DNA of 64,000 bases from Callorhinchus milii (Eukaryota). The translations under genes and the position numbers were made by a program. The notes under the pieces were generated by a model. That model made no database searches and was not told where the DNA came from. It saw only the letters and a list, made by a program, of their open reading frames with translations. The stretch is from NCBI RefSeq assembly GCF_018977255.1, contig NW_024704742.1, positions 32,986,001 through 33,050,000 of the forward strand, in the 5' to 3' direction. Each line of letters starts with the position of its first letter. The first letter of the stretch is position 1. Below, piece by piece: positions 1 to 64,000 of the stretch.

Positions 1-210
1 GCCGCCAAGCCTTGGCTCTTGCCAACCTGCAATTAATAGTTTTGGTAATTAGGTCAGCAGGATGTGTTCCTCCAGAGAAAGAGTGCACTTCCATTCCAAC
101 CATCTATATCTGGGATTTCCATGTGTAGGTGGGATGCATGGAACTTTCAGTTTGGTTTGGATACTCTTAATCACAGTGATGGCTTTCTGCATGTGTCAGG
201 CACCTTGCAA
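1..210 (+). mobile_element. Family X LINE 3' fragment
   Basis: Aligns by eye to ~9380-9585 (ccaagcc.tggctcttgccaac...ttaggtcagcagg...gggatttccatgtgtag.tgggatgcatgg). Cut by the window edge. Confidence 0.8.
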
Positions 211-1200
211 CATACAACAACCAATACAGTTTTAGTTGGTTAAAATCCAACAGTGCTCCAATGCACAATTTGTTTCCCCAAGCCTTGGCTTTTCCCAACC
301 TGACTTAAATTGTTCCAGTTTAATAATGCTGCTATAAGAGAAAATGGTCTTAAAAGCTGCATTGAAAGGCAAGTATTAAGACAAACCATCATAACAAGTC
401 GAATTAAAGACCTAGATTAAGTGTAATAAAGCACAATAACTGATATTTATTAAATTCTCATTAGCTTACTTATTCTGGTATGTATGTATGAAAAAATGTC
501 TTTAAATGCAACATCCTTCATGAGACAAAGGGGTAAACATTCAGCAGGTGGTGTTATCACCAATGACAATTACAACATTGATCATGAATGCAGTCAGATG
601 CAGTCAGTAGTTATCCGTGGACTCGAGAAAAGTTCCCTTCAATAACCATTCACTCTGCTTTTTACCACATTTTTGGTCGATGTGATTATTTATTGGTGCT
701 GCTATCACATGTCACATTTTCCCCCTGAACTATTTCCATTCACCTGAAAAAAAGTTTCCCAGCAGTTTGTGCTCTGTTGGGGATGTAACTGTACTCGGAC
801 ACATGACTGTTTCATAAGATAGTTTCATAAAGTTTTGCACATGAGATCACAATTGAAGCATTTCACTAACCTGCAAACAAATTAATGAAGTATTGGAAAT
901 ATGTTTTATCTTCTGCTGGGTTTAACAAGCATTACTGGAGTAACAGAAGACAAATGAACTATGCTGACACAGAACCCCAGGACGATTTCCTGATTCCTGA
1001 GGCGAGTTCTGAAGAGGAAGCCACTTTACAAATCCATTAAACTGGAAAAAAATGGCAAAAGCTGACAGGAAAGAAGTAGATGTGTCACAGCTGGCTGAGT
1101 TTTATTGATCACTCTGACATGTCAAATGACAGTAAAGTGCTCTTGTTTCCAACAATTTGTGAAGTTCTCCTTTCCTTGAACTTTGGAATCCAATGAGAGA

Positions 1201-1214
1201 GTTGCCATAGAAAC
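1201..1214. promoter_or_regulatory. Candidate RFX X-box
   Basis: GTTGCCATAGAAAC versus consensus GTTGCCATGGCAAC, in non-repetitive sequence. Confidence 0.35.
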
Positions 1215-1465
1215 AAGTGCCTTTTCATTTATTTATTTTCAACCCAAGTGTTTCTATTAACCTTTGACTCATCCTATTTGCCCTCTCTCTTATAAAGAGA
1301 CTCCCCAACTCACGATTTCAAATCTGATAAAAGAGTCACACATGAAATTTTTATTTATCTTTCCCTTTCATGTGCTTGTTGACCTGCTATGTTTATTTCC
1401 GGCAATTTTGTTTTATTTTGCCTTCTGATCTCCAATGTACTAGAATAGGTGTCAGCCTCAGACAG

Positions 1466-1832
1466 GCTCAGTTGGTAGCACTCTTAACTCTGAGTCAGAA
1501 AGTTATTGGTTCAAGTTTCACGTCAGGTCGTTGTACTCAAACAGGCTAGTCTGATACTTCAAATCAATGGGGAAAATTGTATTGTTTGAGATGTCGTTCT
1601 TCAGATGAGATATTAAACAAAGTCTGCCTGCTCAGGTGGACAGAATGGTTTCTCCCTCTGTCCTGGCCAACAATCGTCCAGATAAAATTGATCATCTGTT
1701 TGTGGATCAATGCTGTCTTCAAATTAGTTGCTGCATTTTCCTACAAAGATCAGTCACTACACTTGACAGTAATCATTATAAAGAGCTTTGAGATGCTTTA
1801 ACGTAATAAGGCACTGGAAATAAAAGCAAGCT
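1466..1832 (+). mobile_element. Older Deu-domain tRNA-SINE (SacSINE1/AmnSINE1-like)
   Basis: ggctcagttggtagcactct...ggttcaag head; cttcagatgagatattaaac...tgtcctggccaaca core, recalled as the Deu domain; L2-like tail. Confidence 0.7.
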
Positions 1833-2609
1833 GTTTCTTCAGAGGGGCTTTGCTGAGGCTGCAACCCTTTCCTTCACCTTCCCAGATATGCTTATCTTAT
1901 AGCTGAGTGAAACCATGAAATGGGAAGAAAAACAGAGAGCTCACCCACTCACATATTTAGCATCTAAGTTAGCAAAGCAAATTCTTTAACTGATTAATGT
2001 GTTCAAAACATCCAGTCCATTTTGTACATTCAGCTTGTGGGCCTCATTAATGTTTTGTCATACTATATATGTAATAAACGCCCCATTGCCAACCTCAGAA
2101 ACTGTCAGATAGCAGCACTCCCTCTATCCCGAAGGAGTAACAAACATTTTGGCAGACTGCAGAAAACCGCTTGTGGTCTGCTTGTGGGCTCCAGGCAATA
2201 TTGTGTAAGACTTTGGATCTGAACCCAACCCCTTCCAGCTCCACCTCATTTACCACTCGTTAGCTTACTTATTCTGGTTCCTTTCCAACTTTACTGATAT
2301 TTATCAGGTATTTACCCAAATTATAAATGCTGGAATCTAAAACACGGAGATTTCAAATGGAACTACTTGAGAAAAAATGTCCAAGATACAAATAGGATAT
2401 CTTCCACTCACTGGAAGTGCATTAAACCAACCTGTGTTCTCCAATCCGATCTACTTCCAGACTGGGGATATGGTGGGTGGGAATAATGTACTTCTGATTA
2501 CCAAAAGGAGTCTCCATTTGTAACTCAGAATCCCATTAGAAATCATTGCATTGTGTATTTTTCTATGAATCTTATGTTCTGTCTGACCCGACATCCATCA
2601 GTGTCCACC

Positions 2610-3935
2610 AGAGCAAAATTGTAGTATCTATTCACGAGAAGGGCCACACCAGGCAGACCAAAAACTAACTAGGTATCTCATTAATTTCAGTGACTTCAGT
2701 GACTCCACCACTATGGTGGCAGTTGAGGTAGTCACTGAACATATTTCAGATGCATTGGAGGCCAGGAAGAAACAGACAGTGTGTAGGGTAGGTTGTGTCT
2801 TTGCATGAGATGTTGTAATGCTCAGAGGAAATCTATTTATGTTGTGTTCATTGATTTCCATAAAGTTTTTGACCCAGCACTTCATGAAGACCTCATGACA
2901 AAATTGGAAACCAAGGTAAAACAAGACCAAATTTTGGATTTTATCCAGAATGTGTAGTCCAGCTCCAATATTCATGTTAAGTTTAATGGGGGACTCACCG
3001 AGCAGGGTTGGGGGATGCAGTTCACTGCTGCCAACTTTATTTGATGTCCTCATCAATGATTATTAAATGGCATTGAGTGGGATGGACTTGGTGTATCTGC
3101 TCCAGGCATTTCTGTTAGAATGGTGATGCTTTGTTGCAGATGATACTGTGCTGTTGGTAGACTCACCTAGGGATCTCATCAACTGGGGATTTCATGCGCT
3201 GTACTAATCATCTTGAACACTGGTCCATTCAGTGGCAAATGATGGTGAGCACTCTCAAGTGCAGTATAACAGCTCTGCACAACTTGAGAGGAGACCTTGA
3301 ATGTATTGACTGGAACCTACAAGGGGCATGTGTCCCAATTATTGATTCTTAGGGGGATTGTAGTGGGCACAGACTTTTGTTTGGATACTGTCTTTGAGAC
3401 CCTGAGAAGAGGCAAAAAAACACAACAATGGAATATCAGAACTAAGTTACCCCTTTGTGTGCTCTTGGTAGTCTGGTTCCTGAACCAGGTGGATCCAGAG
3501 TTCTCCAGTCACTGCTAATGACAGACCAGCCAACTGGACTCATCGACAGAACTCAGAGGATCAGACGGGATCAGAGGAATCCTCCCACTCAGCTCCAGTT
3601 AATCCTGTAAGTTTATGCTGTAATGAGTACAGTGCTTTTAGATGGACAAGCAGGAAACTTGCCAAACAGTGCTCTCAGCAGTAAGCTGCAAATGGTTTTA
3701 GTTCACCTTAACTCTTGCTAACCTGTGCCTAATACTCTCCAGAATTAGGTAAGCAGGCTGCATCCCTCCAGGGAGAAAGATGCATTCTCCAGGTACATTC
3801 CATTCCAGACACAAAGAAATTTTCATATGTGGGTGGCATACATATGTGGAACTATCAGTCTGGTTTTAGTACTGTTAAGCATGGTACCTGGTTTAAGCAT
3901 GGAAGTCTACATGTGTCAGACAGTTGCTGATGAAA
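2610..3935 (+). mobile_element. Decayed, internally deleted non-LTR retrotransposon (non-CR1/L2, RTE-group-like RT); longest copy of family X
   Basis: Ordered RT motifs across frameshifts: IVVSIHEKG..KN*LGISLISV (from 2618), QCVG*VVSLHEM, YVVFIDFHKVFD (2838-2873), GCSSLLPTLFDVLIND (3013-3060), FVADDTVLLVDSPRDL (3130-3177), LEHWSIQWQMMVSTLKCSI (from ~3212). These are followed by the ~500-bp 3' segment shared with the other copies. Confidence 0.8.
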
Positions 3936-4716
3936 AAGACCAGCCTATTAAGCAATGTTAAAATTATACGTATGTTATAACAGGTCTGCAAAATAATGGC
4001 TACTGGTCTCACTTCTTTAGTCTTGCTTGCGGGACTAATTGAAACGCAGATCTAGGAAATCAGCTGCTCTGCTTCAGAATAGTACTGCACTGCTGGCATA
4101 GTTGGACTCCCATTATACCAACTTATCTGCACAATAAATGGACTCATGCTGTATAACAAGTCATATTATGACAGAGTCATACTGCATGCAGCAAGTTTAT
4201 TTTATTTTGCAAACCTAACAAATTTGGCCATATTCGATAACAAGATGTATATCAGTCCAGATCAAGAATCTAGACTTTTGAATTTCACCTCGACATCTGA
4301 GACACAAATAATAGTTAAACATTATTCACTCACCTAATAATTGTTTTCAAAAGACCTTTTTTCCTCAGGTACTATTTAAAATATTTTCGAATGGATTGGG
4401 TAATTCATTCAAGAGCCAAAGAAAATGACCATTATTTCCATTTGCTCCTTCCCATACCAGTTTCTGCTATTACTGTCTTTTGCACTATATGCACAGCAGG
4501 GTCACATATGTTCAGTGAGGTCAGCATGTTTCGATGTCATTGTGTGATTGATGGAGTGTGTGAGGAGTCTGCTCAGGTGACATTTAAACTTGAGGGAGAA
4601 ACACTAAAAACAATGATTCCAAGGTAAACAGTGTACTTTTGCATGGTCGCCTCAGAGTATCTGTAAAGGAAAAAGAATCAGGCCTACAGGGCTTTTTTTT
4701 AAAAAAATTGTGCCTC

Positions 4717-4741
4717 TGTGTGTGTGTGTGTGTGTGTGTGG
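4717..4741. repeat. (TG)n microsatellite
   Basis: About 12 TG units. Confidence 0.95.
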
Positions 4742-5689
4742 CGGGGAGACATTATTGCGCAGTTCCAGATCTATTGCACCAAATGAATGCCAAATATATG
4801 TTAAGTTGTTCCTGTGCTGCACATTTTGTATTTATGCAATGCCAAGATTTTCAAAGTACCAGCCGACTCTTTAAATTATCTCTGGAAATTAAACTGCCTC
4901 CTAGAAATTGTCTCCTACAGCTCTTGCTTCGTATTGAACAAGAAGCTGACGCAAGCCCTGCCTTTATTACTTAAAAAAACTTCCTGCAGTGAAAGAGGCC
5001 ACTTTGGTATTTTCTACTGATTGAAAAGAGGCAACTGTCTTCTCAGCTCTTTCTAATCAACAACAAATTCTTTGGCAATACAAGAGTCAGCAAACGGCAC
5101 TATGTGCCAATGTTTGAGCATACATGCATGAGAATCTGTTGTCCCTTCATTCCTTATTGTGAGCAGACAATATATAACCGTATGCTCCATATTCAGACTA
5201 CAACACAAATGCTACTATTTGTACTCCATTCGTCTGCATGACTCATGAAACAACTGTATCTGGGTTTTATATAGTCCTTGGTGGTACATTCCCATATCAT
5301 TCACATATGCAAAAAATGAGGTAGAAATTTTCCAATACTTAATCAGATGTACAGATGTGACTATCAGATCATTTCACTCTAGAAGGTCTTCATTATTTAC
5401 CTGGATAATCAGAACCGGTGCAGAATGCTAACAACCACAACATACTTTGCAGGGGTTAAAGAAAGCAGAGCAGAAGGCATGTGACAGCTGGCCTCTGCTC
5501 TCCAGCCTCCACGATGTTTATTTTACTGTTGCTCTGGTTCATTTACTTTTTCAAAATATAGTCAGTGGCGTAGCTGCTCTCAACTACCCTGTTATAAATT
5601 ATACCTGACAAAAGGGATCTACATTGTGGGAGTTGAAAAATAATTCAGAATCAGTGACCCCAGATAAGATGCAATTGACCTGACCATCA

Positions 5690-8212
5690 CCTGAAACTCT
5701 CCTTGCACCACCTCTTCAGATTTCATTGCCCTCCTCTCCTCCCTAAAACCTCACCCTCCACATCGACTTGTCAACCCACAACCGTGGCTACTCCCTCGAC
5801 CTCGTCATCACACATGGCCTTAACATTTCCGAACTGTCAATCATGAACAAGGCCATCTTGGACCACTTCCTCATCTCCCTCTCCTCCTACAATCCCCCTC
5901 CCCTCTTCCAAACCCGCCACCATTTTCTTCTGCCCTTGGAAAAAGCTTCCCCCTGAATCCCTCACAAATGCCCTCTCTTTCTTGGATCTCCTCTCCCTCT
6001 GGTCCTCCACCCGCAGCGATCCTGAATGACCGTATTTCCCACAACCTTCAATTCTCTGACTCCCCTGAAATCCTGGGCAGTTTCCAAACCCGCCCGCTCC
6101 CCCGGTACAACAGTAATCTCTGCTCACTCAAAACACAAACCCGGATGCTCGAGCACAGATGGCAGAAATCCGGCCTCACGATTCACCACCAGCTGTGGCT
6201 CGAGCACCTCCGCACCTACTGCCACTCCCTTTCACAGGCCAAAACTGACTTTTACTCCAAAATCATGCTGGAGGCAAACAACAATCCAAAGACACTGTTT
6301 TTCACTGTCCATCACCTCCTCCGTGTACCCACCTCCCGTCAAGCCCCCTTGATCCTCACGTCTAAACGCCAAGTGCGAAGAGGTCCTAGACTTCTTTGCC
6401 TGAAAAATTGAAACATCTGCTTGGCAGCATCATTCCACACCTCCCCCTCCCCCACCATGTCCCCTTTCACCCCACCCAGACTATCCACACCACCTTCTCC
6501 CTCTGCCACAGCTCCTGCTACTCCCCCCTCCTTACACCTTTGCTCCCATTTCTCCCTCCTCCCTCTCAATCACAATAACCCAGATGAAGTTCACAACTTG
6601 CTATCTTGAACCTCCACACCCAGCTGCTGGTCACTCAACTTCCCCTTCTCTCTCCCCTGCTGGCTGACACGGTCAACCAGTCTCTCTCCTCAGGCTCCGT
6701 TCCACTCCCCCTGAAAACCACTGTCATCACACCCCTCCTCAAAAAACACACCCTTGATCCCTCTAATCTCTCACACTACCATCCCATCCTCAACCTACCC
6801 TTCCTTGCCAAAGTCCTGGAATGCATTGTTGCAGGTCAACCTCGATCACATCTCTCCCTCCATTCCCTCCTCGAGCCCCTGCAGTCTGGTTTTCACTCTG
6901 CCCACAGCACAGACAGCGCTTGTCAAACTCACAAACAACAATCTCTCTATCTGTGACCAGGGCTCCCTCTGCCTCCTCGTCCTTCTGGATCTCTCTGCCG
7001 CGTCTGACACAATCGACCATGCCGTCCTCCTCCATCGGTTCTCCTCCCTCATCTACCTTAGTGGGACCGCACTCACAGGGTTCCAGTCCTACTTAACCAA
7101 CCACCTCCACTTCATCTCAGCAAAGCGTTTCTCCTCCTGCCCCTGCCGGGTCACCTGCAGGGTACCTCAAGGCTCCATCCTTGACCCTCTTCTTTTCCTT
7201 AACTATATGCTCCCTTTGTGCGATGTCATCTGCAGACACGGGGTAAACTTCTACATGAATGCAGATGACACACAAATCTACTTTGTCTCCTCCAGTACGA
7301 ACTCCAGGTCTGCCGATGAGCTAACAGCTTGTCTGGGAGACATCAAAGCCTGGATGAGTGTAAACTTCCTGCAGCTGAATATGCACAAGATGGAAGCCAT
7401 AATCCTTGGCTCCCGTCAACAGCTTCACTCCTAAAGATCTAAACTCCTCAACCTCCCTAGACTCTCCCTCAGACTCACTGAATCTGTGCGCAACCTAGGC
7501 ATCCGGTTCGACCTCCAACTGTCCTTCCTTCCCCACATCCGGTCCCTGACCAGGACCGCCTTCTTCCACCTCCACCACATTGCCTGCCTCTGACCGTACC
7601 TTATCCCAAATGCAGCCGAAACCCTCGTGCATGCATTTGTCACCTCTCGCTTGGATTATTCCAATGCACTCCTTGTCGGTCTCCCCAGCTCCACCATTCA
7701 CAAGATCCAGCTCATTCAAAACTCTACCACTCGCATACTGACCCAGACCAAACTCTGTACCCACACCTCACCAGTTCTGGCCAGGCTCCACTGGCTCCCC
7801 ATCACTGAGCAGATCTACTTCAAGATCGTCACACTCATGTTCAAATCCATTCACTCCCTGGCACCTCCCTACCTCTCCAACCTCCTCACTCCCCAATCCA
7901 CCACCCAGTGCCTCCACTTGACTAGCACCAGCCTCCTGCTTGTCCCTCGCACCCTCTGCCCCACCATTGGAGGTCGTGCTTTCAGCCACTATGCCCCAAA
8001 ACTCTGGTACACTCTCCATCATTCCTTTAGGCTTGGCCCCTCTCTCCCCTCTTTCAAGTATCACTTGAAAACTTTCCTGTTCGACCATGTTTACGCCTAC
8101 ATCCCCACTCCCCCCAGCTCGGAGTCAGGCTCCGCCACTGTTAAGCACTCTGAGTTGCTGCCCTGTGTGGAGGGTGCTATATAAGTGCAAGTTTTTGTGG
8201 ATGTTGTTGTTG
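5690..8212 (+). mobile_element. L2-clade LINE, 5'-truncated and frameshifted (older subfamily)
   Basis: Endonuclease end (THNRGYSLDLVIT...DHFLI), RT motifs (LLDLSAASDTIDH, VPQGSILDPLLF, ADDTQIY) and C-terminus ([15 protein letters not shown]...LHWLPI...[13 protein letters not shown]) spread over several frames. Ends tatataagtgcaag...gttgttgttg. Confidence 0.95.
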
Positions 8213-9089
8213 ACCCTCTGGACCCTCTGGTACTCTGTTCGGACACCAATCTCAGTTTGAACTTTCATGAAACCTACCCATGTATTGCACATTAAACCAG
8301 CCACATTAAACCACATTTATGAGGTCTTTTAAATTTTACAAATGGGGTGGAACATGGGGTGAAAATTGTGACCTTGTTGTGGAGTTTGTTAAACGGTTGG
8401 ACCCAAAGCTTTCAGCAGACATCATGGAGGTTGCAGTTCTCAAAGATTTTGGGTGCGATTCCCAGGACTCCAGCTCAGACACTCAGCTCAGCTCACATTG
8501 AATTACTTGTTACAGTTTCAACCCATTGATTCCAAGTTGCTTGTGGACCTACAGATTTATTATGACCTATCCTTTCCTAAAGAGAAATGGTTGTGTAAAA
8601 TTATTCTACTCACCAAGAACTGTTTCCTTTTAAAACATATTTATGTAAAGATTGGATTTTAAGTCTCACAAAACACTTTTCTCCTTTGTTTAATTATTTG
8701 GATGCTGACTTCATAAGGCTGCCAATTCGTAACCATCTTGTTTATATTCATATTATTTGTAAAATAATAACTATTATGATTTAACAGAAAATTCTAAATA
8801 TATAAATCTTCTGAGACCAACAAAATGATAGACTATGTCACTTCAAATATTTTGGTTAAACTGTTTTTTTCTTAAATTGACTGACAGTCAACTCACATGA
8901 TGCGCAATGTACTATATGCACAATGAGATTTTTTGTTTTAATGAACCAACTCAGCCAATTTTTATTTTACCAAATGACTAATTATCTGCATTGTTTCTTT
9001 GTCCGCAATGAGTCCGGTTCCAATTTATTGGTATAACTAGCTTAATTTAGTGCGTTCTGTATTAAAACTATTTGCTCATCCTCTCCAGC

Positions 9090-9601
9090 TGGTCCTCTGT
9101 GGCACAGTAGGTTTCCTGAACCAGGTAGATCCATAGGTTTCCAAGGCACTGCTACTGACAGCACCGCCAGCCCGGCTCATCAGCAGGACTTGGAAGGGGA
9201 GACCAGTCACTAGGGACAGGGACGCGTTCCACTCAATTCCCGTTAACCCTGCAAGCCAACAGATAGGGTGGTCCTGGCTGGACAAACAGCAGGAAAGCTT
9301 GCCAGACAGTGCCATTATTGGCAAGCCATGCGGTTTTAGCTGGTTAGGCTCCAGTAGCACCCCAATGCACACCATGGATCCCCAAGCCATGGCTCTTGCC
9401 AACTTGCGCCTAATACTTTCCAGTATTAGGTCAGCAGGGTGTGTCCCTCCAGGGAGAGAGTGCGCTTCCATTCCAACAATCTATCTCTGGGATTTCCATG
9501 TGTAGATGGGATGCATGGGATTCTCGGTTTGGTCTGGATACTCTTAACCATGGTGATGGTTTCCTCATGAGTCAGACACCCTCGCTGGCTCCAAAAAAAA
9601 A
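9090..9601 (+). mobile_element. Family X LINE 3' fragment with A-rich end
   Basis: Colinear with ~3450-3935; ends gctggctccaaaaaaaaa. Confidence 0.8.
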
Positions 9602-9679
9602 TTGTCCTCCCGAAAGGGTAAACAAATTCCAAGCGCTAGCAATAAAACCCGACACACGTGGGAGGTTTCTGAGAATGTA

Positions 9680-10000
9680 ATAATAATAATAATAATCCTT
9701 GCATTTGATATAGCGCTTTTCACGTCGGGAGGACGTCCCAAAGCGCTTCACAGAACACACTGTAAAGTGAATTGACTGTATATTTGTGGGCGAACGCGGC
9801 AGCCAATTGCGCACAGCAATGTCCCACAAACAGTCGTAGATTGAAAATGACCAATTTATTATTGTTTTTGGTTTTGGAGGGATTATTATTAGGCTCTGTG
9901 TGGAGTAAGGAAACTTGCCCAAGGTTTCGCCCTGACTGGAATTGAACTCAGGTCTCTCACTTGCAAAGCGAGTGCTCTAACCACTGAGCTACAGGACTCC
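9680..10000 (-). mobile_element. Full-length young tRNA-Ala-derived SINE (short variant)
   Basis: Minus strand reads GGAGTCCTGTAGCTCAGTGGTTAGAGC (A box)...TTGCA...GAGTTCAATTCC (B box), a Deu-like body, an L2-like tail and (TTA)n. ATGTA flanks both ends (9675-9679, 10001-10005). Confidence 0.92.
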
Positions 10001-10253
10001 ATGTACAAACTCCCCTGTGTATCTTAATGGCAATCTTATCAGGTCCTTAAGTCAGAACGCACTGAAAGTTGCTGCTGAGATTTACTTGTGGTGTTGCACG
10101 TAAGGACAGTGTGTCGGGGAGCAGTGAGACGGGCTGGGTATGGATGGCGCAATCCAAGAGAGGACACATCAGATGCTGCTTTTTAGTTGGCTCCCGGCTG
10201 CGGGCTTGAAAGAGCAAGAACAACAGGGGTCGGAGGGAGAGGGAGAGGGAGCA

Positions 10254-10371
10254 AGGCAGGCAGGGCAGGGAGGGCAGGGCAGGGAAGGGAAGGCAGGGCA
10301 GGGCAGGGGAGGGCAGGGCAGGGCAGGGAGGGCAGGGAGGGCAAGGCAGGGCAGGGCAAAGCTGGGCAGGG
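10254..10371. repeat. (GGGCA)n degenerate pentamer array
   Basis: About 20 GGGCA/GGGA/AGGCA units. Confidence 0.9.
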
Positions 10372-10754
10372 CGCTGCTCAGGCGAAGGTGAAAGCAGTGC
10401 AGGAGTCACTCACTCACTCATTCACTCACTGAGCCTCTCACTCACAGGAACTTCAGCAGCGCATCTGACCCACACAGTGGGACACACAGTGGGACCGACA
10501 TCAGCCAACAGCAGCCAGAGCAGAGCAGCCAGAGCACAGCAGCCAGAGCAGCCCCAGCGGGTCCCCCACCCCCCACACCCCACCCCGCTCTCCCTCTGCT
10601 TTTTACGTCCGATCTGACCCTTCAGCCCAAGTGACCAGAAATGGTGAACGCGGTCCTCGTTGGGGGGATGACAGCAGCGGGAAAAAAAGCGGACAACCGA
10701 GGCAGCACTTCAGCGCACAGTCACTGTCTGCCCTTTTAGAGAAACTCACTGAGA

Positions 10755-10935
10755 GACAGACACACAGATATATATATATATATAGATACAGATACACAAT
10801 ACATACACATATACAGATATATATATATATATAGATACACAATACATATACAGATATATATATAGATACACATACACACATATACACACATATATATAGA
10901 TACACATACACACATACACACATATATATATATAT
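10755..10935. repeat. Compound (TA)/(CA)/(GATA) microsatellite
   Basis: Directly visible AT-rich low-complexity run inside the GC-rich region. Confidence 0.9.
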
Positions 10936-11143
10936 TTTTTTCGACCTCAATTTTTTTTGGGGGGGTTCGTTTTGCATTTGTTTATTATTATTTATTTGGC
11001 GGGAGCTCGGCTCGGCTCGGTTCGATCCCGGGGTAGAAACCCGCTCCCGGATGCCTTGAAAGGGGCGCAGGAAGAGCCGGGGGTGGGGGTGGGTGTGGGT
11101 GGGGAGGGGGGGGGGAGAGAGAGGAGGGCTGCAGCTTCCAGTC

Positions 11144-11433
11144 ATGGTGGGGGCACTGGCCGGGTTTTCAGTGGCCAGTCTCTTGACGTTTGGCTACCTG
11201 TCCCGGGACTGGCCACCAGGACCCGGGTCTTCCTCGGGGGGCAGTGAGCCCCCCTCCAAGCCCCACCTGATCTTCATCCTGGCCGACGACCAGGGCTTCC
11301 ACGACGTGGGCTACCACGGGTCCGAAATCCGCACGCCCACCCTCGACAGACTGGCCGCCCAAGGGGTCAAGCTGGAGAACTACTACATCCAACCCATCTG
11401 CTCCCCGTCCAGGAGCCAACTCATCACTGGCCG
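11144..11433 (+). CDS. Arylsulfatase I/J-family gene, coding exon 1 (signal peptide and N-terminal sulfatase domain)
   Basis: ATG at 11144 gives [20 protein letters not shown] (hydrophobic leader), then [58 protein letters not shown]. This includes the metal-binding DD pair and the CxPSR motif (Cys codon 11399-11401). GT donor at 11434, phase 2. Confidence 0.95.
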
Positions 11434-11516
11434 GTAGAGTATCGATCAATAGTCGCTACTGGTATTCTTCCTTCCTGGCTCCTCGCCTCCTCCTCCTCCT
11501 CTCCTCCTCCTCATCC

Positions 11517-11722
11517 TCACTCACTCCACTCACTCACTCCACTCACTCACTCACTCCACTCCACTCCACTCCACTCACTCACTCCACTCACTCCACTCCA
11601 CTCACTCACTCACTCACTCCACTCACTCACTCACTCCACTCCACTCCACTCACTCCACTCACTCACTCACTCCACTCACTCACCCACTCACTCACTCCAC
11701 TCACTCACTCACTCACTCACCC
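11517..11722. repeat. (CACT/CCACT)n array at the start of intron 1
   Basis: About 200 bp of mixed tetramer and pentamer units; a short array of the same motif lies at 10407-10445. Confidence 0.92.
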
Positions 11723-12759
11723 CATCATCTCCCCTCCACTTCCCCCCCCCCAAAAAAAAAACCGCTCTAAAAAGTCTAGAGGTACATAATGATATGTTCA
11801 TAATCATGATGATGATGATAATAATAATAATAATAATAATAATCCTTGCCCTTTGAGACGTCTCAAAGCTTGTGACGGAATGTATTGTACAGCGGGTTGA
11901 CTGTGCGGTGCGCGGGCAAAGTTTATCCGCGTCTGCAAGACCTGATGGAGAGAGAGGGAGAGAGGGTGGGGGCGGGGAGGGGGGCGTGGGGGTGAGGGCG
12001 GGGGTCGGGAACTGTTTTTAGGCAATTGTTGAACAAGTTGTCGGCTAATTCAGCTTTGGTCGGTTTGCTGCCCAAGGGTTGCGAAGAGCCATAAAGTGGC
12101 AGCAATCATCCAGTCAGGCTATTAGCTGTACAAATGCAATTAATATGCATTGCAGGTGTGCAGGCAAGTGCTGCTGGAGGAACTATTTCTTCTACACTAA
12201 GGCTAAAGCTGTTGTCTTTTGTTGAAATGTTTCTCCCGATGCCCTGGCCGACAATCTCTCAAATAAGATTGGGGATTCGCTTCATGGGCGTCTGTGGCAC
12301 ATTACTGTGTGCACCTTGACTGCTGCGTTCACCTACAAATTACACTGCACTTAGCAGTAAATGCTTGAGATGTCCCCCTAAGGTGAAGGGCCCCATATGA
12401 AATTCAAGTATTATTTATCAGTATTTGAATTATTTATTATGTTAAAACCCACACAATAAATTCAAATGATTTTTTCTTGTGCTTGATAATTGATGTTAAC
12501 AGGAGAAAAGCTTGTCAAAATTGATTTGTGAACTACTTTTAACTTGAAGAAACATAAAAGCTAATGGCTGAGGAAAAGTAAAACGCCAATAATTGTATTA
12601 TTTTGACATTTATGTGAGTTAATAGTAAAGATGTGTTAAAATCAGACAGACAATATGTTCATTTTTAATCAAAATATTATTAGTCTTTTTGGCTTTTGAT
12701 GATTGGAGGGAGTCACTTGTTGAATATCTAGTGAACTACTATTTTTCAATTGAGTATCC

Positions 12760-13262
12760 AGTTTGGGGAGTGTAAGAAGGGTTTCTTTAGTGCTGAGTTT
12801 GTTTCAAGATCGCACGGCTGGCAGTGGAAGATTGGAATTGAGTCAATCTTCTGTGGTAGTCTTGGTTATCCAATACCTGAGGCAAGTCCACAGTACCCCA
12901 AGGAACAGCTGGTGATGGTCCAGTCAGCCTCGGTCATTAGGAGGATTAGTCTCGTTGCTGGGATTTTTCACGCTCGGCTCCTGATAATCTTGCATACCAA
13001 AGCTCTAGAGGTGAACCTAGTTGGATAAATAACAGGAACCCTTGCAATAATTGGCTACAGTTTTATCAGGTTAAACTCCACCACTACTGTAATATACACA
13101 TACACACCAAGCCTTGGCTTTTGCTAACATGCGCTAAACTCTCTAGGTTTAGGTGAACAGGGTACATCCCTCTATAGAGAGATTACGCACTCAAAACCGG
13201 ACAAATGGAAACTATATGAATGTTGGATTCTCAGGAGCTTGGTTTGGTGATGGGTTACAGCA
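12760..13262 (+). mobile_element. Family X LINE 3' fragment (diverged)
   Basis: Shares ccaagccttggcttttgc.aac, taggtgaacagggt...ccctc and the upstream block also seen at 14465-14700. Confidence 0.65.
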
Positions 13263-14464
13263 CCAGCCAAATACTAGGGTGAGCAAAATACAATAAGTAA
13301 ATCAAAATTAAGGGAGGCCTAAGTTGTATTTTACACAAATGAAGGAGTCTGAGTTTAGATACCAGCTGTCAGATCAGAATTGAAGTTCTAAAGAACACCA
13401 TGCTTCTGCTCTTAGGTTTGGGTGATTTTTGTTTCACCACAATGTGGCATACCATTTGATGAATATTAGTTACCAGGAGACGATCAGTAAAAATCACATT
13501 ACATTTTACTCCAGAGCCTATGTGAATGATCTCAGAAGAGAAAGTGTAGATTCACGTCTTCTAGATGCCTCAAAGCGCTTCACAGAATATACTGTAAAGT
13601 AAGTTGACTGTATATTTTGTGCGCAAAACAATCCCCATGGTTTCATTTCTGGGAGTAGCACACTTGTGCTCTAGTGTACGGCGATACTGAGTTACCTTCA
13701 TATTGGTAATCAGATTTCACAGTCATTCAAACCTAGCATTATATTCCAATGCAGCATTGCATTGAATCTGTTATATGGTCCACATATACCACCTGTAAGC
13801 ACCATCCGCATTCATTGTCTCCAGCAATTTTGCTTTCTTTTTTCTTTGTCTTGCAGCCCTCCAGTGATGTGATCTATCTCCTGGTTTTAAATTAGCGCTG
13901 GTGCACTGATGTGAAAGTTGTACATTTTGGAATGGAAATAACAAGAGTGGGAGTCTAACCAGTTTGATAAAGTAGCTATCCAATTCCACCAACAATGCCT
14001 GATTCCTGAGCTGCCCACCTACATGAAAGGATGCTTTGCTAGCTGTGTACAGTCTCCAATAATCACCTCTGTGTACCATATACAGCAAACATAGATGCGA
14101 CCTTTATGATCCTGCAAAGTAACATTTGTTGCTCACTGCTGTTTTCATTCTGTGCAGATACTGAATTTGGATACCAGCTGTCAGAACAGAATTGAAGTTC
14201 TAAAGAACACCATGCTTGTGCTCTTAGGTTTGGGTGATAGCCAAATATGGACATTTTTGAACTACAATAGTGTCTGGTTACATTTGACTAATCTGTGGTT
14301 CCCTGCCTTTACATTTTGTCTGTTCGTTCATGCAAAAATGTTACTTAAATGGGCTTTATTGTGTAATGCTTAGCAACTCGTCCAGTTTTTAAGTGCACAG
14401 TGCACAACATCTGGCATCAACTGTAATTTTTTTCTGGGGGGTGGGTGGGGGAGGGCGAAGGAGG

Positions 14465-15665
14465 TAAGCTGGTTCTCCTTGGAGCTGAGTTGGATCCAAG
14501 GTGACGTGATTGGTAAAGGAATGTTGGAATCAAGTCAACCCTCTGTGATGGACTCCATAGTCTGGTTCATGAGCCAGACAGGTCCATAATACTCCAGGGC
14601 ACGTCTCACGCCAAGATTAGCCAGCCTGCTCATTGGCAGAACTTGAAGTGGCAGATCATTGGAGGGGTAGATCAATCACTGAGAGTAGGGAGCAAATAAT
14701 CCCGTAAAAAAAAAAAAAAATTTGGTCACTGAAACCAAGTTTGTGGGATACTACTCTACACAATTGACTGCCACGTTTCATCCACAAAATATACAGTCAA
14801 TTCACTTTACAGGATGTCCTGTGAAGCGCGTTGAGACGTCTCAAAGACGTGATAAAAGGCTATAAGAACATAAAAACATAAGAATTAGGAGCAGGAGTAG
14901 GCCATTCGGCCCCTCGAGCCTGCCCCGCCATTTGATAAGATCATGGCTGATCTTCAGACCTAACTCTAATTACCTGCCCTATCCCCATATCCCCTAATCC
15001 CTCTATTTTTTAAAAATCTATCAGTCTCAGCCTTGAAGATGTTCAAGGACTGAGCATCTACAGCCTTCTGGGGTAGTGAATTCTGTAAATTCACTACCCT
15101 CTGAGTGAAGAAATGTTTCCTCAACTCTGTTCTAAAAGGCTGACTCTTAATTTTAAGACTGTGACCCCTAGTTATAGATTCTCCTACCAGGGGAAACAGA
15201 CCCTCAGTGTCTGCTTTATTCAGCCCTTTAAGAATCTTATATGTTTCAATAAGATCTCTCCTAATTCTTCTGTACTCTAGAGAATATAGCCCTAGTTTAT
15301 TCAGCCTATCCTCAGAGGTCAGTCCCCTCATCCCAGGAACTAACCGAGTGAATCTAAGCTGCACCCCATCTAGGGCAAGTATGTCCTTTTTTAAATAAGG
15401 AGACCAAAACTGGACACAATACTCTTATGTGCGCTCTCACCAAGGCCCTATACAGTTGCAGCAAGATTTCCCTACTCTTGTACTCTAAACTCTATATCAA
15501 ATACAAGGATTATTATTATTATTCCCACTCAGCTCCTGTTAACTTTGCAACCCAAAGTCCTAACGGTTAGCATGGTTCCAGCTGGACACACACGAGAAGC
15601 GTGCCAGACACTGCTTTGAATGGCAAACTATGGGGTTGTAACTGATTAAACTCCAGCAATATCCC
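14465..15665 (+). mobile_element. Family X fragment split by a SINE, which is itself split by a CR1
   Basis: X runs 14465-14704 and resumes at ~15521 (attcccactcagctcctgttaac). SINE 3' part lies at 14721-14864 and 15492-15521. Confidence 0.7.
14864..15491 (-). mobile_element. CR1-type LINE 3' fragment
   Basis: Minus ORF 14966-15364 (RFTRLVPGMRGLTSEDRLNKLGLYSLEYRRIRRDLIETYKIL...TRGHSLK...FFTQRVVN) is a CR1 ORF2 C-terminus. Tail reads taagaacataa on +. Confidence 0.92.
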
Positions 15666-15856
15666 GATGATAAAATTGTTCATTCACTTCATGGCTGTTT
15701 GTGGGACATTGCTGTGCACAAATTTGTTGCCTCATTTACTTCGAAATCACTTCACTTTACAGTAAATGTTATGAAGTGCTTTGAGACATCCTAACGACAT
15801 GAAAGAAGTTATATCAAATAGAAGGATTATTATTATTCATGGCTTAATAAATCCAA

Positions 15857-16086
15857 AGTCTTGAATTTTCTCATTTGCCTTAAGGCAATTGTTTTAAAAT
15901 TTAAGATCTCGCAGAATTTTGGAAATATCTGAAATTCAGTTTTAATTTGGAAGCAGGTTCTGTTGATGAACTGTGGGAAAACAGGTTACCAATTAAGACT
16001 GAATTTAATAATTTCTCAAATTTCTGCACAATCTTAAATTTTACTGCAATAGTCTTAAATCTAGGACCATGAGAGATTTTGGGCCC
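15857..16086. mobile_element. Palindromic MITE-like element
   Basis: ~75-bp imperfect inverted arms (ttaaggcaattg...cagttttaatttggaa / ttaccaattaagactg...caatagtcttaa); ends ccatgagagattttgggccc. Confidence 0.65.
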
Positions 16087-16459
16087 CTACTCACTTCTTC
16101 CACAAGTGAACAGTTTTATCTTATTGGTGAAAAGTTCTTTTTGGCTTCCCTTTTGAATATTTTTAATACGTGTCTCCTTGGTACAGTGACTTTATGACTT
16201 GATGCCCAGAACTGTGCACAGAGCTGCAGACAGGAAAATACCTGCATTTTATTTATAGCAACCAACCACTTTGATTTGATTTGTACATTTTTTCTCCCTT
16301 CACTAAACCCATAACCTGGTATCCTGATATTGAGTTTAGCAACAAACAAGTACTGGTTGACCTATTGGTTGTATTTCACACTAATGCCAGATTACAGAAC
16401 ATTAGGAGGGGATATAAAATTGGAGAGAGCAATCCTAATGAAACTCTGACAGCACTGAT

Positions 16460-16905
16460 GATCAGATACCTAAGCCAGGCAGGTGCACAGTACTCCAGGA
16501 CGTTATTCATTGATCTGCCTGCCTAGCTCATCAATGGACTTGGAGGGGTAGACATATCACTGGAGGGGGGACAGAAACGGGATTCTTCCTACTCAACTCT
16601 CACTAATCCTTGCAAGCCAATGCCGCATTGAATAGGGTGGTTCTAAGTGCACAAACGGAAGATTATCAGTGCTCTGTACTGATAAATAGCTTGGTTTTAA
16701 TTGGTTTCATTCCCACTGTTCGTAAATGTACATTTTGGAGACCATGAAGACGATAATCTGCGATAATTCTCCGGCATAAATAAAGGGAGTGGGGTCTTTT
16801 CCCTCCTGGAAAGAGATTATGCATTCCAGAACAGCCAGAAAATTTGCTTCTGAGGGTTCTCAGTAGCTGAAACTGAAGGCTGTTAAGCACTGGGCTTGGT
16901 TTCTG
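16460..16905 (+). mobile_element. Family X LINE 3' fragment (diverged)
   Basis: ggacttggaggggtagac...tgcaagccaatgcc...tagggtggttc matches 9187-9280. Confidence 0.65.
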
Positions 16906-19900
16906 CCTGTGTCTTTATATGAACTCTCCTTGTGATCCTGGTAGCCTTAGGTGTGTGTGGGGTGGGGGGGGGAGAGAAGATGTCACAGGTCATGTAATCT
17001 TTTTTAACGTGATTGCAACATGTGGACAGCAATTTTATTTAATGCATAAATTAAATAAAAATTGAACTCTTAATTTTAACTCAACTCAAATTCAGCTTTT
17101 ATTTCACAATGCCCAGCTTTGTTCCCAGCTAAACCATTAGTGATTAGTAGTGATCATGGGGCTTGATTTATATTGAAGTATATTGATACTGAGTTGTAAC
17201 CAGAGTTACAAGAGCAACTCCTGACAGTAACCAAGTCACACCAATCTGCAGAAGTTGTCGTAAACAGAAATAAAGCGGGGTTTAGTGATGAAAACATTGA
17301 CAGTCACTGTGCTATGTCTACTTTTTTAAAGGTACGGGTACACACTGATGGTACATTTCATGCCATTCTTCAAGTGTCAGCCTGGACAGTGGAGGGTTGG
17401 ATGACTGTAGAGGATGACATCCAAATTCAATCCTGTCCTTAATCAACATCGATACATGTGCCCTTTTCAATAGAAATCCCTGGAAAACAATGAGGAGTGG
17501 AAATCGTACTTGATTTTCTTTCTCCTAATTCGGTGGCCCTGAGGCCAGTGAAAGCCCCCACTTTCGCCTGGTTAAGATTAGCTAATGCAGAACAGGACCA
17601 AAGATTAAACTTGCGACCTCCTTGGCCTGTGGCTTAGCTACTTTTAATCATAGCGAAACAAACATTCCATTGGCAAAACTCGGATTGGTTAGAAAAGGTG
17701 GCCAGAATGTTTATTTAAAAACATGCGCTAAAATATAATGAAAATAGTAGGATGGAATTCATTCATATACATGTTAGTATTAAACAATAATTTTACTTAT
17801 TTATTGTTATACAAGGTAACAATACATTAAGGCTTATTGTAAGTGCTCAGTTTGTGTGTGGCTAACGCAATCACTAGCTGTAAACATAAAACTGGTCCAA
17901 TTGTCTAAACAGTGAATACTTGTTGCAGATTTAAAATAATAACATTCCTTGCATTTACTATTGTGGGATGTCCTCCTGACGTGAAAGGCACTATACAAAG
18001 GTAATTGTTGTTGTTGTGCCTTATCAGTTCGACAAGACATCTCAAGGTTCTTCATAGGATATATTGTAAAAGTGGCATAATTTGGTCACTCAATCCACAA
18101 CTGTTTGTGAGACACTGCTGTGTGCAATTGGCTGCTCCCCATAAAATAGAGTCAATCCACTTCACAATATATTCTGTGAAATACTTTGAGACGTCTCAAT
18201 GACATGATAAGGCCCTATGTCAAATGCAAGGATTATTATTATTTTGGGGACAACCGTGGCAGCCAATTTGCACACACAGTGTCCCACATACAGCTATGGA
18301 GTGAATGACCAATTTTATTTGGAGGATTGTTGGCTGGGAAACTGGGAGAAACTCTTCATTTCAAATACATTATACTCCAGTGGTTTCTGATAAAAAAAAG
18401 TACACATATTTTCTACAATCGTGGCTTTACACGTTCATGGGCCTGCGTTAGATATGATTAGTGAAGACTGATTACATCTTCCTGTCTGGCAGACATGTTC
18501 AAATTTTTTAACCAAAATCTTAAATCTAGTTTTCCTTTGTCACATAACTTTCCTTAACATGTTTTAAGATGTACTTAGGTTTTTTTTTCATACAATTTAT
18601 TTTAGTTTACCCTATTCTCTTTGAGACCCATAATCAGTAACATATTTTGAACCACTGCCAATCAAATTCCACATGTATTACAGCACCATCAGTTAAACAG
18701 GAAAGTATAGAATGAGGTTTTAGCTTTCAAATGTGCAGAAATATCAGGATATCGGGTGGGCTGAACAAGACTTAAGTCGATTATTTCTGTGTGGATTGCA
18801 TCACACTGCATTCTTTGCAATGTGTTAAATGTTCTGTTGCAGAATGGGAACGATTCCAAGTAATTTATGTTTTGAATGTGTATCTAATACATGTGGTCAG
18901 CAACTGGAGGTCTTTAAAGGGTGTTCTTTTCCCAGCAGAGATCATGTGGTAATGTAACATCTTATAGCTAGCTGTCTGAACTGTGTTGCCTGTCAGGACT
19001 CCTCCCAGAATGGTATCAGAAATACTGTTTCTTAAATGCTTGCATGAAGGAGTCATGATTGACTCTCTTCAAGTAGAAGCCTGATTCAAACGGTCACGGT
19101 AATCTGAGCGTGGAAAAAAAACTTTTAGAACGTAGCAGGATGACGGCTTGGTTAAATTAACAACAACAACTTGCATTTATACAGTACCCTTCACATGGGG
19201 GAGCATCACGGAGTGCTTGTTAACAAGTTAACAAGGTATTTCAGATTGTGTTAGAAAGACGAATGAAAAAAATAGCAGTCAGTGGATGTGGCTGCATCAT
19301 GTAACCATTTTGATATGAAAATTGTATCTCAAATTTACTCTATATTGCATACAAGTAAATTTTGTACTGAAGATTCCCTCAACTGCAATATCATAAGATG
19401 AGTGAACTAAGCCTTGGCGCTCCAGAAAGGACCTAGCACAGATTTTGTAGAATTCTGCAAGTCATTCCCTCACAGAGAGAACTCTTTTTAACCACTTTCT
19501 GCTTTCTCTTGTCAAGTCAGTTCTCAATCTAGTTATCTAATTTGCCATTAATTCCACGAAGCTTCATTTCCTTCAAAAGCCTAATGTGTGGTAATCTTCT
19601 GCAAACTCAATTATGTTACACATTAATTTTGTTGCCGCCTAAAAGAATTCCATTGAATTCATGAGGCATATTATCTTATATTTCAGTGAACATGCTGGAA
19701 CAACAAAAATGTTGTACTACAAACTACAGCGTTTTATATTCTATCACTTTCTGTCTGTCCAAGATGTTACTCTACATGAAAAGCTCTATATAAATGTTAG
19801 TTGTTGTTTTGTGGTGAACAATAATTTATCATCTACATAAAAACATGACAAGGCTTTAATCAGATTTTCATAATGTCCTTCCTTCTTTACACAATGATCT

Positions 19901-20857
19901 ATTTATAAAAACAGGGCTGTCAGGAGAATGTATTCATTTGCAAAGTAAAGCTGCCAAAAAGCATGTAAGATGTCAATTATAATAATGCATTTATATAGTA
20001 CCTTTCTCATTAAAAAAAGTATCAAATTATTTATTACAAATAATATAGATTAGAAATGTTGTTGTTATACTGTGTAGGCAAACATGACAGCTAATTTGCA
20101 GTATCCCACATATAGCAATGAGATGAGCAGCAAATCAATGTGAATTGGGAGGTAAATGTGGATTAAGAGTGGAATACTATACAAACCAGGATAACCAATG
20201 AAACAGCAGTAACAGGGTAACTCCTTTACCTGAATCACAACGCAGAAGAAACAAAATATTAATAACACAATCAAAAAATGGGATAATGATCTGGAAATAA
20301 ACAATAAAATGGTACATATTAAGAAAAATACAGTATTGCTTTCTTTTTTGAGGGTATCTTTACTGCTTCTCTTCCCGACGTCTTCTCACCACCCCACCCC
20401 ACCCACCCCCATCCCCACACCCCCACAGCAATATTCAGAGAAGACTTGTTTTGTGAATTAATCTACACATAAGAAGCTACCAGATCAGCAATGGATTCAA
20501 TTTAAGGGTTGGCTTAGCAACACAATTTCAAAGTTTGTTATGCTAACCATATGCGATGTGTACAAAAGGAATTACAAATGCCTTTGTTTATGCAACTCAC
20601 AACAAATAAATGATTACAGATGATTTTGGAATTTTGCAATTCGATCATTGTTTTTTAGTTGCCTATCGTTATGCATTTGCAGATTGTTATTTCAACCAAC
20701 AATGGTGCATATTCAACCTATATACTAAGCCCTTTTATTGTGGTATGATTTGTGCTGATTTATTTTTATTTTGGAACTTGTTGGGAGATTTTTCAATTAA
20801 ATGGGAAGGAAATCTGTCTATGTTTGTCCTCTGATCAATTGATGTCAGATTGCTTTC

Positions 20858-21010
20858 TGGAATTAGGTAAGCAGGAATCATCCATCCAGGGAGATAACTG
20901 CACAATTCCATAGGTACATTTCCATGCATAGGTGGCATGCACATTTGGAATCTCAATCTGGTTTGATAGTCTAAAGCAAAATGTGTATCAGCTACCTTGC
21001 TGACCAAAAT
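20858..21010 (+). mobile_element. Family X LINE extreme 3' fragment
   Basis: gaattaggtaagcagg...tccagggaga...tttccatgcataggtggcatgcac...ccttgctgaccaaaa. Confidence 0.65.
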
Positions 21011-23044
21011 AAATAATAATAGGAACATTGTCGTCCTTTTTTTAACAAGTTATTCCCTTCTGTGGACGATGAAAATTATTAAAGATTTGTCATTTTCAGG
21101 CAGCGTTGTGGTGAGGGGTGGGGGTGTGGGGGAAATGATCCACAACTGATGATTCATTGGCAATTGTGCAACAGGTCAAAGAAGGATATTCGGATCTCTT
21201 GGCTGTTTAAGATTTATCTTGGCACCGAATAATTTGATTTGATCACTGGAATTCATTGATAGGAATTTATGGAACCTGAAAAGACCATTGGAGTCCATCT
21301 GGTTTTTAAAATGAAATAAACCTGCACTATTCTATCTCTCATTTGGCACAATTGATCTATTTGCCAAATACCTTCCTAATTTTCTCATGAATATACTGAC
21401 ACAACCAATCTCCCCAAGTAGTCCTGCCACATATTCACTGCTCTTTCTGTAAAGACCTTTCATCTGAACTGTATGTTCATCTTCCACTCTATCTGGACAA
21501 TACACTAAGAGTGGATGAAATAATTGTGGTTATTTGATCCAGAAAGAATATCAAGTTCGCTCCAGTGAAATAATTGAATAATATATATAATAATAATCCT
21601 TACATTTCACACAGGGAGGACGTCCCAAAGCGCTTCACAGGACATACTGTAAAGTGCAACAAATGTGTGTTTTGTGAGAGAAGGTGGCAGCTAGTTTTGG
21701 ACAGCAGTGTTCCTACCAACAGCCATGAAGTGAATGACCAATTTTTATTTGGGGGATCGTTGGCAAGGACAACAGGAGAAACTTGCTACTATTTTATTAA
21801 AAGACATTGCTAAAATATCATATCACTCACTGATGGGTCATAGATCCAGAATTGGCAATATTTTGGACTTCTTTCATCCTCCTGAAATTTCAGAAGACAG
21901 AAAATGGCCTCAGGATTTTCTCACTGTATTCTTATTGAATTGCGAAACACTGATATCAAAGGTTGCCAGAAATCAATGACATCAATATGTGTTTGTTGCA
22001 AAATTGCACTTTGCTGCTCTGAAAAGATTGAAAAACTAATGGGCCCAAATTCTTAGGGGCCATACAGTCTGAATCTGGAAGCCTTGAAGGAATTCATCAT
22101 GTAATACCACATATTTTCCCCTATATTATTTCAGAGCTGTTATAACTTTGTTTTAATGCTTTTAGGGGATAAAGCAAGGGCCTCATAGAGGTCCCCACTG
22201 AAAAGGCAGGAACTATTACGAGCTAAATGAAACAATTCCCTTTGCCAAACTTTTGAATTTCAAGTGTTTGACAGTTTTGTTAAATTGCAACTGAATTTGG
22301 TGCATGCAAAGAGCTAAAAATGCTACAGGCCCAGATATCAGCTTTCATAACACCATGCATTTACTTTTGAAAATGACATGAAAGTACATGCAGGCCAAAT
22401 TGCGGGTGCTTTGACTGAAAAATTGTCAGTCAATTGGTGCTTTGTTTATTTAGTTCTCTCTGTCTTATGCACATCAAGAACAGAAATGTACCACTGTATG
22501 ACTTGAAACCAGTGTCCAAAGGTTCTGACCTTTGTGTTGAAAGTGCTTTCTCAAAGCTTTCCTCAATCAAACAAATCACAAGGAATGAGATATGGATAAA
22601 GAAAGCCCTTTGTCTATTTGATCTCAAACCTACCACCTTTCCATCATAGCATCTTAAATTAACCCAGTGTCTTGACCTCAACTGCCTTTCATGAAAATCC
22701 TTTCCAGCCATTGTTACCTATGTATAAAGGAATGCTTCATGATATTTATTCTGATCTTGCTCTTCATAATTTGTTATCCATCACTGTGTGATATTGGAGC
22801 CAGAAACTGACTCCGAACTATTGATGTGGAATGGAGGGAGCTCTATCTGAGTGGTTGCCCTGGTAATAGAATCATTCCTATGGAAAGTACTCATTCCTAG
22901 CTTCCCACTCAGTCTTCAGATTTTTTTAAACTGTGCCTTTCATGGGTTTGTAGTGGAGAAACCATTTATAAATTAAGCGGCAGGGACTTGGAATGGAATC
23001 CCTTATGTAATTCATTAGAGTTTGTACATTTCTCTCCCATCCAG

Positions 23045-23372
23045 CTATATTTGACATAGCATTTTTCATATTGTGTAGATGTCTCAAAGGGCTTCACAGG
23101 ATGTACTGTAAATTATAATAACTGCATTTTGTAAGCAGATGCAGCAGTCAATTTGCACACAGCAATGTCCCACAATCAGTCATGAAGTGAATCATTTTTT
23201 TATTTGTGGGTTTCTTCACAAGGACAATGAAACTCCCTTCTATTGTTTGAATAATGCCAGGGGATCTTTAATGTCTATCTGAACAGACAGATGGGACCTC
23301 AGATTAATGCCTCATCTGAAGGATTGTACCTCCAACGTTGCAGCACATACTCAGCACTACACTGGAGTGTCC
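23045..23372 (-). mobile_element. Older Deu-domain SINE just upstream of the exon 2 acceptor
   Basis: ggatctttaatgtctatctgaacagacagatgggacctc...ctcatctgaagga is the reverse complement of the Deu core. Confidence 0.7.
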
Positions 23373-23437
23373 GCCTATATATATGATAAATATGTTTCAC
23401 AATGTAACTTATTGAAATATTTTCTTTTGATTTGTAG

Positions 23438-24809
23438 GTACCAGATACATACAGGACTTCAGCACTCCATTATAAGGGCTGGACAGCCTAATTGTATACC
23501 CTTGGATAATGTAACTCTTCCTCAAAAGCTTCAAGAGGCTGGCTACTCAACACACATGGTTGGAAAATGGCACCTAGGGTTTTATAAAAAGGAATGCCTG
23601 CCAACGCGAAAAGGATTTGATACATTTTTTGGGTCACTTACGGGGAGTGGGGACTATTATACCCATGACGTCTGTGATGGTCCCAATGCCTGTGGATATG
23701 ATCTGCACAAGGGCGAAAACGTGGCTTGGGAGTACAGGGCTCACTCCTACTCCACCTTCCTGTATACCCAAAAAGTAGAGGAAATCCTAGCATCTCACAA
23801 GCCTAAGGAGCCAATATTTTTATACATTGCTTTCCAAGCAGTGCACACACCTCTTCAAGTGCCTAAAAACTACCTGGGTCAATACAAGTCAATCCAGAAT
23901 GTGGGCCGGAGAAGATATGCTGCTATGGTAACATGCTTGGACGAAGCAGTGAACAACGTTACACTGGCATTGAAGAAATATGGTTACTATGAGAACAGTA
24001 TAATAATCTACTCTTCGGACAATGGAGGGCAACCATTAGCCGGGGGCAGTAACTGGCCACTTCGCGGGCGCAAAGGAACATATTGGGAAGGAGGAATTCG
24101 TGGAATTGGCTTTGTCCACAGTCCTCTACTCAAAAACAAGGGGGCCGTGAGTCGCGGATTGATGCACATCACTGACTGGTATCCCACTTTGGTGACACTA
24201 GCAGAGGGAGAACTTGAGGAGAATTTGGGTCTTGATGGGTATGACATATGGGAGGCAATCAGTGAAGGGAAACCTTCCCCGCGGACTGATATTCTGCACA
24301 ACATTGACCCGCTTTACACACGTGTCAAAAGCAACTCACCTCATGACGGATTCGGAATCTGGGACACCACAATTCAAGCAGCAATCCGAGTTGGAGACTG
24401 GAAATTATTGACCGGTAACCCGGGTTTCAGTGACTGGATCCCACCTCAAACCTTCCCAAATTTTGCTGGGAACTGGTGGAATCTTGAAAGGGTATTTTGG
24501 GGTAAAAGCAAAACAGTCTGGCTATTTAATATCACAGCAGATCCTTATGAGCGGGTTGACCTTTCTCAGCAGTACCCTGAGGTTGTTAAGAGGTTGTGCT
24601 TGAGGCTGGCTTACTACAACGTGACTGCAATTCCCGTCAAGTACCCTCCAAAAGATCCGAAGAGCAATCCTAAACTCAACGGAGGTGCTTGGGTACCATG
24701 GGATAGTGACGAAGAGGAAGAGACTAACTTAATTAATAGCTTCCCTGAGAAAAGACCCTGGAATACTTGCAACATGCAACTGCGTTTCAAAAAACCTGCT
24801 TGGGTATAG
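23438..24809 (+). CDS. Arylsulfatase I/J-family gene, coding exon 2 (rest of the sulfatase domain; spliced protein 553 aa)
   Basis: Pyrimidine tract and AG (ttttcttttgatttgtag) end at 23437. CG+G rebuilds Arg, then [12 protein letters not shown]...[13 protein letters not shown]...SSDNGG...KGTYWEGG...[12 protein letters not shown] to TAG at 24807-24809. A two-exon layout split at TGR/YQIH is characteristic of ARSI and ARSJ. Confidence 0.97.
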
Positions 24810-26662
24810 ATAGTGTTTATTCCAAAAAAGAATCTTTATCTTCTTAAATTTATAAAAAAGATATAACATAGCTAGTGCTACCACAGCACTTAACACTTTA
24901 AAATGGTTGAATTGTGCAAATTATGACGTGAGATTCAGATATCTATGTCCAGGCTGAGATGGTAATTTTGTCTCTCAAATTCTCTCATACAGACAGCACC
25001 AGTGGGCTGAATTTCCAGTGTTGCATCTTAGGCATTGTTGGTTGTTAACAGGTTTTCCGTATTAAAATCGTGGATTACCAAAGGCACTGAACATAATCCA
25101 GAGAGGAATTTCAGTTTTTGACCTATGCCAAGAAAGCAAAACTGGTCAGAAGGGAAGTGCTCTCATCTTCCTAGGTTACCATGTTCAGTGCTGGCATTCC
25201 CTCTAGGTTGTGGTTTCAAATTCTATGAGATCACAGTGTAGTCATTGATGTCTTTCAGGTGAGACTTCAAATCAAGATCACATCTGGCTATTCAGATGGG
25301 TGTTAAAGAGCAGAAACACATGTTTCTCTTGGTGTCCTGGCAAACAATCCTCCAGATTAATTACTAATTTGCCTCACGACTATGTGGGACATTTCTGTCA
25401 CAAACAGCTGATATACTACCTACAAAAATAGATAGAAATATAGAAATCTGCAGCGCAGAAGGCCATTCAGCAATTTCAACATAATTAGAATTTAACAATT
25501 GATATAACTCCTTATTGTGTGAAAACATCTCAAAGTCCTTCATAGAATTTTTCTGTAAAGTGTAGTGACCTTGTATTTCAAATCCTATCAGCACTCGAAC
25601 CAGCCGTTCCGTTCGCTCAACAAATACTGGCTTACTTCTTATCCTCTAACTTATCCACCCCCACAGGAGTGGATGGGCTTTCAGTCTTTCTATTCCCATT
25701 CTCTGAAACTCCATCCCAAAGTCCATCTTGTTCACTCCCTCCCTCACCTTGTTCAAGGTCCATCTCATGACCTACCTCTTTGACTACTTTTGGTCATTTT
25801 ACCCCTCCCCACCCACATCAGCTCCCACCTCAACTCGGGTGGCAATCCAGGACTGTCAATTGCTTTGGGACATCCTCCTGATGTGAAAGGCACACTATAA
25901 CTGTAAATGTGTATTGTATTTGAAGGCAAATGTGTAATGTGTAGATTGTACACAGCAATGTCCAGCAAACAACAACAACTTGCATTTACATAGCACTCTT
26001 CATTCAGGGTGGCATCTCGGAGTGCTTAAACAGCCACAAAATGACCAATTTTTCTTTTATCTTGGGGTTTGTTGGTCAGGACACCAGGAGAAATTCTCTC
26101 CTTTTTTGAATAGTGTCACAATGACTTTTATATCTATTATTGCAACATAAGCCAGGCCCTCGATTTAACATCTCGGTTTAACATCTCATCTGAAGGACAG
26201 GTAAAAACATGCTATAAGAAAGCAAGTTCTTTCCTTCACTAGACTGACTGAACAAATGATCAAATGATCAAAAGCCCTGATAACAGGTCAGACAGAAATG
26301 TGGACACGAAAATGAAAAACATTGCTGCGTTTTACCTACAAAAAATACACAGTCAATTCACTTTACTGTATATCCTATGAGGCGCTTTGAGACGTCTCAA
26401 CAACATGATAAGGCGCTATATCAAATGCAAGAATTATTATATTATTAGTATTATTATTAAAGAAAGTGTAGACTATTATCAAATGAAAATGTTATCAACA
26501 AAAGATGTCTTCTCAGGTGTATTTTATTTTTTAAAAAATGTATTTGTTCCAATTTGGATCATGTTTAACACCAGCCATTCCTCATGACAAATGCTCCGAT
26601 AAGGATTACAGGAGCTTTTCTTTGCCAAAGTAAAAATAGCATTTTATTTAGCAAATTCAGAA

Positions 26663-26668
26663 AATAAA
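26663..26668 (+). promoter_or_regulatory. Candidate polyadenylation signal of the arylsulfatase gene
   Basis: First AATAAA I saw downstream of the stop codon, followed by a GT/T-rich tract. ATTAAA variants occur earlier (e.g. 25061). Confidence 0.25.
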
Positions 26669-27201
26669 GAAAGTGTCTCTTGTTCTGTATAATACACCTT
26701 CAACGTCTTTTCTTCACTAATGGCAATTGAAGTCACAATGCTTTCTCACATTCAACTTTTAGAGAAAATGTGGCACTGAAGGTCAGTTGTGAAACCTAGT
26801 ACAGTTTCAAATCAAATAGGTCTCAAATAGGTAGGTCTAACTTGCCAGTAGATCTATCACAATTATAGATTTGCAAACATGATTTTTGTGTTTTGGGGGA
26901 AAAGCATTTTGCTTTTTAGGTCTCTTGATTCATTCTTTGTGTTTGTTTTTTTTAAAAATATAAAATATTTTAACTTGAACCTTTTTAAGCCAAGTTTTTA
27001 AACCTCTTCCTTCAAGAGTCCTTTGGCACAAAATGTCAAAAAGGCTTTACCTTTTATTGCTAATTGACTCCCCAGCTCAGGTACAAACCCTTGACTGTCC
27101 AGTGCCTTGGGACGTCCTCCCAACACTGAAGGCGCTGTATAAGTGCAATTTGTTGTTGTTGTTTGTTGTTGTTGACACTGATTTTCAAGCTATCCGACAA
27201 T

Positions 27202-27555
27202 ACAACAACAACAGCAACAAAATTACATTTATAGAGCGCCTTTCACGTCGGGAGTACGTCCAAAAGCGCTGAACAGTCGGGTCGGGATCTGAGCATGAGG
27301 GAGGGGTGGTGTAGGGGTGAGGGAAGGCAGAGAGGTGGGAAGGCGACCAAAGGCACGATCGAAGAGAAGGTTCTTGAGACCGGCCTTGAAGGAGGCAAGG
27401 GAGGAAGTGAGGTGAAGGGACCGTGGGATGGAGTTCCAGAGTGTGGGGGCAGAGAGGCTGAAAGCTCAGCCACCGATGGTAGGGTGGGTCAGGTGGGAGA
27501 CATGGAGCAGACCGGAGCCCGCTGAACGGAGGGAGCGGGCAGGCTGGTAAGGAGA
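27202..27555 (-). mobile_element. L2 3' fragment
   Basis: Homologous to 48277-48650, including the (CAA)n tail and gagaccggccttgaaggagg. Confidence 0.88.
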
Positions 27556-30292
27556 CTTTGAATTATATCAAAGCTGGAAGAATGTGGCACAATGACAGTT
27601 TTTAATTTCAAAAAAAGAAGTATTGTTTGGAATGGTCAAATCAGATCGCAGACTTTTATTAAGAATTGTTTCAAAGCATTTTCATACCAGTTGGGTTCTA
27701 AGTCAGTACAATTCAGTTCACTTGCTCCTTTTTGCTTTCCATTTAGGAGTGTTGCTATAGTGTATCCACATAGAGTGGGATAAAGTTAAAAGGATTCTGG
27801 GACTTAAAATTTACAATTATAACTGCCTCCCTTCAGGAAAAACCAAGATGACAGCAATCCAGGTCTGAAGAGGGAAATTCCACTTCCTGGGGGGAACAGT
27901 GCTCCCAGTGGCTACTTGCAACTACATAAGTTAACACAATGCCAGACATAAAACATCACAAATTTTACTCAATTATCATATCGTAATAACTTCTAAAACG
28001 TCTCTACTTCTCACCAACCTCACAATCCCATGTCATATGAATTTATACTTATGAAATCATTGTTTTGCAGTAAGCAATGTCACAATGATGATGTAGTTCT
28101 GATTTCTAATTTCTCACTAAGAACATTCGGTGATGAAGTAGTTGAAGTACGACTGATTCTTAAAGCACTGAGACCATGAAGTAAAAAATGGGGTGTATAA
28201 TGTAATAATGATCACCAGGGATAATTCTCATATCACATTCCCACCTCTGTCGTACACTAGTGATCATTATTACATCACACACTTCACTATTACACCAGAG
28301 CTCAAAATCACAGAATTTAACAGCACAGAAAGGCCATTCACCCATCGTAGCTGTGCCGAATATTTGAAAGACCCTTGTTTATTGTCTCCTTATAACATAA
28401 AAAGCTACAAAGGTCATCAGTTTGTTTAGACTGAGACAGAATTCAATTTGTGATTTCTATTCATTGTGATTATGTGTATACCTCAGAAGCCCTTTATCTT
28501 GCTACATCAGTAATATTTCATTACATTTTATTCATTAGTTTTAAAAGCTTGACAATTTGGCTTCTTTGACCTATTTGTCCTTTTTAACCGTCTTTACCCA
28601 ATAGTCATTTCCGATTGCCTTCCCGCAGCTTTCAGACAATTTTGGGGTTAACTTAGCAACACATTTGATATCTGTCACATCAGATGTTTCCTGAAAGTAC
28701 CAGAGATAGACCCACGGTACATTCTCAATGGCAATGGCCAATAAAGCCAGGTCTCCCAGCTCACATGTCCACTGACGGTTAACCTGACACTGGCTTTTTA
28801 CTGAACAAAAAATCAGAGCAGTTGGCAGATCCGGGGAGCATTTAATGTGATAAATATAGAGTATCGCAAATTTCATTCCAGTATCACGCTGACTGATGTT
28901 TTCAGAGTCCTGGTGAATCATTCATCTGTCAGCATCTCACAGATTAATTTCAGAAACAAATTGCAAACCAATTGTAAGAAATTCCACCTGGGTTTAGATT
29001 TACTCTATTTCCGTAACATTTCCGTTTTATAGCTGTTTGTGGAACATTGCTGTGCATAAATTGGCTGCTGCATTCACCCACAAAACACGCGGTCACTGCA
29101 ATTTATATTTTATTCTGTGAAGAACTTTGGCGCATCTATCCAATGCAAAAGGCACAAATTGTTGAATTCAGCTTTAAGCTATTTTCCATAGTTTTTAAAA
29201 TAAAACTTACAGCAAACCGACATCAAAATTAAAGTTGTACTTATGAAGTTGCCACATTCTGGACACTCTGAAATGCTCCCAAATAGTGTAAATCTACACA
29301 TCGATTTCCCCTCATAATTCTTTCAGATTAAATTTTTCTGTCAGTGCAAAAAATAGCACCCCTGGTAAAATTAAAATACTCAGACAACCTTAATAATGAT
29401 TTAATTGAGTATCTTTTATTGACTCTTGTGTTGACTCAATGGGGTCCCACTGGACCTCAACACCTGATCAAGAGCACCTTTGTCAAACGTCAACAATTTG
29501 TTGATGCTTTGTCAGAAAACTGAATTTACATTGTCACCCCTCCCTTGCCACCTTCAAGACCCATCTCAAGACCCTCCTCTTTGACTGTGTCTTTGATCTC
29601 CCTGCTTTCCCCCCTGCCCTCCAGCCTCCCTGACCCCGACCCCCAGCTCGGGTCCGAAACTCTGTCTGTCTAGAACCTTGGGACACCCTCCCGACGTCAT
29701 TTTGTTATGTAATTTGTTGTTGTATTTGGTAATTTTGCTTTTTTTTAAGGAACAGTGGAAATGGGATTCAGTGTTAGTTTTGAACCTGCCAGACACTATC
29801 TCTCTGCTGCTCTTCTGTTGTACACATTCCATGTCAAGAAATTGATTGACGCATGCCAGGACAGTGGGAATATTCCCTGCGCTTCTCAGATTGGAAAGTG
29901 ATGGAAATTTACTCAAACATTCTTCTCCCTCACAGTCCTCACACTCTGCTGACTGATATACACATGTAAGAGCACAAAAGAAGGTTGAATTAAAACAGGA
30001 GAAGTATGTTGTAACCACAGAATGATCGGCACAGAAACAGGCCGCTTGGTCCAGCTAGTCAACTCCAATGTTCATACTCTACATTAAGAGGCTCCAACCG
30101 GTCGATCGCCGCTAGCTAACGTCTTGTTCAATAAAAACAAGAGGCAGGAGCTATATTTGCCGCAGTTTTAACATTAAAGTTTATATTTTTATTTCCAGAT
30201 GCATGAAATACTTTGTGCATTTGGCTTCATTTTCAATTTGACTCAATAGTGATGCAGCTGTACTACTCCTACCCCTTGTTTATCACGCACGA

Positions 30293-30308
30293 CAGCACCA
30301 CCTAGTGG
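30293..30308 (-). promoter_or_regulatory. Candidate CTCF site
   Basis: Minus strand reads CCACTAGGTGGTGCTG, close to the CTCF core consensus CCASYAGRKGGCRSYR. Confidence 0.45.
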
Positions 30309-32139
30309 TGATCTATTGGTTGGAGACCCCTGTTCTCCATGAACCCCGACCCCTTCTATTCCCCTCACTGTATCCCTCTATTCACTTCTCCCTCATTCGT
30401 GCATCAAATTTCCTCTTTAATATGTTGATGCTTCAACCACAGCTGCCACATTCCACATTCTCGTCATCCTTTGCATCACCAGCAATTCTTACAACCAAAG
30501 TGTTGTGAGGATGCAGAGTAAACTGGACCAAGTGACTTGGAGAAAAAAAGTGGGGAAAATATAAAGAACTTCAATAATGTAATAAAACATCAGAACAGGC
30601 TCAACAAATCTGATCCTATATTCTTATATTCCTACGCAACTCTGTTCAGATTCATTCTCTTCTTTTCATACCCATTACTATTTCTTCAGCTATTAGTGCA
30701 AATGACAGCAGAAAGGCAAGTAATCAATGTAAAAAAATGATAGGATTTGGGAGTTCATGCTCCATGAATCTTTGAGAAATCTAGTTTGCTAGTGGATTAG
30801 TCATCTGGAGATACTGGACCTACATGCCTGATGTTTGTAACTGCCTATTACTCATTACATTGTAACTTTTCTTTCCCTTTAATAATGAAGTATGTTCTCA
30901 TTCATCTTTGTCCTGTATATGAACCTCAAGTCAAAGATCTTCTTTGAAAGTTGGGTGGAGTGATTTAAATACCATTGTGGAATGTTTGGTTTCAACACCC
31001 CAGTGCCTCGCTGAGCTGGGAACATTCGATTGTAAAGTCCCAGAGTAGACTGCTAATGGTGCTCTGTGTGTGCAGTATAGAATGTCAGCTCAGCAACCCC
31101 TGACTCATATAGGTCAAACTGTGTTGGAGAGATGATAGGAGTCAAATCAGAATTTCCGTACTGAATCACGCTGTTTCTAGCATGATCCCATAACACAATG
31201 CGAGTCACAGATATACAAGTACAACTCTATCGTATTTAGTACAAAAGAACGTTTGCCTACAAAATACACAGTCACTACACTTTACCGAACATTTTATCAA
31301 ATGGTGAGTGGTAGGTGGACGGGTAATACCACCAAATCAACTTTCCATCCTTTTCATCAAACGCCATCCAAACTCCTTTTCTCCAGAAATTCATTTAATT
31401 GTCCTTTGAGCACATTGATATACTGAGTGCTATGCATATTGAAGATATGGAAACTTGCCAAATTCTTTTAGAAAAATCTAAGTATGAACAGTATTTCCCT
31501 TGTCTGCCAAGAGTCTTACCTTCAAAATATTAGTCAAATTAGCCTTCAAAATAGGCAAGTCAAACAAAACCTCTTTCCTTCAGAAAGATTTGCTTTTCCA
31601 AATGTTCATCCGTGTGATTGCTTAAAATTGCATTAATAGCAATAATCGTTCCATTTGATATAGGGCCTTTCACATCGGGAAGGATATCTCAAAGTGCTTT
31701 AGAATTTACTTTAAAATGTAATAACTATTTTTGGTGGGTGAAATTATTTATCAGATTTGACTTATAATTGATGCTAAAATTACTGCTCAATATTCTCCTA
31801 TTTTTTTCTCTTCAGAACTATTTAAAAAAAGGATTTTTGTTAGCCATTTTCCAATACTCAGGAATTCTGATCTGATTTTACAAAGTTTCCAGTTGAAAGT
31901 TCACTGTTCAGTTGGTGGATGGGAGTAACTCATTTAAATAGCAGTTTGATGCTCTGATGTGGGGATGGGGGCTGTGAATGGCAGGGTGGATATTCTGGAA
32001 GGTTGAGATCAGGTGGCTAAAGGGCATTCTTCATCCAAACCAATCATGAGATCTTGTGATCGTGTGACTGCAATTTTAATCTCTCATCCGAGCTTCTGCC
32101 CGCTTTGCATTTCCAAAACATTCAGCAGAGTATGACAGA

Positions 32140-32882
32140 TAAAAACATAAGAACACAAGAAATGCTAGATGAAAAAAAGACCACAGTCCATCTTGTTCAC
32201 CTTCCACCTTCCTGGCGGTCGCATGCACATATGTTCCAACTACCTATGTACTATATCCCATAATGTTATTTCCTGAAAGAAAATATTTAATCTGTGTTTG
32301 AAGGAATCCTACTTCAACCGTCTGCCTAGGGAGCCTGTTGCAGAGGTTTACTATTCGCTCACTGAAATAGTGTTTCCGTAGATTCGTTCTGAGTTTCAAT
32401 CACAGGTTGTGTCCTCTGGTTTTACTATTCTGGACAAGTTGAAACAGCCTATCATACTCTATATTGTCTTGCCCCTTTAGAATCTTAAAGACAGCAATCA
32501 TATGTACTCTCAATCTTCTTTTCTCCAGCGTGAACAAGCCCAATTTACTGACTCGCTCCTCGTAGTCCAGTCCCTTCATTTCCTCAATCATTTTGGTTGC
32601 CCTCCTCTGTATTCTCTCAATTTCTCCCATACCCTTTTTGTATTTCAGCAGCCAGAACTATACACAGTTCTCTAAGTAAGATCTCACCAATGGTTTATAC
32701 AGTGGTAGGATTACTCCACTATTTGGGCTTCCTATTGATCTTTTGATACTCCCAACATCTAGTTAGCTTTACTCACTACCTCAGAGCATTGTTGTGAGAG
32801 CTTCAATTTATTGTCAATCAGAACCCCCAGATCCTTTTCATTTTCCATACATATTATTTTCCTTCCGTTCAAATAATACATG
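32140..32882 (-). mobile_element. CR1-type LINE 3' fragment
   Basis: IERIQRRATKMI...LGLFTLEKRRLR...VFKILKG...TRGHNL on the minus strand; aacataagaacacaag tail on +. Confidence 0.9.
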
Positions 32883-35800
32883 ATTTAATTATAATCAATT
32901 GAAGTTAAATTGAAGTTAAAACTTAAGACCAATGGAATATTTTGTGATTAACACTTTCACAATGAAAACTTATGTTAAATAAGTCTTGCACCTTTCACAT
33001 CAAGAGGATATCTCAAAGCAGTTGATAGGATATGCTGTAAAGTGTGGTGATCATGAATTCTGTAGGCAAACTCCGCAACCAATTTGCACATCACAATGTC
33101 CTACAAACAGCCATGTAAATTGTGCTGTATCTGCAGGAAAGCACAGCGAATTTATGCTTGACAAGGTGCAAAAACACAGTTAAATGAATGATCAAAAGGA
33201 ACTAAGCAACAATAATATAATAATAATCCTTGCATTTGATAAACACGTTATCACATTGCCAAGATGTCTCAAAGCACTTCACAGGATTTACTGTAAAGTG
33301 TATTTTGTAAGTCAAGTAAATATGATAGAAACTAAAGTGTTTTGTATTAAAGTATAGGCTTTGTTTCATTACTGTCGCTTTTATTTGGTTCCAAATGGCA
33401 TTCTGTAAAGAAATATTCATAAACAGCAACTATTCAGCTATATTTGAGGCAATACAGCGCTTTGCTGGGTGGCACCAAAGAAGCAGAGGAGAACAGAGAA
33501 TTGAGACTCAATTTCGACCATAGCTAAATTCCCATTTATAACTGTATTACTGGGAGAGAGGGAGGGAAAAAATGTCATTCGAGGGTATCTGTTAGATGCC
33601 TCCTGGTAGTCAGATAAAGAATTACAATAGCAAAATCCTGACAGATTTTGAGGCTTTCAGCCTGTACAAGGAGATAATGGATGGCAAGAGAGGATAATGG
33701 GATTTCATAATCCTCCTTTGATAAGAAGTCAAAATCAATTAAGAAATGCTGAGACTTTTAGCAGATTTTTGGTTTATTCAAAGAATTAAGCATTTAAATG
33801 TAAATAAAACCTGATGAATGGCCAAAAATTCATTGAGTGGCAGTTCCGAACTGATTAAAACATTCTATCAGATTAGAAAAACATAATGAACAATATGGTG
33901 AAAAATGTGCCACCTGATGTGATGTTGTAACTATCACATCACGTGTCAATTTTTTCAATCCAACAAAATACAGATCAATGGTGAAGCCAACCTTTTGAGA
34001 ACAATAACTTTATTTTCAGAAACAGAACTGAATTAGCTAAAGCTTTTCATCTTCTGAGACAGAAATGTCAAATCCCACAATAGCCTAGTGGATAAAGACA
34101 ACACCCACTGCAATGTTAGACTAAAATGATTGTTCACATTCAAACTCTATGCTGCGTTGCTAGAGTTTTCATGACCTTAACCTTAGTTCCAAGTGTTGCT
34201 ATAAGTGGCTTTACCCAGTGCAAGATCATGCGTTGTTCAGGAGAATCTTAACTTGAAAGTTGAGTGTCCTGATTTTATTTAAAGTATTTATGATTTGATT
34301 CAAGTATGAACTAACATTTTCTGGGCTGGGATGCCGCTATTTTTTAAATCTGGCCAATCCACAAAATAGCTATTAGACTCTGAGATGCCATCCAGCATGA
34401 AGGGCTCTATAGAAATGCAAGTTGTTGTTGTTGATATTACAACCAAAAGGCAATGTTACCATTAACCTTTGAAATCCTCTGAGTCGCCAGGTTGCATAAC
34501 CTATCTTTCCCAACAGTACATCGAGCGGAGTGTTAGCAGTTGGGAAGATAATGAATTTACAAAGCGGAATGATTGCCTCAGTTTGTAATCAGCCTGTACA
34601 CCCTTTCGTTGAATATCCTGCAGTGCAAGAAAGGTATGAAAGCAACTAGGCCATAACAACACAACTGATCTGAGGTCTGGTAACTTGTTATGAAAAAATT
34701 ATAAAAAGAGAAAGTGTAGATTAAGGTACAAATATGACAACAGATTAAATTGAAGTAACACAAATCAAATTAGATGAGGATTGAGGATTTTACCTAAAAT
34801 GTTAAAATTAACATAACCCTGCACTAACGATTTACAGGTTTAATTCATGTATTAATTTGAGAAAAATACTGCTATTAGTACACAGTTCTTACAGATACCC
34901 ATAAAAGGAGAATGTATGCGGATGTGGAGATCCCAGGAATCAAGATAAGGAGAAAAGGCTTGTATTCAGCTGTGGCCTAGATGTCAAACACTGGTGGTTG
35001 CAAACCTTTCAAGCTCATTATAATGATGATCATCATAATAATAATCCTTGCATTTGATACAGCACTTCATTATGCCAGGAGTTTACTTCCCCCAGAAGAT
35101 CAGAATCCTGACTGTGACTTACAATTTTTTTTTGTTTACTCAGAACTGCAGGTTTGGGGTTACTGGAGGTGGTTCAACATCATCTGTCCTCACCTGGATT
35201 GAATACCGTTGGACATGATAAGCTTGTTTTGTCTGACATTCTCAAATTCCTAAAGGTTTTATCTGGAAACACCCAGTCTACTTTCTTAAACCTTTCCTAT
35301 GTAACTCTCTGAAGCATTTTAAGTTTTGCAGTCATAGCGTTTTGTTTTTGTTCAGCCAGGTGTCAGAGACATGCAGAAACCCCTCACTGAACTATGAAAG
35401 CCCCTCTGAGTCATCTTCTCTCAAGACTGAAGAACTCTGTCTTACACTACTGAGAGTTTCACATTTTGTCACAGGAATCTTTAATAACCACAGGCAGCAG
35501 GCGCCTGAGATCTTGGTTTAATGTCTCATCTGAAGGACAGCAACGCAGTGCATCCCCAGCACGACATTGCAGTCCTTCAGATGAGGCTATGAGCTCAAAG
35601 TTCTATCACATGATCTTTTGAGTCATAAGATCACAAGGTTGGTCTGGATGAAAAGGTCTTTGGTCTATCTGATCTCATTTGTCCAGAACATCCACCATAC
35701 CCTCGCTGCATCAAGCTGCTTTTTAAATGAGTCTAGTGGCTTGGCCTCTACCACCTTTGCTGCAACATGTTCCAGTCGTTGATTACACTCTTCACAAAGA

Positions 35801-38299
35801 AAAACTTCCTGACATCTGTCCTGAAACTGTCCTTTACAACTCTAAACTTATGTCCTCTTATTCTAATGTCACAATAAATGAGATGGCAGTTGTTCCTGGT
35901 CAACATTCACCCAGATAAAAGTGGTCATTCAATTCATGGGTTTGGGCCATTATTGTGCACAAATCGGCTGCCACTTTCAATTAAAAAATACACAGTTACA
36001 GTTACAGAGCTCCATCAAATGCATGATTTTTTATTATATTCTGGAGGTAATTACCATCAATGACTCATATACATTCTCTGCAGCACAGAGTTATTGCGCT
36101 ATGATGGAGTCAAGTGGTATTTGGTTCATTGTAAAGTGACAGAGGAAATGTATCAATTATTTAATCAATGAATGATTTTGACCAGACTGAGCACAGGCAA
36201 CCTGAAAACTAACTCCTCTGCCCTCCTCTCTGCTCAGCGTCACTCTCTCATTCACATATCTTATACACAGTGTCAACATTCAGCTTTCAATTCATTGTTG
36301 GGTTTTTTTCAGGGTTTGTGTTATGAATAAACATGAACGTTTGCTTTTTACCTTTATTTTAACAATCGTATCTGCAGTAAATGTTCCAATCTCTTATTGT
36401 AAATGTTATAGTAATTATAATTATTATAATTATCCTTTATAATTATAATTGCCCCAAATAGCTCACAGCCTTTTGCGAATGGCTGTTTGTGAGATGAAGC
36501 TGTGTGCAAATTGGCTGCCATGTTCACCTACAGCCATTATTCTTCATTGTAAATCCTTTGAAGAGTTTTGAGATGTCTTCCTGACTTGAAAAGCTCTATA
36601 CCAAATGCTAGGATTATTATTATAAGAAGAATGGCAGCCATAAACCTTCAGTTGCTGAGCTTTTGTCACTCTTCAATCTACATAATTTAATTTCTACCAG
36701 TCACATTATGATAAAAAAAATCCAATCTTTATTTTAAAATTATTTTTAATGTATTTATAAATAAGACTCATTAAATTTGTTTTTACCTGCAAAACAAAAA
36801 ACGGTATTTTCAGGGGGCTTGCAGGGGGGCATTTTTGAAAACAAAATGGTAGATATTTTGTGAAATTCAGAATTTATTTTGGAAAATTCGCTTAACATGA
36901 GCATTCACAAGATCGCAAGATTGGTTTAGATGAAGAAGGTTCTTTGGCCGATGTGATCTTATCCCTCTTCAACCCATACCCACCCATCCTCCCATCACAG
37001 CATGAATCTGCTGTTTAAATGATTCCTTTTGCAGAAGCAGTATTGTAGCCAGTGGGTTTCAGGACTCAGGTGCATAAATGCGATGCTGATAAAAATTGGC
37101 AATCGGTAAAATCAGGTTTTCAAAATGAAATTTGAGTAAAAACCGTTGGTTTCCAATTGACTGTCACCAAAACAAAATGGTACTTATCAGTGAAAATCAG
37201 TAAAAAAATATTTTATTAGTTCTTAATAAAGAATAATAGCTTTCTGATGGAGAGTTAAGGGAATCCATTGCATGAATCTTAGGTTAAAAGCCATTAGAAC
37301 TTGCAGGTTTTATAACAGCACCATTGAATTGAATGATTGATTCTATTTCACTGCTAGCCACCCATCAATTCATCTTAATGCACTGCCTTCTCAATCCAAA
37401 AAAGTTTGTCCCTTATTACTTCATCTACCTGACTTTACAGGTCATGTCAAATTCAGAGCTGAAAGAGTTAACTGCATTTGCGTTCTTTGCTAACTTCTGG
37501 TTCAGCCACTTCTCAAAACAAAAGTTATGCTCAGGATTCAAAACAAGTTACGGTTGACAGTGACTGAGGGAAGGAAGTGTCTATTGAAAATGTTTGCAGT
37601 TCATTTATCCTCAACCTTGTCTTCATCAAAAACAATTTCAAAACCTGGCACTCTTTTTAACAACATTTAGATATACAATAAACAAATGGCGCAATTGCCG
37701 GCCTTAAGTTACACTGTTTTGAAGTCTAAATGAAGTCACTTTCTTGCGGAGGTAAAATTATTATCAGTTATTGCAAGTGAACACAAATATGGCATTTCAG
37801 AACTCAGTCTGCTACTTGCATGTTGGAGAGAGAGAGGATGTGGTTAGACATATTCAGATGCTCATTATATTGATGTTTGGGCTTTGCCAACAAATGCCTT
37901 ATGTGGTGCTCAACCTGCTACAAACACATTTATGTAAACTGGTGATGAGTTTTTCTCCTTCTGTGGTGAGGTTTGGTCTCATAGTAAATTGTTCAGTGTA
38001 GTCCTGAACATGCTTTGAAACACCTCAAGATGCTATCCTGAGAGAAAGGCGCTATATAAATACAAATTGTTATCGAAAGACATTAGAGGATTTGGCAAAT
38101 TGACTTAATAATAACAATTAAACTATGATATTTTTGTAAACATTTTGCTTTAAAAATTATCAATTTTAGCAGTAGTTTATCTACAAAATATACAGTTGCT
38201 GCTCTTAACAACAATTCCCTATGAAGAACTTATTCTGGGAGCATAAGCACTGGGTCAAATGCAAGATTAGTTCAATATATTACAATCTTTGCATTTTTT

Positions 38300-38690
38300 T
38301 TGATATAGCAGCTTTCACGTCCGGAGGACAGCCCAAAGCGCTTCACAGATTTGACTGTGTTAGTGGAGTGACTGCATATTTGTAGGCGAACGCAGCAGCG
38401 CAATTGTGCCCAGCAATGTTTTATAAACAGCCATGAAACAAATGACCAACTTTATTTTGGGCGATTTTTACCCATGGCACTGGGAGAATAATACAAAGGG
38501 ATCTTTAACGTCCACCTGAACCTGAGGCAGATGGGACCTTGGTTTAATGTTTCATCTGAAGTACGGTACCTCTGATAATGCAGCACACCTTCAGCATTGC
38601 AGTGGAGTGACATCTTTGACTGTAAGTTCAAGTCCCAACATAAACAATGGCCTGACTCAGGAACTAGACCACTGAGTCCAGCACTGACAT
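38300..38690 (-). mobile_element. Older Deu-domain SINE
   Basis: Tail, Deu core (gggatctttaacgtccacctgaa) and degenerate head. Confidence 0.7.
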
Positions 38691-40584
38691 TCTGTTGTCA
38701 ATCATGTCACCTTGAAGTTCAGCTAGAAGGAGACCCTGCTTACCTTCTCCCCAAGAAACATAATCACATAAAATTTGTTATAGCTTTCTTGTAAAAGTGT
38801 TAAGAAATATGTTCAAGAGCTTGTTATCAAAACTTGTGAATTTCCCTCTGCATTGCCCCCTCTTTGCTTGTCCTTAAACCACACCTAAAAACGATTGTCT
38901 ACCACCGAGCCTACAGTCACTGCCCCTTCCTCCCAAGCTGGGCATCACACTACGCCATTGTTACATGCTCCAAGACCCTACCCTATGTGAAGGCCGCTAT
39001 ATAATTGCAAGTTGTTGTTGTTGGGTTCTGAGAAAGTAGTCTTCAACCTTGTCTCCAGTATCCTATTTGTTTTTATTACTTTAGATGAATCTTGCCTCTC
39101 GCTTGCTTCTTATTTGCAATCTGTTTTGATAAATGCAATGGTTTCTAAATACTTCTGGAATATGTCAGGGCTGTTTACTATCTCCAGATCTCATCACCTT
39201 GCTTTTAGAGAGTGTTGCGAATAAAGTGAACCAGGAAATGAAAAATGTAGGAGGAAATGTTACAGAAATCAGATCTTATTGCACATTGGAACGAAATTTT
39301 CGATTGCTTTTCACAAGTGTGTCACAATAATATTTCCTGCACTTAATGTTCCCCACCCTCTGTTCCTGTGTGAAATTACAGCCACCCATTTTCATTCTTT
39401 TACATTCATCACAGTGAAAGCTTTCACCACAGCTTGACAGAACGTCACTCACCACCCTTGTGTCCACCCATCATCAGCTAATAAAAAAAACATTTCGCAC
39501 TCATTTAGATCGAACAATGCAGAAAGAGACATCATATAAAGAATGTACAATACAATTTACATTTATGTAGCATGTTTTACATTGGAAGGATGTCTCAAAG
39601 AACTTTACATTGCTAGCTTGGCTGTGAGTTGTGGGGGCGCATGGGATGGGGGGGAAAGCAATGAAGAGGAAAGGTGACTGAAAGCATGTTCAAAGAGGAG
39701 TATTTTCTTCATCTACTGAATATACTTCATTATGACTCAATTTGAATGAAAATATTATGGTGACTGCTCCTGTGAAGTTTACTCTCCAGCTTGAACTATG
39801 TCATCTCATTTCTGATCTCTTTCCTGGATCCTGAATGTGCTGCATTATTCTATGTAATTATACGTAACTATTATGATTTGTTTGGGCGCTTTTCACATTG
39901 GGAGGACATCTCAAAGCCCTTCACAGGATATATAACAACAATTTGCAGTTACATTCTTCATAACGGGTAGCATCTTGGAGCACATAATACTGGCAGAGGT
40001 TGATGTTGAACTGAGCAAACGATGACCGTAGAGACAGTTGAAGAGTAGGATAACCAAGGAGGGGACAAGATGGAGGGACTGAGGCAGAGAGTTCCAGAGT
40101 TTCAAGGTGTAGTGGCTGAAAGTACGGTCACTGATGGTGGAGCTGGGGGGACGAGGGACGTGAAGAAGGCTGGAGTATGGCTCAAAGGGCTTCACAGGAA
40201 ATACTGTGGCAGCCAATTAGCACACAGCATGTCCCACAAACAGCCAAGGAGTGAATGACCAAAGAGTTCATTTTTTTTTCTGCTATTCCTTCTAACAATG
40301 ATAGTGACTTTCACTTTGGGCTTTAGCACTTCTAACTGAATTTTAAAGAATTAATGTACAGAAAGGCATCTTGATTTTCTGGATTCTGAGCACTTGATGA
40401 AAAAGAAAACATATTTTAACGTAATCTGTACTGCAATCTATTTTCAGGTTTGCAACTCTAAAATTAAGGAAGTCTTTGCTTGTGAAGCGCTTTTGGATGT
40501 CCTCTCGACGTGGAAAGCACTACATGAATTGTAAGGATTATTATTGTTATTACTTTATTTCATTACCGCTCGATTAATGGCAGT

Positions 40585-40600
40585 CCACAAGGTGGTGCTG
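40585..40600 (+). promoter_or_regulatory. Candidate CTCF site
   Basis: CCACAAGGTGGTGCTG. Confidence 0.4.
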
Positions 40601-41592
40601 TAGTTTGCTCATAAGGAGGAGCAGTTCAGGAACATAGAATGGTGAAGGAATAGAAAAGACCATCGCAATTCATTTGACCCAAAATAAAAATAAATGTATA
40701 ACTCTACACTGCTGTACCTCTCATACCCTTCAACTATCCTTCTTTGTCATTTACCTCTCTGATTTGCAGACACAATCTGCCTCCACAGATTGGTTAGTCT
40801 ATTCCAGCCCCAAACAGTTCTCATGTGCCACACACTAAACAATCTCAACTCTCCAGCCACCCATGCTTTTATATTGTGTTTTTTTGTCTCTGGATACATG
40901 GAACAGGATTATGTTTGTTTATAGCACGGCAATTGCACACATGGATAATACTGTCAAAGCCAAAGTATTATCATGCAAGTTGTTCATTATCCCTTCTGAT
41001 ACACATTTATAATCTACATCCCATATGCAGGCCCATTATCGCTCATTTTTCTTATTAAACCAAACCTCTGGTGCCAGTCTTTTTTGAGCCTTTGCAAAAC
41101 TGTCCCTCCCTCCCCTCTTGGGAGTAGCACACCAAATTAATTTTCCAGATCAGCAGATGCCTATCTGCCCACCACAATCCTGGTACAATTCTACCAGGAC
41201 AAATTTGTGTTTCACCCACAAAATATTCGGTCAATTCACTTTACTGAATATTCTGTGAAGCACTTTGAGGTGTCTTAAAGATGTGATAAGGTTTCTATAT
41301 CAAATGCAAGGATTATTATTATTGTCTGACATCCCTCAGCCCCTATGAATCAGCATCAGTATATTCTGCTGCAGGAAGCAGCCTATGATAAGAAAACAGA
41401 AAACATGGGTTGAGTAAAAGCCCACTCCTTCAATAGCCACATAAACTGACCCCATCATGGACATAAGTCCAGGCACTTAGAAAAAAAAATAATAATCCTT
41501 GCATGCAATATAATGCCTTTCACATTGGGAGGTCCTCTCAAAATGCTTCACCAGATTTACCATAAAATATAGTGACTGTGTTTTGTAAGCAA

Positions 41593-41750
41593 ACCATAAG
41601 ACCATAAGACGTAGGAGCAGGAGTAGGCCATTCGGCCCCTCAAGCCTGCCCCGCTATTTAATAAGATCATGACTGATCTTCTAACCTAATTCCATTTACC
41701 CGCCCTATCCCCATATCCCTTAAACCCTCTATCCTTTAGAAATCTATTAA
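41593..41750 (-). mobile_element. CR1 3' UTR fragment
   Basis: accataagaccataagacgtaggagcaggagtaggccattcggcccct, same family as 14864. Confidence 0.85.
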
Positions 41751-43560
41751 CCCCTAAGGTAATGAAACTCTACTAACCATAAGGCATTCCCAAACTAAGG
41801 GGTAAGGCCCATAACAATCAGATGTACCTCATAAAATTGCTAACAAAGTCATCATCCCCACATCTCCACTATTCCCTTCACTCTCTCCTCCCACAGACAA
41901 CATACTTCCATCTCACTCAGACACCATCTAGATACTGATCCAGAACCCCCAGTTCAATGTTATACTGTATTGGGAAGACTATTACTATTTAATCATCTTT
42001 TATTTATGCTACTATTTGGGCATCATTAAAAAGAATTTCTGTCTGTGACAGCTGTGACTTTCTTCAAATGTTGCTGTCCACTCTGAGATTCCAGTCTATT
42101 CAAATGAGTTCTCAGTCAATGAACCTGCAAATAATCACTGCGTATCTTTATGATGCAGAGAAGGGGAAAGCCAGAAGACTTGGCTCCCCAATGTCTATAG
42201 GAGGAATTCTTGCTATCAAGACAGACAGAACAATATTGAAAAGAACAAACCAAACACCTTTTCACCTCTTCCTTTCCATTCTTCTCCTGCACCTATTATT
42301 AGATGAGGATACCTGAGATAAGTGTCTCTATTCTCTAGTGTAAATTCTCATTATATTGCATCAAAACACCTGGTCAAAGCAGAAAACCAACACAGAGAAT
42401 CATGGAAAGTTTACAGCACTGAAGTAGGTCATTCTGTCCATTGTGCCTGTACTGGTGATAGTTTCCCCACTATAGCCATTACTTCTAATGTTTCTCTTTC
42501 CTCATTACCGTTTGTTATTCTTCTCCTCAAGTATGCATCCAATTTCCTTTTAAATGCAGTTACTGCTTCAGCTTCAACAGCAATTTTGTGTTTTGCCCAC
42601 AAAACATACAGTCAATTCACTTTACAGTATACTCTGTGAAGTGCTTTGAGACATCTCAAAGATGTGATAAAACATTATATCAAATACAAAGATTATTATT
42701 AAAGTATTCAGTATTTGAACAACCGTCTGACTTAAAAAAATTGTCCTAAGATATTGCTCTTCTGACAATAATCCTCAATTTATGTTCTCTTGGTACTCAC
42801 TCATCATTCAGAACATACCCTATACTCAAATCAGGCAGAGATTATGTAGTGATATTCAGACAGCTGCCAAATTTAAAGACTATGGTGGAGCCTTATTATA
42901 TCTCATTGTTTGGTTTCCATAAAATTCCAATCTGCACTAAACCAAAGTGCAATAGCTGATTTCACTCTGGAGAACAAGTGTCCAAATTCTGGAAATCATC
43001 AGGTCACAGCTGACAACAACAACAACCTGCATTTATATAGTGCCCTTCATGAGAGTTAGCGTCTCAGAGCACAAACTTCCTGTTTGCTGCACTACAGATA
43101 ACATCAGCAGTGACCTGGAAGTCAGACTGTTTTTTAGCACAGGACGTTAAACAGGAGCAGATCCAGAGAGAGTTTGGGGGGGGTGGGGGCCATGACTCCC
43201 CAAGACCAATTTTTAATTTTAAGTCATTTTTCTCAAAATTAAAATTGTTGTGAGTTTCTTAACTTTGTATCATGTTTAAGGATCAATGAAAGCACAGAAA
43301 TAACATCCCATTACCTTTAGTGTTGTCCTGGATTATATTTGAATCACCAACTTTTCAAGTTGTCCATAATGTAATCCCCAACTTTTTTTAAAAAAAATTA
43401 AAATTTGCCTCTTTTTATCCATCGGAGCTTTGCCTGTCCCTGTCAGTGAATGACAAGGACAGACTGAAGTTCTGGTGGATACAGAGAGGCAAAGAGGATT
43501 TTTTAAAGTTAATTTTTTAGAATTTTCTGTTGTTTGCACTGATGTGTGTATGGGGATCCC

Positions 43561-43679
43561 TAGGGGTAGATTCAAGAGGGGGCCCAGGGGCGACTGGGAC
43601 AAGCCCCCACCCCAAAACCAAAATAAATGGTACAGGTCGGACCCTCCCCCACCAAGGTGAAATCCTAGATCCAGCCCTG
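43561..43679. mobile_element. Small MITE-like element
   Basis: Imperfect terminal inverted repeats taggggtagattcaag / cctagatccagccctg; a related half element lies at ~43152. Confidence 0.4.
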
Positions 43680-43881
43680 TTAAAGGGGCAAATCCCAGAT
43701 TTCACCTTGAATTTCACCATCATTGACATCACTTCCTACTTTGCACATGTGCACCAAACTAAGAAGTGATGTTGTCAACGACCTGATGACCCAGATGTTA
43801 GCAGCTTCAATGCAAAAGCTATCTGGTGTGCACATATACATTGAATGTGGTCTACAGTGCAACCTTGTAAGCTACAGATGT

Positions 43882-44258
43882 GGAGTCCTGTAGCATAGGG
43901 GTTAGAGCACTCGCCTCGCAAGTGAGAGGACCCGGGTTCAATTCCTAGCCAGGGCAAAACCTTAAGTAAGTTTCCTTACTCCACACGCCTCTGTTTACCT
44001 AGTAGTAAGTAGGAACTTGGTTATTAGTCGATTGGCGAATCTCTTTCCGGGGTTAATAATCCCCCCAAAAATCAAGTAATAATTTGGTCACTCAATCCAC
44101 GACTGTTTGTGGGACACTGTTGTGCCCAATTGGCTGTCACGTTTCATCCACAAAATATACAGTCAATTCACTTTACAGTAACTTCTGTGACAAGAGGGGG
44201 CTTTGAGACATCTCAACAATGTGATAAGGTGCTATATCAAATGCAAGGATTATTATTA
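43882..44258 (+). mobile_element. Full-length tRNA-Ala-derived SINE (long variant)
   Basis: ggagtcctgtagc...gggttcaattcc head, an extra ~60 bp (ctgtttacctagtagtaagtagg...), Deu-like body and tatatcaaatgcaaggattattatt tail. Confidence 0.9.
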
Positions 44259-44710
44259 ATATTATAACCAAATTCATGTTATAAGGAAGTGAATTGCATT
44301 TAATCAGACAGACAGCTTACACAACAGTCCTTGGCTACTGTTTACAGTTTTTTTTAGCATAAGGGCTTAACAGTTTCATTTCAAACCAGAGGTGCATCCA
44401 GTTAACTTAAGAAATGCTACAAAACTTTGTGGCTTACACATGGAAGGTATAATTCACACTTAGCTGCAATTGAGTTCACATCTTTCTAGAGGAAGTAGCA
44501 TTGTCTGTGTTCTAAAAGTGCATTGTTACATACAATTACTCGAAGTAGTGCCAGTGCTTATACTCCACATAAGTCACCATCCCTCCCAGTCCCCTTTCCT
44601 GTACCTCTCCCTCATGTAGGCATCATTTCCTCTTAAGCCAGGACACTAAACTCATTTAAAGCACAGCTTGATGCATCGATGGTTGAGTGATTTTCTGGTT
44701 TTCTGGAGAG

Positions 44711-45091
44711 ATAATAATAATAAGAAGAATCCATGCATTTGATATAGTGCCTTATCATGTTTTCGAGATGTCTCAATGTGCTTCACAGAGTATACTGTCA
44801 AGTGAATTGACTGTACATTTTGTGGGCGAAATGTGGCAGCCAATTGTGCACAGTAATGTTCCACAAGCAGTCGTGGATTGAAGTAACCAATTTATTATAT
44901 ATTTTTTGAAGTAATTATTACCTCCGGAAAAGCAATCCACCAATCAACTAACAACCGGTTCCTACTTACTGGTAGGTAAACAGAGAGATGTGGAGTAAGG
45001 AAACTTGCCCAATATTTTGCCCTGCTGAGAATCAAAACCCAGGTCTCTCGCTTGCGAGGTGAGCGCTCTAACCACTGAGATATAGGACTCC
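44711..45091 (-). mobile_element. Full-length tRNA-derived SINE (long variant)
   Basis: Reverse-complement homolog of 43882-44258. Confidence 0.88.
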
Positions 45092-46302
45092 ACTTCATCT
45101 ATTGGAGATGAGATCAGATGGGTTGATGGGTTTAAACCACAGCTTCCAGCATAGGTGCCCTCATGACAGCAACTTAAACGGAAACGAAGTTTGCTGTGCA
45201 GGCCAGCAAAATAATTTTGCATTCATTGGGTCTGTGCATGCTCTTCCTCGGTTATTTAGCAGCCAGCTGTTGCCCCAGCTGCTGAGGAACCTGCTCTGCA
45301 ATTTAAGTAAAATTTACAGTACCCAGGAGCGGAGGCACTATTTGAAGAATTATTCTGAAAGTGTTTGAGCAGTACTGTATAAACCACCCAAATCATAAAC
45401 AATTTAAATTCAGGGGAAAGTAAGGACCAGCCCCAAGTTTGACTTATATCTCTTAATATTGGTTCCACTTGTCTCCTTTTGAACTCCATTTTACACCTTT
45501 AATGCTAATCTTGCATAGAGGCACATTCATTTGTATTCCTTTCCTTGTTTAGTGTACACTAGCTCGTGCATCATGTCAGCCAACTTCCGAGCTGAGGTCA
45601 GCTAGCATAATTCCAATTAATGTTTGTTTTTATAGTGTAATTAATGATTGGAATAGCTTATAAGGAAAGGACACAGTTGAAGCCACAATGCTGGGCTACT
45701 TAAGAACCAAATTTGATCTCTCAAATCACAATTGTTTGTGGAAAGCTGCTGTGTGCAATTGGCTGCCAGGTTTTGACCACAAAATACACAGTCAATCCAC
45801 TTTACAGTATATTCTGTGAAGTGCTTTCAGAGGTCTCATCGACATGATAATGCTCTATATCCTGATAATGCAGGATTATTATTATTATTATTTATTAAAT
45901 GGACCGAAAGGCCTTCTTTGTCAGCACTTCTCTTGTGATCTTTTGGGTGTCTTAAAAGTTCTGCTCACAGTAGTAAGTTCAGGTACTATTCATTGGAATT
46001 TGCAGTGTTCCTGTTTCATGCTAAGAAAATACGTAACTTATAATAATAATAATAATAATAATCTTTGCATTTGATATAGCACCTTTCACATCAGGAGGGC
46101 ATTTTAAAGAACTTCATAGAATATATCGTAGTAACTGTGTATTTTGTAGGAGAACACGGCATCATATATGCACACGGCAATATCCTACAATCAGTCATGA
46201 ATTGAATGATCAATTTTATCAAGGGGATTATTGGCCAGGACACCGAAAGATACTCTTCCTCTTTCCAAATAGTGCCATGGAATCTTTAATGTCCATCTGA
46301 AC

Positions 46303-46502
46303 CTCTTAAGAACCTGAAGTCCAAAAGATTGTGCAGAATTTCAAGATCAATCTTAATTTGTTTTTCTATGATCTGTGAAAAACTGGCTTCCAAATTGAAA
46401 CCGAATTTAAACATTTTAATTTTAAGAATTTTCTCAAATTCTGCAGAATCTTCCATTTTAACACATTCACCTTAATGTTAAATCCATGAGAAATGTTGGG
46501 CC
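46303..46502. mobile_element. Second copy of the palindromic MITE-like family
   Basis: Shares aagattgtgcagaattt, ttctcaaattctgca and the terminus ccatgagaaatgttgggcc with 15857-16086. Confidence 0.55.
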
Positions 46503-47600
46503 TCTGGGTGGATGAAGAGACAAATCCTGCCTACAATTTTTATTGGGTTACTAATTAAAACTTTAATTCTTTCTGGAATTCAATGGGGCAACCATGTTCC
46601 TTATCTTAGAAATTATTCACTAAGGTTGACAAAAGATGCATTGATATTTTAGTTTAGATGTAGATGAAAATTCCTTGTAATTTACTTGAGTTGATTTTTT
46701 AACAAATCTTTAGTAAATATCAGAAAGGTAGCATCATGCTATTCACGAGATTATAAGAGTGGTTCAGGGAAAGAATGACCCTCATTTGATCTATCCTTCC
46801 AGAATATTCCCCCACCCCCACAACCCTCCGTTACAGCATTTAGCTGCTTTTTTTTAATGAGTCCAGCATCCAGGCCTCAACCATATTCCAGTCATTAATT
46901 ATCCTTTGAGTAAAGAAATAATCCTGGTCTCTGTCCTGAAATTGCCCTATGCCCTCTAGATCTGTACCATGGTGTATCTAAACATTTTGTTCTTGTTTTT
47001 TTTCAATTCTATTCAAAGTCCTATATAACCTCTATCAGGTCCCCTCTGAGACGACTCTTTCCAAGGTTTAAGAGGCTTGTCCAATCGTTGCTGATTCTCT
47101 ACATGGAATTACAAGTACAAAGTCACTAGACACATCATTAGACTCGTATTGCTCAAAAGTTTATTCTCTTAACCTTTTGTGTGACATAATAATACCATGT
47201 AAATTCATGAGACAGTACATCCATCAATTAATTTGCTGCAATGTTCATTGCCATTACTTAAGGAATATTTAAGCCTATTATTTTAAAACTGAAACACAAT
47301 ATCCACTTTATGTCCTAGAATCTAGAGATATTACGCAAAAAAAAGATTCTGGAACGAACAACTGGGACGTACCAAAAAAAATGTCCCAGATATTCATCTT
47401 ATAATAAAAAAAATTCCTGGCAGAGATAAATCATTACATCAGCCATGACTAATCAGGACTGACCTTTACCTGTCTGGATATTCAATGCCATCAGTCACCG
47501 ACCTCCATTGGAAACCAACAGCACTGCAAATAAGGAGGAGAAAACTTTTCTGGAATTAAGGTAAATGTTTATAAGTTTATTGAAATCTTTATTGACTACT

Positions 47601-48276
47601 TTAGAATACATTAGAATATACAGCACAGAAACAGGCCATTCGGCCCAACTAGTCTACGCCAGTGTTTATGCTCCACTTGAGTCTCCTCCTGCCCTTCCTC
47701 AACTAAGCCTTCAAGCATAACCTTCTATTCCTTTCTCCCTCATGTACCTATCTAGCTTTCCCTTAAATACATCTATGCTATTTGCCTCAACAACTCCTGG
47801 TGGTAGCATGTTCCACATTCCCATTACTCTCTGTGTAAAAAAAATTCTTCTAACTTCCCTATTTGATCTATTTGTGACTATTTTATATGGATTTGGTCTC
47901 CCCCACAAGTGGAAACATCTTCCCTATGTCTATCCTATCAAAACCTTTCATCATTTTAAAGACCTTTATCAGGTAACCCCTTACCCTCCTGTTTTCAAGA
48001 GAAACAAATCCAAGTATGTTCAGCCTTTCCTGATAGGTATAACCTCTCAGTTCTGGGATCATTCTTGTGAATCTCCTTTGCACCCTCTCCAGTGCCTTTA
48101 CATCCCTTCTATAATGTGGGGACCAGAACTGCACACAGTATTCTAAGTGTGGTCTAACCACGGTTCTATAGAGGTTTACCTTAACTTCCCTGCTTTTCAT
48201 TTCTATCCCTCTAGGAATGAATCCCAATGCCTGGTTTGCCTTTTTATGACCTTATTAATCTGGGTTGCTACTTCTA
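47601..48276 (-). mobile_element. CR1-type LINE 3' fragment
   Basis: LYRTVVRPHLEYCVQFWSPHYRRDVKALERVQRRFTRMIP and FFTQRVMGMWNMLP...FKGKLDRYM on the minus strand. Confidence 0.92.
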
Positions 48277-48900
48277 CAACAACAACAACAACAAGATTCC
48301 ATTTATAGAGCGCCTTTCACGTCAGGAGGACGTCCCAAGGCGCTGCACAGTTGGGTCATGACCCGAGCAGGGGGGAAATGGTCAGGGTGAGGGGAGGGAA
48401 GGGAGGGAGCGAGGAGGAGGAAGAGAGTCGAGAGGGGAGCTGAAGGCACGGTCAAAGAGAAAGGTTTTGAGACCGGCCTTGAAGGAGGAAAGGGAGGAAG
48501 CAAGGCGAAGGCACTGGGGGATGGAGTTCCAGAGCCTCGGGGCTGAGAGGCTGAAGGCCCGACCACCGATAGTAGGGCGGTTGGGGCGGGGGACGTGGAG
48601 CAGACCGGAGCCAGAGGAACGGAGGGTACGGGCAGGTAGGTAGGGGGATAGTAGGTTGGAGAGGTAGGAGGGAGCAAGGCCGTGAATGGCCTTGTAGGTG
48701 AGGATGAGGATCTTGAAATCAATCCTCTGGGGGATGGGGAGCCAGTGGAGGCGAGCGAGGGTAGGAGTGATGTGGTCCCGAAGCCTGGTGCGGGACAGTA
48801 CACGAGCTGCAGAGTTCTGAATGACCTGCAGCTTGTGGAGGGAGGTGCCGGGAAGGCCGGCGAGGAGAGAGTTCCCATAGTCCAGCCTTGAGGTGACAAT
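48277..48900 (-). mobile_element. L2-clade LINE 3' fragment (young subfamily)
   Basis: Open frame [16 protein letters not shown]...[21 protein letters not shown]...[15 protein letters not shown]...[10 protein letters not shown]; (TTG)n tail; many intact CpGs. Confidence 0.95.
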
Positions 48901-49484
48901 TCTAGTGAATTGTGCATGTGTCCCCCTAGATCCCTTTGCTCCTCTACCCCATTTAGGTTTTATTTTCCAGGATGTATGTGACAGGATGTATTGCTTAGAA
49001 TAATTTATTAAAATCTTATAATGAATAGAAAAAGAAAATGGCAAGCAGGCATAACACTTTGTAATAATAATACAAAATATTTTTTTGGGGTAATAATTAC
49101 CCCCACAAAAAAAATGTGGTCACTCAATCCACGACTGTTTGTGGATCACTGCTGTGTGCAATTGGCTGCCGTGTTTTACTCAGAAAATACAGTCAATTCA
49201 CTTTAGTATATATTCTGTGAAGTGCTTTGAGACGTCTCAACGATGTAATAAGCACTATGTCAAAGCCAAGGATTACCATTATTATTGTTGTTTGTAATCC
49301 ATCTTTTGAATTTTGTTTTGAATACTGTACTTCACTTCATTCTCTTTCTACTGTCCTCCTTGGACGATGTGGTAGGGATATGTGGGGATGGTGGGGGGCT
49401 GGGGGGGGGGGGGGGGTGAGTGGGTGCGTTGGTCAACTGCAAAGCACTGCTGACAACATCCTGGCTCAATCACTGGCTTAAATA

Positions 49485-49875
49485 ACTTGGAGGGTCAGGC
49501 CAGTCACCGAGAGCAGAGATTCTTCCACTCAGCATCTGTTATCCCTACCAGCCAATGCCCTAAAAGGATGGTCCTAGCTGCATAAGCAACGGGAAGCTTG
49601 CCTGACAGTGCTCTCAGTGACTAGCTTTATGGTTTTAGATGTATAAACTCCAACAATAGCACAGAGGTCCCCAAGCCTTGTTTCTTGCCAGCCTGGGCCA
49701 AATACTCTCTGGAGTTCGGTAAGTAGGATGTGTCCCTCCAATGAAAGTATATGCATTCCTTTCAGATACAGGGACATTTCCATGTGTAAGTGACAATACA
49801 TTTGTATCTGGTTTGGATATTCTAAACCATGGTGAGGGTTCCCCATGTGTCAGCCATGCAGCTGACCAAAAAATA
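49485..49875 (+). mobile_element. Family X LINE 3' fragment
   Basis: ccagtcac...ttccactcagc...aagcttgcctgacagtgc...ccccaagccttg...tgtccctcca...gctgaccaaaaaa, colinear with 9190-9600. Confidence 0.75.
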
Positions 49876-50949
49876 TATAATATTGCTTTGATCTGATATA
49901 GTGCCTTTCACATCATCAAGAAGTTTCAAAGTGCATCAACAGGGTTACTTGCAAAGTGTAGTTACTGTGTGTTTGTAGGTGAATGTGGCTGCCAATTTTT
50001 GCACAGCATTGAAGTGAGTGCCAGTGTTATTTGGGGGATTGTTGGCCAGGACACCAGGAGAAACCCCCTTCTCTTTTTGAAAAATGTGGAATTTTTAACG
50101 TTCTCAAGAACAGGCAGACCAAAGCTTGGTTCAACATCTCATCCGAAAGACCGAAATACTGTTATATTGATGTTAGCTCGGCTCAGTTGGTAGCCATCTT
50201 ACCTTCAAATCAGGAAGTTGTGGGTCAAACCCCAGTTCTGGACTGAGCTCATTGTCTAGGCTAACACTCCAGTGAAGCGCTGTAGGTATGCTGCATTTTC
50301 AGAAACACCATCCTTCAGATGAGACATACGAGACAATGTAATATGAAAAACACTACAAAAATTATAGCTTATGTATAATCATGAGTTTAGTTCCATTGTC
50401 ACCAATGGATCACATTGTGGCTTGAGCTCATATTCTGGGCTGACCCTTCAGTACTTTTTTCGGGTACAGGGGGAGCCCTGCTTTATCATAGGTGGCACCT
50501 TTCAAATAAGACATTAATCCAAGGGCCTATCTGCAATTTTTCAGGTGAATTTTAGAGATACCATGACATTAATCCAAACAAAATAGAGTTTTTCTCAGTA
50601 TCCTGTTCAACAACGCGCCAGATTTCAATTGATTATTTATCCCATGGCTGATGATGAGATCTTGCTGGAACAAATGACAGCTGTGTTTGTCGATAGAAAC
50701 AGTCACTACAACTGGCAGTAATTCCTGTGAAGCATTTTAAGATGTTATGATGCGATAGGGTGCACGTTTTTTCTTTCTATTCTACTGGCAGTCTGTAATG
50801 CTTCAATGGCAGACACATAAAATCCTTTGTACAAGAGTCCGCAGTTGTATATGTAAACCTTTTCCAATAACTCATCTTCATCTGTCTGTCTCTACTTAAT
50901 AATAATAATAATAATACTTTTGTCTGATGCATACTCAGACGCAATATGG

Positions 50950-51650
50950 TATCCTGTTTATTTCTATGTATATGAATCATCATTTTCATCAAGCTCTGCT
51001 GCATCCATTGAAGATGCTTTAACCACCTGTGTGGACAATACTGAGGTTTCAGAGGACAAAGACTCTGACAAATTGGAGAGAATTTGCAGCAACTGAATAT
51101 TAATTACCTAGAGAAGACAGTTTACAATCTGAGGCTTGTATACCTATCCTCACACTATATTCTCCATTGTGATTGCTCAGAGTATCTCACGTGTTTGGCA
51201 CGGTTTGTTTATGAAGCAGCGTATCAGCCACATAGGATGCTCCTTCTGCATCTCCACCCCTAAATTCCAGCATCTTATGGAGGAAGGTCTGTGCCTACTG
51301 AAGCAGGTGATGGACACTGTTTATGTCAGTGTTAGCGTGTAATCTCACAAGGTCCAGCTGTGCACTGACTCGGTTCACCTGTATACTATTCTACACTTAG
51401 TCTGGGCACAGTTGGTACAGCATATGGGCTCTTTGGTCAATCTGCTTACCATACTGGTGCATGGCCAGCAACCCTCCTTCACATTGCTTCAGGATGTACC
51501 CATTCAGTGTTCTTTAGAGACACCCTGAAGAGCTTCTGCAGGGGAGAGGGCCTGACTGGCATTCAGTTCATCAGTGACTCAGATGGCCTTTCCAATATAC
51601 CACTGTGGCGCCTGCATACAAATAGGATTAAACACTGCAGGGCTGCATTA
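50950..51650 (+). mobile_element. Decayed RTE-clade LINE C-terminal remnant
   Basis: Degenerate FRDTLKSF (cf. RTE RYKDTLKASL) and terminal YHCGACIQIGLNT (cf. RTE CxxC..RIGLxSH), in the expected order. Confidence 0.45.
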
Positions 51651-51786
51651 CTTGTACAAGGTTATATGTAAAGCAGTCTTGCAGAACAATGACAATTTTG
51701 AATTTATAAAGCCCTTTTCACAACAGGAGAACATCTCTCTAAGTGCTTCAACAACAACAACCACAACTTGCATTTACATAAAAATT

Positions 51787-52152
51787 AATCCTTGCATTTG
51801 ATATAGCACCTTTTCAAGTATTTGGGACGTCTCAAAGCGCTTCACAGAATATACTGTGAAGTGAATTGATTATATATTTTGTGGGTGGCAGCCAATTGCC
51901 CACAGCAGTGTCCTACAAACAGTCATGGATTGAGTGACCACATTTTGTTTAAAATTTATTTTATTTTGAAGGGATTATCAGCCTCGGAAAAGCAATCCAC
52001 CAATCAAATAACAACCGGGTTCCTACTTACTGCTAGGTAAACAGAGGCGTGTGGAGTAAGGAAACTTGCCCAATGTTTTGCTCTGCCCAGGAATTGAACC
52101 CAAGTCCTCTCGCTTGCAAGGCAAGTGCTCTAACCACTAAGCTACAGCATTC
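51787..52152 (-). mobile_element. tRNA-derived SINE (long variant) inserted in an old L2 tail
   Basis: Homolog of 44711-45091. The L2 tail (caacttgcatttacata) precedes it and resumes after 52152. Confidence 0.85.
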
Positions 52153-52857
52153 AACATGTGGGGTTGCGTTCCGGAGAGCTTGACAGAGCTTAGTAGAAGA
52201 ATGATCTAGAGGTAGTGGGAGCTGATGAAGGTGGTGGAAAAAGTTGAACAAAAACACAAAAAAGAAAGGTCACTTCATTGCTGTTTGTAGAACATTAATA
52301 AGTGCAAATTGGCTGCCATGTTTATCTCCAAATTCACAGAACTTTATAGTAAAATTCCTGTAAGGAACTTGGAGGTATTTTGATGACATGGTACGGTGTT
52401 ATGTTAAATGCAAGGATTATTACTGTTATTATTATTATTGTATTATGTTATTACAGTTTAATTTGCACCATAAAGATTATTTCTAAGTGGTTTTCAGTGA
52501 TAATATTTTTATGATAATATATAATATTATTATTAAATGTCACCGGGTAATGTTTAGACTGAAATAACAGCATGTGGACAATGAATGTGTGAGTGTACAG
52601 GCACATGTTGACAGTACTAGATTACAATGTTCTGAATCTGTTCAACATGGCAGTGAAGCTGTCACATGATTGACTAAAATATGAATTGCTACAAGTATTG
52701 GATGGGTAGAGCCAGGTGAGTTCAGTAATTATTGATTGCTAAATAAGTATGGAGTGTTCATCTGGAGCAATGGCACATTCAGGCCAAGCTTTGATTTGAA
52801 ATTGATGATGATTTTCTTTATTGGAATGCAGAATCTGGCATTGAAAAGGTTTGACAA

Positions 52858-53623
52858 TTCAAGATCCTCATCCTCACCTATGGCCATGGCCATAATAATA
52901 ATAATCCTTGCATTTGATATAGCGCTTTTCATGTTGGGAGGACGTCCCAAAGCGCTTCACAGAACACACTGTAAAGTGAATTGACTGTATATTTGTGGGC
53001 GAACGCGGCAGCCAATTGCGCACAGCAATGTCCCACAAACAGTCGTAGATTGAAAATGACCAATTTATTATTGTTTTTGGAGGGATTATTATTAGGCGTG
53101 TGGAGTAAGGAAACTTGCCCAAGGTTTCGCCCTGCCTGGAATTGAACTCAGGTCTCTCGCTTGCAAAGCGAGTGCTCTAACCACTGAGCTACAGGACTCC
53201 TCTCCATAGGTGAGGCCATTCACGGACTCGCTCCCTCCTACCTCTCCGACCTACTATCCCCCTATCTACCTGCCCGTATCCTCCGTTCCTCTGGCTCCGG
53301 TCTGCTCCACATCCCCCGCCCCAACCGCCCTACCATCGGTGGCCGGGCCTTCAGCCTCTCAGCCCCTAGGCTCTGGAACTCTATCCCCCAGTGCCTTCAT
53401 CTTGCTTCCTCCCTTTCCTCCTTCAAGGCCAGTGTCAAGACCTTTCTCTTTGACCGAGCCTTCAGCTCCCCTCTCAACTCTCTACCCCCTCCTCGACCCC
53501 TCCCTTCCCTCCCCTCACCCTGACCATTCCCCCCGCTTGGGTCCTGACCCAACTGTCCAGCGCTTTGGGACGTCCTCCCAACGTGAAAGGCGCTCTATCA
53601 ATGGAATCTTGTTGTTGTTGTTG
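52858..53623 (+). mobile_element. L2 3' fragment (young subfamily) interrupted by a SINE at 52892-53200
   Basis: Close match to the reverse complement of 48277-48720 on both sides of the SINE; ends atggaatcttgttgttgttg. Confidence 0.92.
52892..53200 (-). mobile_element. Full-length young tRNA-Ala-derived SINE (short variant)
   Basis: Differs from 9680-10000 by about 4 substitutions and 2 small indels. Confidence 0.92.
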
Positions 53624-53684
53624 TACACTGACACACAAGGAAGCACACAAAACAATACAGATAAGTGAAGAACACAATGTTAAT

Positions 53685-54100
53685 AATAATGATAATAATC
53701 CTGGCCTTTGATATATAGTGTTTGTTACATTTCTGTAATGTGTAGTGACTGTTTATTTGTAGGCAAACACAACAGCCAATTAGCATCCAGCAATGTCCTG
53801 CAAACAGCAATGAAGTGAATGACCAATTTTATCTGGAGATTTGTTGGTCAACACATCAGAAGAAGCTCCCTTCTCTTCTTCAATATTGCCATAGAATCTT
53901 TAACTTCCACCTGGACAGGCAGAGTGGACTTCACTGTAACATAATGTCTCTTCCAATGGACATCATCTCCAACGATGCAGGGCTCCCCCAGTTCTGCACT
54001 GGGGTGTTAGCCTAACCTAAAGCCTAGCCTATGAGCTCAAAGCCTCGACGTTGGACTTGAATCTATAATTTCTGACTCAGAAGCAAGAGCCAGGCTGAAA
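53685..54100 (-). mobile_element. Older Deu-domain SINE
   Basis: Same organisation as 38300-38690. Many more partial copies occur across the window (e.g. ~12160, 18020-18360, 25180, 46040, 49880-50760, 55260, 58585). Confidence 0.65.
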
Positions 54101-54356
54101 TCCACTCATGTTAATGTGGCAGACTGGAGACACCTCTTGTCTGTATCTGACTATCCTTAAATATAACACAGATGTGTTGGGTTATAGCTGAACAAGATTT
54201 CACTCAGCACAAAGTCTTCAAATGTTTAACTAGAACCTTGGCTGGCAACCAAAATATGTTTTGGAGATCAGACCAAGCTGTGAGGCAACCACATATTGAA
54301 GAGTGTTTGTGTAAATTAGTCCAGAGTTTTAAATGCTACAAGTAAAAGATCATTAA

Positions 54357-54512
54357 TTTCAAGCCTTTCTACCCCCTCCTCGCTCCCTCGCTTCCCTCTC
54401 GTCATCCTGACCATTTCCCCTCTGCTCGGGTCCTGACCCAACCGTACAGCGCCTTGGGACGTCCTCCCGACGTGAAAGACGCTCTATAAATGGAATCTTG
54501 TTGTTGTTGTTG
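54357..54512 (+). mobile_element. L2 3' UTR fragment (young subfamily)
   Basis: Matches 53460-53623. Confidence 0.85.
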
Positions 54513-57500
54513 TGTAGCATTGCTGTTCGCAAGTTTGCTACCATCTTCTCCTACAAATACAAAGTCACTACACTTTATAGGTAAGTCCTTTAAAGCGCTT
54601 TGAGACATTTTGAAGATGTAATAAGGTACTATAACAAATGTATGATTTATTATTATTAAATTTAATATTTTTCCTACATACCATAGCCACCTTAATCAGG
54701 ACTAGAAAAATCCCCTGGCCTCAATAATTGTAGACATAGGAGGTTGAAACAGAGGAAATGCCAATAATGAAAATGTCAGTCAGAATAGACCTGTGCCATT
54801 TTGGGGAGAGAAAGTGGTTTATGCTGCTGTCATGGCTCTTGTCTACAGATGATCTGATTTCTTTATTCTGATTTTTATCATTTTTGTTTTTGGCACACAA
54901 TATTTCAGTTACCTCTAACACCACAGGATGTCTTAGTAGCCATCTGGTCGATGGCTAATCTCAGTCTGAAGATCAGCCATTTCAAGTGGAGGAATGATTC
55001 CCAAAGTACATGGATGCAATTCCAATGAGATTTATGGTGTCCTACTTCCTAATTGGATGAGCAGGCATCTGTTGGGATGCGGTTCCCAGGGACGATAGTT
55101 AACGTGAAATGAAATTTCTGGACTGATGAATCTCTGATTCCCCAGAAAAAGCAAAACCTGAGCTCTCTGAGCTGAGGCAGTTAAATACTATTTGAGCTCC
55201 TCTTGCATATCAGTATGTTCCCTATATTTGTCATTCAGTGATCGTGAAACATGATTTTGATGTAATAGTAATAATAATCCTAAAATTTGATATAGCGCCT
55301 TATCACATCTTCGAGAAATCTAAAAGTGCTTCACAGAATATACTGTAAAATGAATTGATTGTATATTTTTTGTGGGCGAAATGCGGCAGCCAATTGTGCA
55401 CAGCAGTGTCCCACAAACAGTCGTGGTTTGAAGTGACCAATTGTTTTTTATATATGATAAAACTGGAGATAAATGTCATCTAAATACTCCCCATTGATTG
55501 TGCTATTATCTTACAGTAGAATCCAAGAATGCCATCAACAACACTGTTCTCCATAGAACTCTCAGAATAAAACAGGAATGTTTAGTTCAACGCCTTCCTG
55601 AGGTTGCAGCGCTAGCAATGAATTCTCCCTTCACTATGTACTGAGATGATTTATCCTTTGAATTCAAAAGGTGTCCATGAGTTGCAGGTTTGGAGAATTT
55701 GTTTTACTGCAGTATTTTTCAGAACTTGGATGAGCCATGTTACAGCTGCATCATAAAGTCACACTGTTATTTTTAAAAAAAATGTTTAATTAATCATGAA
55801 AAATGACGCAGTAACTTGAAAGTTAATTCCAACAAAAGCAAGCTGCACCTTGGTCATTGCCAGGCAAGAGACTACAGCATTGTTGTCATACTGATCTGGT
55901 TCTGAACATCAATGATTCCAGATTTTACTTATTTGTATTAAGAGAAAAGAAAATGTGTCACATCAGGCTGTTTCTCCCTCCACCTCCAGTCTTTTATTTC
56001 ACTCCACGGGAGGCCATTCATCATTAAATCAGATGTAAACACTAACAAGGCAATAATCTATTCTCTGCTCTCAGTCTGGCAGTAATACCATTGCCAGTAA
56101 ATTAAGCAGCCCAGTCAAATTAAAGCTGAAATAATGCAAATGAATCAGCTTAATGACTGAGAGATTTTCTCTACTTGCTCTTTATCAATGAATGTGACAT
56201 TGTTCCTACAGGCAATGAAAGCACAAAAAATGGAATTGCTTTGCGGGTCATTGAAAAGCAACTGACTATCAGAAGCTTGCCTCCCAACACCTGCAGAGCA
56301 TATGCAAGGCTCGACATAAATTGCATAGTAAATAAATGTGTTTTTCTCCAAAAGGTGGAGGAGTGCCAGGAAGTGTGCTGCAAGTATCCGCATCATATAA
56401 AAAGAACAGTGAGGGAGATCATCTCCTGTAACACGTAAGTAGGACATGCTGTGCAAAAATGAATCATCAACCATAATGGTGCTGTCCAGGGCTGAGAAAA
56501 GAGTTGCTGAGCTCTTTGGCACAGATTGTGAGCGAGAAAGAGAGAGCAGTGGACCTGCTCCAGTAACCTAAATGATGGTGTCAAATCTGTTCACTTAAAG
56601 GAAGATTTATAAAAAACATGGAAGCTTAATTATTTATCCATTTCAGCGGTGGTCTTAGGCACAGTTGTATTTCTTTTCAAAGAAGTATTGATTGGCCAGC
56701 CTATAGAGATTAACCTGTGCCACTTAATAATTTCAGATGAATACGAGAGACGTAATAGAATTGAAGAGACGCACTTGGACACAAAATCTTAAAATTGTAT
56801 ATAGGTCAGTTCTTTCCTCCAAGCTCCTTGGAGATAAAAGTATAAAAAGCGTCCAATAAGAGAAGGATGTTGATACCCTGTTTTTATTTGTTTTTGCACC
56901 ATGATGATCAACAATAAACCTGCTCCGATAAGATTTATTGAGGATGAGTCATTGATAATTCCTGTGTTCACATTGGTAAGACTCAGTTTAATTGCATGCT
57001 GTATGAGCAGCAGTACTGTCTTATAGGTGCACAACAGGACTCAGAGGTTTACCAAAATAACAGCTGTTACAAGGCCTTATAATTCATGACTGGATGTGCT
57101 ACTCTTTCTGTAAAATCTCCATTGAAGCTTCCTACAGTTGAGTTCCAGAGTTTGCCTGGTCAGCAACACTGGCACCCTGGTCTAAGGCCCACTGGACTGA
57201 AGCTAACCCTAGTGTTTCTGAGCATCTCTGCTGATCTCTCTGCTCATAGCTCATCTTTGATTATTGAAGTGAGTCAAAGGCATTCTTGGGAACTTTTGTT
57301 GATACCAGGCCAGTAAAAGGGAAAAAGAACTCAACATTTTTATTTTTATTTTGACGAGTTCCTCCATTCACTTTCCTACTTCAGGGTAAAATTATTAAAC
57401 AGTAGGGTCCAATGTGCACTATTTCTTAATGTGATGATTTAATAAGGAATTATCATCAATCCTTAGAATTTCTGTTCTGGAAATAGATTATGCATGAGCA

Positions 57501-57954
57501 GAGTTCCCATGGGTCAGTGTGACATATGCCATGTAATTGGAAAGAGACTCCATTTGCACGATTCAGGATTCTTCATTAAAAATCCCATTAAGAAATACTG
57601 TAAATTAAGTGCCAGCGTAGTTGAATGCCACAGCATTAGGCATAAACACCACAAATTGATGGGTGTATCTGTTTTCTACCACAACATTTCTTGAGTAACT
57701 CCTTTATTTTATTTTGGGGTTTCATGATGGAGTAGTTATGTGGTGATAACAAAAAAATGGTCATTTGCTTCATGGCTGTTTGTTGGACATTGCCATGGTC
57801 AAATTGGTTGACGCATTTGGCCAAAAAATACTTACCAATTGTAAGTTTTTTTTAAAATTCATTCTAATGATTTTTCTGTTGAAATTTCTCTCCTGTTGCG
57901 TTTATTATTCATACATTTACAGAACATCACACCGTATAAACATTATTTTCAAAC

Positions 57955-58140
57955 TTTTCATCCAGGCTCTGACCAAGATCACTTTCTTCATCTCCACAGT
58001 ATTGTCTGCCTCTACCACTACCACATCCCAAATGCAACCAAAACCTTCAACTACAGCTCACCACACCTACAGATTTGACTTTTCTAAAGTCCTACTCAAT
58101 AGTCTCTGGAGCTCTAGCTTCCATAAACCCAGATTGCAGG
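57955..58140 (+). mobile_element. Old L2 ORF2 fragment
   Basis: IQALTKITFF...RFDFSKVLLNSLWSSSFHK parallels the L2 at ~7535-7710. Confidence 0.55.
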
Positions 58141-59276
58141 AAGCAGGATGATAAACACAGGAAGCCGGCCGGTCAGTTGAGGAAGTCGGTCGGTGGAGGA
58201 GTGTTTACTGAAGTATTGTATCATATCTTACAGTCAGAAAGTAAAAGGCTGCATGTGGCCAGGAATAAAAGAGATCTCTAACTAAATGAAAAATAAGTAG
58301 CATTTTGAATTCTAAAGGGCTACAGGGAGAAACTGTTCTCCAGATCACATAGTACATTCTCCTACCTCCCCCCAATATATTCACCAAATTTTCAAGCTGA
58401 GCCTTGAATAGCCTTAGGCCTTTCTATCAGGAGGAATAGTGAAGTATCACTGGACCCATGTCAATTAGATTTGCTTTCCCTGGAATCATTATCAAATTGT
58501 TATCATTGTGCAGCTGTAGCACCATTACAGCACCTCTCTGCAAACACTTTTATGATACCCTAGTGATACAAGCTCAACTTAATAATCACCTTTAAATTTG
58601 TAATATAGCCTCTCGCATAGGAAGGATGTCTCAAAACACTTCACAGGATATACTGTAATCTATAATCACTGTGTATTTTGTAGGCGAACACAGCAGCCAG
58701 TTTCTACATAGCAATATCCCATACACAGTCATTACGTGAATGCCAAATTGTATTGGGGGATTGTTGGCCAGGTTACCAGGGGAAACTCCCTTCTCTTTTT
58801 GAATAGAGCTGTGGGATCTTTTGTATCTTATGGGGACCTTGGTTTAACATCTCATCCGAAGAATGGCACCTCTAATAATGCAACACCTGCTCAGCAGTAC
58901 GTTACAATGTCAGCCGAGACTATGTGAACTTGAAATTACATATTATCATTTTTTTACATTGGAATTTACTGTTGAAAACTGTATGTTTAGTCCTGCAAGT
59001 GATACAATAGCAACTTGAATTTACAAAGTCTTTTACATATCATGAATACCCAGAAAAGCTTAGTGCTTAATGTAACTTACTGGATAACATGTATGGTTTT
59101 ATCACCAGAATCCAGGTATGTAATTATACTTTCCACTTTACAACTACACTACACTTTACAATAAGTCCAGTAAGGTATTTTGACGCGAAAGAATGCAACT
59201 TTTTTATATTATAAGATGACAATGGAAATGGATCTGGAGCCTGATTTCCGAGTGTTATTTTAAGCTAAGCTTCATA

Positions 59277-59545
59277 TTCATAGAATCATAGAAATTTACA
59301 GCATATAAGGGGCAATTTAGGGTTCCATAGAGTCTGCACTGGCTCTTGGAGGAATCTATCCATTCAATCCCACTATCCTGACCATACCCCTCCAAGCCTC
59401 TATCTTTCATGTACCTGAATTCATCCCTCTTGGAACACACAATGGACTCTGCCTCTGTCACTTTAGTAGGGAATTCCAAATCCCAACAACTCTATGAGTG
59501 AAAAAAATTCTCCAAAGCTCTTTCATAAAATCTATGTCACCCCCT
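59277..59545 (-). mobile_element. Old CR1 3' fragment
   Basis: catagaatcatagaaatttacagc tail plus residual ORF2 similarity (EFPTKVTEAES). Confidence 0.65.
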
Positions 59546-62500
59546 AATCACTAGTTACCCTACCAGTGTATTAGTTGAGGTGTGGTAGGTAACACGCCTT
59601 AGAAGCAAAATAATGGATTCACTGATAGATGTAACTTAGGTGTAACTCCAGACTCAAGGACAGTATTTCACCACAACTTTCTGTGGGTTCATCTCGCATG
59701 TGGCTCTCCTCCAGGCAATCATTGTTTGCCTTCATGATATCAGTATTTAAAATAATAATGTGTTTTGTATTTAGTTTAGCTCTTTAGGGTGATATTCAAG
59801 TAATAAAGCTATCTTAATGCCTGAGTGGATTTGTTAGTGTAATGTTAGTGATCATTCCAGTTTCCCATCGTGAGAAATAAATATTACGATACCCGTTGAC
59901 CCACAGAAGCACACCTGCCAACACTCGGAGAGTTCAACAACAGAACATTAGTTGAATTTATTCAAATGTTCCACTCTACCAGATGGAAATAAGGCAACTG
60001 ACCTATGCAAATAAATATGTTACGCTGCTACCTCCATGAAAGAGGAAATTGGTGCCAAAAGACAAAGTAATCTTATATATATAATATACACTAATGAAAC
60101 AACAATGTCTGTGTGTATACCAACCAAGATCTCAATAACCGATTGATGTAGAGACATGATTTATGCCTCATCGGAAAGGCCTTGCATTTGGGAGTGTCAT
60201 GGGCATATTTTGCATTTTTTCACACATGTATGGCCGTTTTGCACAACAGTTACACCTGGTGGCCACACTAACTCTCAGTGGCGCTGTGGCATTGTACATC
60301 ACAGTGCACATACGTACATACTCACGCACTCAGACAAAGCCATTTGGCCCTCCTGCTTCATGTCCCCTGCTCTGCCCACTCCACCATTGTTAGTTAGGCT
60401 TCCAGCGTATCTGCCCCTACTCTCCGGAGCTCCGTTCAATTCGCCCCTTCCTTTGCCTCATTTAAGGTCCACCTCAAGTACTTCCTCTTTGCTTTTTAAC
60501 TCGTCTCATCACATCAAACACATGATTAAAATCCTCAACTATCACCCCACAGTGAACCCTTAGACACTGGCCAGTGCAGCAGGAAAATAATTTCATTGGA
60601 CCTGCCTGAGGATTCAATTTGATAATTTCTATTGCAGAGAACAACACTCCAACAAGAAATCTAAAGGCAGAAAAGTTCCAAAACCTATTCTGTTGTACAT
60701 ATCGTACTTTTAGTCACTCATAAATAGAAATATGATAGTAATATTTACAGTATTCCACAACAAAATTTAAGTATGCCACAACAGATTGCCAATTTTTTTT
60801 TAATGAAGTCTTGCAAATCACATCCACATTTGTTCCTTTTCCATAATGATTTGCTGTATACATTTTTTTTATTTTAACTTCTTGAATAATTGTATTAAAA
60901 AAGTCTTCAGCCCTATGTCAGAATCACATTTCCACAGATAATCCTTCCAGATCCAGTTACTCCGTGTGGCGTCTGAGAACCCATCAGTCTCTAATGAGAA
61001 GCATGAATATAACCCTTTACGTAATGTGGAAATCTCTGCCACTGTCATTTGTTGGGGCAGAAACCCTGTGCATATTAAGAAAAAAGAGACTGGACAGAAG
61101 TTGGGGGAGAAATAAAGTTGAAGGATATCGAGAAAGGGACGGAATATGTGACCAGGGATAGGATCTAGGATGGGCACTCTTGTGGAGTATAAGCACCATC
61201 CAAATGGCCTCCTTCTGAATTGTACTTTCTATGAATCTATGATGAAGATGACAAAATGTATGACATGAGGGAGTGCAGCACAATCTATTTATGAGGACAT
61301 AGGTTCCACACCTTATACTATGCTGTTGAGCCTCAAGGAGACTTCATGCCCATAGCACAACCCTGCACTAGTCTAAGCATAAAATAGCACAATACTAGCC
61401 TGAAATTTGACTTTCCAAAGGCTTGGGATACCTCAGTTACAATGCACAGGCCCTGACTCTTGATATAAGCACTATACATCCAGAACACATTAAAAGGGGC
61501 ATTATTTAGCTGGAGAGATTTATATGCTAATTTGACTATGTGATTTATTCTCATTCGTTGTCCAGTGCTTTTTTTTCTTGTCTCCCCTCTGATCATTCTC
61601 CTTCATCCAACAATTTGAAATCTGCTGGATGCTGTCTGTTTTATTCTGCTGTGGTTTATCTTGGTAGCATTTCTGAAACTCCTTTCTCCTGCACTGCTGA
61701 CAATAGGCAAAACCAACCTTCTCCCTGGCCAGAAGTTAGATTTTTACCAATTGAGGAGGAGGTGGGACCAAGGTCTGAGGCTTTGGGGCTAATCGGGAAA
61801 TGGTCTTCTTTTTGACCTCAACTAGAATGTGCATTCAAATGTCTGATACAATTTGTAACCTTGCCCCCAAATCAACAAAGAACTCACACTATGTTCATTC
61901 ATCTTTCATTATCTATAAAAAGATGAATTACAGATATTGGGTAAAATGAACCTAGGTTGGGCCTAACTGGTGTTCGAAAAATAATGATCTAAGATCACTT
62001 ACTTACACACGTAATGAGGCAAGTTAGTTCATTTGACTTAATCTACAAATAGCTCCAGTGTATTCGGTTTAGGGAACAAGCTGGGAATCAACAGTAGGGT
62101 CTGAGTAGTGTTAGCCCTCAAATAATAAATCAGAGTTTAGATAATAATAATAATTCTTGCATGTACAGTGCCAAGGAAGAATCTTTGCACATTACAATCC
62201 TGTCAATATGAGCTTTCGACAACATTTACTAAGTACATGCAACATAAGGTTAGACTTGTCTTTTGGTGTTTGTACAATCAGCATCCCTTCAAAATATGCT
62301 TAAATCATTAAGCTTTGTTTTATTTGAGTGCAAAGTCCTTTTTCCTCATTGAATCATTTGACTAGTATATGCATATACTCTCCACATTTATAGACAGAAC
62401 AATCACTTACATCATTTTCACTGGTTTGAAAACAAAGCTCCAAAGCAGCTTGATGGATGAGTAAATTGCTAAGCAAATACTACACGTCTGTACCATACAT

Positions 62501-64000
62501 GTGTAAATGAATAATAACATCAGACAAGAAGATCAATCTTTGTTATATTTTAAGTACAGCAGCTCCCTAGGTTAGTAAACAGTGGGCATTATTCTCCACA
62601 TGTCGGTGAATATTTTCTTCTTGTCCATAAACACCTGGATGTAAAGGCATTTTCTCTCTATTAGCGCACATCACTAAGGTTGATAAATGGTACCCACAAG
62701 TGTAAGAACACTCAATTCCTTATGGAATTTACCACAGAATACAAAGGTACAGGATTGACCAATGGGTGTTTTAACAAGTCACTCAGTGTATGCAGAACAG
62801 TGATTGAAATAATAAACCAATAGAATTAGTATCTTAATAGGAAGATTTCAAAAGAACCAAGGGGATTTGTAATTTACATCAATATTTCCAGCGAGTATTA
62901 AACCACACTGGTCCTGCTGTTTTCAATACCACTATTGGAGAATTTGAGTTTACAGCCATCAAGTGTTGATTTACTCTTTCAGCAAAGAAATTAATTATTA
63001 TTTGCTTGGGAGGTTAAAAGGATACGTGTACACTGAAATGAACAAAAAATCTATGGACACATTCTTTCTGTGCTGTGAGAGTCTAGGGACAGAATACTAT
63101 CTGTGGAGAGAGGAAAGTCAACACATTGAATAGTGGAGAAGTGAGGAAGGTTGATTATTCCAGTGTTTTTTCTTGACTATATTTGAAAAACACAGAATAA
63201 TGTAGAACTTCTCCCCAGGAAGCAGAATCCGCAATTGAGTAGGATTTAAAGAACTTTGGAGGAAATGGCTAGATGGTTGAGTAGACTTTTCTCATTCCAC
63301 TGTTTCTTATAATTGCCAAAATAGCAAGGTAATAACCTCCACACTGTCACCAGGGGGAGGTGCTGAGCAAAAGCCAGGCATTCTCTGCAGCAAGAGAGAA
63401 AATTGGAGGATCATTCAAAGAAGTGATTCAGATCAATGTTGGCAGAGGCCTGGAAGCAAGTTTCCTGGATTTGGCTGCTGAACAAAGTCTGATGAATCTA
63501 AGAGATGGAGAGAGAATAAAATCAAATTTTAACCACAGGGTGAAAGATGAACAGTATTGGAAACAAATACAGTAAATTATTTACTTCCCTTTAATCTGAT
63601 ATTGTGCACATTTCTATTTCTGCTAGAAATCAATTATTCTTCAGACTGTGTGTGTACTGTTGGAATTTTTATTGTTTCGTGCAAAATAATTGGTGTTCAT
63701 GGGGTGGGGGGCCTAATATGTTACATGACCATCAGTGTGACAACTGGAGTCTAATCCAAGCTTCAGTGTCCCCTATCACCATTTAACATTTTAAGGCTTG
63801 TTTTAATCTCTTCGAGCTTTCTTCAGTTAGTCACAGAGGACTTTTATTGCATCCTTATTGAATACAGTACTATACTTGTTTTTATTTTCCACACATCTCT
63901 AAAAGTTTTTTTTACTTATGTTGACATTTTCATGAGGTTGGAGTGGAGTTGGGAGGTGGGGGGGAGAAGAGTCACAGAGTCATTGATGCTTGGGGGCCAG

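Follow-up and report, generated by a model that had tools for sequence, protein, structure and literature searches.

In Batrachochytrium salamandrivorans, the accessible text of PMC9926174 describes LINEs that combine a reverse transcriptase (RT) with an apurinic endonuclease, some of which are labelled LINE/RTE-X. Since LINE/RTE-X elements are thus reported from B. salamandrivorans, RTEX traces from humans, and RTEX elements with non-autonomous partners from Ectocarpus, the kind of element considered here is already known. In fungi, Deceiver and Inkcap have been named as non-LTR clades outside Tad, L1 and CRE (accessible parts of PMC4427930 and PMC3411680). With regard to template recognition, R2 is described as needing 3′ sequences for both protein binding and priming (PMC3414825, accessible part). 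In the literature covered, which lay largely outside subscription journals and Repbase Reports, neither the lineage described below in cartilaginous fish nor a tRNA-arm-like module at the 3′ end of a LINE was found, and the accessible parts of PMC7245038, PMC4350176, PMC3747384, PMC3411680, PMC4427930 and PMC8955403 describe neither the lineage in sharks nor the module.

Here, we have analysed an element at positions 2609-3937 (+ strand) of a window, that is, of the whole 64-kb stretch of Callorhinchus milii DNA under study. It is likely that this segment is one dead copy, truncated at its 5′ end and shortened by internal deletions, from an old RTEX-related family able to recognise its own 3′ RNA. 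Intact relatives carry a single ORF (AP-endonuclease, RT and CCHC knuckle) followed by poly-A, and the named ones are non-animal. No host function is evident for the studied copy. With this reading, an abundant repeat that is missed by both Pfam and ORF searches would gain an identity.

A decayed RT in a vertebrate setting

The window looks vertebrate. One of its genes encodes a sulfatase (Pfam Sulfatase, E 2.6e-41) and is interrupted by a long intron; presumably an ARSI/ARSJ-like arylsulfatase gene, it lies at 11060-11440 and 23283-24809 (+ strand), with exon 1 around 11.2-11.4 kb and a large exon 2, and the element is located about 7 kb upstream of it. Other repeats include a fairly intact L2-type element at 5700-8200 (+ strand; RT at 6.7-7.4 kb), which served as control, CR1-like 3′ ends at 14966-15424 and 47883-48251 (− strand), identified by a CR1-type motif, and an abundant tRNA-headed SINE at 9680-10000 (− strand; tRNA match at 9927-9998), which recurs in about 30 other places, including a near-identical copy (96%) at 52892-53200.

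A real RT remnant is present at 2609-3349 (+ strand), the decayed RT core of ORF2, which corresponds to profile columns 637-897. In a frameshift-aware alignment, made with a purpose-built aligner whose gap costs were chosen by hand, a profile built from 73 intact relatives gave the remnant 118.3 bits; with the same profile, 20 shuffles gave a mean of 18.0 and a maximum of 21.8, the reverse complement 18.6, and the window's own L2 RT 76.6. All RT motifs quoted in a first-pass annotation of this DNA are present, in the order given there, across three + frames. Because the remnant has accumulated 3 stops and 7 frameshifts over 234 matched profile columns, in addition to small deletions, it escaped both the ORF listing, as that annotation had pointed out, and Pfam, which returned no RT match on five pieces of it. 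A word-index protein search with the decayed RT retained none of 19 candidates and a PDB search gave no match under E 0.18, while three phmmer matches were rejected, one being a fourfold-repeated RT fragment and two repeat-driven noise. Since one 2074-nt contig of sequencing run X4 spans 1900-3740 with 6 differences, and four samples of one study contain 0.90-0.99 of the stretch's words, the stretch 2609-3937 is not an assembly artefact; no RNA sample was among those listed as containing these words.

Motif spacing, which had been described as shortened, is so only mildly: between the LGISLI motif and the LG that follows the RT, the window has approximately 226 codons compared with summed medians of 239 in relatives (medians from the 17 of 65 relatives that the motif patterns could parse), i.e., the RT is about 5% short. 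Three intervals are short by approximately 6, 3 and 7 codons and two are longer than in relatives, and overall the RT is barely compacted. Upstream of 2609, neither a significant match to lineage proteins nor a 5′ end of the element was found, and the AP-endonuclease that precedes the RT in intact relatives is absent; the studied copy would be truncated at the 5′ side of the RT. A low-copy repeat directly upstream of the RT (2422-2595; depth 17-38), which has no match to lineage proteins, may be a separate element or an eroded 5′ part.

Lineage placement and origin of the RT

Relatives were collected by scanning metagenome contigs with a degenerate RT pattern, partly shaped by known motifs, which matches the window once and none of 100 shuffles. 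The scan gave four loci, two of which encode ORFs of 1471 and 1227 aa with Exo_endo_phos and RVT_1 domains; the other two (L003 and L004) had no RT ORF and were dropped. With these two ORFs, 71 full-length relatives were found together with 830 shorter ones, of which 120 were listed. As the lineage entered the analysis via a pattern that fits the window, there is a selection bias, which was partly controlled by leaving the pattern stretch out. These relatives are single-ORF endonuclease-RT-CCHC LINEs, the intact ones carrying RVT_1 and Exo_endo_phos, with a CxxC..H..C motif in 67 of 73 intact relatives and a post-RT YGxELW motif that we take to be of RTE-group type.

Among the 120 listed of the 830 matches, 30 are named and most are unnamed. 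The names comprise Smittium, Synchytrium, Sparassis, Amphiamblys, Galdieria, Laminaria, Pylaiella, Blastocystis, Adiantum and Taxus, that is, fungi, a microsporidian relative, red and brown algae, Blastocystis, a fern and a conifer (yew), and further relatives were found in Batrachochytrium (including B. salamandrivorans) and Cyanidioschyzon. No animal occurs among the 30 named of the 120 listed matches or among the further named relatives. Deceiver or Inkcap could be an existing name for this lineage. RT identity to one query is approximately 45-52% across plants, algae and fungi, and the best identity of the window RT to any relative is 35-36%. Two RT-motif scans of viral contigs found 0 and 0 loci, one plasmid record matched weakly (22.7%), and one locus without RT (L087) was rejected as a chance match. 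Many prokaryote genome assemblies proved to contain whole eukaryotic LINE contigs as contamination (166 matches), and the 80 of these that were listed (L005-L084) provided outgroups, whose labels "animal-type RTEX" and "RTE" rest on C-terminal motifs assumed to be diagnostic.

Profile scores of the window RT were highest for the fungal/algal/plant lineage (101.7), compared with 67.6 for animal-type RTEX, 69.3 for a sister group and 47.7 for RTE. Size-matched profile subsamples gave 76-104 for the lineage vs 54-72 for the others, and with the pattern stretch left out the lineage still scored 69.7 vs 43.8, 49.5 and 27.8 for animal-type RTEX, sister group and RTE, respectively. In a 243-row FastTree (rows below 220 aa dropped), the window RT fell in the fungal/algal/plant clade; in a 56-row IQ-TREE of hand-chosen rows it was nested in the lineage (100/95), and it remained so when the read-through was guided by a rival profile (97/93); an LG+C20 tree of 38 rows also placed it in the lineage (SH-aLRT 98). 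Fixed-backbone placement over 107 branches gave a summed RELL of 0.999 inside the lineage and rejected all 30 animal-type RTEX and 11 RTE branches, each of which was 44 lnL or more worse with a p-AU no higher than 0.002, the best of the 30 animal-type RTEX branches being 44.5 lnL worse with p-AU 0.001. Free-topology AU tests, however, rejected neither a grouping with animal-type RTEX (35 lnL worse, p 0.168) nor one with RTE (p 0.185), nor a position outside the lineage (p 0.51), and the window RT is a long branch for which 22 placements inside the lineage were not rejected. All trees were built without L1/Tx1, BovB and Repbase-curated RTEX reference rows; the nearest solved structure is human L1 ORF2p (E 1e-78).

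Judged from profiles and trees, the window RT appears to belong inside a fungal/algal/plant RTEX-related lineage, the RTEX label itself being based on motifs. The earlier view that the element resembles LINEs of fungi and protists is supported by profiles and trees over RTE-like and animal-type RTEX-like readings, neither of which is rejected by the free-topology AU tests. The exclusion of CR1/L2 holds as well, as neither the PQGS/YADD signature nor a grouping with the window's L2 was found. It would still be conceivable that the element is an ordinary vertebrate RTEX (L4/L5-like) or RTE already present in repeat libraries, whose fungal look results from decay combined with sparse animal sampling. 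RTEX traces are known in vertebrates (L4, L5 and ALINE; PMC5753468, accessible part), the free-topology tests leave room for such a grouping, and the relatives considered are 120 listed of 830 matches, mostly unnamed. We nevertheless regard this as very unlikely, given that profile scores, trees and fixed-backbone placement oppose it, that the 3′ module described below occurs in none of 29 animal-type RTEX tails, and that, by hand reading, other loci in the sequencing runs have V-P-H-E and G-x-x-G where the studied copy has drifted and are closer to the lineage consensus.

Apart from the identity of the element, its origin has to be considered. Horizontal transfer of the lineage from a fungal or protist donor into ancestors of the host is quite possible, even if we lean slightly away from it. 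The lack of animals among the 30 named of the 120 listed matches is in line with transfer, as are approximately 50 RTEX-like contaminant loci, many of them from invertebrate-symbiont assemblies, that fall outside the lineage, and an RT identity across plants, algae and fungi that is high for such old splits. On the other hand, the tree resolves no donor and the window RT has no close counterpart among the relatives, the tally of named relatives was made without animal genomes and many close relatives are unnamed, and a lineage that spans three eukaryotic supergroups may be ancestral. Its distribution could also be explained by vertical inheritance since an early eukaryote, the lineage having been lost, or too thinly sampled, in other animals. 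A vertebrate member makes retrotransposon transfer from fungi or protists to vertebrates testable with existing genomes.

The 3′ RNA module

The 3′ part of the element (3427-3937, + strand), a very high-copy repeat, likely comprises the last ORF2 codons, the 3′ UTR and an A5 tail. As proposed previously, the element ends here: the A5 lies at 3933-3937 and the other window copies stop there in A-rich tails. The tails of six lineage loci (L001, L005, L006, L007, L009 and L012) share ordered motifs with this repeat, and sequence comparison indicates that a 3′ module is common to the window repeat and non-animal relatives. The module consists of a D-arm-like hairpin, a short hairpin, a variable part, a UUUUA linker and a T-arm-like hairpin, and is located approximately 240-400 nt before the tail, overlapping the end of ORF2. 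It is conserved as nucleotides, with the overlapping ORF2 end read in different frames, one or the other of two peptide patterns being seen in 40 of 65 relatives. In L001 (at a contig end, − strand) and L011, the poly-A is directly followed by another piece of a like element, which suggests head-to-tail insertion or assembly of tandem copies.

The D-arm-like hairpin of the studied copy (3617-3633, + strand) has a 4-bp stem, GCTG/CAGT, and a 9-nt loop; its stem letters differ from those of other copies with pairing kept. Across the alignment its loop is purine-rich, with GG in most rows, 85% of stem cells are paired and six two-sided changes occur, a result equalled in 6 of 500 shuffles. The T-arm-like hairpin, which follows the UUUUA and has a 5-bp stem and a 7-nt loop, is paired in 82% of cells with seven two-sided changes (0 of 500 shuffles). 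RNAalifold predicted both hairpins as well, and where stems differ between window copies, pairing is preserved. Because the segments were picked by eye and the shuffles ignore relatedness, cross-prediction is the stronger test. A model built from four non-window rows ranked window copies 1, 2, 3 and 5 of 10 matches in 64 kb, with a rough E-value of 3.7e-4 for the best, a 3′ fragment at 220-313 (+ strand) that has an intact T-arm-like hairpin (GTTGG/CCAAC); conversely, a model from six window copies ranked family sites 1, 2, 3 and 10 of 11 matches in 95 kb (best E 0.0064, equally rough). A T-arm descriptor, written after both sets had been seen, matched 4 of the 9 tails from the lineage, none of 42 others and two window sites, both in the repeat, a similar descriptor giving 0.045 matches per shuffled window. 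In 4 of the 9 lineage tails the module was detected by neither descriptor.

Several other approaches found no signal. Local folding was no better than in shuffles (z -0.67, -1.59 and +0.22), a profile covering the entire 3′ repeat of the window recovered no locus of the lineage, alignments of this repeat with L001 and L002 at the DNA level lacked significance (scores as high were reached by 19 and 147 of 200 shuffles, respectively), one model (R1) recovered only its training rows, and Rfam had no match at the studied element.

The module resembles tRNA and viral tRNA-like structures in its order (D-arm-like hairpin, short hairpin, variable part, T-arm-like hairpin) and in its T-loop-like positions (U54 in 9, A58 in 9 and U60 in 10 of 10 loci), but differs in having no acceptor stem and C56 in 0 of 10. 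ARAGORN called no tRNA gene at ten module loci and Rfam gave a weak tRNA-Sec match on L006 (E 1.2); these results and the missing acceptor stem speak against a true tRNA cloverleaf. A second resemblance concerns the Drosophila R2 3′ UTR element (RF00524), to which L012 (4494-4599, the tail of an endonuclease-type LINE) aligns over the UUUUA linker and T-arm-like hairpin with 25.7 bits (E 0.16 for all Rfam, 0.0027 for its own genome). However, this score is below the gathering score of 38, only 1 of 5 relatives matches, and no match was found in the L006 tail or the window copies; a link between the module and the R2 3′ element is therefore only hinted at by sequence.

By analogy, we infer that the module may be a cis signal, which the ORF2 protein would bind so as to select its own RNA as template. 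It would thus be a compact candidate for the feature by which a LINE protein singles out its own RNA, a matter of relevance to retrotransposon-based gene writing.

Deletions, copies and comparison with known elements

From the ADD motif to the 3′ RNA module there are 484 nt in the studied copy and 1291-1539 nt in 6 of 6 intact relatives measured. From this difference, 0.8-1.05 kb after the RT are missing, including the CCHC knuckle, so the earlier remark that much of the post-RT region is gone was correct. Positions 3350-3426 (+ strand) are the probable start of the post-RT region, alignable to relatives without a score gain over shuffles, and end at an inferred deletion junction near 3426/3427, where homology with a window copy at 14.5 kb stops abruptly. 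This copy (14515-14676, + strand) starts at the equivalent of 3427 and has other sequence upstream, with an extension score of 0 upstream of 3427 vs 73 downstream. A second deletion, of approximately 43 nt, follows the TTTTA linker (3696-3704, + strand) near 3703 and removed the T-arm-like hairpin, which is intact in other window copies; it is absent from those copies and from hundreds of run contigs, with loose ends before 3712 in 452-520 contigs per run. No target-site duplication was found around this old copy, the best candidate being 8 nt with 1 mismatch.

The post-RT DNA is linked to the RT by adjacency, the A tail and the RNA module. A reading with two neighbouring but unrelated insertions, one providing the RT fragment and the other the 3′ repeat, could point to the lack of any significant protein match to the lineage, or of a CCHC knuckle match, after 3349 (the last ORF2 motif in 3427-3937 is a by-eye match that is not significant alone, 48 of 300 shuffles being equally high) and to an approximately tenfold jump in depth near 3466. 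We consider it extremely unlikely, since the RT and the 3′ repeat independently indicate the same lineage and lie on the same strand in the expected order with an A tail at the end.

In three sequencing runs, 7,770-8,924 contigs each were at least 80% identical to the element, almost all of them on 3466-3900. Summed contig depth, a rough guide rather than a copy number, is 100-254 on the RT core and approximately 1e5 near 3727-3813 (a single contig contributes 5-11), climbing toward the 3′ end; from it, approximately 10-25 other loci at least 80% identical over 2857-3117 may be roughly estimated. In run X5, nearly every difference is a C>T or G>A change, the pattern of bisulfite-treated DNA, and its contigs were excluded from arguments on copies. 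A 3′-repeat profile built from 8 of 11 window pieces found ten pieces in the 64-kb window besides the studied one, with staggered 5′ ends. In addition to the fragments at 220-313 and 14515-14676, they include 5′-truncated 3′ copies at 9106-9600 (+ strand; T-arm-like hairpin GCTGG/CCAGT and A tail) and 49472-49878 (+ strand; A-rich tail), and further pieces at 5-220, 12939-13288, 15525-15643, 16535-16913 and 20847-21015 (+ strand) and at 35340-35388 (− strand). Ten of the 11 pieces are on the + strand, the strand of the sulfatase gene, and four lie in its intron; two are adjacent and may not be independent. The CpG o/e of 0.08 in the element, together with an identity of 57-82% for most copy pairs, indicates that the element is old, and the staggered 5′ ends and the rise of depth toward the 3′ end are the pattern expected from 5′ truncation.

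A LINE ORF2 protein nicks DNA and reverse-transcribes from the 3′ end, which leaves many short and few long copies. The family would accordingly have spread by target-primed reverse transcription, giving many 5′-truncated 3′ ends and few copies that reach the RT; the studied copy alone would have lost the thumb-to-knuckle region and the T-arm-like hairpin and would have decayed neutrally since. The first-pass annotation had instead suggested a non-autonomous deletion derivative. In such a scenario, an amplified, internally deleted subfamily comparable to SIDEs would be mobilised in trans, with the 0.9-kb deletion inherited from a master copy. Loci elsewhere that are at least 80% identical both before and after the junction (depth 22-73 over 3292-3378, 76-146 over 3379-3465) and the retained 3′ cis region would fit, and precedents are described in the accessible parts of PMC3414825, for R2, and of PMC12477816, where the most common family in Ectocarpus is a non-autonomous RTEX partner of 600 bp. 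Yet the only window copy at the junction differs upstream, the 5′ end of the element was not seen and the RT is barely compacted, so amplification of a derivative appears quite unlikely to us. The best-supported joints and loose ends listed from the runs include nothing at the 3426/3427 junction either way. Both deletions look private to the studied copy, in that neither the 3427 junction nor the 43-nt loss is shared, in a thin sample of only a few copies; this agrees with one of the outcomes that the first-pass annotation had named as counting against its own proposal.

A more far-reaching proposal, which taken as a whole is rather unlikely, would be that a fungal, algal or protist LINE lineage jumped into cartilaginous-fish ancestors and left thousands of 3′ ends there, its RT selecting the template via a tRNA-arm mimic that has been kept across kingdoms and is possibly related to the R2 3′ element. 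If true, the tRNA-arm mimic would be an old and portable RNA signal for target-primed reverse transcription.

By RT motifs and a CCHC tail, the window element and animal RTEX presumably belong to the same broad RTE/RTEX group. They share a vertebrate host with human L4, L5 and ALINE (PMC5753468, accessible part), but the animal-type RTEX-like loci, which stand in for L4 and L5 in this comparison, form other clades and have no 3′ module. The LINEs of B. salamandrivorans are closer in that their RT proteins share the clade of the window RT, a protein match not tied to a named family; the window copy differs from them in being vertebrate, dead and without endonuclease or knuckle, and no 3′ RNA fold is described for them in the accessible text of PMC9926174. 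Ectocarpus RTEX elements, in contrast to the window element, have (C)n tails and their best matches among animal RTEX (PMC12477816, accessible part). Unlike R2 SIDEs, the window copy keeps no 5′ head and the sole informative window copy does not share its breakpoint; like R2 SIDEs and RTEX-N1_Ec32 (accessible parts of PMC3414825 and PMC12477816), it is a non-autonomous sequence that has kept the 3′ end of a LINE.
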